Shown here: positions 1 through 64,000 of the stretch, piece by piece
Numbering within the stretch: the first letter of the stretch is position 1
Layout of the letters: each line of letters begins with the position of its first letter
Source: an archaeon
GTDB lineage: Archaea > SpSt-1190 > DYHY01
Direction of reading: 5' to 3'
Assembly: GCA_037442745.1 (NCBI GenBank)
Contig: JBBIPP010000004.1
Location: forward strand, 16,027-80,026
DNA length: 64,000 nucleotides
Translations under genes and position numbers: made by a program
Notes under the pieces: generated by a model
What the model was told of the DNA's origin: nothing
Seen by the model: the letters and a program-made list of their open reading frames with translations, nothing else
Databases searched by the model: none

Positions 1-194
1 TGTCCGGAAAATCCAATGAAATGATGGCAGGTGAAGGCTGATTGGCAAATTCGCCAGTTGGCTTTGAAACACGCAGGTTCTGAGATACCTAGCCTTTGTT
101 CTAATGGAGGAAATCGGTTTTGAATGGAAAAAAGAGAATCAGGAAGATTGCCGGGAAAAGCGTTTTATAGCTGGTTTTTCGGGAAGCCCCAGAA

Positions 195-2108
195 ATGGTG
201 AAAATAACTTTTCCAGACGGGAATCAAAAGGAGTTCCCTGAAGGGATAACTGCCAAGGATGTCGCGAAATCGATTTCCGAGGACCTTATGCGCGAATCCC
301 TTGTTGCCAAGGTAAACGGTAAACTTGTCGATCTCTCCTCAAAAATTGATGCAGACTCGACATTTCAACTCTTCAAGTTCGATTCTCCAGAGGGAAAATC
401 TGTCTATTGGCACTCTTCCGCCCACATTCTTGCGGCAGCAGTAAGGCGTCTTTTCCCGAAAGCCAAGTTCGCAATAGGTCCCCCAATTGACGAGGGCTTC
501 TATTACGATTTCGATGTCGAGCGCCCATTCACCCCAGAGGACCTCGGGAAAATAGAGGCGGAAATGAAGAAACTCGTTGCCGATGATTTGCCTTTCAATA
601 GGTGGTCTGTTACGAAAGAAAAGGCACTTGAACTTGCTGCGGGAGAGATCTACAAGGAGGAAATGATTGGAGAGCTTCCTGAGGGGGAGGAAATAACTTT
701 CTATGAAATCGGGAACGCGGTTTTCATGGATCTCTGCCGGGGTCCCCACGTTCCGTCAACCGGCAAAATAAAAGCGTTCACGCTGACTCTCACTTCAGGC
801 GCATACTGGCGCGGGGATTCATCGAAGAGAATGCTCCAGCGAATCTATGGCGTCTCCTACCCCGAGAAGAAAATGCTTGACAACTATCTATGGAGAATTG
901 AGGAGGCGAAGAAGCGCGACCACAGGAAGCTAGGAAAAGAGCTCGAATTATTCACCTTCTCGGAATTCGCTCCCGGAATGAGCTTTTGGCTCCCAAATGG
1001 GACGATTCTCAGAAACTGCCTACTTGACTACTGGCGGGAGGAGCACAGAAAGCTCGGATACAATGAAATAATAACTCCAATAGTTTTGAACAAGGACCTC
1101 TGGGTCGCTTCCGGCCACTGGGAGAATTACCGGGAGAATATGTACACACTGAAAATAGACGATATTGAGCAGGCAATCAAGCCAATGAATTGCCCCGGGG
1201 GAATTATTGTCTACCGGGAAAGGAGCCATTCCTACAAGGAGTTCCCAATGAAAATGGGGGAAATCGGCCTTGTCCACAGGCACGAGATCTCGGGCGCTCT
1301 CTCGGGCCTATTCCGCGTCCGCTACTTCAACCAGGACGATGCCCACATTTTCATGAGAATTGACCAGCTGAAAGACCAGATAAAGGAAGTGATGTCCCTG
1401 GCAGACCGCGTTTACAAAAAGTTCGGATTCGACTATTCGGTCGTTGTCTCGACACGGCCAGAAAAGTCGATGGGCGCCGAAGAGCTCTGGGAGAAATCAA
1501 CAACTGCCCTGAAGGAAGCCCTCGATGAAATGAAAATTCCCTACAAAATAAACGAGGGTGACGGAGCCTTCTACGGGCCGAAAATCGACATCCGACTAAA
1601 GGATTCGTTGGGCCGGGAATGGCAGTGCGGGACAATCCAAGTTGACATGAACCTGCCAGAAAGGTTCAATTTGACTTATGTTGATGAGGACGGCTCGAAC
1701 ACAAAGAGGCCTGTTATGATTCACAGGGTAGTGTACGGATCCCTTGAGCGGTTCATTGGCGTGCTTACCGAGCATTTTGCGGGAGCGTTCCCTGTATGGC
1801 TCTCCCCAGAGCAGGCGAGAATTCTTCCAATTGCGGACAGGCACGCTCCTTTGGCTGAGGAAATATCCCGGAAGCTAGAGGCCCTGAAAATACGCACTTC
1901 CGTTGACAAGGACCAGTCGACTTTGGAATACAAAATCAGGGAGGCCCAGATTCAGAAAATCCCCTATATGCTTGTGATTGGCGACAAGGAGGCGGAGAGC
2001 GGGAAAATAACTGTTCGTACTAGGGACGGAAAAGTGAGAAACTCAGTTTCCCTTGAGGATTTTGAGAAAGAGGTCTTAGAAAAGGTGGCTTCAAGAAGCA
2101 TTTCCTAG
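195..2108 (+). CDS. thrS: Threonyl-tRNA synthetase, bacterial-type architecture (TGS, N2 editing domain, class II core, anticodon-binding domain)
   Basis: 637-aa ORF. TGS-like N-terminus MVKITFPDGNQKEF. Editing-site motifs HSSAH and DLCRGPH. Class II core segments FRVRYFNQDDAHIF and AFYGPKIDI. Ends on TAG. Confidence 0.95.
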   Translation: MVKITFPDGNQKEFPEGITAKDVAKSISEDLMRESLVAKVNGKLVDLSSKIDADSTFQLFKFDSPEGKSVYWHSSAHILAAAVRRLFPKAKFAIGPPIDEGFYYDFDVERPFTPEDLGKIEAEMKKLVADDLPFNRWSVTKEKALELAAGEIYKEEMIGELPEGEEITFYEIGNAVFMDLCRGPHVPSTGKIKAFTLTLTSGAYWRGDSSKRMLQRIYGVSYPEKKMLDNYLWRIEEAKKRDHRKLGKELELFTFSEFAPGMSFWLPNGTILRNCLLDYWREEHRKLGYNEIITPIVLNKDLWVASGHWENYRENMYTLKIDDIEQAIKPMNCPGGIIVYRERSHSYKEFPMKMGEIGLVHRHEISGALSGLFRVRYFNQDDAHIFMRIDQLKDQIKEVMSLADRVYKKFGFDYSVVVSTRPEKSMGAEELWEKSTTALKEALDEMKIPYKINEGDGAFYGPKIDIRLKDSLGREWQCGTIQVDMNLPERFNLTYVDEDGSNTKRPVMIHRVVYGSLERFIGVLTEHFAGAFPVWLSPEQARILPIADRHAPLAEEISRKLEALKIRTSVDKDQSTLEYKIREAQIQKIPYMLVIGDKEAESGKITVRTRDGKVRNSVSLEDFEKEVLEKVASRSIS

Positions 2109-2484
2109 TTTTCTTCCAACAAGGCAGAGTCCGGCCGAAAGGAATAGGGGCAGGCTGGCGATGGAGAAGCTTGCAATATTTTTACAAGCTCCGAAGAAGA
2201 CTGCGATGAGAATCCACGGGAGAAAGAAGCTTGTTCCTTCATCGAGGGATTTTTCCGGGACAGAGCAAGGGCTCCGAGTATCAGAATTGATTGAACTGAA
2301 TTGATGAGGAATATCAAATGGCTTTGGGAATCAAGCGCGAACACTTAAAGAAGGCCAGCATGGAAAATTGTTATTGCCTTCCTAGGAAATGAAGAGCGTT
2401 TTCCTCTCAATTACCAATAAACATCAACCTAGTCAACCACTGAGTTTCTAGACTCTTGACTTTCGGGAAATTGCCTTCCGAAAG

Positions 2485-3462
2485 CTACCAATATACTTCC
2501 ACCTCGTCAGCTCTTTGGTAGGGAAGAATTCCTGCAGCGTCCGGGGAAATCGTTCTCTTTCTCATAATGGCTCCGGTCACTGCAATCATTGCCCCGTTGT
2601 CCCCGGCATATTCCATTGGAACAATCCTGAATTTTGCGCCCCTCTCTTTGCACATTATTTCAAGCATTTCGGCGAGCCTTCTGTTGGCCGCGACTCCCCC
2701 AGTTATCAGGACCTCACCTTTTCCGGTGTGAGCAACCGCCCTCTCAGTTACCTCAACTAGCATTGCAAAGCAGTGCTCTTGGAATGAAAAGCAAATGTCC
2801 TCAAGCGAATATTTTCTCGATTTGGCGAGCCTTTTGCAGTTTGTCAAAAGGCCAGAGTAGGAGAGATCCATTCCCTTCACAACATAGGGAAGTTCTATCA
2901 ATTTCCTGCCATTTTTGGCAAGGCGCTCGATTTCAGGCCCTCCTGGAAAAGGAAGATTTTGGTCCCTTGCGAAAACATCCAAAGCGTTCCCTATCGGAAT
3001 GTCCAAAGTCTCCCCGAAAACCCTGTATTTCCTTTCAGCGAGAGCAATAATTTGGGTGTTTCCGCCCGAAACATAGAGAACGACCGGGTCCTTTGATTTC
3101 GTCGCCCATTTCCCTACCTCAATATGGGCTACCGGATGGTTGACTGGAATTATCGGCTTTCCAAGTCCTATTGAAAGCGCCCTTGTTATTGAAAGACCGA
3201 CTCTCAGTGCAGGGGCAAGTCCCGGGCCCCTTGAATATGCAACATAGTCGATTTCCTTTGGAGAAACCTTCGAGAAAACCCTTCCCAAAATGTCCCCGCA
3301 TTTTTGGGAATGATGGTCAGCAACATCCTTTGGAATCATTCCTGAACCCAAGGGAGGTATGAAGCCGTCCTTTTCATTCGAAAGAATTGAATTTTTCTCA
3401 GAGTCAAAGACAGCAATCCCTAGGGTGTGCGCAGTGCTTTCAACCCCGAGGATTTTCGCCAT
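2485..3462 (-). CDS. kae1: tRNA N6-adenosine threonylcarbamoyltransferase Kae1 (stand-alone, no Bud32 fusion)
   Basis: 325-aa ORF. N-terminus ILGVESTAHTLGIAV, metal-site VNHPVAHIE, ASKHA-fold C-terminal GGVAANRRL. Ends on TAG. Confidence 0.9.
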   Translation of the reverse strand: MAKILGVESTAHTLGIAVFDSEKNSILSNEKDGFIPPLGSGMIPKDVADHHSQKCGDILGRVFSKVSPKEIDYVAYSRGPGLAPALRVGLSITRALSIGLGKPIIPVNHPVAHIEVGKWATKSKDPVVLYVSGGNTQIIALAERKYRVFGETLDIPIGNALDVFARDQNLPFPGGPEIERLAKNGRKLIELPYVVKGMDLSYSGLLTNCKRLAKSRKYSLEDICFSFQEHCFAMLVEVTERAVAHTGKGEVLITGGVAANRRLAEMLEIMCKERGAKFRIVPMEYAGDNGAMIAVTGAIMRKRTISPDAAGILPYQRADEVEVYW

Positions 3463-3498
3463 TTCCGGGAATACTTTTTGCAGGTTTTTAACAATTGT

Positions 3499-4248
3499 TC
3501 AGACTGAATGCGCTTTTTCAATTGCCCTTGCCAATTCCTGCTCGGGAATTCTCCCTGTCAATTCCTCCAAAAGACTGCTTTCAAGCCCAATTGAGGAAAT
3601 CTTCTCCTTTGCCTCTCTCTTGGAAATCCCTTTGACTCTGACTAGCGCCTCCCGGAGGGAGTTTTTCAGAGCCTTGTCTTTCTGGAAAAAGAGCTCCCTT
3701 GCAAGTTTATCCTTTTCTGAGGGAGCATCAGTTTTCCTAAAAGATAGAATCACTGTTCGTGTGTCCGGATGAGGGGAAAAAGCGCTTGCTGGAACCTCTT
3801 CCGTCTCTATTTCGGAATAGAATGCCTTGAAGAACACCCCTTCTTCAATTGTTTTCTTTGCGAAAGTCAGGGGGACAATTATGGAGCCTCCGGAAATCCC
3901 GAGCCCAATTGCAATGGAAAAGATCGCCGGAAGGTAATCAAAGGGCGGGTTTGAAACAATTTTGTCGAACCTTTTCTCCGTTCTCCTAAGACTTTCCAGG
4001 GCATTTCCAAACAACATTTCCAAATTTTCCGGCTTGTCCATTTCAAGGACTCTCCTGAAACGCCCGTCAATTTCAAAGGCAGTCACAACTTTGGCCTTAT
4101 CGCAGAGCCGCCTTGTTATTGTCCCGTTGCCTGCTCCGATTTCAAGAACAGACTCTTCTTTGTTTATTCCCGCTTTCCTTACTAGAAGCCTTGCTACCTC
4201 GCCATCAATTATCAGATGCTGGCCGAAAAGACCGGCCTTTTTGTCCAT
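3499..4248 (-). CDS. rsmA: 16S/18S rRNA (adenine-N6,N6)-dimethyltransferase (KsgA/Dim1 family)
   Basis: 249-aa ORF. GQHLIIDGEVA start, SAM motif VLEIGAGNGTIT, catalytic SNPPF. Confidence 0.85.
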   Translation of the reverse strand: MDKKAGLFGQHLIIDGEVARLLVRKAGINKEESVLEIGAGNGTITRRLCDKAKVVTAFEIDGRFRRVLEMDKPENLEMLFGNALESLRRTEKRFDKIVSNPPFDYLPAIFSIAIGLGISGGSIIVPLTFAKKTIEEGVFFKAFYSEIETEEVPASAFSPHPDTRTVILSFRKTDAPSEKDKLARELFFQKDKALKNSLREALVRVKGISKREAKEKISSIGLESSLLEELTGRIPEQELARAIEKAHSV

Positions 4249-4253
4249 TTAGG

Positions 4254-4466
4254 CTACTTGCTTTCGTTCTTCGCCTTGTCGGCAAAAACTGTATAATGGC
4301 ATCTTCCGCAGTATTCCCTGTCCTTGTGTTTTGCCATGAATGTCGCAGGACCGCACCTAGGACAGCTCTTGAGAGTCCGCTCGGCAGAGTCTCCAAAGAC
4401 TTTATAGAACTTGTATTTTGGAACATATTTGTGGGGCTTTTTCGCCTTTTTTCCGTCTCCAGCCAT
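4254..4466 (-). CDS. rps27ae: Ribosomal protein eS31 (S27ae), zinc-ribbon type
   Basis: 70-aa basic ORF with CPRCG...CGRC zinc ribbon and FMAKHKDR motif. Only 5 nt from the rsmA start. Confidence 0.85.
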   Translation of the reverse strand: MAGDGKKAKKPHKYVPKYKFYKVFGDSAERTLKSCPRCGPATFMAKHKDREYCGRCHYTVFADKAKNESK

Positions 4467-4628
4467 TGTGCCAAAACACCTTTTTGACCGTTTATAAAGG
4501 TTTTTTCCACCTATTGGGGCGAAAACAAGCCCGCCTTCGAAGGACGAAAAGTGCTGGACTGAAATGCAAGCTTAAGGACGGAAAGCCAATAAAAGGAGAG
4601 GTCCGGAATTTCAAGACTGCCAGAAAAG

Positions 4629-5181
4629 AAAGTAATCGATTTTGCGACTTCGAACCCGGGCAAAATACTCTCCCTAAACAATTTCGCAAAAGAGCTCGCC
4701 CTTCCCCTGGAAATAATGGTCCTAAGCCAGCCACCCCGAAGTCAAAAGGGACAACACTCTTCGGACAATTGCCCTTGACAAGGCAGTCTGGCTATCAGAG
4801 AAATTCAACAAGCCTGTTTTCTCAACTGATGTCGGGATTTTCATCCGCGCCTTGAATGGCTTTCCCGGGGTGAATACGGCTTTCTCAATTGACCGGATTG
4901 GAGTTGCGGGAATTTCTAGGCTAATTGAAGGAAATAGTGACCGGAAAGTTTCTTGGGAATGCGCCCTTGCCTACAAGGAGCCGGGAAAAAAGCCCCTTTC
5001 ATTTTCAGCTAGCCTCAGAGGAGAAATTCCTGAAAAGCCCCGCGGAAAAAAGGGGTTCGGATGGGACCCGATTTTTGTCCCGAGAGGATTTAATGAGACT
5101 TTTGGCGAGCGTCCGGACTTGCGCGACTCGCTCTCTCCGCTCAGAGCCTGCCTGAAAAAACTTGCAAGGGAGATTTGCTGA
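4629..5181 (+). pseudogene. Non-canonical purine NTP pyrophosphatase (Ham1/RdgB/ITPase), interrupted by a frameshift; 5' boundary approximate
   Basis: N-terminal homology (KVIDFATSNPGKILSLNNFAKELALPLEIMVLSQP) is in one frame. The rest (PEVKRDNTLRTIALDKAVW...LNGFPGVNTAF...GFGWDPIFVP) is in the next frame. The frames switch around the C-run at 4734-4737. No ATG/GTG/TTG start lies upstream of the N-terminal piece. Confidence 0.7.
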
Positions 5182-5184
5182 GAA

Positions 5185-5769
5185 ATGGCATATGACGACA
5201 CTGAAGTAGAAATACAGCTCGTGGTAGGGAGGAAAGTTTTCCTATCAGTAAAGAGACTCCTAGAAAAAGAGGGAAAATTCCTCTCAGAAACTCGGCAGGC
5301 GGACACGTACTACAACCACGCTTCCCGGGACTTTCTCTCACCGAAATACCCTTTCGAATGGCTCTCGATAAGGAGGCGGGAAGGGAATGCAATTGTCAAC
5401 TACAAGCATTGGTATCAGGAGAATTCCACGAGAAACACCCATTGCGCAGAGTTCGAGACAAAGATAGAGGACCCGGCGAAGCTTGAGAAAATATTGGCTT
5501 CCCTGGGAATGGAGAAGCTGGTCACAGTCAAAAATACCCGGAGGAATTACTCTTTCCGAGAATTCACAGTCTCCCTTGATTCGGTCTTGGGCCTCTGGAC
5601 CTTCATTGAAATCGAGGCCGAGAAAAGTTTCAGCTCTCCAGAGAAGACGCTCAGGAAGGTGTTGGAGATTGCGAGAGAAATTGGGATAGCCGAATATTCG
5701 GAGAGCCTTCGCGGATATCCCTATCTTCTGATGGAAAGCAAGGGGCTGTTCCCAAAAAAGAGGAAATGA
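5185..5769 (+). CDS. CYTH-domain protein (CyaB-like / triphosphate tunnel metalloenzyme)
   Basis: 194-aa ORF. N-terminal acidic EVEIQL strand motif and later FIEIEAE strand, typical of the CYTH tunnel fold. Confidence 0.65.
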   Translation: MAYDDTEVEIQLVVGRKVFLSVKRLLEKEGKFLSETRQADTYYNHASRDFLSPKYPFEWLSIRRREGNAIVNYKHWYQENSTRNTHCAEFETKIEDPAKLEKILASLGMEKLVTVKNTRRNYSFREFTVSLDSVLGLWTFIEIEAEKSFSSPEKTLRKVLEIAREIGIAEYSESLRGYPYLLMESKGLFPKKRK

Positions 5770-5772
5770 TCA

Positions 5773-6162
5773 ATGGAGCACGTTGCAATAATGAAGAAAT
5801 CCCTCGGGCTCCTCCCGAAAATCCTCTCCGGGGAAAAGACAATTGAATCGAGATGGTACTCTAAGAGAAGGGCTCCTTTCGGGAAAATCTCTCCAGGGGA
5901 AAAAATCTATTTCAAAAACTCGGGGGAGCCGGTCTCGGCCGTGGCGGAGGTCGAGCGAGTCCTCGAGTTCGAGGGACTGGATTCGGAAAAGCGCCTAGCC
6001 CTCGCCAAGAAATATTTCAGGGAAATAGATTCCTCTTCAGAGCAAGCCCTCTTCGAATTTACGGAGGGAAAAACAATCGCAATATTGATTTTCCTAAAAA
6101 ACGCCCTTCCTTGCAAGCCCTTTGAAGTCGACAAGCAGGGTTTCGGGAACATGTGCGCCTAG
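5773..6162 (+). CDS. ASCH-domain protein
   Basis: 129-aa ORF with ILSGEKTIESRW near the N-terminus (the G-x-K-T-x-E-x-R signature of ASCH/PUA-like domains). Starts 4 nt after the CYTH gene. Confidence 0.6.
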   Translation: MEHVAIMKKSLGLLPKILSGEKTIESRWYSKRRAPFGKISPGEKIYFKNSGEPVSAVAEVERVLEFEGLDSEKRLALAKKYFREIDSSSEQALFEFTEGKTIAILIFLKNALPCKPFEVDKQGFGNMCA

Positions 6163-6225
6163 ATAACCGCCGAAAAACTCCCCCGGAAAAGGATTTAACC
6201 ATAAAAGATCTTCGGCCCTTTCGGA

Positions 6226-6546
6226 ATGGAAATATCCGAAATCCAAAAATTCGCGAAATTGCAGAACACCCATTTCAGGGAAAAATGGCCAGAGCTCTCC
6301 GACAACCGGAAGCTAGCCCTTGCCCAAGGGGTGAAGCTCTCTGAGGAAGTGGGTGAGCTCTCCGAGCAGATTCTGAAGGAGCAGGGTTTCCAGAGAAAGG
6401 AGAAGACGGCCGGGTCCGTCGGGGAGGAAGTTGCGGATGTCATTTTCGCGGCAGCGCTCATTGCCGAGGATTTCGGCGTTGATCTTGAGAATGCCCTTCG
6501 GGAAAAGCTAAAGAAGCTCTATTCCCGGATTGAATCTGACAAATAA
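6226..6546 (+). CDS. MazG-like nucleotide pyrophosphohydrolase (single-domain)
   Basis: 106-aa all-helical ORF with the metal-binding pattern LSEEVGELSE ... EEVADVIF. Confidence 0.7.
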   Translation: MEISEIQKFAKLQNTHFREKWPELSDNRKLALAQGVKLSEEVGELSEQILKEQGFQRKEKTAGSVGEEVADVIFAAALIAEDFGVDLENALREKLKKLYSRIESDK

Positions 6547-6547
6547 T

Positions 6548-6862
6548 TCACCTGACGCGCCTTTCCATGTTTTCGGCAAGCTCTCTCCCTATCGGGGCTG
6601 GAACCTTCGCCCTTTTCTGGGAATCCCTCAACAGTATTAAAGGCTTGATATCTAGAATTGGTTTTCCCTGAAGGGCGTCAAGGCCGGATACCCTCAGAGT
6701 GTTGCCATCAATTTCCAAAAGTTTCGCTGTCGAGATCCCCAATTTGGTCGGAAGGGGCCTGTTGAAGGATAAGACGACTATTATGTGGGAGAATCCGGAA
6801 AGCCCCCAGAGACCTGCCCAGTATTTTTTCCCGACAATTATTTCGACCGAGCAAGTCTCCAC
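6548..6862 (-). CDS. TsaA/TrmO-like (YaeB, UPF0066) domain protein, short, N-terminally unclear
   Basis: FSHIIVVLSF ... LRVSGLDALQGKPILDIKP resembles the TrmO beta-barrel core. The frame stays open upstream (IGVIGKVSKSTESFNQ) as far as a TGA at 6941-6943, with no canonical start, and overlaps the GH57 3' end. Confidence 0.5.
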   Translation of the reverse strand: METCSVEIIVGKKYWAGLWGLSGFSHIIVVLSFNRPLPTKLGISTAKLLEIDGNTLRVSGLDALQGKPILDIKPLILLRDSQKRAKVPAPIGRELAENMERRVR

Positions 6863-6927
6863 TTGATTGAAGCTTTCCGTGCTTTTGGAGACTTTCCCTA
6901 TAACCCCAATCTTCCCAAGAACAATCC

Positions 6928-8163
6928 CTACCTGCCATCTTCAATCTCCGCCGAAAGCCTTGCCTTGAAATCGGCGAGAATCGCGATGAAGCTCGCATAT
7001 GCTTCGTATGGGTTCTTGATGTGAGCAAAATACGAATGGACGTCTCCGTCCCCGAGCCATTTCGTGCACATGTAGTAATAATGGTCGCTCGTCTGGAGAA
7101 GCTTCCAAACGCGCCTGTGCTCTGGCTTGCTGGTCTTTTTGACAAGCTCGCCAATTCCTTTGATCTCCTCGAACGCAATCTGTTGCATCCTGTTGCCTAG
7201 CCAGGCTGAAGTGTCCCTCTCAAGATCCGCCCAAGAGATTGTCGAGTATTCAAAGACGTCTATTTCCCCAACTGGTTTGAACTTTTCGACAAGCTCAGTC
7301 GGTTTGGAAAACGATAGCTGGGGATAGTCAAGGATTTTTTCCGGAAGCTTTTCAACGAAGGAGAATATCCCGGTGTCCTTCCACTGGTGCTCTCCGAATG
7401 TCTCGAAATCAATGCAGATGTTCGCAAAATCCCCGGTTGTCTCAGAGAGCCAGGCAGAATATTTCTCGGCTGTCAGGGGCCACTCGTTCCACCACCTAGC
7501 GGAGAACCTGTATCCAATGTCGTCTGAGAGGCGGTAGTTCCTCAGAAGCGCCATTATTCCGGGGGAGCCTTTGACCGAATAGAGGTGGTTCGGGCTCTTC
7601 CAGCCGTGGAGAATCCAGTCAATCCCTTCAGTGTAAATACCCTTGTATCCGAGGCCTGCGACAGTCTTTGCAATTGCGTTGTTGAAAATGAATTCCGTGT
7701 TCCTGAAAATTTTCGGGCTCTGCCCGAACAATTCCCCAATCCTGTCCCTATGCTCAATTATCTGGTCGACGAATTCTTCCCTATTGTCCCCAAAGAGGCT
7801 TGAGAGCGAGTGGTAATATGTTTCGTCAATGAATTCGACCGCGCCGGTGTCCGAGAGATGCCGAAAGTTTTCCAAGACTTCAGGGGCATATTCCTCTGCC
7901 TGCTCAATGAAAGTTCCTGTGAGGGAGAAAGCCATCTTGAACCTTCCCTTGAGCCGGTCGGCCTCCTTCAGGAGAATGAATGTTGCCGGGAGATAGCACT
8001 TTTCAGCAACCTTCCTGAAAATCTTCCTGTTCGTTTCCGAGTCAAAGTAGACCGATTCCAGTCTGTCTGGAGCTATCCTACCTGAAGGCAGGAGCTTTCC
8101 CGGGGAGAGGAAAACAGTTCTTCTTGGCTGGTGGACTTCGAACTCTAGGGAAATTGAGACCAT
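6928..8163 (-). CDS. Glycoside hydrolase family 57 protein (alpha-amylase/alpha-glucan-acting)
   Basis: 411-aa ORF. N-terminal LEFEVHQPRR (GH57 region I HQP) and DFETFGEH acid/base region. Confidence 0.8.
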   Translation of the reverse strand: MVSISLEFEVHQPRRTVFLSPGKLLPSGRIAPDRLESVYFDSETNRKIFRKVAEKCYLPATFILLKEADRLKGRFKMAFSLTGTFIEQAEEYAPEVLENFRHLSDTGAVEFIDETYYHSLSSLFGDNREEFVDQIIEHRDRIGELFGQSPKIFRNTEFIFNNAIAKTVAGLGYKGIYTEGIDWILHGWKSPNHLYSVKGSPGIMALLRNYRLSDDIGYRFSARWWNEWPLTAEKYSAWLSETTGDFANICIDFETFGEHQWKDTGIFSFVEKLPEKILDYPQLSFSKPTELVEKFKPVGEIDVFEYSTISWADLERDTSAWLGNRMQQIAFEEIKGIGELVKKTSKPEHRRVWKLLQTSDHYYYMCTKWLGDGDVHSYFAHIKNPYEAYASFIAILADFKARLSAEIEDGR

Positions 8164-8188
8164 TGGGAAAGACAGGCCGGTTTCAGCT

Positions 8189-10072
8189 TTAAATCTCTAT
8201 TCTTCTTTCCGGTAGTTTCCTGCCGTCAATGAGAACGCCTCCGTCAGAACTTATTTTCAGATGGCAGGACCTTCCCGCTATTTTTCCAACCCGCTCTATT
8301 TCGCCGAATTCCCCGTTCCTCGGAGAGAAAGATATTTCCCCTTTCCTAGGGTCTGGCGTTATTCCGAACACGCAGTCGTCAAATATTCTCGGGACAATTG
8401 AAGAGCTCCACGATTGGGTTACGGCCCCTTGCGGATTCCCCTCCCCGTCGTAGAGCTCATCTAGGGAGGCAAAGCACCTTTTTCCGAGATTTCCAGAAAG
8501 GATTTTCAAATATTCCTTGCCTTTCCGGTCCCGGCCAAGCCTGAACTCTGAGAGGGACATTAGGGCTGTTGTCAGGTTCCAGACAGCTCCAGTGTGATAG
8601 CCGGAACCGTTGAAATTGCTGTTTCTTCTTGAGGCCGTCCTTACTCCCCAAGAAGTTGAAAATTCCCCCGACTCTAGGATGTCTAGCGCGTCCAGGCACG
8701 CCTCCTTTCCCTTTTCCGGGATTTCTGAAAAAGCGAGGCCGAACAGTACGTTTGACGAAAGGATATTCTCGCTGAATCCCCCCAAAGTGTCGAGGAAAAG
8801 ACCATTTTCAGGACTCTTGAAACTTTCAAAAGCCCTCTCAATGAGAGCCCTTCCTTTAGATTCGAAAGACTTGTCCCCGAGAAGAATTCCTCCCTGCCTC
8901 AAAGCTTCCCCCCACAGGAACTGGATTTCAATTGCTCTTCCGCTCCTCTCAATCGAATCCATCCAAGTTGTCCAATGGAGAAGCGGTTCAAAGCAAGATC
9001 CCCGGTCAGTTTCCGAGAATCCGTCTGAATCTACATCGGTTTTTCCAAAGAACTCACACGCCTTTGAAATTCGCCCGAGGTCAATTTCGCTTCCCCCAGA
9101 CCATTTCCAAAAATCAATTGCGGAAAGAACGAAGAGCGGAGTTGTGTCAGCGCCGGAATAGTCGGTTTTCCCCGCAAAGTTCGGGATGCACCCGTCCTTC
9201 CTTTGGGATTCGCCGATTTTTTTCAGGAAATTGTCGGCGAGGGAATATTCCCCCGCCCTTGAGAGCGCAGGAATTGAGATGCAGGCATCCCTTGTCCAAA
9301 ACTCCGTGAAATATGGAAAGCCAGCAAAATAACCGCGTTCAGAGGAAAATCCCCTCGCCGCAGAAATTGCGGAATTTCCGAGTTCTCCGATATTTCCCAT
9401 TCCGAAATAATGTATTTTTGGGGAGTTTCCAGTTCTCGGAATTAGAGATTGCCCGAGAGCTATTGAGAACCCGCACTCATTTTCTGGGAAAGACCCTTTC
9501 AGCCTTATCACAAGGCAGTTCTGGGGGCTCTCGTTGAAATATTTCCATCCAACTTGTTCAGAGACCTCCCCCGGATAATGGATTTTCTCAAAGCTCTCTG
9601 AAATTGAAAACCCGGACAATCCCGATATTTCAATCCTCCTTTCTTTTGACCGGGATTCTGCCATGAGAACCCCTCCATTGAGGGAAACTAATTTTCCAGG
9701 ACAAGCAGTCATGTTATCAGACGCCCTTCTCATGTTGATTCCGAGTTCTATTTCCCAATGAGCTTTCTGTTTCTTTGATTTTGCTAGAGCCCCGAAAAAA
9801 AGCCCGCCTTCTTTCCTTTCAATATGGGAATATTCCGAAAAATCCCCGCCTAAATAGGATATTTTCGCTTTGCAATCGGAAAGACTGCCTGAAAATCCCG
9901 AGAAATTCCCCGGCGATAGCCAAGTTTCCCCGCATTTGAACGCCCAGTAATCGAGTATTTTGTCAGAGCAGTCCCACAAGCCCATCCATTTTGAGCCGAA
10001 TCCGCCGTTGTTGAACCTGAAATAGAACTTCCCCTCGCAGGGAATCAAGTGGCAGATTGACTTGTCTAGCAT
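8189..10072 (-). CDS. Amylo-alpha-1,6-glucosidase / glycogen-debranching-enzyme-like (GDE_C, six-hairpin glycosidase)
   Basis: 627-aa ORF with FPYFTEFWTRDACISIPAL and later WGVRTAS...GYHTGAVW segments typical of archaeal GDE-type proteins. Overlaps the glycogen synthase gene by 7 nt. Confidence 0.7.
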   Translation of the reverse strand: MLDKSICHLIPCEGKFYFRFNNGGFGSKWMGLWDCSDKILDYWAFKCGETWLSPGNFSGFSGSLSDCKAKISYLGGDFSEYSHIERKEGGLFFGALAKSKKQKAHWEIELGINMRRASDNMTACPGKLVSLNGGVLMAESRSKERRIEISGLSGFSISESFEKIHYPGEVSEQVGWKYFNESPQNCLVIRLKGSFPENECGFSIALGQSLIPRTGNSPKIHYFGMGNIGELGNSAISAARGFSSERGYFAGFPYFTEFWTRDACISIPALSRAGEYSLADNFLKKIGESQRKDGCIPNFAGKTDYSGADTTPLFVLSAIDFWKWSGGSEIDLGRISKACEFFGKTDVDSDGFSETDRGSCFEPLLHWTTWMDSIERSGRAIEIQFLWGEALRQGGILLGDKSFESKGRALIERAFESFKSPENGLFLDTLGGFSENILSSNVLFGLAFSEIPEKGKEACLDALDILESGEFSTSWGVRTASRRNSNFNGSGYHTGAVWNLTTALMSLSEFRLGRDRKGKEYLKILSGNLGKRCFASLDELYDGEGNPQGAVTQSWSSSIVPRIFDDCVFGITPDPRKGEISFSPRNGEFGEIERVGKIAGRSCHLKISSDGGVLIDGRKLPERRIEI

Positions 10073-11901
10073 TTTCCGAATTCCTTTTCAGCCCTCTTGC
10101 ACGCAATTTCGTACGCGGAGACATAATTCCCTATCTGTATTTCCCAGTCAAGCGCCTTTATCATCTCAAGCGCGTTCTTTTTGACCTCTTCCAGCTCTTC
10201 CTCCGAAAGATTGGCGAGAGTCTCCAAAATCGAAGCTATTTCCGAAGAAATCTGCTCGTCAGTCTTCCCAAGAGTCTCCACAACGCTCACTCCGGGAACC
10301 TTTCCGGGCAACGGCTTTCCGAACCTGGTCGCAATGAACTTTCCGAATCCAGAATAGTCGGTTGTTATTGAAGCGTTCCCGGAGACTGCGGCCTCAACAG
10401 GAGTGTAGCCGAATGGCTCGTACCTTGATGGGAAGACTCCAATGTCGCAACCGGCCATCACCTCGTCATATTCTAGGTTGAGGAGCCCGTCCCCCGGCTT
10501 TAGATACGTCGGGTAGAATATTATCTTGACTCTTGTCCCCTTTCCGTTCGAGAGGCCCTCGGATGAGATTCTCGAGAGTATTGCGTCTCCGGAATAGTTC
10601 AGGTCAAAGGCAGAGTTTTTCGCGTTCCCAAAAGCGACAATGTTTTTCCGTAGCGCGGCTATTTCCCTGAACGCCTTGTCGCTCTCAGCCAGTTTCAGGA
10701 TTTCGTTCAAGGGGAGTTTTTTCCCGGACACCTCCTCCGCATTCTCCCTCATTCTGTCGACAATTCCGAGATTCAGGAGAATCTCCTTATTCGGGCCGGA
10801 AATGTTTGACGGGACGAAGATGAGGAAATAGAGCTCCTTTGGAAGCCTCCTTTTCAGGAGCTTTCCTGCGGCTGAGATGAAATAGTCGATTCCCTTGTTC
10901 TCGAACTCGTATCTGGCAGTGAGATATATGAAAAGGGCGTTGTCCGTTCTTGGAACCTCCTCTTCCTGGAGAAACATTGCATGAACAAGGTTCTCTATTT
11001 CCTCGCGCTTGGGCGCCCGCTTCTCCCGGGAAATCGCGCCTTTTGAGAGGGAAATCCCGTTCAGGGTTATCACGTCAGGCTTCTTTCCGAGAATGTATTC
11101 AACTTCTCTTCCGACAGTTTCGCTAACTGTTGTGAAGACGTGGGCGTTTTTCGCGCACGCAACCTCTAAAAAGTGCTTGCCTTCTAACTTGAACCTGTAA
11201 GCTTCGTCAGGTTGCGCTGTTTTTCCAGTCGCAAGCCCTTCTTCCACAACTCTCGATAGGTTCTCGCCGAAGGTCGTTTTGCTCCGCCCCAGAACTGTCG
11301 CATGCGTTGTGAAGACGGTTCCTGTGGGGACTTTTCTCGAACGGAGATAAAGAAGGCCAGCCCCTGATATCCATTCGTGGAAATGGCAAGAAACTCTCTT
11401 TCCGCGGAAACGGGTCCCCTCAGATGTCAGAAGAGCCTCAATTGTCACTCCGACTGCAGTCGACCAAATGACGTTTTCGTTGAAATCCCCAGACATGAAA
11501 ATGGAGTCAACGCCCCAATCCTTCCAGAGAGTGTGCTTGATTGCGTTTATTTTGAAGTCCTTTTCCTTGCCATAAGGGACGCTCTCTTGCCTTTTTCCGA
11601 ATTCCCAAGGATCAACAAGAATTAGCTTTGCTCCGTTCCCGTTCGTCCATTTTCCGAGCCTGCATTTTATTGAATGCTCTTTCTCAAGAGAACTGAACAC
11701 CTTTGCGAAATCCTCAGGAACAGGGAGCTCCTCTTGGAATTCCTCCTTTGCGGAAACAAGGTCATAGCGCCCGAAAAGGAAATAGTTTTCAATTCCGAAT
11801 TTCCCTATTGCGCTAGCTGATTTTGTTTTGAGAACAGTGTATATTCCACCGACTTTCCGGCCAGCTTCAGAAGATATTTCAAAAACGAAATCAGGAGCCA
11901 T
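10066..11901 (-). CDS. Glycogen synthase, GT3 (eukaryote-like) type
   Basis: 611-aa ORF. N-terminus FEISSEAGRKVGGIYTVLKTKS matches the GT3 signature (FEv.wEv.nKVGGIYTV). C-terminal FPSRYEPFGYTPVEA. Confidence 0.8.
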   Translation of the reverse strand: MAPDFVFEISSEAGRKVGGIYTVLKTKSASAIGKFGIENYFLFGRYDLVSAKEEFQEELPVPEDFAKVFSSLEKEHSIKCRLGKWTNGNGAKLILVDPWEFGKRQESVPYGKEKDFKINAIKHTLWKDWGVDSIFMSGDFNENVIWSTAVGVTIEALLTSEGTRFRGKRVSCHFHEWISGAGLLYLRSRKVPTGTVFTTHATVLGRSKTTFGENLSRVVEEGLATGKTAQPDEAYRFKLEGKHFLEVACAKNAHVFTTVSETVGREVEYILGKKPDVITLNGISLSKGAISREKRAPKREEIENLVHAMFLQEEEVPRTDNALFIYLTARYEFENKGIDYFISAAGKLLKRRLPKELYFLIFVPSNISGPNKEILLNLGIVDRMRENAEEVSGKKLPLNEILKLAESDKAFREIAALRKNIVAFGNAKNSAFDLNYSGDAILSRISSEGLSNGKGTRVKIIFYPTYLKPGDGLLNLEYDEVMAGCDIGVFPSRYEPFGYTPVEAAVSGNASITTDYSGFGKFIATRFGKPLPGKVPGVSVVETLGKTDEQISSEIASILETLANLSEEELEEVKKNALEMIKALDWEIQIGNYVSAYEIACKRAEKEFGKC

Positions 11902-12027
11902 TTTTACACTGGAATGCTTTACAAGTATAAAGTGTTTTTCGCCGGAAGAGGCGTTCCAATCCCTTGTTTTCCAAAAAGACTATAAACAACCGGTCTGAAA
12001 GTTTACTTGGTAGGGTGACAAGAAATA

Positions 12028-12585
12028 ATGGCAGATGTTTTTTGGCTAAATAAAGCAGATTTCCAGCCTGTCGCAAAAGTGACGACAGCTCTTGAAATGG
12101 CATATGCTCTCAGGAAAGCTCCCAAAGAAGTTGTTTTCCATCACCTGACAGCGAAGAAGAACGATTTCGCTAATTGGGCTCTTAATTCACTGAAGAACCC
12201 TGATTTGGCTGCAAAGCTCTCAGAAATAAGGCACACTGATTTGGGGGCTCTTGAGAAGCTGATAGTTGCGTTTGAGGGGAAACCCGAGGGCCGAACTGAA
12301 GTGAGGTCTGCACCCGAAGGTGCAGGGAAACCCGAGGGCCGACCCGAGGTCAAACAAACCAATCAGGAAAAAGCGCAGGCACCAGTCCAAGCGCCAATTC
12401 CAGCCAAAATGTCCGCGCCCGGCTTGGCCGGAGGCTTTGCCGGAGGCTTCCCTAGCAAGAGCGCAAAAGAGCTAGATTCTAACAGGCCCCATCCCCAGGC
12501 AGAGGAGCTAAAAAGGCAGTCAGCCCTCTCATCATCTTCAACACATTCAATTGGCCCGTTCAACCTTCCAAGAAAGAAGAAATAG
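12028..12585 (+). CDS. Hypothetical protein; N-terminal domain resembles the DUF5752-type module found next to alpha-glucan genes; C-terminal low-complexity PEGR/PA repeats
   Basis: 185-aa ORF. FWLNKADFQPVAKVTTALEMAYALRKAPKEVVFHHLTAKKNDFANWAL pattern, with GKPEGR repeated. The DUF assignment is from memory only. Confidence 0.55.
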   Translation: MADVFWLNKADFQPVAKVTTALEMAYALRKAPKEVVFHHLTAKKNDFANWALNSLKNPDLAAKLSEIRHTDLGALEKLIVAFEGKPEGRTEVRSAPEGAGKPEGRPEVKQTNQEKAQAPVQAPIPAKMSAPGLAGGFAGGFPSKSAKELDSNRPHPQAEELKRQSALSSSSTHSIGPFNLPRKKK

Positions 12586-12626
12586 AACTGCCGTTCCCGT
12601 GAATTTTCTAAAAATTTCAATAGCAA

Positions 12627-12893
12627 TTATTTCTTTATTACAACAGAGTTCCCGATTGACTCCCCGGGAAGACCCTTGTCAAAGCGCACCCGAAGAGCTC
12701 CCTTTGCGCCATGAGAGTGTGTTGCAGTCCCGGTAATTGAGGTCTTTCCGTTTGTCCAGGTAACCCTCGCCCCAATAAGTTCTTTGGAGTCGTCCTTGCT
12801 CTTTGCGCCGACAGGCATTACAACCATCTGGTTCGGCTTTCTCTTCGTTTTGTAGGAGCCCCTGTAATTGACAATTACTCCGGATTTTTCCAT
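12627..12893 (-). CDS. rpl35ae: Ribosomal protein eL33 (L35Ae)
   Basis: 88-aa ORF. NYRGSYKTKRKPNQMVV ... GALRVRFDKGLPG is typical of L35Ae. Confidence 0.85.
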   Translation of the reverse strand: MEKSGVIVNYRGSYKTKRKPNQMVVMPVGAKSKDDSKELIGARVTWTNGKTSITGTATHSHGAKGALRVRFDKGLPGESIGNSVVIKK

Positions 12894-12990
12894 TGCGTTA
12901 GTCGGGATTTTTCGGAGGTTTTTAAGTCTTTTCTAGGGGCTTTTCTCTCGGGTTTCCTAGGAAAAAATCCGAACAATTTTTAACCAGGAC

Positions 12991-13605
12991 GTGTTTTTGA
13001 CTATCAAATGGTCACAAAATCAACGCGGGTTCAATATAATGACTATTCCCGTCCTTGGAGCTTCCGCTATTGGGACTAAAAAACTCCGGCGCCAACAGAG
13101 CGAGTTCCCGGCTTTGAAAACCGGTCAATTTGTCAATGTATATGACAGGGAAACCCTTGTCTCTTCTTTTGGAACATATGGCTTCAATTACTAGCCAACG
13201 AAACCCCTTCTTTCTCCGTCAAAGCCTGATGCAGTTCACGTGGAAGAGGCAATTGTCTTAGGAATTTTGAGACAGCTCAATCCGAAACTAACTGCCAAAA
13301 TAAAGGTTTTCGCAATTGCAACGGATGCTGATCCGGAGTTCCCTTGCGGGAATTGCAGGGAAATTCTCAAGCAGTTCGTTTTTCCGGACTCTATAGTTGT
13401 CTCTGGAAATGCCCTTACGGGTGAAGCGAAAGCAGTCAAATATTCGGAGCTTGTTTGTGAAGTCTTCCCCCTTGCCGAGAAAGGAAAGCTAGCAGGAATT
13501 CCAATTGAAAAGGCTCTTCAGGAATATTCTAGGCTCTCATCGAGAAAAGAGCCTCGGGAGTTCTTTCCCTTGCATATGGAAAAGAGGGACCGACTGCTTT
13601 CTTGA
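12991..13605 (+). pseudogene. Cytidine/deoxycytidine deaminase-like gene interrupted by an in-frame TAG (13192-13194)
   Basis: ORFs 12991..13194 and 13240..13605 share one frame, separated only by the TAG. Zinc/catalytic motifs lie downstream of the stop: HVEE (H/C-A-E equivalent) and PCGNCRE (PCxxC). Confidence 0.6.
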
Positions 13606-13704
13606 TTGAGATTAAAAATTGCAAGCAAGTATGCCGGACGGGACGGGTTTCTGGCAGTCTCGGGAACTGCCGAAAAGTTCATTCCCTATCCCTTTTCCCT
13701 CTGA

Positions 13705-15045
13705 TTATTTCTTCTCAGGTTCCCCGTCCTTTTTGGGAAGAACAACGTTTGAGAGGTCAACTAGAGCTCTTCCGGGGAACTCTACTCCCGCCCTGTCAAT
13801 TCCGGAAAGGATTGCTGGGTCAAGGCTCTTGAAAACGAGCTGAATCAGTCCGGTTGTGACAATTGGTTTGAATGTGTTGTTCTCAAGGCTTGAAAAAAGG
13901 TTCTTCGATTCCGTCTTCTGGAACGCGCCCAGTTTCCCTTCAGTTATCTGGGAGATTAGAACAGTTTCCAAGTTCTTTCCGACATAGACTGCCGAGAAAA
14001 TCGATTTCTCAAAGAGCCATGCATATCCCCGCTTGTCCTCCTTTCCGTATGTCCAGAAAATCTTCGGGGTTGTTTTTATTTTCTCCTTGACATCGTCCGC
14101 CCGTTTTTTCCCGTTCATAAGTTCCTTGACGTTAGTCTCCATATATGCGAGGAACTTGTCGCACTTTTTCTTCACTTCAGCGACCTTGTCCGGGGACATG
14201 TCCTTTATTTCTCCGTGCTCAATTCCCTTGTGGAGCTTGATTATTTCATCAAGAATGTCCGGATATTCCGAAGGGAGCGTTCCGCTCTCAACGAAATATT
14301 TCCGCATTACTGGCGCAAGCTCAGGGACTTCTCCAGGAGGCATTCCGGATGCCATCAAATAGGCGTTCGCAGACCAAGTTGCCGCCCTATACATCCTCTC
14401 AATTGCCCAGTTCATATAGTCAGTTACCTTGGTAAGGTATGATTTCGCTCCGTCAATGCTCTTGAAAATAGCTTCATTGGATGGCTTTATTGCTCCTGAA
14501 ACGAGAAGCCTGTTCATTGGCTTGTAGAACCCTCCATCATAAACAGGAATTCCGGTTCGGAGATAGTTGAAGAAAAGGGCATCGCCGTTCCGTATATAGT
14601 CCCAGAATTCGGTAAGAGTATGGAGCTGGATATGTATTTCCTTGTCAATCTGGGTTCCCAACTCCTGCATCTGGTTATGGAGAGAGTCCCTGAGGGGCTG
14701 GTCAATTGGTTTGTCCGATTCAGTGTCGTCAATTATTACAAGAACGTCAATATCCGAGCCGACTGTATAGTTCCCGCGAGCGAACGAGCCGAAAACAACA
14801 ACCGCTTTTACGTATTTCCCGAATTTTTCCCGAAGCTTTGCGGAATAGTCCTTTACTTTGTTCATTGCCCCTTTCAGAATTAATTGGCGCTTTTTTTTCG
14901 CTTTTTCAAGCTGGGCAGGACCAAGAGGTTTTTTTCCTCTCCCTGATTCAGGGTTTGTTTGGGCAATTACCTTGTTTTCCTCATTCTCCTTGGACGTGTT
15001 TGGAACATTATTTGCATTGGCGTTATTTTCAAAAGATTCTGCCAT
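13705..15045 (-). CDS. Pol-beta-superfamily nucleotidyltransferase fused to a helical (KNTase_C/HEPN-like) domain and a ~150-aa unknown C-terminal domain
   Basis: 446-aa ORF. NTase motif VVFGSFARGNYTVGSDIDVLVIIDD, a low-complexity N/K-rich N-terminus, then a helical region (AKSYLTKVTDYMNWAIERMYRAATWSANAYL). Confidence 0.7.
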   Translation of the reverse strand: MAESFENNANANNVPNTSKENEENKVIAQTNPESGRGKKPLGPAQLEKAKKKRQLILKGAMNKVKDYSAKLREKFGKYVKAVVVFGSFARGNYTVGSDIDVLVIIDDTESDKPIDQPLRDSLHNQMQELGTQIDKEIHIQLHTLTEFWDYIRNGDALFFNYLRTGIPVYDGGFYKPMNRLLVSGAIKPSNEAIFKSIDGAKSYLTKVTDYMNWAIERMYRAATWSANAYLMASGMPPGEVPELAPVMRKYFVESGTLPSEYPDILDEIIKLHKGIEHGEIKDMSPDKVAEVKKKCDKFLAYMETNVKELMNGKKRADDVKEKIKTTPKIFWTYGKEDKRGYAWLFEKSIFSAVYVGKNLETVLISQITEGKLGAFQKTESKNLFSSLENNTFKPIVTTGLIQLVFKSLDPAILSGIDRAGVEFPGRALVDLSNVVLPKKDGEPEKK

Positions 15046-15214
15046 GATTTTCGCTTTTTTTCAAGCAAAAGGACTATTAAAGGGTTTCTCACAAAATAGG
15101 TCTTTTTGACGGCCAGTTAGTTAATTTTTCACTTATTAGTAGCAATGTTTAAAAGGTTCGAGTGCCTAGTTAGTATATCTCCCAAAACCAGACAATAGAA
15201 AAGAGGCGAATTGA

Positions 15215-16144
15215 ATGGCAAAAAAGGACGAGGCCGAAGAAAAGAAGCCAGATGTTTATTTTGATGTCCTGACTTCCTTGGTTTCCGCCCCCGATCAAGG
15301 CCACGCAATTCTAAGTAAACAATATAGGTTCGACCATGAAACCGGAGAACAGATTCCTAGCGAGCTAGTGTTAGCGGTTTCCAAATATATTGCGAAGAAG
15401 ACTGGCGGTATCAAGGAAACAATTGAGAAAATTCTTCCGACCCTTTGGGGAGTGGAGTTCTACCAGCCAATAATTGAGGGCGCTCTTGCGCTTCAGACCC
15501 CTGAGCTGAAACAATTCGTCAATTCAGATGGCGTTCTTGACCGGGAGAAAGTTGTAGCGTTCCTGGCAACTGAGCAAGAAGAGGGCGAGAAAGTCGGAGT
15601 GGAAGCATACAAATTGGCGGGGAAGATTGAGTCAGCCGTTTCTGAACGGAAGACGGAAATTGAGAATAAGATTGCTTCTTTCCTGAAACAATATAAGGAA
15701 GCTGCACAAAAAGGCTATTCGGAGCTTACAAAGCTAGAGAAAGACTCGCCCGAATACAAGGCGCTCGAAGCCCGGCTCGGTAAAATGGAGGCGAATGCAG
15801 ATTCTTATTTGTCCAACCTCAGACGTTCAATTGAAGCTCTCCAAGGGAGCGAAACAAAAGATGGAATCGGGGCAATGGAAGCGCGCTCAATAAAGTCTGT
15901 TGGAGAGGATATTATTGGCTCCGTAGTACGGGCAGGAAAAGCAAAATACGCCCTTGGAGAAACTGTTACATATGCCGACGTTCTCGGACTCGGGCGCGAG
16001 TTAAAAAACATAATGAAAGTCTCAAAGAACATGCTGGCTGAAGCCAAAGACAAGATGACCAGATATATGGACGAAGTAGTTTCCAAGGCGGACGCAGTTG
16101 TTGCGAATGCATCAAAATACAAGGCACCTGCCCTTGCTTATTAG
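15215..16144 (+). CDS. Hypothetical coiled-coil-rich protein
   Basis: 309-aa ORF with an ATG start preceded by AAAGAGG and no recognisable motif. Its long K/E/A-rich central region looks helical. Confidence 0.6.
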   Translation: MAKKDEAEEKKPDVYFDVLTSLVSAPDQGHAILSKQYRFDHETGEQIPSELVLAVSKYIAKKTGGIKETIEKILPTLWGVEFYQPIIEGALALQTPELKQFVNSDGVLDREKVVAFLATEQEEGEKVGVEAYKLAGKIESAVSERKTEIENKIASFLKQYKEAAQKGYSELTKLEKDSPEYKALEARLGKMEANADSYLSNLRRSIEALQGSETKDGIGAMEARSIKSVGEDIIGSVVRAGKAKYALGETVTYADVLGLGRELKNIMKVSKNMLAEAKDKMTRYMDEVVSKADAVVANASKYKAPALAY

Positions 16145-16160
16145 ACAATATCCTCTTCGC

Positions 16161-17081
16161 TTATTTCTTGAGAGCAGAATCGCAGACCGCGCCCATACTC
16201 TCGACCAATTTCCAGACGGAATCCTTCCAATAGCGGAGCTCTTCTGGCGAGACTTCCATTTTCTGGCGATGGACAATTGATTTCATCAGGTCAAAGATGC
16301 CTTTGTAAGTCTTCCTGTCCTCTTCAGTCCCGATTCCCGTTCTCTCCATTTCTTCAGAAATCTTGTCCGGGCTTGCAGGTGTCGAGCCTTTGGTCATCAG
16401 GGCGGAATGGGTTACCTCCACCGCCGCCCAATAGAGGCTTGTTGCGGCAACAGTTGTTGCGTTCGAATAGTCGTTCATATGGTAGAGCGCCCTGTTCCGG
16501 CCGAGCTCAATTGCCTCGTCAGTCGGCCTGATTTTTCCGTGCTTTAGGAGGAGCTTCATTGGGGCGAAGAAACCGGCGTCAACAATTGGAAGCCCGGTCC
16601 TCAGAATGTTTATTATCAATGGGTCCCCTCTTCTGACAGTGTCGAAGAACTCCGAAAGCGAGACTGTCGTAACATGGAATTTCAGGGCAGATCCCTCTTT
16701 TCTTAAAATAGTCTCAAGCTCCCTGTTGTAGAATGCTATTATTTCCGGAGTGAGCTCAACCGAAGCATCGTCCAAAATTACCATTATGTCAATATCGCTT
16801 TTCTCGTTAATGTTCCCCCGGGCGAACGAGCCGAAAACTGCAATGCTCTTGATTAGTGAGCCGAACTCCTTTACAACCTTGAGGGAAAAGTCGTAGACAA
16901 GAGTTATCTCTTTCAATGCAACGTGCCGGAGGCCTTCTTCCGTTTTATGGGAGTCAAAGACGCTTTGCCTGTTGATTGCGTTCGGGATGTCGAAGGTCTT
17001 TTCGCCCGTTTTAACCTTGACAATTGTTGGAGTTTTCTTTTTCTTCGCGGGTTTCCTTGATTTCGGTTTGTTTTTTGCCAT
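16161..17081 (-). CDS. Pol-beta-superfamily nucleotidyltransferase fused to a HEPN-like helical domain; Lys-rich N-terminal tail
   Basis: 306-aa ORF. AVFGSFARGNINEKSDIDIMVILDD, a downstream RNRALYH (fits R-x4-6-H), and N-terminus MAKNKPKSRKPAKKKKT. Confidence 0.7.
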   Translation of the reverse strand: MAKNKPKSRKPAKKKKTPTIVKVKTGEKTFDIPNAINRQSVFDSHKTEEGLRHVALKEITLVYDFSLKVVKEFGSLIKSIAVFGSFARGNINEKSDIDIMVILDDASVELTPEIIAFYNRELETILRKEGSALKFHVTTVSLSEFFDTVRRGDPLIINILRTGLPIVDAGFFAPMKLLLKHGKIRPTDEAIELGRNRALYHMNDYSNATTVAATSLYWAAVEVTHSALMTKGSTPASPDKISEEMERTGIGTEEDRKTYKGIFDLMKSIVHRQKMEVSPEELRYWKDSVWKLVESMGAVCDSALKK

Positions 17082-17565
17082 TTTGACGAATTGCCTGCAC
17101 CCACTATGTCAATTTGCTTAATATCCTTTTTCATTGGAGGCGGTGTTTTCGCAGGCAATCTGGTTGTTTGTTAAAAACTTTTTTTAAGCAATTTTCACCA
17201 ATTTTCTAAACCTTTTTTGAATTGTTAATTAATGGGCGACGGCGATTTGGGGGATTATTGCTGGGACTAGGGATATTGATGAGGCGCCTAATTGACACGA
17301 AGAGGAGCGGGAGCTTAGCCAGTCGAACACAAGAAAAGGACGCCTGAGGAAGCAGACATATTAACCGGAACAGGAGTATGAATCCTCTGTCAAAAGAGAC
17401 ACTAATGAAGAAGTGAAATTTACTGGCGGACCATATACGCTTGCCGAAAATTGTGCACGGAAAAGATATTCATATTTGCTTGACCTAGTAGAAACTCTGA
17501 AACTGGAATCGGCGGATTTGACCAGATAACCGCCCTAACCTGATACATTCCTTACGATTAGGCGC

Positions 17566-19653
17566 TCATTCTTTGTTCTTCATGCTGTATGTAAATGGCT
17601 GGCTCCCTCCCCAGATGTTTGTTCCGGGCATTTGGTGGGAAATTCCTCCCTGGTAGAGAGATGGCGATGCTAGCGTGCTGTAAGTCGCTCTGAATGGCTG
17701 AGCAAGCGATGGTCCGAACGAATAAAGGCTCTTTGAAATCATTCCGCTGTTCTGTGCCGCAAATGATGCGAAATAGCTTCCGCCCGGGCTTCCTCCATAT
17801 GCGGGGGTCGGAACGCCCGCATATCCGAGCTTTCTGATTAATTCCTCTTCCGCCCCTCCCTTGACTCCCGGCATATTCACTGCCTGCAACGTGTCCAATG
17901 GAGCTCCCAAAAGAAGGGTTTCTATTCCGCCTTCAACATCCTTGATTCCCCCGCTCCCGGGCTCGAATGTCAACGGAACTCCCATTTCAACAAGCTTCTG
18001 GAGGAGTTCGGGGTTCTTCCTTGCAACATCGTCCTCAATTGAGCCGAACCCCTTGTGCCCGAAAATTGATGCAGTGGAACCTCCCCCGACAAGATGGACA
18101 TGGCCAATCATACCTTCCTTGCCCATTTCCTTCAGTTCTTTGAGGAATTTTGTCGGGTCAGTCTGGCTTCCGATTGCAGCATGCTCGGTGTCGAACGTCA
18201 TTTTGATGTGCTCTTCAGGGATTCCGTGCTTTTTGGCAACTTCCCTGAGAGCCTCTACCGCCTTTGCCATGTGCTCGGCTTTGTTGAAATATCCGGCAGC
18301 GTCAAGGACACCTGCCTCTGGATTCACGCCCCAGAGGTTCTCTGCTGAGAGGACAATTCCGTGCTTGGTCAGGTTCTCAAGGACTTCTTTGTTCCTGAAA
18401 ACGTCGTCGAAGGTCTCCTTAAGGTTGTTCACCCACGATTCAGTTGCTCTTTTCGCGTCGGGAGCGGACGATACTCCTGTGAGGTCAATCTGCCTGTTTA
18501 AGGTCATTGCAATTGCGAAATTCATCCTTCTTGCAGCTTCTTGGCCAGCTCCGCTTGTTTTGAAGTTCTCTTTGTATGCTTCCCAGGCTTTTTTGTCCCC
18601 TCCGAACTGGGATTCGGATGCCATAAAAAGGTCCCTGTTAGGGTCGCCCATCCCGTCATATTCGAATTTTGAGTCAATAGTTGAGCCGTCCTTGTTTATC
18701 CGGCCCCCGGTTGCCATTGTCGCTACCTGCCATTTGGATTCCTTTCCGCGCTCGAGATCCTTGAGAGTTTCATCAACATCCCTGTTCTTGGCAAGCTCTT
18801 TTGCGTTCGCAATGAATCGCTCGAATTCCTCCTTGCTTGCGAGCTGTTGGAAGAAGGCAGACGCGCCCCTTCTCACGTTGTCGTTCGCGCTGGTTATGTA
18901 GGAGTTGGCGGCTGCAATTGCCTCCTGGCGTATTTTCTCGTCGTTTCTCTCGCCCTTGTTTATAAGCTCAATTGCTTTTTTCAGGGCGTCAGTCCTTGCG
19001 CCCGTTGCCCCGAATTCCTGGGAATACATTGGGGCGGAAGCTGCATAGTGCTGGGTGAATTGCATTGACTGGGCGTTATACATTATCCCGGCTTCAGTCT
19101 GGAGCTTTTCGTAAATTGGGGAATCTTTGCTTATCCCGTTCCTCTCGCACCATTTCGTGAATTCTGTCTTGTCCCGCATCATCAGGTGGGCCTGGACAGG
19201 GGTCGCCTGCCATGTGAACGGGTCCAAAAATGACGCACCTGAAAGATTTGCTGTCGGGTGAAATGTGACATATTTAGCGCCCATTTCTTTCGCATATTTT
19301 ATTGACTGCCTCATTATTTCCGCTGCTTCGATTCTTTGTCCCCAGGACTGACTTGAGAAATCGACTTGGTAGGGCGCGTGCACCGAGAACTGGGCTCCGA
19401 ATTCCGCCGCAATCTGCTTTGTTATCCTTTTCTGGGCTTCTGGAATCTGGCCGGGAAGGATTTTCTTGTTATATGCGTCTGCGAGGTCGAGCTCAACCCT
19501 TGTTAGCCCCCGTTCAAACGTCTGCCGAAGGCGCTCTCCCATTGGGAGGTTTTCCCAGCCTCCTCCAGTGGGAAGCGAGGTTCCCCTCTTTCCGATAAAA
19601 GGAAGAGAGCCTACGTTCTTTTCAGCAGTCATTTTTCTCAATATTTCCAACAT
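17566..19653 (-). CDS. Xylose-isomerase-like TIM-barrel (AP endonuclease 2 / sugar-phosphate isomerase fold) protein with a ~300-aa internal insertion and a G/S/P/Y-rich tail
   Basis: 695-aa ORF. N-terminal half-barrel motifs (FSVHAPYQ, AKYVTFHP), C-terminal half-barrel motifs (SAENLWG, TFDTEHAA, GHVHLVGGG, TFEPGSGG), separated by a helical K/E/A-rich segment. Confidence 0.6.
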   Translation of the reverse strand: MLEILRKMTAEKNVGSLPFIGKRGTSLPTGGGWENLPMGERLRQTFERGLTRVELDLADAYNKKILPGQIPEAQKRITKQIAAEFGAQFSVHAPYQVDFSSQSWGQRIEAAEIMRQSIKYAKEMGAKYVTFHPTANLSGASFLDPFTWQATPVQAHLMMRDKTEFTKWCERNGISKDSPIYEKLQTEAGIMYNAQSMQFTQHYAASAPMYSQEFGATGARTDALKKAIELINKGERNDEKIRQEAIAAANSYITSANDNVRRGASAFFQQLASKEEFERFIANAKELAKNRDVDETLKDLERGKESKWQVATMATGGRINKDGSTIDSKFEYDGMGDPNRDLFMASESQFGGDKKAWEAYKENFKTSGAGQEAARRMNFAIAMTLNRQIDLTGVSSAPDAKRATESWVNNLKETFDDVFRNKEVLENLTKHGIVLSAENLWGVNPEAGVLDAAGYFNKAEHMAKAVEALREVAKKHGIPEEHIKMTFDTEHAAIGSQTDPTKFLKELKEMGKEGMIGHVHLVGGGSTASIFGHKGFGSIEDDVARKNPELLQKLVEMGVPLTFEPGSGGIKDVEGGIETLLLGAPLDTLQAVNMPGVKGGAEEELIRKLGYAGVPTPAYGGSPGGSYFASFAAQNSGMISKSLYSFGPSLAQPFRATYSTLASPSLYQGGISHQMPGTNIWGGSQPFTYSMKNKE

Positions 19654-19697
19654 CCCCTATATTTTAACCCTTTCCACGGGGAGAGAGAAAATTTTCC

Positions 19698-20342
19698 CTA
19701 AAAATTGGAATAGTTGCCCCTTTTCTCTTCGTCCTCGTCAGACCGCCCAAGGAGGCGCTTGACAACAGTTTCAGCGCTAGTGTCAGTTCCGAACCGCACT
19801 TTTGCATAGTCGGGAGAATTCCCCCCGCCCGAATAGAGCCCGGACACCGCATCCCCGACAGAGGCATATGGATTGTCGCTTTTCATCTCATCGCTTTGCC
19901 TGTATCCTGAGAAAATCGTAGCAGTCTGAAGCTCGGCTTTCTGGGGATGCTCAATTGCCTGTGTTGGCTCGTTCATCACTGGGGAATATTTCCTGATTAT
20001 TTCTCCCACAACCCCCTCCATTCCCTTCGGAGCCTGGGACATCAGGGCCTTTAATTTTTCAGAGCGGTTCTTCTCCCCACTCGCAAGAATTTCCCGAATC
20101 CGGAGGAAAATGAGATTTCTCATCCTTTCATCCTGGTCGTTCTCCCGCTCCTCTTCCTCTGTTGCTTTTGAAATGTCAGGGGAGAATATTTCGGATTGGT
20201 CAAGTTCTTTTTGCCTTTTTTTAATCCAGTCCGAGGAAGTTTTTTCCTCAAAATCCCCAAGGCTCCTCTCAAGCTCGTCTAATGCAAAAAGCTCGCGCTC
20301 CTTTTTCTGGCCGGGCTTTTTATTTTCGTCGCTTGAAGGCAT
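19698..20342 (-). CDS. Hypothetical acidic protein, co-directional with and 44 nt upstream of the TIM-barrel gene
   Basis: 214-aa ORF with D/E-rich ends and a G/S/Y-rich patch (SGLYSGGGNSPDY). No recognisable domain. Confidence 0.55.
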   Translation of the reverse strand: MPSSDENKKPGQKKERELFALDELERSLGDFEEKTSSDWIKKRQKELDQSEIFSPDISKATEEEERENDQDERMRNLIFLRIREILASGEKNRSEKLKALMSQAPKGMEGVVGEIIRKYSPVMNEPTQAIEHPQKAELQTATIFSGYRQSDEMKSDNPYASVGDAVSGLYSGGGNSPDYAKVRFGTDTSAETVVKRLLGRSDEDEEKRGNYSNF

Positions 20343-20385
20343 TATCGAGCCCTATTAGGGCAAACTCCCTTATTATTCCTCCGTT

Positions 20386-20400
20386 GAAAAGTTTTATAAA
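20386..20400 (+). promoter_or_regulatory. Archaeal BRE/TATA promoter of the 5S rRNA gene
   Basis: GAAAAG followed by TTTTATAAA, centred about 25 nt upstream of the predicted 5S 5' end. Confidence 0.55.
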
Positions 20401-20420
20401 CACTTGAAACGCATCCCAAA

Positions 20421-20538
20421 TGTCAGCGGCCAAAGGTTCCGGGCAAGACCCGTTCCCATCCCGAACACGGAAGTGAATCCGGAACGCGAATGTGGCTGTA
20501 CTGCCCTTTGTGGCGGGAACCCACGTGCGTTGCTGACA
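20421..20538 (+). rRNA. rrf: 5S ribosomal RNA (orphan, not linked to 16S/23S in this window)
   Basis: Contains CCCGUUCCCAUCCCGAACACGGAAGU (universal loop B/helix III region). Terminal helix GUCAGC/GCUGAC and helix II GGUUCCGG/CCGGAACG. About 118 nt. A T-run follows. Confidence 0.85.
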
Positions 20539-20832
20539 CTAAACCAGCTTCTCCTTTTTCAAAAAGTCCGTTTACGGGTCAAAAGAAAAATATGTGGGTT
20601 TTTCAAACCAGCGATTCTGCATTGTTATTGAATTGCTTTTTGTGGCGGCCGAGCCATCGGGCGAGGTCCGTACAGCAGTACGGAAAACCCACGTGCGTTG
20701 CTGACACTAAACCAGCTTCTCCTTTTTCAAAAAGTCCGTTTACGGGTCAAAAGAAAAATATGTGGGTTTTTCAAACCAGCGATTCTGCATTGTTATTGAA
20801 TTGCTTTTTGTGGCGGCCGAGCCATCGGGCGA
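20507..20832. repeat. Tandem duplication seeded in the 5S rRNA 3' end (anchor TTTGTGGCGG at 20507, 20639, 20807; 145-bp identical blocks 20520-20664 and 20688-20832)
   Basis: Direct comparison shows two identical 145-bp blocks with a 168-bp period. The copy starting at the 20639 anchor carries a ~36-nt insertion relative to the genuine 5S 3' end, including the perfect hairpin TCCGTAC-AGCA-GTACGGA (20667-20684). Confidence 0.9.
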
Positions 20833-20867
20833 AATTTTGAAAAAGAGAGTGCTTATTTTTCTTGCAT

Positions 20868-21702
20868 ATGAGTTTTACTTCATTTATTAAAGAGCCCGAT
20901 GTAAAGGCGCATTTTTTCAAGACGTTTCCTCTTCCCGATGTTGATACTCCTTCTGAAGTAATGGCTCCTCCAGTAACTGCCAATTATAGTTCAGTAGGCA
21001 CGCTTTTGACTATTTGTTAGGGTTTTATGTAAAAAGGAAAAATCCATCAGCCAAAACGCGTGAATTGGTTGCCGAGTCCGCAATATCTAGAATAGAGGAT
21101 GTTCAGTTAAAGTCAAAGTTGGCGAAGCGCATTGCCGAAGCTAAAAAACTTATTTGGATTATTTGAAAGAAGGGCGTCTCTCTGAACCAATCATACGCAC
21201 CGCGATATATCTTGCAAAAATAGATCCTATATATAGGGCGAATTATATTGACTCGAAATTGGATTCTATAGATGCTGGAGATGTCCAAGATTTAAAGAAC
21301 CTAATTAATCTTGTCGCGGAAAGCCAATTCAGTTCAAAGAAACTATGTGTGCTAAATCCGACATTCGGAAACGCCTCCAATTTGGTGGATGGCGCGGATG
21401 CAGATTTGATAATTGACTCGAATCTCATCGATATAAAGACAACGAAATTTATTCTACTGAATGAGCAAGATTATCATCAGCTGATAGGTTATTGCATTCT
21501 TTCAAATATCAGCGACGTTGATGGGGTAGGCAAAGTGAAAATAGATAGGCCGTCACTATACTTCTCTCGGGGCGGAACTTTTCTCTCTTTAAACGCGCGA
21601 ACTTCAAAATCATTTATTTTGCATATTTCAAACAAAGAGTTCCGTGAGTTTGTCAAGTGGTTTGTTCATAGAGCGTCTAACCCGCCACAGTCGCGTCCTT
21701 GA
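20868..21702 (+). pseudogene. PD-(D/E)XK (restriction-endonuclease-fold) nuclease-like gene broken by two frameshifts
   Basis: Three consecutive frame segments: MSFTSFIKEPD...SVGT (to 21020), FDYLLGFYVKRKNPSAKTREL...AEAKKLI (to 21166), LDYLKEGRLSE... (21154-21702). Switches fall at a T-run (21004-21007) and near an A-run (21143-21148). Core motif GADADLIIDSNLIDIKTTK. Confidence 0.6.
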
Positions 21703-21747
21703 TTTTACTCAAAAGGTTATTAAACCTCAAAATATGCCTCAATTGCA

Positions 21748-22038
21748 ATGGCAGGAAACGACGGGAAAATAAAGGCAAGCCACATATTGGTAGAAAAGCA
21801 GAGCAAGGCGCTCGAAATTCTGGGAATAATAAAGAACAAGCAAAAGACCTTCGAGCAGGCGGCGCAGGAATTCTCAAACTGCCCTTCGAAGAAGAGGGGC
21901 GGTGACTTGGGCTTTTTCGGAAGGGGTCAGATGGTAAAGGAATTCGATGAGGCAGCACGCATGCTACAAATAGGGCAGATAACGGAGCAACCCGTAAAGA
22001 CCAGGTTTGGTTATCATCTGATAAAAAGAACGGCATAA
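21748..22038 (+). CDS. Parvulin-type peptidyl-prolyl cis-trans isomerase (PpiC family)
   Basis: 96-aa ORF. ASHILV ... CPSKKRGGDLGFFGRGQMVKEFD ... TRFGYHLIKR. Confidence 0.85.
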   Translation: MAGNDGKIKASHILVEKQSKALEILGIIKNKQKTFEQAAQEFSNCPSKKRGGDLGFFGRGQMVKEFDEAARMLQIGQITEQPVKTRFGYHLIKRTA

Positions 22039-22051
22039 GTAAAAAATTGGC

Positions 22052-22078
22052 TCTTTTTTGGGCTCATCTTTTATTTTT
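22052..22078 (+). terminator. Poly-T archaeal terminator after the parvulin gene
   Basis: CTCTTTTTTG and CTTTTATTTTT runs within 40 nt of the stop codon. Confidence 0.45.
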
Positions 22079-22160
22079 CCTTATCTTATTACCTTTGGTA
22101 GGCCATTGTACTTAAAGTTTATATACTACTTAAAAGTAAATATAAACTAAGGCGAGTAAA

Positions 22161-22463
22161 ATGGTAACTGAACTTGTGCTGGGGGACAAACTGGTGGAAT
22201 TCGAGGTTGGTTCAATTTCGGTTACGGAGGAGGAATTGCCTGACGGATTCAGGATTCACGAGGAAGGAAACACTCTGGGAGTCGACATTGAAAAGCACGG
22301 GGAAAAATTAAGATACACGACCCATTCCTGGGACGGGATAAAATTGAAGCTTGCAAAGGATATTGTGGAAAGCGAGATTTTTTCAGCAGAACTCCGCCAC
22401 AATTTCGCGGGTATTGGAAAGCGCTTGGCGGAAGAATTGGGTGAAATAGACTCTGCAACCTAA
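22161..22463 (+). CDS. Hypothetical protein
   Basis: 100-aa ORF preceded by a TATA-like GTTTATATAC and AAGGCGAG. No recognisable motif. Confidence 0.5.
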   Translation: MVTELVLGDKLVEFEVGSISVTEEELPDGFRIHEEGNTLGVDIEKHGEKLRYTTHSWDGIKLKLAKDIVESEIFSAELRHNFAGIGKRLAEELGEIDSAT

Positions 22464-22484
22464 CTATTTTAATCCGAACAGGCA

Positions 22485-23186
22485 TTGATTTCTTCCCTGA
22501 TGGATTGCTCAATAGTAATTCCAGCCAAAAACGAAGGAGCGAATCTGTCGGCTCTTTTGCCAGTTCTTCGGGAGAGCTTCCCGGATGCGAATATATTTGT
22601 TGTCTGCCCATTGTCCGAGGTTCGCCCCCTCTCGAAAAAATTTCCATGGACGAAAATAATTCCATGCGACTCCGGATTCGGCCCCTCTGTCCTTTTGGGT
22701 CTTTCCAAATGCAAACATTTTCCGGCAATCGTCCTAGATGCTGACTTGTCCCATTCCCCCATTGATGCTGGCGGACTGTTGCGGTTTTTCCGGAAAAAAA
22801 AGCTGGACATTGCAATTGGCTCCAGATACTGCCCCGGGGGGAAAATCTCCGGATGGAGCCATTTCAGGAAGTTCCTCTCGGAATCCGCGAACTCGTTCTC
22901 GAAAAAGCTTCTCAAGTCGGGTGTTTCCGACCTGACATCTGGCTTCCGGATATATTCAAGGAAAGCAGTTAATCGGCTTGTTCCTGCTGACAGAAAAAAG
23001 AGTTTCCCGATTGATGCCTATCCATTCCAGCTAGCTTCCCTCGCATTCCTTGAGCGGGGCGGGTTCAGAATAGGAGAATTCCCGATTGAATTCCGGGAGA
23101 GGATGTCCGGAACCTCGAAAACATTTTCCCTTCGGGCTCTCGCGTTGTTCTTCAAAAATCTTGTTTCCCTTGCGAGGAACCCCTAA
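22485..23186 (+). CDS. GT2 glycosyltransferase (dolichyl-phosphate mannose/glucose synthase-like)
   Basis: 233-aa ORF. CSIVIPAKNEGANL, DxD-type LDADLSH, GSRY. Confidence 0.8.
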   Translation: MISSLMDCSIVIPAKNEGANLSALLPVLRESFPDANIFVVCPLSEVRPLSKKFPWTKIIPCDSGFGPSVLLGLSKCKHFPAIVLDADLSHSPIDAGGLLRFFRKKKLDIAIGSRYCPGGKISGWSHFRKFLSESANSFSKKLLKSGVSDLTSGFRIYSRKAVNRLVPADRKKSFPIDAYPFQLASLAFLERGGFRIGEFPIEFRERMSGTSKTFSLRALALFFKNLVSLARNP

Positions 23187-24043
23187 AAGGAAATCCTGTG
23201 CTTTTTTATTTCCCGGAATTTTCCGGAAAAAAGGAGGCTTTCCAATTCCTTTCTGTTCCTCCTAATTGCGCGGACAAGCTGCTTTTCCGTCAATAGTTTC
23301 CTTTCAATGAGAAAATCCGATATCGGGACGCCCTTTTTTTTAGAAAGCTTCCAAACCAATTCAGGATGCAAATAGCCCTCTTCAAAAGGGATTCCCATGA
23401 CCTTTTCAACATACCCAACTAACCCGAGAATTACCATGTCGTCAGAATCGCTCTTAACCTTGGCCGAAAAGCATTCCCCAAAAGCTGCCGAGAACTTTTC
23501 GACCATTGTCTTTGGGGATAAGAAGAAATCAGGAATGTTCGTTTTCTCCCCGTCGCAACAGAGGTTAGATATCGGGATTGCGACTGGGACACCTTTCCTT
23601 ATTGATGAGAATATCCCCAGTATTCCTCCCAAGGGAAATCTCCTGCATGTGAGTGGTCTCTCATTGTGTATTCCGCAGAGTCCGTCCGCTCCGATAAAGG
23701 GGCAACTCGAATAATAGAAAAGCCACTTTGCAATTATTGGGGGTTGTTTTTTGTCCTTTGGAATAATTGCAGTTCCCGGCTCGAATTTTCCCTGTAGGCC
23801 CAATTTTTCGAGGTTTTTCTCAAGGCCCTTTTTTTCCCAATCAAAAATCATTACTCCTTTCAGGCCCCTGCCAGGAAGGGTTCTGTAAAATGGGCCTGTA
23901 TTTCCGCGGATTACTTCGAGTTCCCTCTCGCGGGATACTGCCAAATCCCGACAGCATTTTCCGCTCCGGTCGCATCTGAACGGAACCGGCTTTTGGAAAT
24001 ATGGCCCAAGAACCCTTTTTTCAAGGAATTCCCGAATACTCAA
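23183..24043 (-). CDS. YkgJ/UPF0153-like Cys-cluster (Zn or Fe-S) protein
   Basis: 286-aa ORF. CDRSGKCCRD near the N-terminus and CPFIGADGLCGIHNERPLTCRRFP. Confidence 0.6.
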   Translation of the reverse strand: MSIREFLEKRVLGPYFQKPVPFRCDRSGKCCRDLAVSRERELEVIRGNTGPFYRTLPGRGLKGVMIFDWEKKGLEKNLEKLGLQGKFEPGTAIIPKDKKQPPIIAKWLFYYSSCPFIGADGLCGIHNERPLTCRRFPLGGILGIFSSIRKGVPVAIPISNLCCDGEKTNIPDFFLSPKTMVEKFSAAFGECFSAKVKSDSDDMVILGLVGYVEKVMGIPFEEGYLHPELVWKLSKKKGVPISDFLIERKLLTEKQLVRAIRRNRKELESLLFSGKFREIKKHRISF

Positions 24044-24951
24044 AGAGAGGATGTCATTGCCTCCGGAATTGACTCAACGAGCCACTGGGGAAGAACCCGT
24101 TTCCTTTTCTGAAGGCACACGTCTCCGGCAGCGCCGTTAACCCAGGCAGCGGCAGAGCAAGATTCGAATGCTTTCTCCCCGTCAGACTGCGCCCAGAAAG
24201 TTGCCACAATTCCTGCAAGAGTGTCTCCAGTTCCCCCGACGGTCATCTCAGGGTTATGCCTCCGGTTCTCCTCGAGCTTCTTTCCGTCAGTTATTATGTC
24301 AACTCCGCCCTTTAGGAGTATTGTAACCTTTGCCTTGTCAGCGGATTTCTTCACAAATTCTTTCCTTTTTTCAAATTCCTTTGCGGGGGGGATTTTCCCG
24401 AAAATTGAGAGAAATTCCTTTTCATGGGGCGTTATTATTGATTTTTTCGGCACATATTTCGCCTTGAAAGCGTCCGCGTCAAGGACAATGTTAGCTTTCA
24501 TTTTCTCAAGTTTTTTCAGGAGCTCTTCGACTGCCAAAATCGTCTCTTTTCTGTCTCCAAGACCGTTTCCGACAACAACAACGTCCGCTTTTTCAGCCTC
24601 TTTCAAAATATAGTCAATATGGGTGGAATTGAAATAGTCCCCGGAAAGCTTGAGAGTTATCAGGTGGGGCGCATATGCGTTTATTGCCCAGGCAACATTT
24701 TCAGGCGCTGCAATTTTCACAATATCCGCTCCTGCCGCATATGCTGACAGGGCAACCAATGCCGGAGAACCGACATATTCTGGCGATCCTCCGACAACAA
24801 GAATCCGTCCATAGTCGCCCTTATGGTTTGAAAAGTTTCTCGGCTTTATTACTTGCTGTATGTACTGCCTTGTCATCTGCGTTTTTCTCCTTTCGGTCAA
24901 GTTGCCGGGCGCATTAGAAAACGACCCGTTTTTCATCCCTTTTTCGGACAA
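24040..24951 (-). CDS. nnrD: ADP-dependent NAD(P)H-hydrate dehydratase (YjeF C-terminal/ribokinase-like)
   Basis: 303-aa ORF. HKGDYGRILVVGGSPEYVGSPALVALSAYAAGAD, GGTGDTLAGIVATF. Confidence 0.85.
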   Translation of the reverse strand: MSEKGMKNGSFSNAPGNLTERRKTQMTRQYIQQVIKPRNFSNHKGDYGRILVVGGSPEYVGSPALVALSAYAAGADIVKIAAPENVAWAINAYAPHLITLKLSGDYFNSTHIDYILKEAEKADVVVVGNGLGDRKETILAVEELLKKLEKMKANIVLDADAFKAKYVPKKSIITPHEKEFLSIFGKIPPAKEFEKRKEFVKKSADKAKVTILLKGGVDIITDGKKLEENRRHNPEMTVGGTGDTLAGIVATFWAQSDGEKAFESCSAAAWVNGAAGDVCLQKRKRVLPQWLVESIPEAMTSSL

Positions 24952-25023
24952 ATTCTTTTTAAAAATAGTGGTTTTATTGTCAATTTTAGCTGGAAAAGCC
25001 CAATATTTTCATATTATTGCCGA

Positions 25024-25049
25024 TAAAAAGAACAAAAAATAAAAAAGAA
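25024..25049 (-). terminator. Poly-T terminator closing the minus-strand membrane-protein operon
   Basis: On the minus strand TTCTTTTTT, ATTTTTTG and CTTTTT follow the 25063 stop within 40 nt. Confidence 0.5.
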
Positions 25050-25062
25050 CTGAATAATCAAT

Positions 25063-25275
25063 TTATTTGTCTTCTTTTGATGCGCTCATTGCGAAAACAA
25101 TTAGCCCGACAATTCCTGCGGCAACAAGCCCGTATGTAATGAATTGGCCTGAGAAGTTTATTCCTTCTAGGCCGAAAATAGTTTTCCATCCGGGCGTTGT
25201 AACAACCAGAAGCAATACTATTCCAAGAGCCCCTATCAGTACCAGTTTCTTGTCAAAAATCGGTGCGTCTCCCAT
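25063..25275 (-). CDS. Small membrane protein (2 TM), distal gene of the membrane locus
   Basis: 70-aa ORF with two hydrophobic helices. Its C-terminus GLVAAGIVGLIVFAMSASKEDK resembles the C-terminus of the 179-aa protein at 25792..26331. Confidence 0.6.
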   Translation of the reverse strand: MGDAPIFDKKLVLIGALGIVLLLVVTTPGWKTIFGLEGINFSGQFITYGLVAAGIVGLIVFAMSASKEDK

Positions 25276-25281
25276 ATTGTT

Positions 25282-25301
25282 TCTCTCTCTCTCTCTCTCT
25301 C
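25282..25301. repeat. (TC)10 / (GA)10 dinucleotide microsatellite 6 nt upstream of the 25275 start codon
   Basis: Direct reading gives tctctctctctctctctctc. On the coding strand it is (GA)10-AACAAT-ATG. Confidence 0.95.
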
Positions 25302-25396
25302 CTTCATTTTGTTTTATCTACATTTCTTGACCGGCTTCGCCGGATCTCACTTCGTTCTAGTTCGGAACCTCGGATTTTCTCTCCTAGGCTCTTAAT

Positions 25397-25717
25397 TTAC
25401 TCTTTGTTCGCGTTGTTGTTAACGAAGGCATTAACAACAAGGACAATCAGGACAATTATCAGAATAACTCCGGCTTTCCCTAGTAGCCAAGACAAAAATT
25501 CACCGACAATTGGCATGCTTGCGAGGAATAGGGTTGCGACAAGGGCGGATACTGCCGAAATTGCGGCAGCAAGCCAGACTTCATCAATTACTCCGGAGCT
25601 CTTGAGGACAACGAACATCACCAAGAAAATCAGGACGAACGGCAATATTACCGAATAAACTCCCTGCTGTACTGCCTGATCAATCACTCCTTCAATTGCA
25701 TTCGCAAATAGGTACAT
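25397..25717 (-). CDS. Membrane protein (3 TM), member of the locus paralog family; start taken at ATG 25717 (ORF track gives GTG 25735)
   Basis: MYLFANAIEGVIDQAVQQGVYSVILPFVLIFLVMFVVLKSS parallels the N-termini of the other family members. GTGAGGG lies 11 nt upstream of the ATG. Confidence 0.6.
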   Translation of the reverse strand: MYLFANAIEGVIDQAVQQGVYSVILPFVLIFLVMFVVLKSSGVIDEVWLAAAISAVSALVATLFLASMPIVGEFLSWLLGKAGVILIIVLIVLVVNAFVNNNANKE

Positions 25718-25791
25718 GTTCTTTTTTTCCCTCACTTTGTTTTATCCATATTCTTTGGTTCGGAACCTCGGGTTTACGCCCATCGGCTCCT

Positions 25792-26331
25792 TTAGCTTCC
25801 ATTTGGCTTGTCGTCGCCTTTGCTCATAATTATTGCGACTAGGCCAACTAGCCCTGCGACAACTCCGACTGTCACAAGGGCGTTGTTGTCAATGTTAAAG
25901 TCCGCTCCGAATAGTATCTGCCATGTGTTCGGGCTCGAATTGAGCGCGAATACAACAAGTAGGACCGCTCCCCCGAAAATGACTAGCCCGTATTTCCACT
26001 CTTCCCCTTTTCTTATGAAATCGGTCGCGTTTTTCATGACATTGTAGACGAACATTGTTATCATCAGGGTGAACATCAGGACAATTATTGTCAGAAAGCC
26101 CTTTCCGGAGAATATTGAGAGGAAACGGCCAACCTGATAGACTCTTGCGAAATAAAGCACGAATAGGCCGAGAATCATTGAAACAATTGCGTCAATCCCA
26201 GGCTTCCCTCCGAGAATCTTCGCCTGCTGGAGTATTGCATAGATTACAAAGAACGCCAATAGGAAAGGCAGGACATAGTCGAAGAACCCCTGCGCAACCA
26301 GATTAGCTATTGTTTCGTCAACGAATGCCAT
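25792..26331 (-). CDS. Polytopic membrane protein (about 5 TM), locus paralog family
   Basis: 179-aa ORF. MAFVDETIANLVAQGFFDYVLPFLLAFFVIYAILQQAK shares the N-terminal helix plus the P-hydrophobic signature. Confidence 0.65.
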   Translation of the reverse strand: MAFVDETIANLVAQGFFDYVLPFLLAFFVIYAILQQAKILGGKPGIDAIVSMILGLFVLYFARVYQVGRFLSIFSGKGFLTIIVLMFTLMITMFVYNVMKNATDFIRKGEEWKYGLVIFGGAVLLVVFALNSSPNTWQILFGADFNIDNNALVTVGVVAGLVGLVAIIMSKGDDKPNGS

Positions 26332-26356
26332 TTTTGTATTTCATTTCCCCCATTTT

Positions 26357-26695
26357 CTATATATTATGCTTTTCCCCGTCAATATACCGCTCAATAAGGC
26401 CTCCCAAATGTATGTGCTTGGCATAGACCCGGATTGCCCATAACTCCCTCGCAATTGAGAGTAGCAAGAGGACAAAGAGCCAAGGAAAGACAAATGTCCG
26501 GAATATTGATAGAAGCTCGGTGACTCTCGAAGCTTCCCCGGAAAAGAAGGAAACAACAACCAAAATGGACAGGAGAACAGTTGCAATTGTAGATGCGATC
26601 GCCAGCCTGTCCGAACCCTCCTTGAACTGCGCGAAATTTGTGTGGGTGCCTTGTGAGCCGGTTTTTGGTTGTTTTTTTGCCATTTTATTTTTCAA
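26357..26695 (-). CDS. 2-TM protein with basic N-terminus and SFFSGEA motif; paralog of 31541..31897
   Basis: 112-aa ORF. KK-rich N-terminus, TM1 ending SFFSGEA, TM2 followed by ARELWAIRVY. Overlaps the upstream gene by 11 nt. Confidence 0.6.
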   Translation of the reverse strand: MKNKMAKKQPKTGSQGTHTNFAQFKEGSDRLAIASTIATVLLSILVVVSFFSGEASRVTELLSIFRTFVFPWLFVLLLLSIARELWAIRVYAKHIHLGGLIERYIDGEKHNI

Positions 26696-27209
26696 ACATT
26701 TTTATGTCTTTGAATTGGGACTTGCTCGGAGCATCTGAGCCCAAGAACGAGCCGATATTGTCAAGATAAGTAAGTCCAGAGTCAATTTCCATTCCTGCTT
26801 TGTTGATGTCTTGGGCGAACCGGAATCCCCATAGGAAATGCCCAATTGTCCACCAGAAAGCCATAAGAATGAATATCAGAGTCAGCATTGGTATCCAGAC
26901 ACCAGAACCGGTTGCCGAGCTTCCGAGAAAAGTCTGGAGCATCTGGACTACCTGCCAATATACCCCGAACCGAGCCCCGAAAAGGGAGAATATTATTGCA
27001 ATCCACATTGCAGTTGTTTTCCTGAAAAAGCCCATCAGATAAATAAAGTCGTAGAGAATGAAGAACATAAGGACGCCCGGCAGGATGTATGCGAAAATAA
27101 CAGTTGACATCGGACTCCCTGTTGTTCCCAAAAGAATGTTTATTATTGAGAGGACGAACCCTCCAATGTCGTTAATTACGCTAACAATTGTCCCTGCATC
27201 AAATGCCAT
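26685..27209 (-). CDS. 4-TM membrane protein, tandem copy A of the triplicated family member
   Basis: 174-aa ORF. Core residues about 26-131 are identical to copy C and differ from copy B at one residue, with a unique N-terminus and a longer C-terminal tail. AGGAGGA SD lies 7 nt upstream. Confidence 0.75.
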   Translation of the reverse strand: MAFDAGTIVSVINDIGGFVLSIINILLGTTGSPMSTVIFAYILPGVLMFFILYDFIYLMGFFRKTTAMWIAIIFSLFGARFGVYWQVVQMLQTFLGSSATGSGVWIPMLTLIFILMAFWWTIGHFLWGFRFAQDINKAGMEIDSGLTYLDNIGSFLGSDAPSKSQFKDIKMFEK

Positions 27210-28186
27210 TGTCTTTTCCTCCTATTATTTCTCACCCAATTTTTCAAGCCGTGTCCCAATTGTCTTGAGTAAATGAAGTGCAGCCCCCTGTTTGTGCTGT
27301 TCGGTTGCGACTGCTTGAGCGAACCGGAATCCCCATAGGAAATGCCCAATTGTCCACCAGAAAGCAATCAAAATGAATATCAGAGTCAGCATTGGTATCC
27401 AGACACCAGAACCGGTTGCCGAGCTTCCGAGAAAAGTCTGGAGCATCTGGACTACCTGCCAATATACCCCGAACCGAGCCCCGAAAAGGGAGAATATTAT
27501 TGCAATCCACATTGCAGTTGTTTTCCTGAAAAAGCCCATCAGATAAATAAAGTCGTAGAGAATGAAGAACATAAGGACGCCCGGCAGGATGTATGCGAAA
27601 ATAACAGTTGACATCGGACTCCCTGTTGTTCCCAAAAGGACGTTGATTATTGTTAGCAAAAACCCGCCAATATCGTTCAGAAAGCCATTTATTGTCCCAG
27701 CATCCAATGCCATATCTTCTTTCTCCTTTTATTTAGATCCCAATTGTTCTAGACGGCTTCCAATCCTGTCAAGAACACCGATTGCACTCTCTATTTTGTC
27801 GCTTTCCTTGTAAACAGCACTGGCAAACCGGAATCCCCATAGGAAATGCCCAATTGTCCACCAGAAAGCCATAAGAATGAATATCAGAGTCAGCATTGGT
27901 ATCCAGACACCAGAACCGGTTGCCGAGCTTCCGAGAAAAGTCTGGAGCATCTGGACTACCTGCCAATATACCCCGAACCGAGCCCCGAAAAGGGAGAATA
28001 TTATTGCAATCCACATTGCAGTTGTTTTCCTGAAAAAGCCCATCAGATAAATAAAGTCGTAGAGAATGAAGAACATAAGGACGCCCGGCAGGATGTATGC
28101 GAAAATAACAGTTGACATCGGACTCCCTGTTGTTCCCAAAAGGACGTTGATTATTGTTAGCAAAAACCCGCCAATATCGTTCAGAA
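26817..28186. repeat. 504-bp-period tandem triplication with near-identical core blocks (about 26817-27134, 27321-27682, 27826-28186)
   Basis: The blocks are identical by eye except for a few substitutions (GCCATAAGAATG vs GCAATCAAAATG). Identity stops abruptly at both flanks. Antisense shadow ORFs are near-identical in all three copies. Confidence 0.9.
27225..27713 (-). CDS. 4-TM membrane protein, tandem copy B
   Basis: 162-aa ORF. Core near-identical to copies A and C (one substitution), own C-terminal tail AVATEQHKQGAALHLLKTIGTRLEKLGEK. AAGGAGA SD upstream. Confidence 0.75.
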   Translation of the reverse strand: MALDAGTINGFLNDIGGFLLTIINVLLGTTGSPMSTVIFAYILPGVLMFFILYDFIYLMGFFRKTTAMWIAIIFSLFGARFGVYWQVVQMLQTFLGSSATGSGVWIPMLTLIFILIAFWWTIGHFLWGFRFAQAVATEQHKQGAALHLLKTIGTRLEKLGEK

Positions 28187-28217
28187 TGCTTACGAATGTC
28201 CCCGAATTTATTGCCAT
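27729..28217 (-). CDS. 4-TM membrane protein, tandem copy C
   Basis: 162-aa ORF. Core identical to copy A, own C-terminal tail AVYKESDKIESAIGVLDRIGSRLEQLGSK. Two TATA-like boxes lie in the 158-bp upstream spacer. Confidence 0.75.
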   Translation of the reverse strand: MAINSGTFVSILNDIGGFLLTIINVLLGTTGSPMSTVIFAYILPGVLMFFILYDFIYLMGFFRKTTAMWIAIIFSLFGARFGVYWQVVQMLQTFLGSSATGSGVWIPMLTLIFILMAFWWTIGHFLWGFRFASAVYKESDKIESAIGVLDRIGSRLEQLGSK

Positions 28218-28375
28218 TTTCTCTTTTCTCCTTTTTTGATTATTTATTCGGCCAGTTCCCTTTATTTTCTCTTTCTAGCATTTATAGTTTGCCGATTTAA
28301 GGGCAGTGTCCAAATAACAGCAACCCCAAAATCCTTAATGGTATTACCACTCGATAATTTATATAGTTTCCCATC

Positions 28376-28936
28376 TTATTTGAACTTGCTGAAAGCTGGA
28401 GCCCAGCCAGAACTTCTCTCAGCCTTTTGGGAATTGACAATTGACTGCTTGTTTGAGCCCTCCCTGTTCCCGAGCCGTGCAGCAGTCTGACCAATCAGGG
28501 TCAATATCTGCCCGCCCCCCGAGAGCTCAGCCAAGCCCTTGGAAGCTGCCCTGGCAGTGACAAACCCTATGAAGAAATTGCTCATGAACCAATAGACAAT
28601 CACGAAAGTGAAGACTGTTATGAACATTGCAATGAATAGTCCTGTTTCCCCGAAAATCGGCTCTAAAAAGAGGGAGTTAACGAATGTGTTATAGTCGTCA
28701 TAAAATCCGAAATGGGCGAACATTAGGGCGAAGACCGCAGCCATTACTGTTGCGGTTATTTTCCTGAAAAACCCCATCAGATAGAAGAGGTCTTCCAGCG
28801 TGAAAAAGACGAGGAGCGCAGGAATTGCATAGAGGAAAATTATCTCATACCAAGGCTGTCCCTTGCCCCCGAAAATCATGTTGAAAATTGTCCAGAAGAA
28901 TTCCGGGACATTGAAATAAAGTTCCTCTCCTGCCAT
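28376..28936 (-). CDS. 4-TM membrane protein, diverged paralog of the triplicated genes
   Basis: 186-aa ORF. AIPALLVFFTLEDLFYLMGFFRKITATVMAAVF aligns with ILPGVLMFFILYDFIYLMGFFRKTTAMWIAIIF. Tail contains ILTLIGQTAARLG. Its ATG overlaps the stop of the upstream 632-aa gene. Confidence 0.7.
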   Translation of the reverse strand: MAGEELYFNVPEFFWTIFNMIFGGKGQPWYEIIFLYAIPALLVFFTLEDLFYLMGFFRKITATVMAAVFALMFAHFGFYDDYNTFVNSLFLEPIFGETGLFIAMFITVFTFVIVYWFMSNFFIGFVTARAASKGLAELSGGGQILTLIGQTAARLGNREGSNKQSIVNSQKAERSSGWAPAFSKFK

Positions 28937-30774
28937 TATTTGTTCCCCCCGAATTTCGAGCCCAAGTTCCTGAAGAATCCGCCAATCGAATTCTTTGCCG
29001 CCCCCAGCACTCCTGCTGGAACAACCCCGATGTCCTTGTTAATGTTGGCGTATTTCCACTTTTCCTGCTGGTTAGGAGTCATGGTTTTTCCTTGCCAAGG
29101 ATTCACCGACTTAATCCGGGTTGTCCAAGAGTCTTTTGCCTTTTCAACAGAGCCACCTATCTCGTCAGTAACATCCCCGAACTTGTCTTTTCCTTTCGAG
29201 ACTTTCTGGGAAATCTTGCCATATGCGCTCGTGCTCTTGATCATTCCGAGGATGAATTTTGGAAGAACGGTTACTGGGAGAGTGAGATAGAGGAAAAGCA
29301 CCCTTATTCCGATTGAAGTCACTATAAGGAGAAGGTAGAAGAGCGCGGCAACTATTGCGTTCATGAAGAGGTCCAGTGGGTTTGCTGGGACGGCTGTCCC
29401 TGAAAGGGGTTTTGCCAAGGAAACAATATAGAGGGTTCCCAAGAACTGGAATGCGAGCCGAATAAGGGAATTTAGGACAGGTATTGGTCCTCCGTTGAAG
29501 GGCAAAAGTATCCAAATAACTACTGGTCTTGGAAGGAAGACTGCCAGGAGAAAGACAGACTTTTCCACAGCGAATGCGACAATCTGCCACATCCAGAACG
29601 CCCAAAAAGTCGCGGGGATTATTGATGCCCAGATGTTGACGCAGCTCGTCGGCTCCCTTACCGGAATATATTCGTAATAGGACGCAATTCCGAAAATATT
29701 CATGCTTGTTGCAAAAGCCACTACAAGAAGAAAGATCCACACATATCCGAGCTCAATTACTGAAAATGCCCTGAAAACGTCGTATATTGTGGATTTTATA
29801 GCTTCCCTTCCGGCAATGGCGCCCTTCTTCGCTCGGAGGCGCTCTGACGCGTCATTGCTTTTGCTTGCGCCGTCACCGGCGCCTCCGGCAACTCCTCCCA
29901 TCAGCCGATCGTCAACTCCGGGAATTCCGGTAGATTTGTCCAAGAACTGGTCGGCAAGATGCGTTGCTTTCTGGACGAAACTGAGCTCGTCATAGTCGCT
30001 GTCCGCAGTTGCCGCGACATCGAGAATTCTCGAGTATTCAGTATCTCCTATTGTGCTTTGGATTACTTCCTTTGCAAATGTTGCCTTCCAATTGTCCGGC
30101 TCGAGGAATTCTTTTTGCAAGTCCTCCGGAGGAGCGGCAAGGGTCTCGAAAAGTATTATCAGGAAAAGAATCCATCCGAAAAGAATCCATGCGGCAATGT
30201 TTGTCGATAGGGTGAATATCACAAAAAAAAGCGCAGCAACTATCTTTATCCAAGACGCATTTTTGAAAGCGAAACGCCCTAGAATCATCAGGACAATCCC
30301 GATTCCGAGGAAAACATAAGAGAGTTCTTTGCTCACATTTATTAGGGGCCTGTCATAATCCGGTCCGCACGCATTCTCAAGCTCGTTTTCCGAAATCCCA
30401 TAGCTCTCGACAACCCTCGGGCCAAAGTTCTCCGGCGGTTTAGCTGGCAGATTGTCCCATTCCCTTGCGGATTGCGTTATCTGCCCGAAAAGTGGGGCAA
30501 TTCCTTTGTCCCAGAATGTCTGAAGTATGCCAAAGAAGCTGTTGTCGCCTACCGAAGAAAAGTCGAGGCAAAGGCCGGTTGTTGTGCAGGATTCGGGGGT
30601 TCCTCCCGTAAGGCCGGACTCTCCGGAAGGATCTCCCCCGTCAATCGGGGAAAGAAGAGGGTCCTCTGAGAATGCCGGGGCAGGCGAAAGAGCAAGAATG
30701 AAAACAAGGGTTAGGATGGGGAAAATTTTCCAAATGCTCGAGAATTCCCATCTCATTTTCCGGGAAGCCCCCAT
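28936..30774 (-). CDS. Large polytopic membrane protein (signal peptide, 8-9 TM, ~120-aa soluble loop, hydrophilic C-tail); start taken at M21 of the 632-aa ORF
   Basis: The ORF runs 28936..30834. ATG 30774 lies about 29 nt downstream of a TATA-like box. Signal-like WKIFPILTLVFILALSPAPAFSEDP, multiple long hydrophobic segments, C-tail KNSIGGFFRNLGSKFGGNK. Confidence 0.75.
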   Translation of the reverse strand: MGASRKMRWEFSSIWKIFPILTLVFILALSPAPAFSEDPLLSPIDGGDPSGESGLTGGTPESCTTTGLCLDFSSVGDNSFFGILQTFWDKGIAPLFGQITQSAREWDNLPAKPPENFGPRVVESYGISENELENACGPDYDRPLINVSKELSYVFLGIGIVLMILGRFAFKNASWIKIVAALFFVIFTLSTNIAAWILFGWILFLIILFETLAAPPEDLQKEFLEPDNWKATFAKEVIQSTIGDTEYSRILDVAATADSDYDELSFVQKATHLADQFLDKSTGIPGVDDRLMGGVAGGAGDGASKSNDASERLRAKKGAIAGREAIKSTIYDVFRAFSVIELGYVWIFLLVVAFATSMNIFGIASYYEYIPVREPTSCVNIWASIIPATFWAFWMWQIVAFAVEKSVFLLAVFLPRPVVIWILLPFNGGPIPVLNSLIRLAFQFLGTLYIVSLAKPLSGTAVPANPLDLFMNAIVAALFYLLLIVTSIGIRVLFLYLTLPVTVLPKFILGMIKSTSAYGKISQKVSKGKDKFGDVTDEIGGSVEKAKDSWTTRIKSVNPWQGKTMTPNQQEKWKYANINKDIGVVPAGVLGAAKNSIGGFFRNLGSKFGGNK

Positions 30775-30797
30775 ATCTGTCTTTTTTAGCTCTTTCC

Positions 30798-30844
30798 AAT
30801 ATAAATAATGTCTCCCGAGTGGGAAAATTGGCAAAGTATAAAAG
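30798..30844. promoter_or_regulatory. Back-to-back TATA boxes of the divergent membrane-locus operons
   Basis: AATATAAATAAT (30798-30809; reads ATTATTTATATT on the minus strand, about 29 nt from ATG 30774) and GTATAAAAG (30836-30844, about 34 nt from ATG 30874). Implies leaderless or short-leader mRNAs. Confidence 0.45.
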
Positions 30845-30873
30845 TAAGATTTTCCCGAGAGTCCCAGTCAAAC

Positions 30874-31524
30874 ATGGCGAAAGGCAGGGGATTATTTTCA
30901 AGAATTGCCGGGCGAAAGGGGGAAGGCGACAACGATGTTTTCATGTATGCTTTCATTGTTGTCTTGCTGGTTGCTGTAGGGACTTATGCAAGCAATTCAG
31001 GTGTCGGAGGGGTTTTTTTCAGCGCAATTAACAACGCATTTTCCAAGCTCGGTCTGCTTACTTCCTCCTCGTGCCCTTTCTATAGCAATGTTAATACTGC
31101 CGCATGGGCGTGCATTGTTGTTTTCGGGATAATCCCATTCATTATTGTCTATTACTTTACATTTGATGCATTGAGCTTCACTTTCATGACAACGCGGACA
31201 AAGGGAATGCTTTCCCTCGGAGTTTCAATGATTGCAACAGTTCCAATGAACGGACGCTCACTTATTGCGAGCCTCAGCGCTACTCTTGAGCAGTTTACAG
31301 TACTGCTCCTTCCTCCAATTGGTCAAGGAGGACTTGGTAACTGGGGCGGATTCCTTGCAATAATGCTGATAATGGCGCTTATTTCAGGTTTCTTGGGTCA
31401 GCTTGCTCTTACTTCCCAGATGGCGAATGCAGCAGTCCTGTCCCTGCAGGAGACAATATGGGGATACAGGGCAATGAACCAGATAGGAAAAGCGGTTACT
31501 GCGACTGGAAAGAAAGAAGGTTAG
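30874..31524 (+). CDS. Polytopic membrane protein, locus paralog family; start taken at MAKGRG (ORF track gives 30808)
   Basis: IIPFIIVYYFTFDALSFTFMTTRTKGMLSLGV matches the family signature. The C-terminal tail AMNQIGKAVTATGKKEG shares the IG-tail motif. Confidence 0.65.
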   Translation: MAKGRGLFSRIAGRKGEGDNDVFMYAFIVVLLVAVGTYASNSGVGGVFFSAINNAFSKLGLLTSSSCPFYSNVNTAAWACIVVFGIIPFIIVYYFTFDALSFTFMTTRTKGMLSLGVSMIATVPMNGRSLIASLSATLEQFTVLLLPPIGQGGLGNWGGFLAIMLIMALISGFLGQLALTSQMANAAVLSLQETIWGYRAMNQIGKAVTATGKKEG

Positions 31525-31540
31525 GGAGCAGTTTCCTGAA

Positions 31541-31897
31541 ATGGCGCCCGCAGTGAAAAAAGGGGAAAAGAAAAAGCCCTTTGAGACTGCATCAATTTCC
31601 CTTTTTCTCGAGCATCTGGACGGCTTTCTTTTATCAGTCCTCAAATACGTCCTCTCGGCAATCCTCCTTTTCTCCCTTGCAATTGCCCTCTATTCATTCT
31701 TCTCCGGAAACGCATGGTCCGACTTTTCAGTTACGCAGGCCGGAGCGAACACAATTTCCGCGGTTGTCGCCCTTTCGTTGATAATTTTCTGGAGGGAGCT
31801 ACGGGAACTCCGGCTCTGGCTTGAGGGAATGTCAGAACACCATTCAAGGCATACTTATTCCCGCTTGGATTATTCCGCAAAAAGGAAGGGGGCATAA
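31541..31897 (+). CDS. 2-TM protein with basic N-terminus and SFFSGNA motif; paralog of 26357..26695
   Basis: 118-aa ORF. KKGEKKK N-terminus, TM1 ending YSFFSGNA, TM2 followed by WRELRELRLW. Confidence 0.6.
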   Translation: MAPAVKKGEKKKPFETASISLFLEHLDGFLLSVLKYVLSAILLFSLAIALYSFFSGNAWSDFSVTQAGANTISAVVALSLIIFWRELRELRLWLEGMSEHHSRHTYSRLDYSAKRKGA

Positions 31898-32646
31898 TGC
31901 CAGTTTTTTCTCTCGGGAAATTGGAGAAACTGCAGTTCGTTTCACTTGCCTTGCTTCTCCTCCTTTTGGCTCCTGCACATTCCGCCACTTCGGGCGCCGC
32001 GAACACAGATCTTGTTTCAAAAGGAAGGGGCTTTGCGGACGAGCTCTTTGGCCCGATGTTTGCGCTCCTTGAGCCTTTCGGATTTGGGGCGAACAACCAG
32101 TATTCAATGATCCAATTCCTTGCAGCATTCACGCTGATATTCTTCCTTGTGAAGGAAATTACGCCCGGAACCTCTGACTTTGCCGCATTCATTGCAACAA
32201 TGCTAGGAGCTGGCGCAATAAACTTCATTTTCCGGCTGGACTGGTACACTTTCTTGATACATTTCTCCCCTGCTCTCCTGATGTTTTTCTTCCTTCAGGA
32301 CATCCTCGCTAGGTTCTCCTTCATGTTCCGGAGCACGGCCAAATGGATTGCCCTCTTCGGAATGATTCTTGTCTTCTACACAGACTATGCGCTCTTCACT
32401 GACAACGGAATTTTTGGATTTTTCTTCAACAAACTGTTCGGGGAAGGGTATTCGTTTTTCCTCGAGCCTTGGTCAATAATACTTTTCGCGCTTCTTGCGA
32501 CTCTTGTGCGGATGTTCGGTCTCATTGAGAAGGTCTTCAAGTCTGAGAGCGCTAACCAATACAGGTACCAGATGCAGGCGGCAGTGAACATTATTCAGCA
32601 GGAAGTTGTAAAGGGAGGAATGAAGGACCTTGCAAAGAAAAAGTGA
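31897..32646 (+). CDS. Secreted/polytopic membrane protein, locus paralog family
   Basis: 249-aa ORF. Signal-like LALLLLLLAPAHSATSG. SPALLMFFFLQDILARFSFMFRSTAKWIALF matches the family signature. ATGA-type overlap with the upstream gene. Confidence 0.7.
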   Translation: MPVFSLGKLEKLQFVSLALLLLLLAPAHSATSGAANTDLVSKGRGFADELFGPMFALLEPFGFGANNQYSMIQFLAAFTLIFFLVKEITPGTSDFAAFIATMLGAGAINFIFRLDWYTFLIHFSPALLMFFFLQDILARFSFMFRSTAKWIALFGMILVFYTDYALFTDNGIFGFFFNKLFGEGYSFFLEPWSIILFALLATLVRMFGLIEKVFKSESANQYRYQMQAAVNIIQQEVVKGGMKDLAKKK

Positions 32647-32679
32647 GGTTTTTATTCCGGAACAGGAGGGCGTCTTGCA

Positions 32680-33291
32680 ATGGACCTAATAATCCTCATA
32701 ATAACCTTGGTCTGCCTAACTACAATAATAAAGCCATTCACATTCCCCGGAGACAGCAATTTCGAGGACGCTTCGTCAACTCTAGCCATTTTCCTCGGAA
32801 TCCTCGCCTATTTCTACGGAGTCGATTTCTTCCCGGCAACCTCGTTTTTAGCGCCCCTCCACATTATAACAATAGGCCTGGTGAACGCATTTTCAATAAT
32901 AGATCTTTTCATACTGACTATTCTTGGAACCCCCCTGACACTGAACCTCATTTTCGTTGTAATAGTCCCCTCAATGGTTGTCTATAAGATTGCAAAGGAG
33001 CTCTTCTCATATACGGAGATACTCTCAAAGACAACCGAGAACTTCATTGCATCAATAGTCGCTTTCATCTCAATGGTTGCGGCAGTCAGGGGCGACTTTA
33101 ACCTGATTCAGATTGTCTGGAGCGCTCTCACATATTTGGTGAGCTATGTTACCGGTCAGAGCTCATTATACCTGATGACTGTCTCAATAACGGTTATTTC
33201 GGTAATTGTTCTTGCAGTTGCCATTGCATTCGAGACAATGACTGTCAAGTTCGTCCTTCTTCTTTCTAACGGTTCCGCAGAAGCAGAATAG
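32680..33291 (+). CDS. Polytopic membrane protein (about 6 TM), distant locus family member
   Basis: 203-aa ORF. IVPSMVVYKIAKELFSYTEILSKTTENFIASIV resembles the family signature. Confidence 0.65.
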   Translation: MDLIILIITLVCLTTIIKPFTFPGDSNFEDASSTLAIFLGILAYFYGVDFFPATSFLAPLHIITIGLVNAFSIIDLFILTILGTPLTLNLIFVVIVPSMVVYKIAKELFSYTEILSKTTENFIASIVAFISMVAAVRGDFNLIQIVWSALTYLVSYVTGQSSLYLMTVSITVISVIVLAVAIAFETMTVKFVLLLSNGSAEAE

Positions 33292-33423
33292 ATTTAGAAC
33301 TATTCTTAGGCCTTTAATAAAATAACACATCATTTGGCCTTTGTAAAGACAATAAAAAGAAAACTTTAAAAGCAAGATTGAATATATTACTATTAAATAA
33401 CAAAAAAGGATTGATGATGAAAA

Positions 33424-33966
33424 ATGGCAAAACCTGAAAACGCACGTGAGTTGTGGGGGGAAATGTTCGTTAACAATGAGGGTATAATTAAGAGGTATGT
33501 AAATGATCTTGCAAACTCAGCCAAAGAGTTTCCTTATTATGGAGGTTTGGCGGGATTTTTGGGAGAAGGCGCTTCAAGAATAGGCAAGGCAGTAAGTTCT
33601 TATGCAAGAGGTCCTGTGGCAGCTAAAAAGCCGGCAGAAGGGCCGGCAGAAGGGCCGGCAGAAGGGCCGGCAGAAGGGCCGGCAAAAACCGATGACGGCC
33701 CAGGCGGAGACGTGAAGACTCTCGGCTATAAGGAGATACTTAATCGCCTTGAGGAACTTGCGAGGGGGCAACAGAATTCTCCTTCCATCCCGTTCACTGC
33801 GAAAACTCCCGCTAGTTCGCTCTACAAACCCCAACCGAATGAACCTTCAAAGCTAAATAAGGGACTGGAATATCTGGCGTTTGTTCTTGGCCCGGACTTT
33901 GAAAGTTATGTTCCCCAGCTAAATGATCTCGGAGCACGTGGAGTTATAAAGACGTACCCAATCTAA
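33424..33966 (+). CDS. Soluble hypothetical protein with (PAEG)4 repeat, last gene of the plus arm
   Basis: 180-aa ORF with no TM segment, preceded by a 130-bp AT-rich spacer containing TTTAAAAG. Central AEGPAEGPAEGPAEGPAK. Confidence 0.6.
   Translation: MAKPENARELWGEMFVNNEGIIKRYVNDLANSAKEFPYYGGLAGFLGEGASRIGKAVSSYARGPVAAKKPAEGPAEGPAEGPAEGPAKTDDGPGGDVKTLGYKEILNRLEELARGQQNSPSIPFTAKTPASSLYKPQPNEPSKLNKGLEYLAFVLGPDFESYVPQLNDLGARGVIKTYPI
33631..33684. repeat. Perfect 12-bp tandem repeat (CCGGCAGAAGGG) x4 plus a partial copy, in frame
   Basis: Direct reading. It encodes PAEG x4. Confidence 0.95.
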
Positions 33967-33972
33967 ATTTCA

Positions 33973-34296
33973 TCAATCCAAGAAAAACGGGATGGAAGAA
34001 ATCTCCCCTCCCGCCCGCCTTTTCTTTTCAATTGTGAATGTTCCTAGAAATTCTTCCGGAACCCGGAACTTACCGAAATGCAGGCCCGAATCAACATATC
34101 CCCAAGAAATTATCGCCGCTTCGAACGCCTCGACAAATTTTCCCTCTTTCAGGAAATGTTTTGCGTCCGAAAAATAGGACTTGGCCAGAAGAAGAACTTG
34201 TCTTGTCTCTTCGGACTCCTCAACAATTTCAACCTTTTCAATGAACGAGCCAGTCCGTTCAACTTCTCGCCGGGCAACCTTTTCCATCCTGTTCAT
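33973..34296 (-). CDS. DUF357-like small helical protein
   Basis: 107-aa ORF. AKSYFSDAKHFLKEGKFVEAFEAAIISWGYVDSGLHFG resembles the conserved archaeal DUF357 helix pair. One nt separates it from dphB. Confidence 0.55.
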   Translation of the reverse strand: MNRMEKVARREVERTGSFIEKVEIVEESEETRQVLLLAKSYFSDAKHFLKEGKFVEAFEAAIISWGYVDSGLHFGKFRVPEEFLGTFTIEKKRRAGGEISSIPFFLD

Positions 34297-34297
34297 T

Positions 34298-34999
34298 CTA
34301 ATCGAACCTGAACCATTTGAGGAAAGCCTCCTCAGTGAAATGGAGCTTTGCCGGAATTACCAAGCAGTGGGGAGCCTTCCCGAACTCGAGTGCTTCCAAT
34401 TTTTCGGCTTCCCCCCAGGCAATTTTCATGTCGGGCCTGTTCGCACGGGAGAGGACAACGAACTCCGGGAAGAACGCTTTCAGGTGCCTTATTGCTTCCT
34501 TCGGATTCATTCCAATATCAAGAAGAACGAGCGTGTGGAGGTCTGCCGAGAGGTTCTTCTTCGTGTATTCGACAACTGAAGGGAATTCTCCAAATGATGG
34601 GAGGGAGACAGTCCGGCCGAACTTGTAAAGCTGGAGGCCCGTCTTTCCGACTGCAGTGAAAATCGATGGCGCAGAGACAATCTCGCATTGGACGCCCTTC
34701 TCCCTCGCCTCTTCAATCAATGCAAGATGGGTTGTCGCGGCAAGAGGGTCTCCGGAAACTAGTATTGCCACTTTCTGCCCAAGAGCCTTTTCAATCAATT
34801 CGGCAGAATTGTTCTCGAAATCCTCCCGTTTTGCCCTTAAAAATTCCCGCCCCGTGACTTTCTCAAGATAGGCAATCTGAACCGGGGAAATTGTGTTTGT
34901 ATAGTCCTCAAGATAGACAATATCCGCCGACTTTACTTCGTTTACCCCTTTGAGTGTTATTTCCGACACATCAAGCCCAAGACCTATCAGGACAAGCAT
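34298..34999 (-). CDS. dphB: Diphthine synthase (tetrapyrrole-methylase fold)
   Basis: 233-aa ORF. MLVLIGLGL...ITLKG...ADIVYLEDYTN...LVSGDPLAATTH. Confidence 0.85.
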   Translation of the reverse strand: MLVLIGLGLDVSEITLKGVNEVKSADIVYLEDYTNTISPVQIAYLEKVTGREFLRAKREDFENNSAELIEKALGQKVAILVSGDPLAATTHLALIEEAREKGVQCEIVSAPSIFTAVGKTGLQLYKFGRTVSLPSFGEFPSVVEYTKKNLSADLHTLVLLDIGMNPKEAIRHLKAFFPEFVVLSRANRPDMKIAWGEAEKLEALEFGKAPHCLVIPAKLHFTEEAFLKWFRFD

Positions 35000-35045
35000 T
35001 TTTCGAAACCTCGCAAGGTTTCCTGAATTTAATCTTTAAAAACAA

Positions 35046-36104
35046 TTGTCTGCAATTTGTTCTGTGCAGAAAAAAAAGGAAAATTCGAAAAGCCCAGCAA
35101 CAGGCTCAGCCACCGGCCTCGCAGTCCGGGCGAAGCGGGCTCTCGCCGAAAAGACCCGAAAAAGCCTCTCTGACGGAGGCCTTATTGACAATGGAAGGCA
35201 AATTGTTCCGGACGGGGAATTTATTCTGATTCCAGTTCTCGGGGGAAAAAAAGGTCTTGATATTGTGGAGCGGGACCTTCCCCTTCAGGCGCCCCACAGC
35301 CAGTCCCTGGAAAAGCTTCTTTCCGGAATAATGCCCAAGGGAAAAAAGTTTTCGAAATCATTCGACATTGTCGGAACTGTCGGAATACTGGACGTTCCCT
35401 CGCTCCCAAGAGAGAGCCAGAAATTCGCCGCACTCGCCCTGAAAAAAGTCTATCCTAATCTCGCCTGCATTTCGACAAGGGCTGGGATAATTGAGGACGA
35501 ATTCCGCGTCCGGCCCCTGAAGAAAATCTGGGGCGCCAAAATGGAAACAATCCATAACGAGAACGGCGTTCGCCTTAAATTGGACCCGTCGAAAGTCTAT
35601 TTCTCCCCGAGGCAGGCATCTGAAAGAAAAAGAATCTCCTCTCTTATCGGAAAAAACGAGACAATCCTTGTAATGTTCGCCGGATGCGGTCCCTATTCAA
35701 TCCTTATTGCAAAGGAGCATCCGGACTGCTTTGTATATTCAATTGAAAAGAACCCCAAAGGCGCGAAATACCTGAAGGAGAACATAAAATTGAACAAGCT
35801 TTCCCTTAATTCCGAGGCAATCTCGGGCGATGTTCGGAAAATTGTCCCGAATCTTGCGAAGAGAGGGCTTATTTTCGACAGAATTCTCATGCCACTTCCG
35901 AAGTGTGCGGATAACTTCCTTGACCTAATCCCTCTGATTTCCAAAAAGGGAACGTTTCTCCATTTCTATTCGTTCGGGCGCGACTTTTCAGACACCGAAA
36001 AAACAATTGCTGAAAGGCTTCCTAGCGCAAGAATTATGAACGCCCGGAGGTGCGGGGACATTGCTCCGGGCAAGTTCAGGCTTGTCTTTGACGTTGTGCT
36101 CTGA
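35046..36104 (+). CDS. trm5: tRNA (guanine37-N1)-methyltransferase Trm5 family
   Basis: 352-aa ORF (TTG start in the track). SAM motif VLVMFAGCGPYSILIA and catalytic-loop equivalent DRILMPLP. Confidence 0.8.
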   Translation: MSAICSVQKKKENSKSPATGSATGLAVRAKRALAEKTRKSLSDGGLIDNGRQIVPDGEFILIPVLGGKKGLDIVERDLPLQAPHSQSLEKLLSGIMPKGKKFSKSFDIVGTVGILDVPSLPRESQKFAALALKKVYPNLACISTRAGIIEDEFRVRPLKKIWGAKMETIHNENGVRLKLDPSKVYFSPRQASERKRISSLIGKNETILVMFAGCGPYSILIAKEHPDCFVYSIEKNPKGAKYLKENIKLNKLSLNSEAISGDVRKIVPNLAKRGLIFDRILMPLPKCADNFLDLIPLISKKGTFLHFYSFGRDFSDTEKTIAERLPSARIMNARRCGDIAPGKFRLVFDVVL

Positions 36105-36207
36105 TAAGAGGCCTGTTTTCAGGTGGTCAGGAGGAACTAGGAACTGGGGGGCGGAGAACGCCCCGCGGTTTGGGCTCTTGGCAAGTTCAGGCTTGTCTTT
36201 GACATTG
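36069..36207. repeat. Direct repeat of the trm5 3' end (GGCAAGTTCAGGCTTGTCTTTGAC at 36069-36092 and 36180-36203)
   Basis: 24/24 identical, and 27/28 if extended. The second copy lies in the non-coding spacer after trm5. Confidence 0.9.
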
Positions 36208-36309
36208 AACTCCAACTCCAAGAAATTCGGCTGGAGCGAGCAAGAAAACCGCTAAAAATTCTTTTGGGAAGCAAAGAATTATATAACTTCAAATGGCTCG
36301 GCCCTCATT

Positions 36310-38328
36310 GTGGTTGGCCTGATTAGGAAATGGACTTCGCTTGCGTTTTTTTTGGCAGTCGGGCTTGTCGTCGTGGCAGTTATTGCCGCTTTCCTTTTCG
36401 CTCAGAACGGAAAAACGCCCTCCCCAGCTCAGGAATCAGTAAAAGTCTACTGGTTCATTCCTGACGGGCTCCGGGCAGACCCATACAAGTTCAAAATGTT
36501 CGAATGGGCGGACGAAGGAAAACTCCCGAACATAAAATGGATGATGGATAACGGAGCATATGGCTATTCAATTCCGGATTTCCCGTCCCACACTCCGGTG
36601 AATTTCGCAACTCTCCTGACAGGAGCGCATCCGGAAGTCCACGGGATTGCCGACGGGCCGATGCATGTCGAAGGTTACCCCCTTGACAAGCCGGCGGTTG
36701 CTGGGTTCTCGTCTTCCGCGAAAAAGGTTGCGCCAATTTGGACGCTCTTTGAGAATGCTGGGAAAAAGGTTGCAATCCTCTCCGTCCCGGGGTCAACGCC
36801 CCCAGAGATAAATGAAGGAATAGTCATACGTGGGCGGTGGGGCGGATGGGGGGCCGACACACCCGCACTAAACTTCGAGTCAGCTGAGAAGCTCGAGGAA
36901 CGGAAAAAATACGGCCGGGCTTTTCGGCTTTTCTACCTTGGTTCGCCATTGACAATATTCGTGAAAGGCAAGGTGTCTGAGAATCCAGCCAAGCAAAGCT
37001 ACCTTCCCGAAATACATGTTGCGCTTCCGGCATACGGAAAGAATTTCTCCGCAATCCTCTCAGGGGAAGAGAAGTCCGGCTATTCCTCGGCGTCATTTTA
37101 TTTCGACGGAAATCTTGTGACAACGCTCGAGCAAGGAGAGACTAGCGAGTGGTTTCCTGTGAACCTCACCTGGAACAACCTTACATTTCTTTCAGAAGTG
37201 AGGTTTACCCTGATAAAGCTGGAAGAAAACGGCCTATTTAGGATTAGGCTGTTCTTCAACAACATAAACGAACTTATAGTGTTTCCTTCGTCAGTAGCTA
37301 GGGAAATCACCGATGCAATAGGCCCTTCGGTCGATTTTGTCGACAACTGGCCGAACCAGCTTTCGTTCGAGCCCGAGGACAAGAAGGTGTTTTTCGACGA
37401 AGCAATGGATTCATTGGAATGGCACAGGAAGGCTGCAGGATTCATTTTCGATAAATACTCTCCAGACCTATTTGTACACGACACTTACACTCCTAACCAG
37501 TTCTTGGAAGCCCGCTGGTGGCACAGGCATGTTGATGAGAACAGCCCGGACTTTTCAGGTGAAACTGATAGCGAGGCATGGAGCGAGATTCTCACAATGT
37601 ACAAGGGCGTTGATTCAATAATAGGGGAAATTAGGCAAAAGGCCGGAAGCGACACGATAATAATCCTGTCCTCGGACCACGGCGTCGCGCCCCTGTACAG
37701 GCAGGTGAAACTCAACAACCTGTTCAGGGAAAAGGGGTGGCTTTTTTACACTAACGACGAAAAGACTGGCGAGCCGAAAATAGACTGGAACAGGAGCAAG
37801 GTGATTTTCCTTAAAATGAACCACGTGTATGTCAACCCTTCTGGCCTAGGTGGAAATTACAGGCGCGCGAACGGGACGGAATATTATGCTCTTAGGCAGG
37901 AAGTTATTGACGCTATGCTAGCTCTTGAGGATTCAGATGGTTCCCGCCCGATATTTGCAGTCTCTCCAGGAGATCTCTATGAGAAGGTTATTGGGTTTGA
38001 GTCAGCATCCTCAGAGTTCTCGCTTCCGGCGGACCGCGTCGGCGACCTCGTTTTCCAGCAGAAGATTGGCTACCAGACTGTCGAAGAGATGGATTACGGG
38101 GATATTTTCATCAATCCTCTCTCCTCAGGATACAAGCAGGCGATTGACCCGAAAAACGAGAGTATGTGGACTCCTTTCGTGATTGTTGGCCCCGGAATAA
38201 GAAAGGGCGTCTTCATAGAAAACCCGATAGACCACGTTGACCAGATGCCAACAATACTGAACCTCACGCGGATGCCTATTCCGGAATACGTTCAGGGAAG
38301 GGTTCTAGTCGAAATATTGGCCAATTGA
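36310..38328 (+). CDS. Membrane-anchored alkaline-phosphatase-superfamily enzyme (type I phosphodiesterase / nucleotide pyrophosphatase-like)
   Basis: 672-aa ORF. N-terminal TM, WFIPDGLRAD, PDFPSHTPVNFATLLTGAHPEVHGI, LSSDHG. TATA-like AATTATATAA lies about 28 nt upstream. Confidence 0.8.
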   Translation: MVGLIRKWTSLAFFLAVGLVVVAVIAAFLFAQNGKTPSPAQESVKVYWFIPDGLRADPYKFKMFEWADEGKLPNIKWMMDNGAYGYSIPDFPSHTPVNFATLLTGAHPEVHGIADGPMHVEGYPLDKPAVAGFSSSAKKVAPIWTLFENAGKKVAILSVPGSTPPEINEGIVIRGRWGGWGADTPALNFESAEKLEERKKYGRAFRLFYLGSPLTIFVKGKVSENPAKQSYLPEIHVALPAYGKNFSAILSGEEKSGYSSASFYFDGNLVTTLEQGETSEWFPVNLTWNNLTFLSEVRFTLIKLEENGLFRIRLFFNNINELIVFPSSVAREITDAIGPSVDFVDNWPNQLSFEPEDKKVFFDEAMDSLEWHRKAAGFIFDKYSPDLFVHDTYTPNQFLEARWWHRHVDENSPDFSGETDSEAWSEILTMYKGVDSIIGEIRQKAGSDTIIILSSDHGVAPLYRQVKLNNLFREKGWLFYTNDEKTGEPKIDWNRSKVIFLKMNHVYVNPSGLGGNYRRANGTEYYALRQEVIDAMLALEDSDGSRPIFAVSPGDLYEKVIGFESASSEFSLPADRVGDLVFQQKIGYQTVEEMDYGDIFINPLSSGYKQAIDPKNESMWTPFVIVGPGIRKGVFIENPIDHVDQMPTILNLTRMPIPEYVQGRVLVEILAN

Positions 38329-39009
38329 TTTTTCGGCGCATACTTTCTCGAGTATTTCCTTCAAATCAGGCGCCTTCCCGACGCCCCAGTCGGAAGTCTC
38401 TGAAAAAAACTGTATTTCCTCGAGGAATCGGCCGCCTTTGCAGTATTTCAATACATAGATTGAATGGTATTTAACGAGATCATTCGAACATACCCCATAG
38501 TTCCTGCGTTCCCCTGCCGGAAGGTAGTATGCCTTGCCGAGGCCGTCGGGATATTCGAAGGTTTCGGGGAGGAATTCCAGAGGGCACTCTATTTTTTGTG
38601 TTAGCTCCCCCGGATAAGGAGAGGGGATTTCTATGAAAATTGAATCCAAAAGGGCTGTGCGGGTAATTATTGCTTTGCGGGCTTCCTCCTTTCCGACAGG
38701 GAAATAGGAAAACTCCTTGAAGCTTGTTCCGACATCGGAGTTTTCCAGTATTCCCTCTCTTCTGATTGAAAGGATGTTTCCAAAAGTTACGCTAGTGTTT
38801 ATTGAGTAAGTTCCTCTGTATGAGATGAATGCGTCCGAGACAGTCTTGCCATGGGAGCTCACCGGGCCGAACATGCCTGCGACAATTAGGCCGGCAAGCA
38901 GAGCGAGGAACGAGACGCCCGCAATAATCCGAAGAGACTTTCCAAGATTTTTCGACTTGCAACCGGCCTCCATTTCAGCATGTTGTTTGTGTTTTTCCGC
39001 CATACGCAT
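38305..39009 (-). CDS. Hypothetical N-terminally anchored/secreted protein
   Basis: 234-aa ORF with a single N-terminal TM (IIAGVSFLALLAGLIVAGMF) and several Cys. Convergent 24-nt overlap with the phosphodiesterase gene. Confidence 0.55.
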   Translation of the reverse strand: MRMAEKHKQHAEMEAGCKSKNLGKSLRIIAGVSFLALLAGLIVAGMFGPVSSHGKTVSDAFISYRGTYSINTSVTFGNILSIRREGILENSDVGTSFKEFSYFPVGKEEARKAIITRTALLDSIFIEIPSPYPGELTQKIECPLEFLPETFEYPDGLGKAYYLPAGERRNYGVCSNDLVKYHSIYVLKYCKGGRFLEEIQFFSETSDWGVGKAPDLKEILEKVCAEKSIGQYFD

Positions 39010-39056
39010 TCAGCTGTCCTGTATTCAGAGGACTGAAATTCCCTTGCCTCCGAGCC

Positions 39057-39461
39057 CTATCCTGAAATATGCTTCATTTCCAGACGGTTTTTTTCAAAGG
39101 CCTTCCTCCAGATGAACTCCGCTTCCGCAGCGGTTTTCCCGAAGCTATCGGAGAAAAGCCCGGCTGCTCTACCTTCAATGAGCGGGCTTTCGAGGATGTG
39201 CTTCAGCCCAATTGAGCTAAAAGCCCCCATTCGGATTTCCGGTCGCCTCCCCGGGAAATTGATTATGAGAGGTATTCTGAATACCTCCTTGGAAACAATT
39301 CCGTGGCCGAAGCTCGATTTGCAGAATAAATGCTTTTCTCCTAATTCGGCCGACAGGGCAGTGTTGAGGCATCCTACTTGCGCAATTGTCTGTTGATTGG
39401 CATGAAGAGGTCTAAGACTTTTCCTGTCTGTAATGACAATCAGCAGAAAGAACAGGTACAT
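39057..39461 (-). pseudogene. Possible C-terminal fragment of a sulfatase / alkaline-phosphatase-superfamily gene
   Basis: KSSFGHGIVSKEVFRIPLIINFPGRRPE resembles the sulfatase segment (GeHG...vPlii..PG). The N-terminal two thirds of such an enzyme are absent. A weak call. Confidence 0.35.
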
Positions 39462-39636
39462 TTAGGAGGGCGAGCAATCAGGCGAGATCTCTCCCTACGA
39501 AAGGAAGAGGGTGTCTGTGCTGCTGCACGGACTTTGTTTCGTTCCCTCGGCAGGAGGAGGTCGGAGAGTTAGCGGATATCTCCGAACTGCACTTGCGCAG
39601 GATAAACTTGGCAGTCAATCCAAAATAGTGCGCAAG

Positions 39637-39720
39637 TGCAGGAGGAGGGATTCGAACCCACGAAGGCACTAAGCCACATGGACCTCAACCATGCCCCTTT
39701 GACCGCTTGGGTACCCCTGC
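39637..39720 (-). tRNA. tRNA-Leu (anticodon GAG), long variable arm, no encoded CCA
   Basis: Hand fold: acceptor GCAGGGG/CUCCUGC (one G-U), D arm CCC-AAGCGGUCAAA-GGG, anticodon arm CAUGG-UUGAGGU-CCAUG, 15-nt variable arm, T arm GUGGG-UUCGAAU-CCCUC (one U-U mismatch), discriminator A. Confidence 0.85.
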
Positions 39721-40020
39721 GTATATGTTTGGCGGTTTTGAGGGAAATATCCGTCCCTTTTAATAGTTTTTTCTCTTGGAAACTGTGAGATTTTTCCTCT
39801 CTTTTCAATCTTTCTGGAATTCGGGAATCTCTTCGCTTCGGATGCCTACAACTTATTCTTTCCCGAATATCCTCTCAACCCAACTCTCTTTTGAGAATGC
39901 CAGAATGACGGCCCTTGGATTTTCCAGCTCATCGTCAATTTTGTTGCCTTTATCCTTCATCCTCGCATATGAGTCTGCCTGAGCTTCTCCGTCAAATTTT
40001 CGCTCATTTTCCTCAGACGC

Positions 40021-40842
40021 CTACTTACCAGAAAAAAGGTGCTTTCTTTTCGGGCATATTTCCTGATATTCGCAGTATTCGCACAGCTTGCTCTCGTGCG
40101 CCGGAAACTCCTTTGCGCCCCTTATTTTTTCAACAAGCTCTGCAGTCCGTTTTCCGAGCTCCCTAAGTTCCCTGTCAGTCCTCTCGGAGCGAAGCTCTTT
40201 TCCGAAAACGAGGAAATGCCAGACAAGCCTGACTTTTTTCGCGTCCGGATACTGCCGCTTGACTGCCATGGCATAGAGCGCTAGTTGCCTGTCCGAATCC
40301 AATTCCTTCTGGCTCTTCAGCCGGCTGTTCGTTTTGTAGTCGTGTATTTCGTAAATGCCCTCTCCTCTGGAAGAAAGCCTGTCAATATAGCCGATTAGCC
40401 TCTCCCCTCCCGGAAGAAGGACAATTACCTTCGCTTCAAGGCCGATTGTTGTCCCTTCATTGTTGAATGGGGAATGCTCCGAATAATAGTCCCTAATACC
40501 CCGCTCACCGAGCGCCCTGTAGCTCTCAACCGAGAGGCAATCTCCCTCTTTTGCAACAAATAGTTCCTCTCCTGCATTTTCAATTTCCGAAAGAGAGGAG
40601 GTCCAGATTTTGTTGTAATACCCGGCTAGCTCTTCCAGGGAAAGGAGGCGCCCGATCTGGAGCGTTTTGTAGAGATGCTTCAATGCCTCGTGGACGCGCT
40701 TTCCCATGAACTGCTCAATTGTTTCCGATACTTCTACTTGCACCTTGTCAATATACCTGAACTTGAACTTTAGGGGGCAGGACTCGTATGTGGAAATCCG
40801 CGAATTGGAGAAAAGCGTCCAACGGGATTTTTGCTCAGCCAT
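40021..40842 (-). CDS. Cas4/RecB-like PD-(D/E)XK exonuclease with 4-Cys cluster (stand-alone, no CRISPR nearby)
   Basis: 273-aa ORF. N-terminal Cys (YESCPLKFKFRY), nuclease core IDRL...EIHDYKT, C-terminal CEYCEYQEIC. Confidence 0.75.
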   Translation of the reverse strand: MAEQKSRWTLFSNSRISTYESCPLKFKFRYIDKVQVEVSETIEQFMGKRVHEALKHLYKTLQIGRLLSLEELAGYYNKIWTSSLSEIENAGEELFVAKEGDCLSVESYRALGERGIRDYYSEHSPFNNEGTTIGLEAKVIVLLPGGERLIGYIDRLSSRGEGIYEIHDYKTNSRLKSQKELDSDRQLALYAMAVKRQYPDAKKVRLVWHFLVFGKELRSERTDRELRELGKRTAELVEKIRGAKEFPAHESKLCEYCEYQEICPKRKHLFSGK

Positions 40843-40849
40843 TTGGGAC

Positions 40850-42196
40850 TTATTCTACCTTTTCAATTTCATCAGGTGTGGCAACGCTCTCCTTGACTTC
40901 GTCAAGCCTTTCCTGCCTTGTCTTGTCTTTTGCAATTTGCTGTTTTTTCTGCTGTTCCGAGGGCTTTCCTTTGGAATCAGCAGGTCCGGGTTTCCTCTTG
41001 AATTTCTTTGAGATTATTATCCCTCCGACAACTCCCGCTCCTAGAAACAGGCCGACCAATCCCCACATTCCCATTTTCTTCAGACAATCGTTTGAGCATT
41101 CCCCGAGCTTTGTTTCGCATCTGGTCACCTGCTCCTGCATTGTTGTTTTGGTGTCAGAGAGAGCCTTTTCATATGATGCGGTCGTGTTTGCGAGGTCGCT
41201 TTTGAGCTTACTGGCTTCGGAAAACCATGTTCTGTTCCCTTGGTCGAGCGCAATGTTCTTCGACTGCAGATCAAGGACCTTTAGAGCAAGTTCGGAATCG
41301 CTCTTTAGTGTGATCTCCCGGTTTCCGGTGTCCGAAAGCCAGTTGATTATTGCTAGCCCGAACTTGTCGTTGTTTATTGTCTCGTTGAAATAGTCCCGGT
41401 CATATATGTTGGCGTCGGAGAGTATGTCAAAATCGGATATTACGACTACGGCTCCGCTTCCGAAAAATGCCCGCGCCGCAATCGGTGGTTCGCTTCCCAC
41501 AGGAAATGTCCCGGTTTCAGTGTAGGAAAGGTTGCTTCCGGTCGCAATTACCTTCGTTTTTCCGATTGGGGAATTCACTCTCACTGACTCGACAAAAAGG
41601 GGGTGCGCCTTGTATACTGCAATTTTGTTGACATCCGAGAGGCTTATGCCTTGTGGGTCTGTTTTGTCGGGAAAGTTCCTGACAAGGGCATAATATTTTC
41701 TGTCCTCAACGGGAATTGCGACCCCGTCCGGCCCAGTCTCGTTGAAAGGGAAATTGGCAGTGTCGACAAGCCAAGTTGTCCTCTTGTCCATCAATATTCC
41801 GTAGATTTGCCCTAGATTGTTGACTCCCTCCGGCTCGTCCCCGTTAATCAGGAGGCCTCCCCCCCTCACCCCTACATACCATCTGAGAGCAAGGATTTCT
41901 TCAGTGTCAAGAGCCTTGTTTAGCCCCTGCATTATCACGACATCATAATCGACAAGCTTTTCTTGGGTTAGTTTGACGTCAGAACTGCTGATTGAAGCAG
42001 TCGAATATCCAGCCCCCTGGAGGAGCGCGTTGAAGCGGGTGTATCCGCTCGATGTTATTCTCATTGTTGTCGCTGCTTGGACCTCATAGAAGAGGACCTT
42101 TTTTCCGCCTGTCGAGAATCCCGGAAGAACTAGGATAATTGCGAAAATAACTGCGAAAACAAAAGCAACCTTGAAATTTCCTTTTCCTAATGACAT
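40850..42196 (-). CDS. Surface protein: signal/anchor, globular ectodomain (DUF4350/GldG-like impression), helical stalk, C-terminal TM, basic tail
   Basis: 448-aa ORF. N-terminal hydrophobic VAFVFAVIFAIILVLPG, DVVIMQGLNKALDTEEILALRWYVGVRGGGLLINGD, C-terminal MWGLVGLFLGAGVVGGIIISKKFKRK. Confidence 0.65.
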   Translation of the reverse strand: MSLGKGNFKVAFVFAVIFAIILVLPGFSTGGKKVLFYEVQAATTMRITSSGYTRFNALLQGAGYSTASISSSDVKLTQEKLVDYDVVIMQGLNKALDTEEILALRWYVGVRGGGLLINGDEPEGVNNLGQIYGILMDKRTTWLVDTANFPFNETGPDGVAIPVEDRKYYALVRNFPDKTDPQGISLSDVNKIAVYKAHPLFVESVRVNSPIGKTKVIATGSNLSYTETGTFPVGSEPPIAARAFFGSGAVVVISDFDILSDANIYDRDYFNETINNDKFGLAIINWLSDTGNREITLKSDSELALKVLDLQSKNIALDQGNRTWFSEASKLKSDLANTTASYEKALSDTKTTMQEQVTRCETKLGECSNDCLKKMGMWGLVGLFLGAGVVGGIIISKKFKRKPGPADSKGKPSEQQKKQQIAKDKTRQERLDEVKESVATPDEIEKVE

Positions 42197-42335
42197 TGGG
42201 GCTTATTTTCCCCGCCAATATTAAAGAATTTCTGGGAAATTTCGGATTATTCCCCTTCAAAATGCTCCGTTTTGCGGAAGGAGCGTTTGAACTGCTCAAT
42301 GTGGAAATTGTTAAATATCCCCAAAAAAGGCAATA

Positions 42336-45300
42336 ATGTGTTTGGAAACGGTGGCAGAAAGAAAACTCTCTTTCTTAGGGATTTCCTTATTTTTAGCCCT
42401 TAATCTGTCCTTGTTGTCGTTTTCCCTATTTTCCGGCTATTCCGCCTTTGAAATAACCCTCATTTATCCGGAAAATCTCTTCTGGACGAATCTTGACAAC
42501 TTCTCATTGAATTTCACTTTCAATGCTACTAGCGACATCGATTCCGGAGGAGTGTGCTCCCTATATCTCGGAGATGCGGTTGTCGGGACAGTCAATGCGA
42601 CGAACTCGACTCCCGCAAACATAACTTCAGTGGCAGCGTTTTCTCAGGGGAACAACACTTGGCTAATATCCTGCACGAACTCGACAACTGAGAACTCTTC
42701 TGTTTCGATTTTCAGGTATGATGGTGTTGCGCCTGCCGTCTCTTCTCTTTCTCCAGCAGTTTCATATTCCACAGCAGTCAATGAAACAAATTTTACTGGA
42801 CAGGCAACTGACGCATTTACAATCTTCTCGCTTTCATTGTGGGGCAATTTCACCGGAACTTGGGCCATGAATTCCTCCAACATCTCATATTTGAACGGAG
42901 CCAACTGGACAGTTTCCCCGGGCGCTCTGAGCGAAGGAGTCCATCTCTGGGCGTTTTTTGCGAACGATTCTGCAGGTAACGGGAATTTTTCAGAGAACAG
43001 GACGCTTGTTTTCGACTATACTCCCCCAACCAATTCCCCACTCTTCCCGGACAACCAGTCTTTCAAGAGTTCTGCCCTCCCCAATTTCTCATTTGCAGTC
43101 TCTGATGCGCTCTCCGGAGTCTCCTCATGCAGGGCGCTAATTGGGAACTCGACAGCTAACTATACCAATTCGACAATTTCTCCATCCCAAGGCTGGTGCA
43201 ACTTTACCAACTTTTCCCTCTCAGGCCTCCAAAGCGGGCAATACGCCCTTTTCTTCAAGGTCAACGATTCCGCCGGAAACGAGGCTTGGAACAGCACAAT
43301 TTCACTGAATGTCGACGACATTGCCCCCCAAATCTCCTATGTAATCCCGAACAACACAATTTTCCTCTCGAACGCATCATTTACAATTTCCTTCGGCGAA
43401 TCAGCGAACCTCTCCTGGATTGCGAATTCGACTGGAAACATCACCAACTCTACCGGTGAATCAATCTCAGTCAATTCCCACCTTCCCACAGGAAACTACC
43501 AATGGACTGTTTTCGCAAGGGACTCTGCCGGAAACAATAACAAGACAACATTCAATTTCACTGTGAACCGCACTAGGCCGTTCGTCAATTCAACCATTCC
43601 AGCTGACGGCTATTATACGAACGATTCCACAGTCAACTTCACTTTCAATGTGACTGAGGAAACAAACTCCTCAATGTATTGCGCAGTCCATCTCGACGGC
43701 GTCCTTAACGCGACAACCGCGAACTCCTCAGTCCTGAACAACACTCTTACAACAATATCAATTCCGGGAATTGCTTTCGGTTACCACACCTGGCGGGTTT
43801 CCTGCGCTAACTCTGAAAACACAACCTATTCGGAGACCAAGGATTTCGATGTGAGGAATGTCAACGCTTCATCTCTCGATTTTCCCTCATATGTCCCACG
43901 GAACAAGGTCGTTTACCTGAATGCGTCCGTCCTAGCTTTCAAGAATTCGGAGAACGTTACCCTCTCAGTCTCCCTTCCATCAGGATTTTCAATTCTTTCG
44001 AACATAACTGATGCCTCCAACTGGACAGGTTCAGCGTCAGTCTGGAACTCTGCCATTCCATCTGGAAGCTCCCTTTGGCTCAATCTGACAATCCTTGTTC
44101 GGAACAACGCGTCTCTTGGGAGCTCTTCAATAACAATAACTGCCAACTCTTCCGAAGGGCACGGAGTCTCAAAAAAGCTCTCTTTCTCAGTTCTCCAGCC
44201 ATCATCTAACCTGACTTTCTCTCCGGCCCAAATCAACCTGACTGCCGAAAAATCAGTCAACCTAACTCTTCCGAACAACGGAACTGGGAATATCACCTCA
44301 TTCAATCTGACATTCAATCCAGCTTATTTCAACATAACGAACGCCTACAACCTCTCCTCCGGGTGGTTCTGCAACCACGCTTCCTTCTATCTGAACTGTT
44401 CCGGAGGTGGGATTGTCCAAAATTCGTCCGCTCTCTTCAACCTCTACCTGAAAGCCGGGACATCTGATGGAAACTCCACCGGGACAGTCCATCTTTACGA
44501 CTCCCTCGGCGGGAATTCTACTGTGAACTTCTCCGCCCCGGAAATCCTGAAAATTGGGGTTGTTTCCTCCAATTCGACAAGGACCTTAACTAGGAACGAA
44601 ACAAACTCAAAGTCATTCACCCTGAATTTCACGAGCACGGGAATTCTTACGCCGAACACTTTCAACGGGACATTCTCGCCAGTCAATTTCACCTCGCTTA
44701 ACGTCACCGGATATGGGGGGAACCTGACTTGCTTCAATTCAACTTCAACATCCCACCCTTCCGCCCCGAACACTTCATTCTACTGCAACGGAACATCCGG
44801 CTATGTAACTTTCCGCTTGACAGCGAACTCCTCCGCTCTCGGGATAACTCAGGGGGCTTTTGTCTCATCAAACGAAACTACTTCAAGCTTCGCGCTCGAC
44901 CCGCTCAATTTCACAATCCAAAAGGCTCCGGAAGTGACAATCTTAATTGACGCGAGCCCGACATCAGTCTCAATCGGAGGTTCCACTGCCCTATTGGCGG
45001 AGATAATAAACTGCTACGGCTCGTCCTATTGCGCAAACATCGTGAACGCTGCCGCAACCTGGAGCGTTATTTCCTCGAGCGGGACATGCTCCAGCACATT
45101 CACAAATCCTTCCTACTACTTCAGTCTCGAATCAAGGACGCCCGAAAATACGACAGTTGAATACAACACAGGCCAGCAGACAAAGGCGGTCGCCTCGGTT
45201 GCGAGCACCTGCATTTACACAATGTCATTCACCGGCCTTGACGCGAACACGGGGGCGAACGTCACATCAGTTTCCGTCACCACAAAGACAGTCACTGCGG

Positions 45301-46274
45301 TGAATTCGACGACAACTACGACCGTTGCTCCGGAAAACCCCTCAATTCCTCCGGTCGTTTCAACCCCAACCCTTTCCCTCACACTCTCACCTACATCCCT
45401 TGCTGTGACAAAGGGTACTTCAAGGACAATAACCGCGACAGTCCGGCTTACCGGCCCTTCCCTTTCCACTGCGCTCTCCCTTTCGGCGAACGAGACTGGC
45501 ATATACGCAATATCAATCTCCCCTTCTTCGTTTTCAAGCATATCTAATGCAACTTCCCGGAGCTTTACAATAACTTTGACTGTTCCCTCCACAACAGCCA
45601 CGGGCTCAAGGGCTGTGAAATTCACCGCAACCTCCGGCTCTTACTCGGCGAACGCTGTCCTGACTGTCCTAGTTCTCGATAGTTCGACAGCTGGGAACCA
45701 GACTGTCAATGCAACGAACAGCTCAGTTTCCGATTCAACTGCGAACAATACAAATTCTTCAGGGGGCGGGTCATTGGTGGCGAACGTCACAGCGCCGAAT
45801 ACCACAAAGGAGCTTGAAAGCGCGCTTCTGAAATTGGGCCTTCTTTCAAAGGAGCTAGGCGCCTTCAGCCTAGAGGGCGAGAACACCACAATTGCGAGCG
45901 AGCTTGTCCTGAATGCGACTGAACTGCTGAAAAAGGCCTCGGACGCCCTCCTTCGGGGGAACATGTCAGAATACGAATGGTTCCTCTCTGCTGGAAAATC
46001 GGCGCTCTCCAAGGCAAGCGCGCAGGTATTCTCAATAAAGGTGAGGCGGGCGTGGCCAATACTCCTCTATTCATTGGGAGCAGTCCTCTTGATTGGCCTT
46101 GTATCTGCAGGAGCATATGCAATTCTCTCTGGAAAGCAGGCAATTCTTCCGAAAAGAGCGACAGTTGCCGGAACGAAAAAGGAGATTACCTCAGTTCTCG
46201 AAGAGTTTTCAAGCGAGATAAAAGAGCCCTTGGAAAAGAAGAAAAAGGCGAAAGATGAAGGGAGGTCTTTGTAA
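42336..46274 (+). CDS. Giant surface protein (S-layer/adhesin-like) with repeated beta-sandwich-type modules, very many N-x-S/T sequons, helical stalk, C-terminal TM anchor
   Basis: 1312-aa ORF. N-terminal signal anchor, recurring DSAGN...D..P module ends (ANDSAGNGNF, VNDSAGNEAW, ARDSAGNNNK), C-terminal WPILLYSLGAVLLIGLVSAGAYAIL plus a charged tail. Confidence 0.85.
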   Translation: MCLETVAERKLSFLGISLFLALNLSLLSFSLFSGYSAFEITLIYPENLFWTNLDNFSLNFTFNATSDIDSGGVCSLYLGDAVVGTVNATNSTPANITSVAAFSQGNNTWLISCTNSTTENSSVSIFRYDGVAPAVSSLSPAVSYSTAVNETNFTGQATDAFTIFSLSLWGNFTGTWAMNSSNISYLNGANWTVSPGALSEGVHLWAFFANDSAGNGNFSENRTLVFDYTPPTNSPLFPDNQSFKSSALPNFSFAVSDALSGVSSCRALIGNSTANYTNSTISPSQGWCNFTNFSLSGLQSGQYALFFKVNDSAGNEAWNSTISLNVDDIAPQISYVIPNNTIFLSNASFTISFGESANLSWIANSTGNITNSTGESISVNSHLPTGNYQWTVFARDSAGNNNKTTFNFTVNRTRPFVNSTIPADGYYTNDSTVNFTFNVTEETNSSMYCAVHLDGVLNATTANSSVLNNTLTTISIPGIAFGYHTWRVSCANSENTTYSETKDFDVRNVNASSLDFPSYVPRNKVVYLNASVLAFKNSENVTLSVSLPSGFSILSNITDASNWTGSASVWNSAIPSGSSLWLNLTILVRNNASLGSSSITITANSSEGHGVSKKLSFSVLQPSSNLTFSPAQINLTAEKSVNLTLPNNGTGNITSFNLTFNPAYFNITNAYNLSSGWFCNHASFYLNCSGGGIVQNSSALFNLYLKAGTSDGNSTGTVHLYDSLGGNSTVNFSAPEILKIGVVSSNSTRTLTRNETNSKSFTLNFTSTGILTPNTFNGTFSPVNFTSLNVTGYGGNLTCFNSTSTSHPSAPNTSFYCNGTSGYVTFRLTANSSALGITQGAFVSSNETTSSFALDPLNFTIQKAPEVTILIDASPTSVSIGGSTALLAEIINCYGSSYCANIVNAAATWSVISSSGTCSSTFTNPSYYFSLESRTPENTTVEYNTGQQTKAVASVASTCIYTMSFTGLDANTGANVTSVSVTTKTVTAVNSTTTTTVAPENPSIPPVVSTPTLSLTLSPTSLAVTKGTSRTITATVRLTGPSLSTALSLSANETGIYAISISPSSFSSISNATSRSFTITLTVPSTTATGSRAVKFTATSGSYSANAVLTVLVLDSSTAGNQTVNATNSSVSDSTANNTNSSGGGSLVANVTAPNTTKELESALLKLGLLSKELGAFSLEGENTTIASELVLNATELLKKASDALLRGNMSEYEWFLSAGKSALSKASAQVFSIKVRRAWPILLYSLGAVLLIGLVSAGAYAILSGKQAILPKRATVAGTKKEITSVLEEFSSEIKEPLEKKKKAKDEGRSL

Positions 46275-46276
46275 AA

Positions 46277-47326
46277 ATGGATTCTATTGAGAAAAAAGCC
46301 CCGCACACATTCTCAATTATATCTGGAAAGGGCGGGGTCGGAAAGACGACAGTCACATCCAACCTTGGAATTCTTCTGGCCTCGGAGTTCGGAAAAAAGG
46401 TTCTTGTTATTGACGGAAACATCAGCACAGCGAACCTCGGGATACATCTGGGCTTCATAAAGTGCCCTGTCTCATTCCAGGACGTCATTGACAAGACAAT
46501 AAAGACTTACCAGGCGGTTTATGTCCACAAATCAGGGCTTAACATAATTCCGGCCTCCCTTTCAATGGAGCACGAGCAGCACGACTATCCGGCGAACCTT
46601 CTTTCAAAAAGGATACAAAAGATTGTCTCAGACGTCAAATTGCACTATGACATTGTCCTGATTGACGGAGCAGCGGGGATTAGCGGAGAGGCAAAAGCCG
46701 CGATTTCCGCGAGCGAATCAGTACTGGCAATAACTGTTCCGGAAATTCCGACAGTCACCGCCACAATAAAGGTTGTCGAGACTGCAAAAGAGCTAAAAGT
46801 CCCTGTTTTCGGGATTGTAATGAACCGCGTCAGGGGGGGAAAAATCGAGGTTTCAAAAGACGAGATAGAGCGCCTCTGCAAAGCAAAGGTAATATGCATT
46901 GTCCCGGAGGATGAGGCTGTCCGGGAGAGCACGTCCCATAGGGAGCCTGTCTCGGTCATACGGCCAAACTCGGCGTCAGTCAAGGAGCTCAGGAAGCTTG
47001 CGGGGAAAATTGTTCTGGCATCCGAAGGAAAATCAGAGGATTGTCCGGCGCCAAAGCCGAAAGGAAAATTGTTATTCGGGATTTTCGGGAAAAAGAGGGT
47101 GGCTCCGGAAAATTTGCTTCTCTCACAGGGAAACGATAAAAAGGCGCAATGGGCTCTAGCTCCCTCTCAAGGAAGCCAAAAGGAGGGCAGGGAGTCAGAG
47201 GGGGATCAGATAGAGTCAGGGCATAGCAGGCCCGCGAAATCGGACCCTAGGAAAGACAAGGAAAATCCGGGGAAAATTGATGGAAAGAAAGGATGGTGGT
47301 TTTGGTTTTTTGGGCGGAAGAAATGA
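46277..47326 (+). CDS. minD: MinD/ParA-family P-loop ATPase with long disordered C-terminal extension ending in an aromatic-basic tail
   Basis: 349-aa ORF. Deviant Walker A SGKGGVGKTT, LIDGAAG Walker B region, C-terminus KKGWWFWFFGRKK. Starts 2 nt after the upstream stop. Confidence 0.85.
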   Translation: MDSIEKKAPHTFSIISGKGGVGKTTVTSNLGILLASEFGKKVLVIDGNISTANLGIHLGFIKCPVSFQDVIDKTIKTYQAVYVHKSGLNIIPASLSMEHEQHDYPANLLSKRIQKIVSDVKLHYDIVLIDGAAGISGEAKAAISASESVLAITVPEIPTVTATIKVVETAKELKVPVFGIVMNRVRGGKIEVSKDEIERLCKAKVICIVPEDEAVRESTSHREPVSVIRPNSASVKELRKLAGKIVLASEGKSEDCPAPKPKGKLLFGIFGKKRVAPENLLLSQGNDKKAQWALAPSQGSQKEGRESEGDQIESGHSRPAKSDPRKDKENPGKIDGKKGWWFWFFGRKK

Positions 47327-50300
47327 GCTCCCTTTTCTTTCGGTAATTTTTGCACTTATTCTGGTGATTTCCCCGGCAGTTTCTCTCGGGGAAATATACA
47401 ATTCAACCCTTGAATTCTTCTATCCCAACGGGACTTCTGTCCAAAACCCGAACGGCGGGCAGAGCGTTGTCCCGATTCTTGTCCTCTATGTGAAGAATGC
47501 GGACGCTCCGGCTCCGGCATTCAATCTCACTGGAATAGAGGTTTTCGTGACAAACTCCTCCTTGGCAATCCCCCAGTGCTACAACTGGAATTTGTGGGGC
47601 CTTGACCAGACCGAGCCCCAGAGGCCAAACAACACTTATTCCCACGGAAACGGGTATTCAGTTTCAATCGGAGGCCCTTTAACACCCGAAGGCTGGCTTG
47701 TTTCGACGAACGCTTCGATTTCATGCAACCTTACGTATCTCAATCTCATCAACCAGTCGAATCCCCTGAACCTGACAAATGTCTCCAAATGGAACTTTAC
47801 AAAAGGCTATCCTCTGTCAAACGTCTCGTCTTGGAACGTTTCAGGCAACAACACATATTCTCCAGCGTTCGTTGTCCGTTTCGGAGGAATTTTTGGCAAC
47901 ACAATCCTTCTTCCTTATGAGAACACTGTTACGCTGGTCTCCCGGGGATTGTTCTCCAACGGAACGCACACCGAATATACTGGCAACGTCACGAGATCTT
48001 TCAGGGTTCTTTTCCCTAATCCCTCTTCCCGGTTTTCGGCGCTCCCAAACGCGTCAGTTGAAATTGGCTCGTCAGTTGAGCTCTTCTCAATTAACACAAC
48101 CGATTCTTCAGGAGTTCCATTCAACTCGTCAAGAATAGTCTTCAACGTTACGAACTCTTCCGCATTTTCCTCCGTTTATGTTCTCAATTCATCAAGTGGG
48201 TTTGTTTCAGCGAACTCCTCCTTTTCCGAAGGCGCCATCTCCCTTTCCCTTGGAAACTTCACAGGTCCCGGGAACTTTTCCGTAATTGGGAACTTGTCTT
48301 CGACCGCGCAGATATCCTCGTTCTCACTGGCGTTCTCCCCCAGAGGGGGCCTCGAATATCTAGCACCTGTGAATCTTGACCCAGTAAATTACACTTATCT
48401 CCCCTCTCCGCTCGCATGGAACTTTACTGATGCGAATTCCTCTTCCCTCGACCGCACAGTCCAGATTTCTGGATATTCAGTTAATTTCTCCTATTCAATC
48501 CCAAACTTTTCAAGGGCCCAGACAAAGCAGTTCAACCTGACAATTGTCCCTCTTTCCGGAACTCCGAAATACCACCTTATTTCGCCGGTTTCTGGATTCA
48601 CAATTGCCGGAGCCTCCGTCGCATCAGGGAACGGGAGTTGCTTTAGGAATTCGACAACGCTCGCCACCTGTTTTTCAAACAACCCAGGCAACCTGACAAT
48701 TTCAATAAACGCGACGGCCTCCGCAGTTTCCGGGAAAAGCAACTGGTCAATCCAGTCATTCAGCGAATTCGGAGCCAGCTATGCGAATTCTTCGGCCTTT
48801 GAAACCGAGTCACAGGGCCCGGCAATTCTAAACGTCACCTTAATGACCCCCCTTCCGCCGAACTTGACATTGGGCCAAACCGGTGTATCTGTGACTTTCC
48901 TGGTAAATAACACCGGGGAAGCAAGGGCACTGTCAGTCCAGCCGAATGTCTCAATTGCGCATTCCAACTCGAGCCTCCCTCCAATTGCCCCTCCCGCTCT
49001 TTCCCCCCTTTCAATTGACCCCAATTCCTCAGTCACTTTCAAGGTTTCCTTCTCAATACCCGCAAACTACTCTCCCGGAAATCTCTCGGTTTTCCTCAAT
49101 GCGACCGGCCACGACGCAAACCTGCTCTCAATTGTCTCCTCCACGGCAAATTCTTCGAACGCAACGGTTCTCAGGCCGGCAACGGCAATTGTCTCAAAGG
49201 CAGAGCTTTCTGTGACGCAAGGATACCTTTCAAGGAACTATACAATATCAGCGTCAATCCTAAACCTTGGGGAGAGTCGCCTGAAGGAAATCGGATATTC
49301 GATTTCCCCGAAATCCCTTGGAATATCGACAGTCTCTCCCAAGTCTTCCCTTCCGGAGGCGGAAATTGGGGGATTTTCTAACTTTTCAATCCCTATTGAA
49401 ATATCGAGCTCGGCTCAAAATGGAAATTTCTCGTTCAACCTGACAATAACTGGGAAGGACTCTTCCTCCCTCGCGACAATATCAAATTGGACGACAATAA
49501 ATGTCTCAATAGAAAATCCCCTGAAAATGTCCCTTGTTCCGGAGAACCTTACATATTACGATGTAGAGGCAGGAAAGGAGTTGAACCTCTCAGTTCTCCT
49601 CTCTTCAATTGACGGAGTGGAAATATCTGGAGTTTCCCTCTTGTTTGGCAACTCTACCGCCTTTAGCATATCTCCCATTTCCGCAATAAACGTCTCCGGA
49701 GAGGTTTCGACCATCAACTTTTCGCTTTCCCCCCTCGAGAACGCGACAACTGAGAACAAGACGCGCATCGTCTCAATACAGGCAGTCTCCTCAGGAGGGC
49801 TCAGGTCAGACGCAGTATTGCTCACGCTTTACACAATCCCAAAAATAATCTGTGGCGGAAAAAACGAGGCCTGTTGCGTTGCCAGAGCGTTGGTTTCGGA
49901 ATGCAAAGAAGGCAACCTGTGCTGTTCGGGGACCTGCCGTCTGGCGTCCGAAGGAAAATGCTGCTCAGCAATCTGGAAGCCCTCCTTCCTCTGCTGTGCG
50001 GATGCTGATTGCGGGGAGAATGAGATATGTGCTCTCAACAACGGAACCTGCATAACAAAGCCTTTCGGGGAGCATGAGGCAAACAAACTCCTATCAAGTC
50101 TTTCTGTCAAGCTAAACGATCTTGAAAAAAGAATAGCTGACTCCAAGAAAGGGGGATTTAACACGGAAAATCCCGAAACAATACTCCAGGCAATTGACCT
50201 GAAAATGAGGCAGGCAAGGAACCTGATAACTGAGAAGAAGTATCTGGACGCGAAAAAATTGATTGAGAATACCGAAACTCTCCTAAAGGATGCGGAAACC

Positions 50301-50828
50301 GCTCTCGCATCAGCCCCGAAAAAGCCTTCCGGGCTGGCATTTGCCCTCCTTTTCCTCTTAATTCTGGTAATTGGTGCCGGAGGGGCAGGATTCTACTACA
50401 TGCAGAAAGACAGGGCCGGATTTTCACTGAAAATGAAAATAATGGAAAATGGGATGTCTAAGATTTTCAAGGAAGGGCTGAAAGAGTCCGGAAAATCGTC
50501 CGCCCCCATTTCAAAGCAGGCGCCCCAGCCAGCATCCCAAAACAAACCAGTCCAACAAATTCAGCAGCAACAGCCCCAGATGTTCCAAAAGTTTCCGGTT
50601 TCGCCCCAGCAGCAGGTTGCACAGCTCTATTCTCTATCTCCAGGACCATATTACTCACAGAACCGCTCGTTTTTCTCGCCAGCCCCCGCCCAATATTCCC
50701 AGCAAAGAGGGGTGTATTTTCCCCAAGCCTCTCCCCGGCTCTCCCCTCAGAAGGGAGCTGGATTCTCGGGAGGTGTGTCAGGAGGATTCTCTCTCCCGGC
50801 GTCAATTCAGCAGAAAAAGAAATTCTGA
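47277..50828 (+). CDS. Giant surface protein 2: signal anchor, sequon-rich ectodomain, Cys-rich module, helical stalk, TM anchor, Q/P/Y-rich cytoplasmic tail
   Basis: 1183-aa ORF overlapping minD by 50 nt. LSVIFALILVISPAVSLGE signal, Cys-rich segment 49851-50051, TM GLAFALLFLLILVIGAGGAGFYYM, tail rich in Q/P. Confidence 0.85.
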   Translation: MMERKDGGFGFLGGRNELPFLSVIFALILVISPAVSLGEIYNSTLEFFYPNGTSVQNPNGGQSVVPILVLYVKNADAPAPAFNLTGIEVFVTNSSLAIPQCYNWNLWGLDQTEPQRPNNTYSHGNGYSVSIGGPLTPEGWLVSTNASISCNLTYLNLINQSNPLNLTNVSKWNFTKGYPLSNVSSWNVSGNNTYSPAFVVRFGGIFGNTILLPYENTVTLVSRGLFSNGTHTEYTGNVTRSFRVLFPNPSSRFSALPNASVEIGSSVELFSINTTDSSGVPFNSSRIVFNVTNSSAFSSVYVLNSSSGFVSANSSFSEGAISLSLGNFTGPGNFSVIGNLSSTAQISSFSLAFSPRGGLEYLAPVNLDPVNYTYLPSPLAWNFTDANSSSLDRTVQISGYSVNFSYSIPNFSRAQTKQFNLTIVPLSGTPKYHLISPVSGFTIAGASVASGNGSCFRNSTTLATCFSNNPGNLTISINATASAVSGKSNWSIQSFSEFGASYANSSAFETESQGPAILNVTLMTPLPPNLTLGQTGVSVTFLVNNTGEARALSVQPNVSIAHSNSSLPPIAPPALSPLSIDPNSSVTFKVSFSIPANYSPGNLSVFLNATGHDANLLSIVSSTANSSNATVLRPATAIVSKAELSVTQGYLSRNYTISASILNLGESRLKEIGYSISPKSLGISTVSPKSSLPEAEIGGFSNFSIPIEISSSAQNGNFSFNLTITGKDSSSLATISNWTTINVSIENPLKMSLVPENLTYYDVEAGKELNLSVLLSSIDGVEISGVSLLFGNSTAFSISPISAINVSGEVSTINFSLSPLENATTENKTRIVSIQAVSSGGLRSDAVLLTLYTIPKIICGGKNEACCVARALVSECKEGNLCCSGTCRLASEGKCCSAIWKPSFLCCADADCGENEICALNNGTCITKPFGEHEANKLLSSLSVKLNDLEKRIADSKKGGFNTENPETILQAIDLKMRQARNLITEKKYLDAKKLIENTETLLKDAETALASAPKKPSGLAFALLFLLILVIGAGGAGFYYMQKDRAGFSLKMKIMENGMSKIFKEGLKESGKSSAPISKQAPQPASQNKPVQQIQQQQPQMFQKFPVSPQQQVAQLYSLSPGPYYSQNRSFFSPAPAQYSQQRGVYFPQASPRLSPQKGAGFSGGVSGGFSLPASIQQKKKF

Positions 50829-50831
50829 TTT

Positions 50832-51986
50832 CTACGCCCGCGTATTTTGCATTGCCGTTTTCGAAAGGGATGCCAATGTCGGAACCTCCCCTTGGGCATC
50901 CTGCTTCTGGGGAGTTGCGGAAGATATTATTCTTTCGACAAAATCGGCGGAGAGCTTTCCCTTGACAGCGTTCTGAAGGGGGGTCTTTTCAACTGATTTT
51001 TTCCCCTTGCCAGATAGCGTCCTCAGATAATATGAGACGAACATTCCGAAATATAGCCCGGCGAAAATCCTGGCCACCCTGCTTTTGGTGTCTGGAAGGG
51101 TTATTTTCACGAACTTGTTCGCATATTTTTTGAGAACCTTTTCCGAGATTGCTAGACCGGCCTTTTCGCGCTCGTTCTCGTCCTTTGGGCTACGAAGAAT
51201 TACCGCCACGGCCTTCGGCCTGTCCTCCCAGATCGAGAAATCGTGGTGGTTTCCTTCCGGAAGTATCTCCCACTTGACGAACACTTTTGAGTTCTCGGCG
51301 AAATTGTCCTTGAAGACCTCCCCCAATCCCGAGATTTCAGACGGAACATACACAGCAAGGGGGAGGCCTTTCAGGTCGCCCGCAATTTTCATTGCTGGGT
51401 TCTTCTTCTTCGGGACTTGGGCAGAACAGCTTTCCCGTATCTTCCTGCACGCTTCCACCGTTTCCAATATCTCCTCATGCGTAATCTGCAGTATTCCAAG
51501 TTTCCTCAAGATTCCTGCAGGGGTAAGAGTTACGAACGCTGTGCCGATTCTTGTAGGCTGGAATTTCTCCGGAAAGTCGACATGCGGTATCTGGAGGCGG
51601 GAGCACAGTTCCTTTAATTTCGCCGGTATTCCCATGGCAATTATGCTACAGCCTTTCTTGTGCGCGAGGGCTGTTGCTGATATTGTCTCTTCCGTCTTTC
51701 CGGAGAAGCTGACAGCAAGGCAGAGCGTCTCAGCCCCGTAATAGGGGGGTATTTCGTATGAATTGTTCGCCCGTATGTCAAGATAAGGCGCAATATTTTG
51801 GAGGAGCCCCGCCCCATATCCGCTCCCTCCCATCCCAAGTATTGCAATTCTCGTGTATTTCTTGTAATAGCGAAGTGGCAATGTCGGTTTTTCCCCCAGA
51901 GAGAACGCCTCGGAAACGCTTTCCGGAAACATGAGGATTTTGCCGTAAATCTTTCCGTTAACCCCTTGATTGATTCCCTTTTTCAT
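50832..51986 (-). CDS. Bifunctional phosphoglucose/phosphomannose isomerase (SIS-domain, archaeal PGI/PMI type) with C-terminal extension
   Basis: 384-aa ORF. IAILGMGGSGYGAGLL and SFSGKTEETI SIS motifs. Confidence 0.75.
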   Translation of the reverse strand: MKKGINQGVNGKIYGKILMFPESVSEAFSLGEKPTLPLRYYKKYTRIAILGMGGSGYGAGLLQNIAPYLDIRANNSYEIPPYYGAETLCLAVSFSGKTEETISATALAHKKGCSIIAMGIPAKLKELCSRLQIPHVDFPEKFQPTRIGTAFVTLTPAGILRKLGILQITHEEILETVEACRKIRESCSAQVPKKKNPAMKIAGDLKGLPLAVYVPSEISGLGEVFKDNFAENSKVFVKWEILPEGNHHDFSIWEDRPKAVAVILRSPKDENEREKAGLAISEKVLKKYANKFVKITLPDTKSRVARIFAGLYFGMFVSYYLRTLSGKGKKSVEKTPLQNAVKGKLSADFVERIISSATPQKQDAQGEVPTLASLSKTAMQNTRA

Positions 51987-52011
51987 ATTTTTTCATTCCC
52001 CTCTAAGAGCC

Positions 52012-52695
52012 TCACACGAGAACTAAAAGCACAAGAGTCTCATATATTGCCCGCATTGCCGCGGAAGACCCGAACCCTCCGTTCTTCAGGTGAAGATATC
52101 CGGAGGCGGACCCTACCGCAAGCCCGAGAACAAAGTTCGGGACGGGTGGGAGGAACTTTGTCGTTAGGGCAAAGTATGTAGCGAAAAGAAGCGTTGCCAC
52201 AAGAAAGCCCGTTCGCTCCTCCCCGAAAGAATCCTGAAGTGCGCCCCGAAAGAACCATTCTTCCACGACTGCAATTGCGAACCTCACAATGAAGAAAATT
52301 GGGATGAACTTGAGCGATGCTTCTGGGTAGGGGAGAATTCCCGAGAAGACGAAATAGAAGAGCGCATATGTCGGGAGGAAGAGCGCAAGGGCAATCGGAA
52401 GAGTCCTTTTGAAGAAGTTTTTTCCGAAACCAATTGCTATTTCGAGGGCGAACTCACCTATCCCCCTTCCCCCAATGGCGGAAAAAGCAATGTTGAACGA
52501 GAGTATTGAGAGATAAACCGACCCTATCCCGAAAAGGTCGTCAATTGCCCTGCTCCCCGACGATATTCCGAGGAAATTGGCAAGTGAACTGAAATGGCCG
52601 AACCTTACAAGGAATGCGAGGAAAATCGCGAAAAGGGAAAAGCCGGCCGTGGCAGCGAAATCCCTCCAATGCATTGCAGTATTGTTCATTTTCAT
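52012..52695 (-). CDS. CPBP-family intramembrane glutamic metalloprotease (CAAX protease/Abi family)
   Basis: 227-aa polytopic ORF with VVEEWFFRGALQ (EExxxR motif 1). Confidence 0.8.
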   Translation of the reverse strand: MKMNNTAMHWRDFAATAGFSLFAIFLAFLVRFGHFSSLANFLGISSGSRAIDDLFGIGSVYLSILSFNIAFSAIGGRGIGEFALEIAIGFGKNFFKRTLPIALALFLPTYALFYFVFSGILPYPEASLKFIPIFFIVRFAIAVVEEWFFRGALQDSFGEERTGFLVATLLFATYFALTTKFLPPVPNFVLGLAVGSASGYLHLKNGGFGSSAAMRAIYETLVLLVLV

Positions 52696-52847
52696 TTTTT
52701 CTTCTTGTCCTTTTTCTCTTCCTTAATCGGTGGGGTGTTGAAGACAAGCGCAAGACCTGCGACGAAAAAGACGGTGAAAAACATTATTATTGAGACTAAA
52801 AGCAGGCTCGGTAAATCAGAGAAAATTGTGTCGAACGGAGTTGCCAT
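52692..52847 (-). CDS. Unlisted 51-aa single-TM peptide, ATGA-coupled to the CPBP protease gene
   Basis: Hand translation: MATPFDTIFSDLPSLLLVSIIMFFTVFFVAGLALVFNTPPIKEEKKDKKKK. Its TGA overlaps the protease ATG. TTAAATATTG lies about 25 nt upstream of its ATG. Confidence 0.5.
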   Translation of the reverse strand: MATPFDTIFSDLPSLLLVSIIMFFTVFFVAGLALVFNTPPIKEEKKDKKKK

Positions 52848-52931
52848 ATCGGGCGCCCGTTTTTTCAATATTTAATGGTTTTTCCGGGTTAAGGGTTAAA
52901 TACTCTAGGCGAGGCGGGGCTTTGGACCCAA

Positions 52932-53393
52932 ATGGACAAACCCCCAAAGCAGGCCAACCGCCCCCAAAGCACGTGCATTTTCTGCAGGATAATTGCTGGA
53001 GAAGCGAAGGCATTCAAAATTGCAGAGACGGAGAATTCCATCTCAATACTAGACGCATTCCCAGTGACTGAGGGGCACATACTCGTCCTCCCAAAAAGTC
53101 ATTACAAGACATTCTTCGATGTCCCGGAGGCCGAAATTGCTTCAATTTTCTCGGAAGCTAGGAAAATTGCCTCCCTCCAGAAAAGGGCGCTCGAAGCGTC
53201 AGGCTTCAACATTGCGACAGCCCCTTCTGCAATAGACCATTTCCATGTGCATGTTATCCCAAGATACGACTATGACCTGATGGGTCCGTTGGCAGATCTT
53301 GACAACAAGAGGGAAATGTCCCCTGAGAAAATGAAGGAGATTTTCGGGAAGCTTGTTGACAAAAAGGTCTCCGAGCGGAAAAAGAAAGAGTGA
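52932..53393 (+). CDS. HIT-family (histidine triad) nucleotide hydrolase/transferase
   Basis: 153-aa ORF. CIFCRIIAGE, GHILVLPKSH, histidine triad HFHVHVIP. Confidence 0.9.
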   Translation: MDKPPKQANRPQSTCIFCRIIAGEAKAFKIAETENSISILDAFPVTEGHILVLPKSHYKTFFDVPEAEIASIFSEARKIASLQKRALEASGFNIATAPSAIDHFHVHVIPRYDYDLMGPLADLDNKREMSPEKMKEIFGKLVDKKVSERKKKE

Positions 53394-53436
53394 GTTTTTT
53401 TCGAGTCAGGGACGTTTTGTTGAAAACCCACAGGCA

Positions 53437-54020
53437 GTGCTCTTCTACCTTGACGGGACTCTTGCAGACAACCTTCCTTTGTTCGTCGAGGCATATTCTT
53501 CCGTGGCAAAAGCTGTTTGACTGCGGATTGGGAAGCCGAAATGCCCTTCCGATGCATTGGAAAAACCGAGCGGGAAATCTGCGAGCGAGCGGGGCTTCCG
53601 GAAAAGGAAAACGAGTTCCGAAGATTTTATTTCAGGGAAATAAAACGAACAATTATACCAAATTCAAAACCATCTCCCGGGGCGAAGGAGCTATCGGATT
53701 ATTTGGAACTGGCGGGTGAAGACTTGCGGGCTTGCCGGATGTTTCGGGAAAAATGCAATCCTTTCGCGCGAGGCGGTGGAGCTGCAGAAGACCGCTCTCG
53801 ATCAAGCCATTCTTGCCTGAGGGATTCTGAAGGCAAATCCCGCTTTCATTATTGTTGTCGGGGATTCCACCTCAGAAATCTGAATGGCCAATCCGCCGGA
53901 TGCTTTTCATTCCTCTATAGGCCGGACGGCTATTCCAAATATTTCAGGCCAAATAAGGAGTTTCCTCCTTCTGCGCGCATAAAATCCCTCCTCTCCATGA
54001 AAAAAGTTCCCCTTCCCTAG
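53437..54020 (+). pseudogene. HAD-superfamily phosphatase-like gene, multiply frameshifted and with a degenerate motif I
   Basis: Homologous pieces in three frames: VLFYLDGTLADN (motif I with Tyr in place of the nucleophile Asp), PFRCIGKTEREICERAGLP...SPGAKELSDYL, and ANPAFIIVVGDSTSEI (motif IV). Confidence 0.5.
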
Positions 54021-54694
54021 AATTCAATACCTTTCCGGGCATAAATTCCCTTGTCATAGGGGTGCTTTAGGAAGGACACCTCATTTACGACGTCCGCCAC
54101 GTCAATTATCTCTTTTGGCGCATTCCTTCCGGTGAGAATGAGCTCGGTTTTCATATTGGTTTTTCTAATTACTTCTAGCACGCGCTCGACGGATACCAAG
54201 CCGAAGGAGATGGCAATGTTTATCTCGTCAAGAATCACAACGTCCCATTCCCCGGATTCCGCCCGCCTTTCCCCTTCCATGATTGCATCATCGCAGAATT
54301 TCTTGTCAGTCTCGTCAAGAGCGAAGCAGTTCCTGCAATAGCTCTCGAACATGCCCTCCGAGAATTCCTTCTCATGCTTCCAGTGGTTCACGCATTTCTT
54401 GCAATAGGAGATTATTTCAATAGGAAGGTTTCCGAACTTGCGGAGAGCCAAGACCTCTCCAGTATAGCCGGTTTTCAGGAACTGGATCATTGATGTCCGA
54501 AAACCGTATCCTGCTGCCCGAAGGGCAAGCCCGAGAGAAGCGGTAGTCTTCCCCTTGCCGTTTCCTGTATAAACCTGGACTAGGCCGAGCCGGCTCCTTT
54601 CCCTAAGAGTCTGGCCGGAAAGATCTCTTATTTTCTCCGGGAGATGCGCCCTCAAGCTTTCATCTGCTTCCTTTCTCCCGGCGGATTCTTCCAT
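54017..54694 (-). CDS. cobO: Cob(I)yrinic acid a,c-diamide / cob(I)alamin adenosyltransferase (CobA/CobO/BtuR type) with a CxxC...CxxC insertion
   Basis: GLVQVYTGNGKGKTTASLGLALRAAG P-loop, VVILDEIN, TGRNAP, VSFLKHPYDKGIYARKGIEF. Start taken at MEESAGRK. The track ORF extends to 55012 only by running over nrdJ in another frame. Confidence 0.8.
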   Translation of the reverse strand: MEESAGRKEADESLRAHLPEKIRDLSGQTLRERSRLGLVQVYTGNGKGKTTASLGLALRAAGYGFRTSMIQFLKTGYTGEVLALRKFGNLPIEIISYCKKCVNHWKHEKEFSEGMFESYCRNCFALDETDKKFCDDAIMEGERRAESGEWDVVILDEINIAISFGLVSVERVLEVIRKTNMKTELILTGRNAPKEIIDVADVVNEVSFLKHPYDKGIYARKGIEF

Positions 54695-54726
54695 TTCAAT
54701 TCCTTGTTCTTGTATCTGACTCTCGC

Positions 54727-57042
54727 TCACATGCTGCATGCGGAATATCCGCACTCCCTGCAGGAAAAGCACCCTTCCGCATAGGAAATGTTCGGGCTCT
54801 TGCAGGTAGGGCAGTTGTCGAGCTTCGAGAGGGCGCTTTTTGTAGCAACAAAGCTGTCGAACCCCCAGTTGTCCGGACAATCTACCGGCTTTATTGTCAT
54901 TTTCTCGGGGACAATTTCTTGGGGCTTTTTTTCTTCCTTGACAAGGTTCAGTATCTGGACTTTCCTCGAGTCGTTCCTGTATACAGTGCACCCTTTGCAC
55001 CCAAGTTGCCAAGCCAGAACATACCCGGCCATTACTTCCTCTTTCGTTGCAGAGTTCGGGAAGTTTATTGTCTTCGATATTGCGTTGTCGAAATTCTCCT
55101 GGAATGCGGCCTGCATTTTTATGTGGTCAATTGCCGGGATTTCGAGAGCAGTCACATAGACCCGCCTTATTTCCTCCGGAATTTCCTCAATTCCTTGCAC
55201 CGACCCTGTCTTTGTTATCTTGTCAAGAATTTCCTCGGTCGCAAGGCCCCTCTTTTCGAGCTCGGCTTCCAGATGCTTGTTCACATATCTGAGGCTCATC
55301 CCGCCCATTATGTTGCTCTTCTCATATGCGAGGGCGAAATAGGGTTCAAGGCCAGACGCGACTTCGGCAACCATTGAAATCGATCCTGTCGGGGCAATGC
55401 AAGTCAGGGCAACGTTTCGCCTCTTTTCTCCATTCTGCGAGAATACTGACTTGTCCCAGTTTGGGAACTGCCCTTTTTCTGTTGCCAGCTCAATGCTCTC
55501 CTCCCTTGCCGCATCCTGGATTGTCTTTGAAACCTTTCTTGCCATTTCAAAGCCCTCTTCTGAGTTGTATTTTATCTTCATCTTGTACAGGAGGTCCGCA
55601 AATCCCATCAGCCCGAGGCCGATTCTCCGGTTTGCCCTGAAAGTTGTGTTAACCCTGTCGGTAGAGAAGTTCGTGATGTCAATAACGTTGTCAAGCATCC
55701 TTATTGAGGTTTTAGTCGCCCTTTTCAGGCCCTCTTCGTCTAAACTGCCTTCCAATGTCACGAATTTTTCGAGGTTAATTGAGCCGAGGTTGCATACGTC
55801 CCCGTCGTGGAGGAACTGCTCCCCGCAGGGGTTGCACGCCTCAAGGCTCCCGACACCCGGAAGTGGGTTTGACTTGTTAACAGTGTCAAGGAAGACAATT
55901 CCTGGCTCCCCGTTGTTCCATGCTGCGTTCACAATCTCGTTCATTATTTCGGTTGCAGTCAGAGGCTCTTCCTTTATTGTCCGTATTATTCCCAAGGAAT
56001 CCCTTGTTATCCTTCTCGGAAACATCTTCTTTCCGTTGAACTGGCACATCCATTGCTCCTTTGAGTTCTCGGAAACTGCTTTCATGAATTCGTCGGTCAT
56101 CCCGACTGAAATGTTGAAATTCTTGACTTTCCCTTCAATTTCCTTGCAATGGATAAAGTCGAGAATGTCCGGATGGTCAACCCGCATAACTGCCATGTTC
56201 GCGCCGTGCCTTCCCTGCTGCTTGATTATACCGAAAGCTTCGTTATATACGTGGAGGAATGAGACGGGACCGCTCGCGCTTCCGGCGGATCTCTTTGTTT
56301 GCGTTCCTGCCGGCCTGAGCATATGGAAAGGAAACCCTAGCCCGCTTCCCCCTTGCTGGAGGAGAGCCGCATCCTTTAGTGTCTGGAAAATCCCCTCCAT
56401 TGTGTCGTCAATGTGAAGGACAATGCAGTTTGAGACAACGGGGGTGCCGGTTCCAGCGTTCCGAAGTGTTCGCCCTGCCGGAAGGAATGAAAGGGTTGCC
56501 ATTAGATTGTAGAACTCTTTTCTGTATTTTTCCACTTCATAGGAAGTCTTTCCGTACTTGTATTCAATTTCGGCAAGGGTTCTTGCTACCCGTTCGAAAA
56601 TCTCGTTTGGGGTCTCGGTCGGCTTTCCGTCTGAATCGAGAACTGAATAGCGTTTCGCGACTGTCCGAAGGGCGTTCGGAGTTAAGTTTGTCTTGAAATC
56701 ACGCCCGTACAAGGCTAGCTTGAGCTTCCTGAGTTCGTTCCTTTTCGCCCGGTAAAGGATGTACGCTTTCGCTGTCTTTGCGTGGCCGTTGTGTATCATG
56801 ACACGCTCCACAACATCTTGGACCTGCTCGACTGTCGGGACAAGCCCCTTTGAGAAATAGCTTGCTTCCAGCTCAGCTGTCGCCTGCCCGGCTTCAATGT
56901 CGGACTTTGTCCTGTCTTTTCCGCCTACTGCTAGGACTGACTTGAACATTGCGTCAGCTATTTTCTTCTCGTCATATGGGACAATTCGCCCGTCCCTTTT
57001 CTTAACCTGCCAATTTTTCGGGAGAGTTTTTTCTTCAGCCAC
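54727..57042 (-). CDS. nrdJ: Class II (adenosylcobalamin-dependent) ribonucleotide reductase with N-terminal ATP-cone and C-terminal zinc ribbon
   Basis: 771-aa ORF (GTG start). ATP-cone VKKRDGRIVPYDEKKI, GGSGLGFPFHMLRPAG, ACNPCGEQ...CNLGSINL (class II type), C-terminal CPTCKS...CFSCRECG. Confidence 0.9.
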   Translation of the reverse strand: MAEEKTLPKNWQVKKRDGRIVPYDEKKIADAMFKSVLAVGGKDRTKSDIEAGQATAELEASYFSKGLVPTVEQVQDVVERVMIHNGHAKTAKAYILYRAKRNELRKLKLALYGRDFKTNLTPNALRTVAKRYSVLDSDGKPTETPNEIFERVARTLAEIEYKYGKTSYEVEKYRKEFYNLMATLSFLPAGRTLRNAGTGTPVVSNCIVLHIDDTMEGIFQTLKDAALLQQGGSGLGFPFHMLRPAGTQTKRSAGSASGPVSFLHVYNEAFGIIKQQGRHGANMAVMRVDHPDILDFIHCKEIEGKVKNFNISVGMTDEFMKAVSENSKEQWMCQFNGKKMFPRRITRDSLGIIRTIKEEPLTATEIMNEIVNAAWNNGEPGIVFLDTVNKSNPLPGVGSLEACNPCGEQFLHDGDVCNLGSINLEKFVTLEGSLDEEGLKRATKTSIRMLDNVIDITNFSTDRVNTTFRANRRIGLGLMGFADLLYKMKIKYNSEEGFEMARKVSKTIQDAAREESIELATEKGQFPNWDKSVFSQNGEKRRNVALTCIAPTGSISMVAEVASGLEPYFALAYEKSNIMGGMSLRYVNKHLEAELEKRGLATEEILDKITKTGSVQGIEEIPEEIRRVYVTALEIPAIDHIKMQAAFQENFDNAISKTINFPNSATKEEVMAGYVLAWQLGCKGCTVYRNDSRKVQILNLVKEEKKPQEIVPEKMTIKPVDCPDNWGFDSFVATKSALSKLDNCPTCKSPNISYAEGCFSCRECGYSACSM

Positions 57043-57246
57043 TTTTCAACCAACTACCCGCTTCTTCGGCGGAGAAACTTTGTTTAAAAGCATATTTGTT
57101 GTTTGAAATGCTCTTGGAAATGGCCCGTTTATTTATCGGGAACCACTGGAAAGAAACAATAGGCTTTTTTCGGACATTTTTCCCAATAAGAATTGCTTAT
57201 ATACTAAAAAACTCTTTTAGAGGCAGAGCAAAAATCAGAATGAAGA

Positions 57247-57810
57247 ATGGTCGAACTTGCATTGAAATATCCGGCAAAGCTTTCTGGTTCTAGGGCAACA
57301 ATTAAGCAGGCCTTGGAAGAGGCGAAAATAGACGAAAAAGCCCTTCTTGCAGCGAACGGCACATGGCACACAATTGCCGAGAACGGAAAGGAGTTCACGA
57401 AAACGAGCGAATTCGAGTTCCTATACCTTCTGGGAAACAAGCCGAACCAGGCAAACCTCTCGTTTGAAGGGGGGAAATGGACGCTCGAGAAGATTGATTT
57501 GACAAACGAACTAGGGGAAATGGGCGAGGAAGGAAAGCTCCTTGCCAACCTTGAGGGAAAACTGGTTTCCGAAGAGAAAATCCTCGCAATTGTGGAAAAG
57601 GAGCTTTCAGATGTCAGGAAATCCGCTCCCCATATTAGGATAAAGCTGATTTCCTTTTCTGTCTCAGACGAGAAATACGAGATTCCTGCCTGGAGGGTTG
57701 AGGTTGGAAACTGGCCCCTAATGTCATATTACAAGGGAAGGGAAAAGGAGCGCCAATGCATACTGATTATTGACGCCCTTTCAGGCAAAGTTGTTGATTC
57801 AAGAAAATGA
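57247..57810 (+). CDS. Hypothetical protein (C-terminal PepSY-like impression)
   Basis: 187-aa ORF. TATA-like TTATATAC lies about 45 nt upstream. C-terminus IPAWRVEVGNW...LIIDALSGKVV. Confidence 0.5.
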   Translation: MVELALKYPAKLSGSRATIKQALEEAKIDEKALLAANGTWHTIAENGKEFTKTSEFEFLYLLGNKPNQANLSFEGGKWTLEKIDLTNELGEMGEEGKLLANLEGKLVSEEKILAIVEKELSDVRKSAPHIRIKLISFSVSDEKYEIPAWRVEVGNWPLMSYYKGREKERQCILIIDALSGKVVDSRK

Positions 57811-58150
57811 GCTGAGAGCGAATCCCTATAATTTTTGAGCTTTCAAAAGGAAAGAAAATAGCCCCTTTTGAAAGTTTCCAAATGTGATTATTGGAAGCTT
57901 CCGGAAGTTGGCCTGAAGGAAGTGGAAGCAATAAAATTAGCCATGGAAATGGAGCTTTTGGAGAAAACTGGGTGCAAGGCAAAAATCGGCAGGCTCTTTG
58001 GCTCAGTTGTCGAGAAGCGGGAGCGGTTCCGGTTAATCCAAATTTCTCATTTGAACAAAAGCAGGTCAAAGAATTGCGATGGAAAGTTCATTGTTGCACA
58101 GGACCAAGCGTTTGTTCGAGCTACCCTGAAAGCCGGCAAATTAGAGAGAC

Positions 58151-58453
58151 TTATTTTTTTCGCTTTACTCCCTTGCCCCTTACATATATTTCGCGCTCAA
58201 TTTTCTTCTCTTCCGCAAGTATTGCGCGTTCCCCTTGGAGGAGCTTGCCCTCGATTTTTCCAAGGTGCACAATCATGTCAGCCAAGAGGAGAAGGATTGC
58301 AAGATCAATTATTGCGCTTCTTACAAAGCTAGTTGTTTCGTTCGCAGTCATGTCTTTAATCATGAAAATCGCGCCGACAAAGAGCATTGCAACAGCGACT
58401 ACTACCAGCTTGTCGTGGTGTTCTAGTTCCTTCAGATCCTGGATTATGCCCAT
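58151..58453 (-). CDS. Small 2-TM protein with C-terminal coiled-coil/basic tail
   Basis: 100-aa ORF with two clear hydrophobic helices and an EEKKIEREIYVRGKGVKRKK tail. The overlapping plus-strand ORFs look like shadow frames in this interval. Confidence 0.5.
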   Translation of the reverse strand: MGIIQDLKELEHHDKLVVVAVAMLFVGAIFMIKDMTANETTSFVRSAIIDLAILLLLADMIVHLGKIEGKLLQGERAILAEEKKIEREIYVRGKGVKRKK

Positions 58454-58705
58454 TTCAGTAAAGCTCCTTGCAAAACTAGGATTTAATGGTTTCTAATACT
58501 GGTAAGAGGATGTTAATACCTTCCGACAATTGTTATTGTTATTGGAAGGCCGAACGAGAATGTGGCAACCCCAACAAGGGTTTCCGCAATCTTCGGATTC
58601 GGATTTTCCTTGAGAAGAAATCCTCCGTCAGACTAATCGGACTGGTAATCTGAATCTCTGCACTGATTGCCCCCAATTTTATTCAATAAACAACACCAGC
58701 ATATT

Positions 58706-59668
58706 TTAAGTTTTTTCGAGCGCCCCTTTCAGTTCCCGGGCAGCGGTCTCGGGGGGAGTCGAGTTTATGTAGACCCCTCCCCCCTTCTCAATTCCCGCAT
58801 GTATTGCCAATTTCGGCATTGAGAGAAGGTGCCAGTGCAGGTTCCCTTTCGGATTGCAGAAAATCGCATAGTTGAAAGGGATGTCTCCGAGGAGCTTTTT
58901 GTATGCCCGGAAGAGTTTTGAAACAAGAGGAGCTATTTCCCCCGGTTTTGGCATTCCCTTCCTGTGCTTTTTCGGGATAATCATTGCCTCGTATTTGAAA
59001 ACGGACGCATACGGGCAGATTATTGCATAATCCTTGTTCTCAAAAACAACCCGTTTCCCCTCCTTTAGTTCCTTTCCGACAATCGAGCAGTACTTGCACT
59101 TGTTTCCGGAAGGTCTAGAACCTTTTATTCTCTCCTCAATTCCCGGAAGCACTATCGGAAAGCCAGCAATCTGCGCATGGATATGGGAGAGGCTCGCTCC
59201 GGCCTCCCTGCCGTAATTGTGGAAAATCAGGACGGATTTTATCCTTTTGTCCCGGGAAATTTCATAGAACCTCTCGGAAAACACCGAAAAAACTTCCTCC
59301 AGTTCCCGCTCGCTCAAATCCCAAAGGCCTATTCCGTGCTTGTCCGTTTCAACAATTACCTCATGCCTTCCAAATGCTGGGGAGGACATTCCGAGCGCTC
59401 CTTTCCGGAGGGCGAACTTGGCAGATTTGTCAAGCGCGGCGAACTTGTTGTCGAAATTCCTGACAGTCCAGTCAGTTTCGTTCCCTCCTCTGAAAGAGAT
59501 TGTTGGCGGGGTTTCATTTTCATTCCCCTTGCAAAGCGGGCATTTGGATGTGTCTCCAGAAACCTCCGGCTTTTTGTCAAGATAATCGCTCGGACGCTTT
59601 CCCCTCCCGGGGGAGATTAGGACAATTGTTCTTGTCACCGGATCAATCCTGAATTCGTTCTCCTGCAT
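58706..59668 (-). CDS. galT: Galactose-1-phosphate uridylyltransferase-family enzyme (HIT superfamily, GalT branch)
   Basis: 320-aa ORF. Zinc motif CPLCKGNE, active-site SLSHIHAQI (H-x-H-x-Q). Confidence 0.8.
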   Translation of the reverse strand: MQENEFRIDPVTRTIVLISPGRGKRPSDYLDKKPEVSGDTSKCPLCKGNENETPPTISFRGGNETDWTVRNFDNKFAALDKSAKFALRKGALGMSSPAFGRHEVIVETDKHGIGLWDLSERELEEVFSVFSERFYEISRDKRIKSVLIFHNYGREAGASLSHIHAQIAGFPIVLPGIEERIKGSRPSGNKCKYCSIVGKELKEGKRVVFENKDYAIICPYASVFKYEAMIIPKKHRKGMPKPGEIAPLVSKLFRAYKKLLGDIPFNYAIFCNPKGNLHWHLLSMPKLAIHAGIEKGGGVYINSTPPETAARELKGALEKT

Positions 59669-59750
59669 TTCCGGACAATCCGCCTCCGTCCTGCGTATTT
59701 ATTCTTTATACTTGAAAGGTTATTTATAGTCGGGCGCCAATTCTCACCAA

Positions 59751-60587
59751 ATGGTTTTCGAGAGCCTTCTTTCTGCAAGGGCGGCTGAGGAGAAGCCGAT
59801 TTTCGATTTCTTCTTCGGGGTTCTGCTTTCCATTGTCTCCTTCATTTCCGCATATTTCCTTTTTCCGGGAATTGCCTCAATTGTCTCAATTGTGCTTCTT
59901 TCAATTGGGCTTGTGCCGGTTCTCCTGAAGATTTTCTATTACGAGGACGAGTCCGAAAACGCCCTGAATGGATGGAAAAAGATTTTCCAGGTTCATTCCA
60001 AGGCACTCCGCTTCTTTCTGATGTTCTTCCTAGGAGTCTCTTTCACAGTCGCCCTTCTCTACACATATCTTCCCAAATACGGCTTCTCCGAGGTTTCAGA
60101 CAGGCTTTTTTCAGAGGAGCGAAACGAGATATTGGCAATTGCGGAAAGCGTCGGGAATGCCGGGATGTTCTCCGGGCTGTTTTCGAACCAGACGACAGGC
60201 ATGATTGTTCAAAACAACCTGATTGTCCTGATGGCGTCCTTCGTTCTTTCGCTTGTTTTCGGAGGGGGCGCGGCATTTGTCCTTGCTTGGAACTCTGCCG
60301 TTTTCGGCGTTTTCCTCGCAATTGCCTTTGAAAGAAACCCGCTTTATCTCCCTTTTGCCCTGCTATACGCAATTCCGGAGCTTGTCGCATATTATGTAGG
60401 GGCATTTTCAGGAGGGCTTCTTTCAGCCGAGTTCTCCAAAGTTTTCTCAATTAATACAGATGACGAGAGAACGAAACGCATAAAGCCTTCGCTATCTATT
60501 GTAATGAATTCAGCAATACTTCTCATTGGGGCAGCTGCCTTGATAGTTTTTATGGGGATTTTCGAGGGCTTTTTGATTTCCCTCTAG
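59751..60587 (+). CDS. SpoIIM/DUF95-like polytopic membrane protein
   Basis: 278-aa ORF. FVLSLVFGGGAAFVLAWNSAVFGVFLA and the YAIPELVAYYVGAFSGG pattern. Confidence 0.6.
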   Translation: MVFESLLSARAAEEKPIFDFFFGVLLSIVSFISAYFLFPGIASIVSIVLLSIGLVPVLLKIFYYEDESENALNGWKKIFQVHSKALRFFLMFFLGVSFTVALLYTYLPKYGFSEVSDRLFSEERNEILAIAESVGNAGMFSGLFSNQTTGMIVQNNLIVLMASFVLSLVFGGGAAFVLAWNSAVFGVFLAIAFERNPLYLPFALLYAIPELVAYYVGAFSGGLLSAEFSKVFSINTDDERTKRIKPSLSIVMNSAILLIGAAALIVFMGIFEGFLISL

Positions 60588-61026
60588 AAATATTGCTGAT
60601 TTTTTCCCAACTCTCAGGATCCCTTCCTTGAACCTGCCTGAAAATTGGATTTATTTTTCCAGAAATCCTAGAAAGATCGCTAGGGCTACGTTCAGAGACT
60701 TTTCTTTTCAGGTAGTTGCATTCATATCTGACTTGGCCTTTGGAAACCGGGATTTTTCTTCCTGCGCTTCCTGAAAAGGAAGGTTTTAGAATTTTTTCAG
60801 GATTGAAAGAATAGCCTCGCGAAACTGCCTCTTTTCGGACAGTTGACAAGTATGCTCCAATTGCGGAAAGCGGCTCTTCTGCTTTCTTGAACCTCTCCAA
60901 CTGGGGATGGTTTCTATACCCTTTTGTTTTTCCAGCCAAAACTGCCTGGGCGAGAAGAGCCTCCCTCCACAGTGCTACAAGCCCCGCTCTGTCAAGATTT
61001 TCTGGATGAAGCGTCCAGAGCCTCAA
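60550..61026 (-). CDS. Pyrimidine-dimer DNA glycosylase (T4 endonuclease V / DenV-like family)
   Basis: 158-aa ORF. MRLWTLHPENLDRAGLVALWREALLAQAVLAGKTKGYRNHPQLERF is a close match to the family consensus. Confidence 0.85.
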   Translation of the reverse strand: MRLWTLHPENLDRAGLVALWREALLAQAVLAGKTKGYRNHPQLERFKKAEEPLSAIGAYLSTVRKEAVSRGYSFNPEKILKPSFSGSAGRKIPVSKGQVRYECNYLKRKVSERSPSDLSRISGKINPIFRQVQGRDPESWEKISNISRGKSKSPRKSP

Positions 61027-61383
61027 TTTTTAGTCACCTTTCTTTGCCTTGGATATCTGTTCGTTAAAGCCGAGCATTTCTGAAATATAAATTTTCGCGC
61101 GCCCCGCTTCGCGGGAATCTGCCCAAATGGGCATAATATTACCATTTTTTGAGAAACAGCGCCGAACTTTAATAAATGACTCTTCCGGACAGAAAAATGC
61201 CAATGATGACGACGAGCCGAACCAATCCCGACCGGGTAACTCCGGAAGGGGCGTGCGGAATGACGTGCGGTCTGAGGCGCATTCTTTGCGGCCGAGTCCA
61301 GAGGACGATGTCTGGAACAATAGTGAAAGAACTGACGTGCGGTCTGAGGAGTTTTTTTTCCAGCGAAGCCGAGCGAGTCCAAA

Positions 61384-64000
61384 TCAGTTCTGTCTATTCT
61401 GCTGGCCCCGGCCGAGTTTCGCGTAAAACACAATTGAATATGCGAATGCAAGGATTAATGCGAATATCAACATCGGCACTTTCAGGCCAATTTTGATTTC
61501 TTTGAGGTCATTTTCGGACTCTTCGTTTTCAGGCAATCCGTCGGGCATATTCGGCCGGGAATTCAGGGAGATAACGGATATTGCAAAAGTTGAGAATCCC
61601 GGGCTCTCTGATGTGTAGAAAAAGTGCGTTCCGTTCGTCCCGGTAATTGTCGCATTCAATATGAACCAGCCTTTGGAACCTGTCGGATTCCTCAAAAGGA
61701 CTACTTCGGAAGGGTGCGCTCCTATTGAGCGAAGCCAAGATTCTTCGACTGAGAACCTAAAAGTTGCTGAAAAAATTTCCTCCGGATTCGTGGAGTTGGC
61801 AATAAACCCGGAGTATATCTGGGCTTTTATGATTGACAAGTTCTCCTGTAAAGGCGCGATTTTGATTGTTGTCGGATTTTTCAAGTCCCTGAAAGAGAGA
61901 GAAACTGCTTGGAGAAACGGCGTTCCGGAAAGATTTGGGACGAGTTCAATTGGCTTTTTTGATTCTGTTCCCCGGAAAATAAAAGTCTCGAAAACCCCGT
62001 TTTCCCTCCTTTCGCGGTTGGGGCTGTATTGCTCATTTACCCCGGGGTGTTTGGGCATTTTTTCGTGGTCGGAAATCGGAACGGATGTTGATATGAAAAA
62101 CCTGCTTACGCTCGAAGAGCCTCTGTTGGAAGATACTGTTGTCGTTGTCGTTACCTGAATTGTCGATGTTGTTGTTGTCTGGACAGATGTTGTCGAGGTA
62201 GTCGGGCATCCGCAGTCGCTTGCGCAGTCGCATGCAAGTTCACCTGTCTCGCAGAATCCGTTCCCGCAAACAGGGCTTGTGGTGAAATTGAACTGGCAAT
62301 ATGCTGTGTTTGAAGCTCCGTATTTGACTGACAAATTGAGAGTGTGGTTTCCCGCAAGGGGCGCGGAAAAATTCAGGGAAAAATTCCCATCTGCCGACGA
62401 ATTGGACTGGACTGTCCCGTTGAGCGTTCCGGGAGAAACTGACCAATTGACTTGCGCACTAACCGGAACAGCGGTTCCGTTCAAATAGTCGAGGAGAGCC
62501 AAGCCTGAAACAAAAAAGTTTTCGGTTGAATTTGCGCTCACTGGCAGAGTAACGTTCTCAATTGTCGCATTCGCCCGTTCGAAAACCGAAAAATGTGCTG
62601 GAAGGACTGGGGAAATCGAATCCCCTTGCCAGAACTCTTGATGCTCGGTTATGCATCCTGTTTCCGGGCAGAAAGCGGAAAAATTTGAGCTGTTTGAGAA
62701 ATATGCAGAGAAATTTGAAAGATTCAGGCTAGTGTTCAGAAAAACCGAAAAAACGGGAATGCTCCCGTTCAACTTCTCCGAAGATTCCGAGAAAATCACC
62801 CATTCAATTCCTGTCCAATTCGTTGAGGAGGCGTTCTGGGACAATATTGTTATGCTAACGTTTTCATCCCCTAGAAATGCGCTCTCAAAGGAAAATGTGG
62901 GCGGAAGGGCGAAGCCAGTCTTGTTCGCGAAGAAAGTCCCGACCCCCCTTCCAAAGGTCGCGTTTGTGGAAGCGGAAAGCGTCAGGTTGGAGGAATATGC
63001 CGGGAGAATTTGAAAAGTCGCGTTCTCCAGTACGGAAAATCCAAGATATGTGCAGTTCAAGGAGGCGTTCAGTTCCCCGGAAGAAGCGTTTGTCGCGTTC
63101 CATTGGAGGAATTCCAAGGAGACGTTTCCGCCTTCCAAGAAAGCAATGGAAGAATTGGAAAGAATTGTGTCGCCGAGGACGTTTCCGGTGCACGAGGCTC
63201 CAGACAAATCAACGCCTGTCGGGCGAAGGACTGCGGAAAATGTCACGTTTTCATTCAGCCAGACGGAGGAGTTTCCTGCCGAAAAAGATGCGATTTCGAA
63301 CGGCTCAAAGCAGGAAAGTGAGAGGTTCTTTGATTCTGTCAGGTTCGCGAAATCTAGGCGCGCCGAAAAAATTTGCGTTCCGTTGATTGGGCACGATGCG
63401 CTGAACGAATGGCTTTCCGCTCCTTGGGCCGATGAAACAAGTCCTCCTGAAGAATTGAAAACCGAGAAATTTCCTGCGCCAAACAGGGAAGATAGGGAAA
63501 ATGACCCGTTCTCCCAGATATTCCGTTCAAGAGCCTCGCCAGAAGTGGCATTAAGGATGCTCGAAGATGCCCTAATTGACAAGTTCCCGGAATTTCCGGA
63601 CACGAACTTTACTGCCAAATAACCAGTTCCTGTAAAGTTCGGGAAATATGAGAATGATTCGTTCGAGCCAGTCTCGTTTGAAACTGACCGGTTTAGGATT
63701 GACGGCCTTCCGTATTGGTCGGGCGAGCCAGAATAGAGGAAAACGTCAGAATCGGTTCCTGAAGATCCTGCAAGGAAAAACATGGCAGTAGAATTTGCAA
63801 CGAGCGAAACCTTTCGTGCGAAAACTTTCCTTCCTGCGTTCTCGTTCGAGAGGGAAAAGTTAGCGCCAGTCCCGTTCAACGTCAGATTGTAGAGAACTGA
63901 TTCGAGGGCTCCGTCAATATTCATCCTGCCATAGCCCTCATAGTTGTCAGGTTCTCCCCTGTTGAGGACTGGGTTATAGAGACCGTTCTCCCGGAGCCGG
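61384..64000 (-). CDS. Large sequon-rich surface protein, 5'-partial (frame open to the window edge); Thr-rich linker, Cys-rich knot, C-terminal TM anchor
   Basis: The track ORF starts at M 63924, but the frame continues without a stop to 64000 (..NRGEPDNYEGYGRMNIDGAL, reminiscent of the end of a subtilase catalytic domain). CGNGFCETGELACDCASDCGCP, TTSTTSVQTTTTSTIQVTTTTT, TM MLIFALILAFAYSIVFYA. Confidence 0.8.
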   Translation of the reverse strand, partial: RLRENGLYNPVLNRGEPDNYEGYGRMNIDGALESVLYNLTLNGTGANFSLSNENAGRKVFARKVSLVANSTAMFFLAGSSGTDSDVFLYSGSPDQYGRPSILNRSVSNETGSNESFSYFPNFTGTGYLAVKFVSGNSGNLSIRASSSILNATSGEALERNIWENGSFSLSSLFGAGNFSVFNSSGGLVSSAQGAESHSFSASCPINGTQIFSARLDFANLTESKNLSLSCFEPFEIASFSAGNSSVWLNENVTFSAVLRPTGVDLSGASCTGNVLGDTILSNSSIAFLEGGNVSLEFLQWNATNASSGELNASLNCTYLGFSVLENATFQILPAYSSNLTLSASTNATFGRGVGTFFANKTGFALPPTFSFESAFLGDENVSITILSQNASSTNWTGIEWVIFSESSEKLNGSIPVFSVFLNTSLNLSNFSAYFSNSSNFSAFCPETGCITEHQEFWQGDSISPVLPAHFSVFERANATIENVTLPVSANSTENFFVSGLALLDYLNGTAVPVSAQVNWSVSPGTLNGTVQSNSSADGNFSLNFSAPLAGNHTLNLSVKYGASNTAYCQFNFTTSPVCGNGFCETGELACDCASDCGCPTTSTTSVQTTTTSTIQVTTTTTVSSNRGSSSVSRFFISTSVPISDHEKMPKHPGVNEQYSPNRERRENGVFETFIFRGTESKKPIELVPNLSGTPFLQAVSLSFRDLKNPTTIKIAPLQENLSIIKAQIYSGFIANSTNPEEIFSATFRFSVEESWLRSIGAHPSEVVLLRNPTGSKGWFILNATITGTNGTHFFYTSESPGFSTFAISVISLNSRPNMPDGLPENEESENDLKEIKIGLKVPMLIFALILAFAYSIVFYAKLGRGQQNRQN

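Follow-up and report, generated by a model that had tools for sequence, protein, structure and literature searches.

The locus between positions 25063 and 33966 of the window, as we call the whole 64,000-nucleotide stretch of archaeal DNA analysed here, raises the question of what a tight cluster of membrane-protein genes encodes when none of its products resembles a described family. A sequence-only reading of the window had proposed 13 genes with 12 membrane products, expanded from a single paralog family. Every open reading frame (ORF) that it listed is present at its coordinates, and the membrane character of the products stands; the count becomes 14 ORFs, nine on the minus and five on the plus strand, 13 of them encoding membrane proteins, with TM segments found by hydropathy in each product except the 180-aa p180. 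The features of the locus are as follows.

25063..25275, minus strand: m70, 70 aa, two hydrophobic segments; ORF and orthologs
25397..25735, minus strand: B-short (m112a), about 106-112 aa, three hydrophobic segments
25792..26331, minus strand: B-long (m179), 179 aa, about five hydrophobic segments
26357..26695, minus strand: m112b, about 108-112 aa, basic N-terminus followed by two hydrophobic segments
26685..28217, minus strand: tandem family-A array of three genes, from DNA alignment (174 aa, 26685-27209; 162 aa, 27225-27713; 162 aa, 27729-28217)
28218..28375, minus strand: 158-nt gap 5' of the tandem A array, with TATA-like elements in the sequence
28376..28936, minus strand: m186, family A, 186 aa; ORF and alignment
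28936..30774, minus strand: m632, large polytopic protein, 632-aa ORF (606-612 aa with corrected start)
30775..30873, no strand: spacer between the two divergent operons, containing a pair of TATA-like elements; starts set from orthologs
30874..31524, plus strand: p216, family A; hhalign and orthologs
31541..31897, plus strand: p118, basic N-terminus followed by two hydrophobic segments
31897..32646, plus strand: p249, family A; hhalign, orthologs in L001-L004
32680..33291, plus strand: p203, polytopic, about six hydrophobic segments, orthologs in L001-L004
33424..33966, plus strand: p180, soluble, PAEG repeats, membership doubtful

Ortholog alignments and gene calls place the start of the 632-aa ORF most likely at Met21 or Met27, and that of a 238-aa ORF with a listed start at 30808 most likely at 30874, which gives the 216-aa p216; B-short likely starts at the ATG at 25717. 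Because the first two starts are corrected, the divergent spacer measures ~118 nt rather than the ~100 bp initially proposed, and the back-to-back TATA boxes placed there are recovered as TATA-like elements at about 30799-30809 and 30837-30848. An internal promoter may lie in the 158-nt gap. The tight coupling of the genes was also borne out, with 1-nt stop/start overlaps of the TAATG type at 28936, between the start of m186 and the stop of the preceding gene, and at 31897, and with 15-nt spacers with AAGGAG separating the tandem A copies; the 1-nt overlaps and these spacers indicate coupled translation. As p180 has an AT-rich upstream region of its own and is conserved in close relatives only, not in L003 and L004, where synteny extends to greater distance, it is probably no member of the system.

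Derivation from one expanded family proved an overstatement, sequence comparison pointing instead to two families, or three, alongside large proteins that are unrelated to them. Six genes, with products of 174, 162, 162, 186, 216 and 249 aa, group robustly by sequence into one paralog family, family A (BLASTP E = 1e-26 to 1e-102; hhalign probabilities of 95-98%, which composition can inflate among TM proteins); p216 reaches 97.5-98% and p249 95-96.5% in hhalign against the family, and m186 is 34% identical to the tandem copies. The B pair (179 and 112 aa) forms a second family, probably distantly related to A (hhalign 86% for m179 against A), p203 is weakly similar to A (hhalign 51%), and membership of the 632-aa protein is unsupported. 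A helix-loop-helix signature had been described for these proteins; since its strict regular-expression form matches, across the whole window, the three tandem copies only, it describes true homology loosely and is not sharply defined. The "IG" motif of the C-terminal tail is real, with L149, I152 and G153 near-invariant across family A. Among 32 representatives the core residues are Pro44 (28/32), Asp54 (26/32), Arg63 (26/32), Thr66 (29/32) and Gly153 (27/32), of which Asp54, Pro44 and Thr66 are near-invariant within or beside TM1/TM2.

The proposed topology combines hydropathy with the positive-inside rule and with the signal peptides that homologs carry. Hydropathy and AF2 helices give family A about three TM segments and a long C-terminal helix; the AF2 model of a 162-aa member (pLDDT 73) is all helical, with helices at 34-59 and 64-80 and a 57-residue helix leading from TM3 into the C-terminal tail. 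The N-terminal regions vary from 22 to 322 aa, begin with signal-peptide-like sequences in 22 of 32 representatives, as in p249 with its ectodomain of about 90 aa, and mostly hold an even number of ectodomain Cys residues; p216 orthologs in L001-L004 are 203-216 aa long. Each locus has between one and six family-A genes and invariably a single copy each of B-long, B-short and m70, and 1.84 billion proteins yielded only 34 representatives of the family. Within the tandem array, the cores are 98-99% identical among paralogs in the genome as against ~83% to the L005 orthologs, whereas at the ends orthologs (76-93%) exceed paralogs (38-80%), the N- and C-termini of all three copies being copy-specific and orthologous between genomes. 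The TM core is thus homogenised through gene conversion and the three copies evolve in concert, a pattern expected if the cores share one site and the ends do different jobs.

The N-terminal half of m179 is homologous to B-short (hhalign 98% for m179 against m112a), which carries the N-terminal motif G-[FVI]-[FY]-x-x-x-L-P-F, and its C-terminal part resembles m70 (hhalign 61% for residues 121-175; SSPxxW..FG compared with TTPGWK..FG). The final gene of the conserved cassette, m70, has an invariant loop motif T-T/S-P-G-W and orthologs at the same position in L003, L005, L008-L011, L013, L015, L017 and L019-L023. Orthologs of m112b occur in L003, L004, L005, L008, L013, L015 and L023, and m112b and p118 may be paralogous (hhalign 44%). 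The large m632 has a Sec-type signal peptide (...APAFS|ED), conserved Cys residues in its N-terminal ectodomain, about eight hydrophobic segments and a basic C-terminal tail closing with an IG/LG motif; its homologs are restricted to L001-L004 and L023, and its AF2 model (pLDDT 35) is unusable.

Searches against known systems left the products without a confident placement. Pfam and NCBIfam gave no ATPase, transporter, peptidase or other domain in any product, in agreement with the motif absences noted earlier, and there was no match in PADLOC, PDB sequences, Foldseek (PDB and viral), GenBank phages, PLSDB plasmids, IMG/VR or BFVD. Twelve other loci, at 20-97% identity, preserve the gene order A, (m112b), B-long, B-short, m70, and in each of them the cassette lies amid housekeeping genes. 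A conserved neighbourhood in related archaeal MAGs therefore exists, and its persistence down to 20-30% protein identity favours the dedicated gene set originally suspected over a chance collection. The complete divergent arrangement is preserved in L001-L004; because a second clade (L009, L011, L017, L019-L022) has neither m632 nor the plus-strand operon, the system may be a small four-gene core with lineage-specific additions. Two of the carrier MAGs bear the NCBI label Candidatus Altiarchaeota.

With no described family matching and the gene order conserved, the locus probably encodes one cell-envelope complex. In its full form, this reading makes the products subunits of one hetero-oligomeric complex in the cytoplasmic membrane, chromosomal, vertically inherited and specific to a narrow uncultivated archaeal group, and we judge it about as likely to be right as wrong; as the best reading, the complex would be new, lineage-specific and multi-subunit, with exchangeable surface-exposed subunits. 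The conserved products are without exception integral membrane proteins, none with an enzymatic domain, an observation counted for the complex.

Several other explanations compete with this complex. The least improbable, though still unlikely, is that the locus encodes a channel or transporter, its cargo a solute or a macromolecule, in which small helical-hairpin subunits would ring the large polytopic m632. Every subunit is a membrane protein, with m632 and p203 polytopic, and the arrangement recalls the FliP-FliQ-FliR (SctR-S-T) export gate of the T3SS in its consecutive coupled genes for small, helical-hairpin, paralogous membrane proteins and in one subunit that resembles a fusion of two others, B-long looking like B-short plus an m70-like part. 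SctR chains head the Foldseek list, but with scores that carry no statistical weight (E = 1.6-8.5, TM-score about 0.3); no transporter family is detected in Pfam/NCBIfam, the cassette has neither FlhA/FlhB-like partners nor an ATPase, and half of the loci that retain the core cassette are missing m632 and p203. Archaea are not known to have a T3SS. About as unlikely as the channel is an energy transducer driven by an ion gradient or a stator-like complex, an analog rather than homolog of MotAB, ExbBD-TonB or TolQRA. It would use the invariant intramembrane Asp in family A to move protons or Na+ and would link this movement, through its long cytoplasmic helices and the variable domains that face outwards, to work at the envelope, for example across the double membrane described for Ca. 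Altiarchaeum; a double membrane has been reported in Altiarchaeota (PMC4460559), the label given to carrier MAGs. Like such stators, the locus is membrane-only machinery with a conserved intramembrane carboxylate, Pro and Thr and with TM helices that run far into the cytoplasm, and it has no ATPase, nor has the rest of the window, where the only Walker-A gene is MinD/ParA-like and 12 kb off. Here, however, the Asp lies within the multi-TM subunit itself, the Asp-Arg pair may be a mere structural salt bridge, and homology goes undetected in Pfam (MotA_ExbB), the PDB profile search and Foldseek, where ExbB, TolQ and MotA, though in the PDB, gave no similarity (best E-value 1.6). Less probable again is that there is no single machine and no joint function, and that common descent and tandem duplication have kept a group of fast-evolving, lineage-specific membrane proteins side by side. 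Uncultivated archaea commonly have orphan membrane proteins (PMC9258230) and tandem duplication plainly built part of the locus, yet in two clades the order persists down to 20-30% identity although the genes around it change, and stop and start codons still overlap.

More doubtful still is a T4SS derivative that has diverged strongly and would exchange DNA or form a conjugative-type pilus, with A or B as VirB2/VirB3-like pilins or membrane subunits and m632 as the VirB6-like channel. The model would be Ced/Ted, crenarchaeal DNA import machinery derived from T4SS with VirB2-like CedA1/TedC, VirB6-like CedA/TedA and VirB4-like CedB/TedB, whose Ced and Ted components likewise lack recognisable sequence similarity to each other (PMC9905601). 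Ced/Ted and the present cassette are alike chromosomal archaeal clusters that combine a larger polytopic membrane protein (here with a signal peptide) with small ones that contain paired hydrophobic helices and in some cases a Sec signal peptide, and the large Ced subunit holds a region homologous to the small one, much as B-long holds B-short and m70-like parts. A DUF87/HerA-type ATPase lies directly upstream of the cassette in the distant locus L009, but VirB4/HerA ATPases are absent from the window and from the L009 sister loci L011 and L022. Profiles of A, B-long, B-short and m632 found nothing among all PDB sequences, CedA1, TedC, VirB2 and VirB6 included, Foldseek gave no pilin or VirB match, and family A, with about three TM segments, a long cytoplasmic helix, many copies and variable ectodomains, is no two-helix pilin. 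Very improbable, finally, is that the locus is the membrane module of a mobile element, such as a virus or plasmid, that has integrated, or what domestication has left of one. The cluster is made up of orphan genes, L023 has a toxin-antitoxin pair within it, and p216 has a single weak PHROG match (phrog_21437, "membrane protein", E = 3e-5), but none of 32 family-A members matches that PHROG and the phage, plasmid and viral databases gave no match. The locus has no integrase, flanking tRNA or repeats; its chromosomal position is constant, with housekeeping flanks of which one or the other is common to relatives (nnrD/CxxCxxCC/GT2 in L005, dph5/DUF357 in L003), the same housekeeping neighbours recurring even where diphthine synthase identity is down to 50%, and it does not differ from its flanks in GC or GC3, so that the mobile origin once considered is not supported. 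With no conserved ATPase, no integrase and no anomaly in composition, the locus lends no support to an origin from a T4SS-like system, a virus or a mobile element.

In the preferred hetero-oligomeric complex, B-long, B-short and m70 would form the invariant core, to which the window's clade adds m112b and the large signal-peptide protein m632, and family-A proteins in variable number would dock on it as exchangeable subunits. Each A subunit would expose an N-terminal part of a few residues to about 300 aa outwards, span the membrane through the core of about three TM segments with its near-invariant Pro and intramembrane Asp, Arg and Thr, and end in the long C-terminal helix bearing the L-x-x-I-G motif. 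The complex would be Sec-inserted and have no dedicated NTPase, and so would work by assembly alone or on an ion gradient. At the cell envelope it might be a platform for anchoring or scaffolding, or else a channel that displays different ectodomains; the tests run favour none of anchor, scaffold and channel. Unlike tandem archaellin and type IV pilin arrays, the cassette encodes polytopic products without a class III (prepilin) signal peptide, in a window without a PilB/FlaI ATPase or FlaJ/PilC platform gene, L003 being the only locus with a T2SSE ATPase close to the cassette; like them, it combines paralogs that evolve in concert by gene conversion yet keep copy-specific regions with a copy number that varies beside single-copy "platform" genes.

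The divergent membrane-protein locus of the window comprises 14 open reading frames (ORFs), named here by strand (m, minus; p, plus) and approximate length in amino acids:

25063-25275, minus strand: m70
25397-25735 (start probably 25717), minus strand: B-short (m112a)
25792-26331, minus strand: B-long (m179)
26357-26695, minus strand: m112b
26685-27209, 27225-27713 and 27729-28217, minus strand: three tandem family-A genes
28376-28936, minus strand: m186
28936-30834, minus strand: m632 (ORF before start correction)
30808-31524, plus strand: p238 (ORF before start correction)
31541-31897, plus strand: p118
31897-32646, plus strand: p249
32680-33291, plus strand: p203
33424-33966, plus strand: p180

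Two starts were corrected by aligning orthologs and comparing gene calls in related genomes. The m632 protein most likely begins at Met21 or Met27, leaving a product of 606-612 aa whose Sec-type signal peptide ends ...APAFS before ED, and p238 most likely begins at 30874, giving a product of 216 aa (p216). The divergent spacer thus measures about 118 nt, and it contains two TATA-like elements. Hydropathy places transmembrane (TM) segments in every product but p180. The tight gene coupling described in the sequence-only reading holds, with TAATG overlaps at 28936 and 31897 and 15-nt AAGGAG spacers parting the tandem copies. Because p180 is preceded by an AT-rich stretch of its own and is not kept in more distant syntenic loci, it is left out of the system; this soluble 180-aa protein carries a perfect 12-nt tandem repeat (33630-33684, 4.6 copies) coding PAEG repeats. 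Between m186 and the tandem array lies a 158-nt gap (28218-28375) with the TATA-like elements ctatataaat and ctataaatg, which hint that the tandem copies have a promoter of their own, possibly a stronger one. The 121-nt spacer between B-short and m70 (25276-25396) holds a small GC hairpin (ccggcgaagccgg) and, at its end immediately 5' of the m70 ATG, a (GA)10 run; the same two genes are 17 nt apart in the close relative L005 and overlap in most other loci.

Paralogy among the products was defined by BLASTP and by profile-profile comparison (hhalign) of ortholog alignments. Six products, of 174, 162, 162, 186, 216 and 249 aa, conform to family A, with BLASTP E-values from 1e-26 to 1e-102 and hhalign values of 95-98% for p216 and p249 against the family. 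Family B consists of m179 and m112a, which match each other at 98% in hhalign and match family A at 86% as alignments (41-86% for single B-short orthologs), which makes B, judged by sequence, a probable distant relative of A. In its C-terminal part m179 is similar to m70 (61%; SSPxxW..FG against TTPGWK..FG), so that B-long has the look of a fusion between B-short and an m70-like unit. Links of p118 to m112b (44%) and of p203 to family A (51%) are only suggestive, and m632 shows no kinship to the other products of the locus. The earlier proposal of one expanded paralog family is thus partly right: it describes the six-gene family A, but m632 is unrelated, B is distant, and the p203 and p118 links are weak. 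With A, B and m70, the locus adds at least three membrane-protein families not described before.

The core of family A, aligned from 12 members and from 32 representatives, consists of about three TM segments with P-x9-D-x8-R-x2-T running across TM1 and the following loop, and a C-terminal helix with L-x-x-I-G. Near-invariant residues are Pro44 (28 of 32 representatives), Asp54 and Arg63 (26 each) and Thr66 (29), as well as L149, I152 and G153 in the tail, the last present in 27/32. A strict regular expression for the helix-loop-helix signature proposed in the sequence-only reading matches only the tandem A copies. The AF2 model (pLDDT 73) is all helical, with helices at 5-27, 34-59, 64-80, 83-95 and 105-161, the last being one long helix from TM3 into the tail. 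In many homologs a Sec-like signal peptide comes first and 20-300 extra residues follow it; Cys counts there are mostly even, and one subclade has Asp-rich D-x-[DN]-x-D-G loops. In the window, the N-tails are short and uncharged. From the modelled helices, the signal peptides or uncharged N-tails and the Arg/Lys loop after TM1, the proposed topology has an external N-terminus, an inward-running TM1, an outward-running TM2, an inward-running TM3 and a cytoplasmic tail.

The tandem A copies are 98-99% identical to one another in their DNA core (nt 61-395) and differ at both ends. Against the orthologous L005 copies, the window core is only about 83% identical, and at the ends orthologs share 76-93% identity while paralogs share 38-80%. 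The ortholog-like ends indicate that the triplication is older than the split of the window and L005 genomes. On this pattern of identities, the core is homogenised by gene conversion inside each genome, and the outward N-end and cytoplasmic tail stay copy-specific. Whatever its function, the array shows mosaic concerted evolution very clearly, with a homogenised core and distinct termini.

Further loci were recovered from related contigs, their count given as 13 (handles L001-L005, L008-L011, L013, L015, L017 and L019-L023). In 12 of these the order A (1-6 copies), B-long, B-short, m70 is complete, and contig ends interrupt the rest. Clade I (the window, L001-L005, L008, L013, L015 and L023) adds m112b and, where the contig extends far enough, m632 upstream; the divergent p216-p118-p249-p203 operon is found in the window and L001-L004. 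Clade II (L009, L011, L017 and L019-L022) carries a pair of A genes, both with long ectodomains, and is without m632. Upstream of the A genes, Clade II loci encode a conserved single-pass protein (L011 6763-7440; L021 950-1660) that combines a signal peptide and a Cys-rich ectodomain with a basic tail, KKKKYY, and may be a clade-specific accessory subunit. In L023, a PIN/MazE toxin-antitoxin pair lies on the opposite strand between the A copies of an otherwise intact cassette (1756-2477). The carrier metagenome-assembled genomes are labelled at NCBI as Candidatus Altiarchaeota (two), 'Candidatus Micrarchaeum sp.' (one) and 'archaeon' (one). Protein identity to the window falls to 20-45% in the distant locus L003, where diphthine synthase is 50% identical. 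One flank of the window (NAD(P)HX dehydratase, a CxxCxxCC protein and GT2) is common to L005 and the other (DUF357, diphthine synthase and Trm5) to L003, and Clade II cassettes adjoin tRNA-splicing endonuclease. This synteny across related loci supports the earlier view of a dedicated membrane assembly, the observation behind it being largely correct. Its option of an integrated mobile element or virus is not supported and is highly improbable, since the housekeeping flanks are shared with divergent genomes, GC and GC3 of the locus equal those of the flanks, and phage records, plasmid records, IMG/VR, BFVD and PHROGs (the last for 32 family members) gave no match. A weak PHROG match of p216 (E = 3e-5) was dropped because 0/32 family members reproduce it.

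No known family can claim the locus, as profile and structure searches against Pfam, NCBIfam, the PDB and Foldseek targets agree. Pfam, NCBIfam and PADLOC scans of the products returned nothing above noise, PADLOC defence models matched none of 10 products at E <= 0.01, and Pfam found no domain in 32 family-A representatives or seven B-long orthologs. PDB sequence-profile searches with the alignments of family A, m632, B-long and B-short (A3, A2, A9 and A10) gave nothing at E < 0.5. With the family-A model as query, Foldseek reached a best E of 1.6 in the PDB and BFVD, and its PDB hits included no pilin or VirB chain. For m632, a word-index search found close relatives only, and the AF2 model built from four close sequences is unusable (pLDDT 35). 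Family A itself is rare, a search of 1.84 billion cluster representatives finding only 34 (E <= 1e-3); the genome-collection scan used the narrower alignment A3 and the metagenome scan A12.

Neighbouring genes were considered as possible motors or partners. The sole Walker-A/P-loop ORF in the 64-kb window is MinD/ParA-like (46277-47326). In the Clade II locus L009, a 417-aa HerA/DUF87 and Zot-type ATPase (3836-5089) stands directly upstream of the A genes; tblastn finds nothing like it in the window, and it is missing from the sister loci L011 and L022. In L003, a 755-aa T2SSE-family ATPase (11880-14147) is divergent from a coiled-coil pair beside the cassette; it has no homolog anywhere in the window and is not seen in other loci. 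Both were rejected as components because neither is kept from locus to locus or occurs in the window. The coiled-coil genes CC1 (about 110-127 aa) and CC2 (about 145-260 aa, with a VGAQIKAMQ motif and a Pro-rich linker) adjoin the cassette or sit two genes away in nine loci and are absent from the window:

L003 10599-11764: CC1/CC2
L010 2487-2924: CC1/CC2
L011 12411-13400: CC1/CC2
L017 2879-3244: CC1/CC2
L019 4379-5026: CC1/CC2
L020 2543-3545: CC1/CC2
L021 6668-7625: CC1/CC2
L022 10117-11107: CC1/CC2
L023 5313-6714: CC1/CC2

Pfam and the PDB gave no informative match for either, and the pair could act as a cytoplasmic partner, or its position could just reflect ancestral synteny.

These features are consistent with a single multi-subunit complex of a new kind, associated with the envelope, a reading given an even chance. 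Conservation of gene order at low protein identity, tight coupling and all-membrane products, together with paralogous hairpin-rich subunits and a single-copy core beside multi-copy A proteins with variable ectodomains, point to a hetero-oligomeric membrane complex that would be built from the single-copy core and exchangeable A subunits; exchangeability is further suggested by the homogenised TM core with its copy-specific ends. The same conserved order and coupling make it improbable that the genes have no joint function. Nearest in layout are the Ced/Ted systems (PMC9905601) and the FliPQR export gate, but the features tested as marks of membership are absent. A T4SS/Ced/Ted-like system is distinctly improbable: the window has no VirB4/HerA-type ATPase near the membrane components, and neither a VirB2-like two-helix pilin fold nor a VirB6-like channel appears in PDB profiles or, for the A model, in Foldseek. 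FliP, FliQ and FliR of T3SS/flagellar systems have no Pfam match here, and the SctR chains that top the Foldseek list of the A model are insignificant (E 1.8-8.5, probability <= 0.18, TM-score about 0.3). In its tandem, concerted make-up the A array is reminiscent of those of archaellins and pilins, but class III signal peptides are lacking, the N-termini of the locus being Sec-type (A-x-A, or AFS before ED) or uncharged N-tails. The PilB/FlaI ATPase and PilC/FlaJ platform of type IV pili and archaella were likewise not found, and the T2SSE Pfam domain is absent from the scanned window proteins (the cluster and larger flanking ORFs).

Without a dedicated NTPase, such a complex would act by assembly alone or via an ion gradient, and the buried near-invariant Asp of family A is a candidate for the latter. 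Candidate roles are an anchor or scaffold, a channel, or an ion-driven transducer. A channel or transporter, compatible with the all-membrane products, is unlikely, and the Pfam and NCBIfam scans brought up no family. An ion-driven transducer, to which the Asp would lend itself, is about equally unlikely; MotA/ExbB/TolQ stators find no counterpart through the MotA_ExbB Pfam family or Foldseek. Equally speculative is a previously unseen, ATPase-independent, ion-gradient-coupled platform in the cytoplasmic membrane of Altiarchaeota-type archaea, a functional analog of Ton, Tol and Mot invented independently in archaea. Its exchangeable A subunits would extend outside, where they would anchor, assemble or energise structures lying beyond that membrane; candidates are the outer membrane and surface filaments, among them the hami described for this lineage.

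Candidatus Altiarchaeum has two membranes and grappling-hook filaments spanning both (PMC4460559). For the assembly, anchoring or energy-coupling machinery of such envelopes, the cassette is a concrete candidate. As a compact, syntenic, lineage-restricted set of membrane proteins with modular surface-exposed subunits, it presents a well-defined target to metatranscriptomics, to cryo-ET with subtomogram averaging and to heterologous expression. Its interest lies in being a well-delimited, lineage-specific and wholly uncharacterised membrane system in a lineage with unexplained envelope biology; should it prove only a lineage-specific channel or scaffold, its value would be mainly in annotation.

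Elsewhere in the window, large ORFs at 40850-42196 (448 aa) and 61384-63924 (846 aa) have no Pfam match. Two very large ORFs surround the MinD/ParA-like gene (42336-50828), one of 1312 aa with a Big_13 Ig-like domain and one of 1183 aa without a Pfam match, and both may be surface-protein genes.

Follow-up and report, generated by a model that had tools for sequence, protein, structure and literature searches.

An archaeal-type MinD paralog encoded between two candidate surface glycoproteins in a DPANN-type archaeon

Gene organization of the locus

The genes described here lie in a 64-kb stretch of DNA, called the window throughout, which is chromosomal, as seen from the presence of ThrRS, Kae1, RNR and 5S rRNA, and whose host is a small symbiotic-type (DPANN) archaeon. 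Three genes on the same strand encode two giant proteins, G1 and G2, with an ATPase between them, and a fourth gene, P448, is oriented divergently (Table 1). The tight coupling of the three genes given in a preliminary description of this DNA was confirmed, as all four open reading frames, P448 included, were recovered at the positions assigned to them there, and only 2 nt separate the G1 stop codon, which ends at 46274, from the MinD ATG at 46277; a GGAGG Shine-Dalgarno sequence for MinD is found at 46261-46265. The 50-nt overlap between the 3' end of MinD and G2, also described previously, is obtained if G2 starts at the TTG at 47277, but not if it starts at the following codon, the ATG at 47280, where the 1182-aa database entry begins and which leaves an overlap of 47 nt. 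That G1, MinD and G2 form one operon is a possibility that we rate jointly with the dedication of this MinD to its neighbours (see below), at somewhat short of an even chance.

Table 1. Position of the genes and of the divergent intergenic region in the window.
Feature	Position	Strand	Description
G1	42336..46274	+	1312 aa; candidate type-I surface glycoprotein; ORF
Archaeal-type MinD ATPase	46277..47326	+	349 aa; ORF and TIGR01969 match
G2	47277..50828	+	1183 aa (TTG start) or 1182 aa (ATG 47280); candidate type-I surface glycoprotein
P448	40850..42196	-	Divergent type-I membrane protein with GIFT domain; ORF
Divergent intergenic region, 139 bp	42197..42335	.	A/T-rich TATA-like boxes; read from sequence

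Two TATA-like elements were identified between the divergent genes, TTAAATAT at 42311-42318, 18-25 nt before the ATG of G1, and TTTAATATT on the minus strand at approximately 42217-42225, 21-29 nt before that of P448. The placement of these putative boxes, for which we infer a promoter role, would fit short-leader or leaderless transcripts.

The ATPase belongs to the archaeal MinD family

The assignment of the ATPase to the MinD family holds: it matches the archaeal model TIGR01969 (minD_arch) with 207.5 bits, above the cutoff of 201.75, and its best match in the PDB is MinD-1 of A. fulgidus (1hyq, E = 2e-41), with the Pyrococcus MinD structures 1g3q and 1ion also among the best matches. The score with the bacterial MinD model TIGR01968 is 113.7, versus a cutoff of 212.9. 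The deviant Walker A motif GKGGVGKT is found at residues 17-24 with its signature lysines intact, and the alignment of the clade shows K18, K23, D46 and D130 without exception, so that the conserved aspartates of the switch and Walker B regions are present as well.

Several related families were considered and rejected. The preliminary description had allowed for a chromosome or plasmid partition protein, but the ATPase is of the MinD type and not a partition ParA (NF041546 ParA_partition, 48.6 bits versus 180; RepA, 31 versus 348), and no ParB-like gene is adjacent to it, the neighbours being surface proteins. FlhG/FleN is likewise a poorer match, the FleN structures giving E = 8e-17 or weaker versus 2e-41 for archaeal MinD, and Pfam scans covering most window ORFs of 150 aa or more revealed no motility genes, neither for an archaellum nor che. 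The scores are also far below the cutoffs for BY-kinases (TIGR01007, 34.3 versus 108; TIGR03018, 40.1 versus 230.65), with no tyrosine cluster in the C-terminus, and for Get3/ArsA-like proteins (TIGR00345, 28.9 versus 135; ArsA_ATPase matched weakly, with 24 bits). No MinC- or MinE-like gene adjoins MinD.

The ATPase core comprises residues ~1-250, and is followed at ~263-275 by a basic-hydrophobic motif, KLLFGIFGKKR, resembling a membrane-targeting sequence (MTS), beyond which there is a low-complexity extension. In the relatives of this protein the MTS-like motif likewise comes directly after the core, where canonical family members stop. The helical hydrophobic moment of the motif in the window protein is modest (0.39). 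The sequence of the extension varies even inside the clade, and its end, GWWFWFFGRKK, which falls inside the overlap with G2, is conserved no further than the ortholog with 88% identity.

The proteins encoded around MinD

G1 and G2 show no detectable sequence similarity (E = 0.18) and, as judged from their sequences, are not homologous to each other. Nevertheless, the common architecture previously attributed to them (anchor, sequon-rich ectodomain, stalk, transmembrane segment and tail) is present in both, although the stalk measures rather ~75-85 aa than the ~100 aa first given. The saturation with N-x-S/T sequons was also corroborated, with 95 in G1 versus 34.7 +/- 4.6 in shuffled sequences, and 64 in G2 versus 19.0 +/- 4.1. 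With a signal anchor, enriched sequons and basic residues after the transmembrane segment, G1 and G2 are candidate N-glycosylated type-I membrane glycoproteins, and the signal anchors and huge ectodomains point to Sec-type type-I proteins and not to tail-anchored clients. Neither matches a recognised S-layer family (S_layer_N/C, TIGR01567 and similar) in Pfam or NCBIfam, where G1 matches only Big_13 and G2 gives no match of any kind. The designation of the giants as adhesins, and their placement at a host-contact site, found no support. Besides G1 and G2, the window encodes one more protein rich in sequons, at least 846 aa long.

In G1, the hydrophobic segments are at residues 10-34 (signal anchor) and 1238-1267 (transmembrane segment), preceded by a probable helical stalk at ~1150-1237, as judged from sequence and alignment, and followed by a cytoplasmic tail of 45 aa. 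Ig-like repeats extend over residues ~40-500 (Big_13, E = 6e-8), and only four proteins cover at least 80% of G1, the other matches sharing the Ig-like repeats only. The tail carries a motif, VLEEFSSEIKEPL (VLxxF[SA]xE[IV]xEP), predicted to be amphipathic (muH 0.57), which is kept in five loci (L001, L004, L005, L006 and L095) although the stalk and transmembrane segment are only 23-40% identical. Overall, the tail is about as conserved as the ectodomain (41-53% versus 42%).

The corresponding segments of G2 are at residues 16-42 and 1014-1043, and its cytoplasmic tail is longer, 140 aa, and rich in Q and P. An AF2 model (mean pLDDT 41.7) suggests a beta-rich ectodomain, with helices at 931-1010 (pLDDT 65-76), and the ortholog alignment reveals a conserved module of 16 Cys at ~856-930, before the stalk. 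A database of 5.8 billion proteins yielded only four for G2. The G2 tail is again about as conserved as the ectodomain (36-38% versus 33-45%).

P448 has a signal anchor at residues 3-32, a second hydrophobic segment at 375-399, with the transmembrane segment placed at 377-398, and a tail of 49 aa, and its stalk is modelled as a single 75-aa helix (300-374; AF2, pLDDT 76.8); its sequons are not enriched (5 versus 3). Its extracellular part is a GIFT domain (DUF4350 / IFT52 / OST48_N-like). IFT52 is matched both by the sequence profile (5fmr, E = 1e-8) and by the model compared with Foldseek (5fmr N-terminal domain, E = 4e-12, TMt 0.72). In Pfam, DUF4350 is found in 22 of the 27 family members, ABC_transp_aux is also matched, and OST48_N is matched by only 6 of the 27, weakly. 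GIFT-domain proteins (IFT52, GldG, OST48/Wbp1) are the nearest known counterparts of P448. The layout of OST48, with a luminal GIFT domain, one C-terminal transmembrane segment and a short tail, is similar to that of P448, in which the domain is outside the cell; the window shows no AglB/STT3 gene. The ending of P448 is as first described (helical stalk, transmembrane segment, tail), but a place for it beside MinD in a common module is not borne out, since a homolog with 47% identity (L178) has neither G1 nor MinD nearby within its contig. P448 neighbours MinD in the lineage of the window only, and probably does not belong to the conserved module.

Giant proteins recur upstream of extended MinD paralogs

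A chance neighbourhood without synteny had been envisaged for these genes, but the comparison of loci revealed conservation at two levels. The G1-MinD-G2 trio is kept within the lineage of the window down to 48% MinD identity (L001-L006, L095), and the pairing of a C-terminally extended MinD with a giant type-I membrane protein encoded directly before it is repeated in three other neighbourhoods, whose flanks are unrelated (L008/9, L011/12/L093 and L094/L179). In all four neighbourhood types, the giant is at least 702 aa long and includes an ectodomain, a helical stalk, a C-terminal transmembrane segment and a tail, and it is encoded on the same strand as MinD, its end lying at most ~100 nt upstream; in L094/L179 a gene for a 420-425-aa type-I protein intervenes between the two. 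At L010, which also has an extended MinD, such a giant is 2.4 kb away and not adjacent. None of 22 loci with a short, canonical DPANN/archaeal MinD has an upstream giant (Fisher p = 2.8e-4 for extended versus short), a comparison based on a small number of neighbourhoods, four of five lineages, with some contigs coming from unclassified metagenomes. Giants from different neighbourhoods are not orthologous to one another, so that the link between MinD and giant is architectural and not a conserved protein pair.

The pairing follows the extended MinD paralogs specifically. Since related genomes also retain a canonical MinD of 254-259 aa, the one linked to a giant represents an additional paralog. 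GCA_043803745.1 encodes both a giant-linked MinD (L004) and a canonical one of 254 aa (L017), and at L008 a canonical MinD is directly downstream of the giant-linked one.

At L008, a homologous segment of 52 aa (44% identical, E = 1e-9) is common to the MinD extension and the cytoplasmic tail of the giant; it includes the motif YKxG[LF][IL]SKE[ST]YEELK, which is also present in a cytoplasmic 721-aa neighbour. In the lineage of the window, the MinD extension has no motif in common with the tails of G1, G2 or P448.

Possible role of the giant-linked MinD

The repetition of this pairing in related archaea suggests that the ATPase may act from the cytoplasmic side to organise proteins of the surface. 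We tentatively propose, as a reading somewhat more open to doubt than to acceptance, that the window MinD is an extra, specialised archaeal paralog which shares an operon with single-pass surface glycoproteins and is dedicated to them. As an ATP-bound dimer, it would bind the cytoplasmic side of the membrane by way of the basic-hydrophobic motif behind the core and could there engage the cytoplasmic tail of G1, and perhaps that of G2. ATP would thereby drive the clustering, positioning or release of the glycoprotein spikes, which might end up in a patch, at a pole or away from the division plane. Binding to the tails would be partly supported by the segment common to both proteins at L008 and by the conserved motif in the G1 tail. 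The proposed logic is like that of the MinD/ParA ATPases that position archaella, chemoreceptor arrays, Tad pili and cellulose synthase.

Other explanations have to be weighed against this one. MinD could couple envelope growth to division, marking or avoiding the division plane for envelope insertion, with G1 and G2 as the main envelope glycoproteins (S-layer-type or SlaB-like stalked) and co-transcription serving only to match expression. This agrees with the historical role of MinD as a division-site protein, with the extreme sequon density and fast evolution of G1 and G2, the latter as for exposed envelope proteins, and with their plan, which is the classic archaeal S-layer/stalk plan (SlaB, tetrabrachion, haloarchaeal S-layer glycoprotein). 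However, neither giant matches an S-layer family, whereas the characterised S-layer protein of Micrarchaeota has S-layer N/C domains (bioRxiv 10.1101/2021.04.28.441871), haloarchaeal MinDs are dispensable for division, a separate Dip system positioning the divisome (PMC13228585; PMC11588486), and the canonical short MinD of related genomes is a better candidate for housekeeping; we regard this role as quite unlikely. Still more doubtful, in our view, is that chance or regulation alone brought these genes together, a MinD paralog having been captured into surface-protein operons with no physical or functional coupling. Small DPANN genomes are tightly packed, surface glycoproteins are common in them (in the window G1, G2 and another of at least 846 aa), the giants beside MinD are not orthologs from one neighbourhood to the next, and only a handful of loci could be compared. 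Nevertheless, giant-type genes make up only ~5% of genes (3 of ~55 in the window), which renders four independent same-strand adjacencies very unlikely by chance, and neither the restriction of the association to extended paralogs, with none at the 22 canonical loci, nor the common segment at L008 is expected from mere proximity.

MinD, Get3/ArsA and BY-kinases all belong to the SIMIBI class of P-loop proteins, and in CapA/CapB the tail of the partner activates the ATPase, a logic that resembles a contact between tail and MinD. The ATPase might act in biogenesis, either in Get3/ArsA-like targeting of the C-terminal anchors or, in the manner of a BY-kinase, by regulating the export of glycan or polysaccharide once activated by the tail of a transmembrane partner. 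Weak matches to ArsA_ATPase (24 bits) and to the tyrosine autokinase models (29-40 bits) speak for this. However, the family scores are far under their cutoffs, the C-terminus lacks the tyrosine cluster, and G1 and G2 are not tail-anchored, which makes this highly improbable. It is also conceivable that MinD, as a member of the FleN/MinD group (arCOG00589-like), has an accessory, regulatory part in a type IV pilus (TFF) system whose core genes are elsewhere in the genome, and that G1 and G2 are pilus-associated adhesins or S-layer-like accessory proteins. Comparative genomics ties archaeal FleN/MinD ATPases to type IV pilus loci (Makarova et al., PMC4858521), and TFF subsystem 4G is always accompanied by a MinD-like ATPase, together with adhesin-like proteins that are large and Ig-rich (bioRxiv 10.64898/2026.04.22.720090), in line with the Ig-like Big_13 repeats of G1. 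Moreover, at L094/L179 a giant-425aa-MinD-117aa module is directly upstream of T2SSE, two T2SSF and a pilin, and a short clade member, P0025 (L181), is beside T2SSE/T2SSF and a KaiC-like ATPase. Since these two related MinD lineages adjoin type IV pilus genes, the true cargo could be the pilus machine. On the other hand, T2SSE, T2SSF, pilin and prepilin peptidase were all undetected by Pfam in the window, where most ORFs of 150 aa or more were scanned, none of them was found in L001-L006, L008 or L011 either, and the giants have ordinary signal anchors and a C-terminal transmembrane segment, not class III (pilin-type) signal peptides. A pilus cargo, which we consider unlikely, would also leave the common segment of L008 unexplained.

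Comparison with known systems

SlaB of Sulfolobales, tetrabrachion of Staphylothermus and the haloarchaeal S-layer glycoprotein are stalked, C-terminally anchored envelope proteins. The plan of G1 and G2 is like theirs, with a Sec signal, a putatively N-glycosylated beta-rich ectodomain, a helical stalk and a C-terminal transmembrane segment. The differences are the cytoplasmic tails of G1 and G2 (45 and 140 aa), the membrane-proximal 16-Cys module of G2, and that neither giant matches any S-layer family in sequence.

Among archaeal ATPases, MinD4 of H. volcanii positions archaella and chemosensory arrays (bioRxiv 10.1101/2020.04.03.021790). Like the window protein, H. volcanii MinD4 and MinD2 are archaeal MinDs with a deviant Walker A motif and a C-terminal extension, and they are extra paralogs. 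They are not needed for division (PMC11588486), as would be the case for the window protein, and their extension bears a membrane-targeting-type motif, of which the window protein has a putative counterpart; the presumed cargo is in each case an envelope-spanning structure. In contrast to MinD4, the window MinD is encoded between single-pass giants in a presumed operon, its host is of the DPANN type, and the sequence of its extension is unrelated. FleN/MinD ATPases of arCOG00589 and arCOG05608 are associated with archaeal type IV pilus/TFF loci (PMC4858521), which similarly place a MinD-like ATPase beside large Ig-fold surface proteins. Subsystem 4G is from Thermoproteales (bioRxiv 10.64898/2026.04.22.720090), whereas the window is from a DPANN-type archaeon. 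The secretion ATPase, TadC/T2SSF platform and pilin of such systems are found at the L094/L179 and L181 loci. In the window, unlike in TFF loci, the ATPase has on either side an anchored type-I giant whose tail is cytoplasmic.

In bacteria, the MinD/ParA-type proteins TadZ/CpaE, BcsQ, FlhG and ParC organise envelope machines, namely Tad pili, cellulose synthase, flagella and chemoreceptor arrays, respectively. The concept of an ATPase encoded in the operon of its cargo is the same as proposed here, although the matches of the window protein to the BcsQ and CpaE models are weak and far under the cutoffs (BcsQ, 67 versus 158; CpaE-homolog, 25 versus 154). In the bacterial systems the cargo is a multi-subunit machine, whereas here it would be a pair of single-pass glycoproteins.

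Organization of the locus

The four open reading frames originally proposed for this locus are real, and their positions are collected in the table together with those of the other features discussed. Between the stop codon of G1, the first of two giant surface proteins, and the ATG of the MinD gene we find the reported 2-nt gap, and a GGAGG sequence lies 11 nt upstream of this ATG. The 50-nt overlap claimed between MinD and G2, the second giant, holds when G2 is read from its TTG; the overlap is thus 47 or 50 nt, since the second codon is an ATG (47280), at which the database copy of G2 (1182 aa) begins. No space is left for internal promoters, and therefore G1, MinD and G2 most simply form a single transcription unit. 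In the 139-bp gap to the divergent gene of the 448-aa protein (P448), A/T-rich TATA-like boxes are present 18-29 nt upstream of each ATG, forming putative promoters.

Coordinates of genes and segments, in the window or in loci of related genomes
Feature	Sequence	Coordinates	Strand	Description
Four tandem genes	window	26685-28936	minus	products 162-186 aa
8-TM protein	window	28936-30834		632 aa
Cas4-like nuclease	window	40021-40842	minus	PD-(D/E)XK
P448	window	40850-42196	minus	448 aa, ORF
G1	window	42336-46274	plus	1312 aa, ORF
MinD ATPase	window	46277-47326	plus	349 aa, ORF
G2	window	47277-50828	plus	1183 aa from TTG start, ORF
Part of G2 Cys pattern	window	50006-50066		residues ~910-930
Further surface protein	window	61384-64000	minus	>846 aa, frame open at window end
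Motif-bearing gene	L008	3279-5444
Motif-bearing gene	L008	5563-9966
Short MinD (P0025) preceded by KaiC/FlaH-like ATPase	L181	6838-8202

The window is an ordinary archaeal chromosome of even base composition, with genes for ThrRS, Kae1, KsgA and ribonucleotide reductase, glycogen genes, 5S rRNA and tRNA-Leu. Directly downstream of P448 lies a Cas4-like nuclease (PDDEXK_1, E = 1e-36), kept at the same position in two related genomes (L001 and L006), and no CRISPR/cas genes were noted nearby. Elsewhere in the window, the products of four tandem genes present hydrophobic segments at near-identical positions (~32-63 and ~98-129; two or three detected in each), with no Pfam match in the two scanned, and adjoin an 8-TM protein without family match. 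A further surface protein is rich in sequons (6.4 per 100 aa), has a C-terminal TM at 807-838 and shows only weak local similarity to the giants of the related loci L008 and L011.

The giant surface proteins

The sequon saturation described for both giants is confirmed, with 95 N-x-S/T sequons in G1 (34.7 +/- 4.6 in shuffled sequences) and 64 in G2 (19.0 +/- 4.1). In both, a hydrophobic anchor lies at the N-terminus and basic residues follow a single C-terminal TM, with predicted cytoplasmic tails of 45 aa in G1 and 140 aa in G2. Of the common plan proposed for the two proteins, the shared architecture stands, but homology does not, as a relationship as paralogs is ruled out (BLASTP E = 0.18). 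G1 carries Ig-like Big_13 repeats (Pfam), and in a database of 5.8 billion proteins only four align over 80% or more of its length, the other matches being restricted to the N-terminal Ig repeats. For G2 only four relatives were found in the same database, and there was no Pfam or NCBIfam match. In orthologs whose MinD is 65-67% identical, identity is 38% for G1 and 34% for G2, indicating that the giants evolve fast. Neither giant matches any S-layer family in Pfam or NCBIfam, unlike the S-layer protein characterised in Micrarchaeota (bioRxiv 10.1101/2021.04.28.441871).

The AF2 model of G2 (mean pLDDT 41.7), built from only four sequences and used for secondary structure alone, is beta-rich between residues 250 and 850 and has three helices between residues 931 and 1010 (pLDDT 65-76), with one further helix for the TM and one in the tail. 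Foldseek returned only generic tandem beta-sandwich arrays (TM-scores 0.1-0.2). The ortholog alignment reveals a conserved module of 16 cysteines at residues ~856-930, just outside the stalk, with the pattern CGG..CC...C..G.LCC..C....GKCC..W....CC...C....C....C. This module has no Pfam match and is kept in all orthologs, including the 998-aa protein of L095; it probably forms a neck between ectodomain and stalk that is knotted by disulfides or binds metal.

P448 is an extracellular GIFT-domain protein of the DUF4350/IFT52/GldG/OST48_N-like type. Its AF2 model (pLDDT 76.8) comprises a GIFT domain, a single helix of 75 residues and a TM, so that the stalk-TM-tail ending attributed to it is recovered, with a short tail. 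The model matches the N-terminal domain of IFT52 (Foldseek E = 4e-12, TMt 0.72), as does the profile against the PDB (E = 1e-8), and within its tiny family (51 representatives among 1.84 billion proteins) Pfam assigns DUF4350 to 22 of 27 members, the GldG-type ABC_transp_aux to 20 and OST48_N to six. The layout resembles that of OST48/Wbp1, a subunit of the eukaryotic oligosaccharyltransferase, an intriguing likeness in a protein encoded next to two sequon-saturated ones. P448 is far better conserved than the giants (68-71% versus 34-38% identity). A 47% identical homolog occurs in another MAG (L178), where its surroundings, as far as the contig extends, include neither G1 nor MinD; P448 is therefore regarded as a neighbour of the module rather than one of its components.

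An additional MinD with a C-terminal extension

The ATPase belongs to the MinD family, as proposed, scoring 207.5 bits against the curated archaeal MinD model TIGR01969 (cutoff 201.75), and the alternative of a chromosome or plasmid ParA is not borne out, its score lying far under the ParA cutoff; those for BcsQ, BY-kinase, ArsA/Get3 and FlhG are likewise far below their cutoffs. Among solved structures, A. fulgidus MinD-1 (1hyq, E = 2e-41) and the MinDs of Pyrococcus come closest, followed by bacterial MinD, with FleN/FlhG much weaker. The protein retains an intact deviant Walker A and intact catalytic aspartates. After the core (~residue 250), a basic-hydrophobic motif, KLLFGIFGKKR, occupies the position where short family members end in an amphipathic membrane-targeting helix (e.g., FWWKIKRFFRL or FSRRMARLFGKIFG), and is followed by a low-complexity extension of ~75 aa. 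Little weight is given to the terminal GWWFWFFGRKK, because it lies inside the G2 overlap and is conserved in the 88% ortholog only.

A neighbour-joining tree unites the MinDs of the window, L008 and L011 types in one clade and assigns the L094 type to a different one; the second MinD of L008 is placed among the canonical short MinDs. The genome containing L004, a member of the window's lineage, has a canonical 254-aa MinD as well (L017), and therefore the giant-linked MinD is an additional, specialised paralog. With the MinD clade alignment, a metagenome scan gave generic P-loop patterns (best match 37% identical among the matches listed), and a GTDB scan returned only canonical MinDs, which served as the control set; GTDB scans with the single proteins P0017 and P0009 (the latter the extended MinD of L008) found no archaeal relatives. 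Upstream of many canonical short DPANN MinD genes (those of L022, L024, L025, L028, L071, L018 and L021) lies a same-strand ORF of ~146-155 aa, whose product is a candidate for a conserved partner of the housekeeping MinD.

Recurrence of the gene pair

The window's relatives belong to the DPANN archaea; Candidatus Micrarchaeum sp. DR5_63_9 is the label of one contig with conserved synteny (L006/L177), and many MinD matches carry the labels Aenigmatarchaeota, Nanoarchaeota, Pacearchaeota or Woesearchaeota. The preliminary description had made synteny in related genomes a check on its proposal, and within the window's own lineage the G1-MinD-G2 order is kept in L001-L006 (MinD identity 88-65%) and in L095 (48%). 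The flanking PGI and HIT genes are likewise kept in these genomes, and this conservation alone shows only vertical inheritance. The more informative result comes from outside this lineage, where extended MinDs are found in three neighbourhoods with unrelated flanks, each closely preceded by a same-strand giant that consists of ectodomain, helical stalk, C-terminal TM and cytoplasmic tail. In L008/L009 a 1467-aa giant is followed by a 433-aa MinD and a canonical 259-aa MinD; in L011/L012 and L093 a giant of 1411 aa (or at least 702 aa) precedes a MinD of 420/432 aa and a small type-I stalk protein; and in L094/L179 the order is a giant of 1435 aa (or at least 1542 aa), a 425-aa type-I protein, a MinD of 397/366 aa, a small coiled-coil protein and a type IV pilus cluster. 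The gene context of L179 was predicted from the tree and then borne out, but L179 is not an independent case because it is syntenic with L094. The exception is L010, where a giant-type protein of this kind is not adjacent to the extended MinD but lies 2.4 kb from it.

No adjacent same-strand giant was found at 21 archaeal GTDB short-MinD loci nor at L181, so that giant adjacency occurs in four of five extended-MinD lineages versus 0/22 short-MinD loci (Fisher p = 2.8e-4, treating as independent lineages that are only approximately so). The gene-order evidence is solid; it comes from a small set of loci in uncultivated organisms, and the function is what we infer.

Cytoplasmic tails and a possible contact with MinD

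A 52-aa segment of the MinD extension in L008 recurs, with 44% identity (E = 1e-9), in the giant's cytoplasmic tail, and may be a short oligomerisation module. Its ~25-aa motif, YKxG[LF][IL]SKE[ST]YEELK, is present in three adjacent products, namely a 721-aa cytoplasmic protein encoded upstream, the tail of the 1467-aa giant and the extension of P0009, and occurs twice in the extension of P0014, the MinD of L010. The motif is reminiscent of a SHOCT domain, but Pfam gave no SHOCT match at E <= 0.05, and we therefore describe it as a shared segment only. The G1 tail carries a predicted amphipathic motif, VLxxF[SA]xE[IV]xEP (VLEEFSSEIKEPL in the window), kept across all orthologs including that of L095. 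The tails overall are about as conserved as the ectodomains, and a higher conservation of the tails is at most a marginal signal restricted to the G1 motif. The L008 segment and the G1 motif suggest a physical link between MinD and the tails, but no common motif was found between the window MinD extension and the tails of G1, G2 or P448.

Possible roles of the giant-linked MinD

We tentatively propose that the ATP-bound dimer of the additional MinD paralog would attach to the membrane and engage the cytoplasmic tails of the co-encoded type-I glycoproteins, which would thereby be clustered or positioned. A more specific version, in which a dedicated membrane-binding paralog would pattern the DPANN cell surface from within, gripping the tails and gathering the giants by ATP turnover into a defined patch, such as a host-attachment zone, is rather doubtful. 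The main rival, an association of MinD with a type IV pilus system, we consider unlikely: it finds support in the TFF subsystem 4G, where large, Ig-rich proteins resembling adhesins accompany a MinD-like ATPase (bioRxiv 10.64898/2026.04.22.720090), and in the pilus genes adjoining L094/L179 and L181, but no such gene was found among the scanned window ORFs, nor in the other related loci. At L181 the short MinD is preceded by a KaiC/FlaH-like ATPase (PF06745, DUF7504) and flanked by a T2SSE/T2SSF pilus cluster and an S_layer_C protein, an arrangement that fits the published MinD-pilus association.

A coupling of envelope growth to division by MinD is quite unlikely, being weakened by the lack of S-layer domains in the giants and by the additional presence of a canonical MinD, and a chance or purely regulatory adjacency is less likely still, given the recurrence of the gene pair and the segment shared in L008; a role of MinD in biogenesis or as a kinase appears highly improbable. 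The tail-engaging MinD paralog remains our preferred reading, and the recurrent operon, combining an extra MinD with tail-bearing giants, is a concrete, testable candidate for the organisation of the DPANN contact surface, in that it specifies an ATPase and tail peptides (the G1 motif and the L008 segment) and clearly predicts co-localisation.

Comparison with known systems

MinD/ParA ATPases are general positioning engines of prokaryotic cells, each new cargo of which has opened work in cell biology, and their presence in the operon of the envelope structure that they organise is well known. DPANN archaea live in attachment to host cells. Extensions have already been described in archaeal MinD paralogs such as MinD4 (bioRxiv 10.1101/2020.04.03.021790); the literature searched contained no recurrent stand-alone module from DPANN archaea in which an extended MinD is combined with a giant type-I glycoprotein and another membrane protein. 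If the link runs via type IV pili, the MinD-pilus association would extend to DPANN, and likely pilus-associated adhesins would be identified. If instead the giants are gathered into a patch, individual type-I surface proteins would be a new class of MinD/ParA cargo, and theirs would be the first inside-out mechanism of surface-protein placement in archaea.
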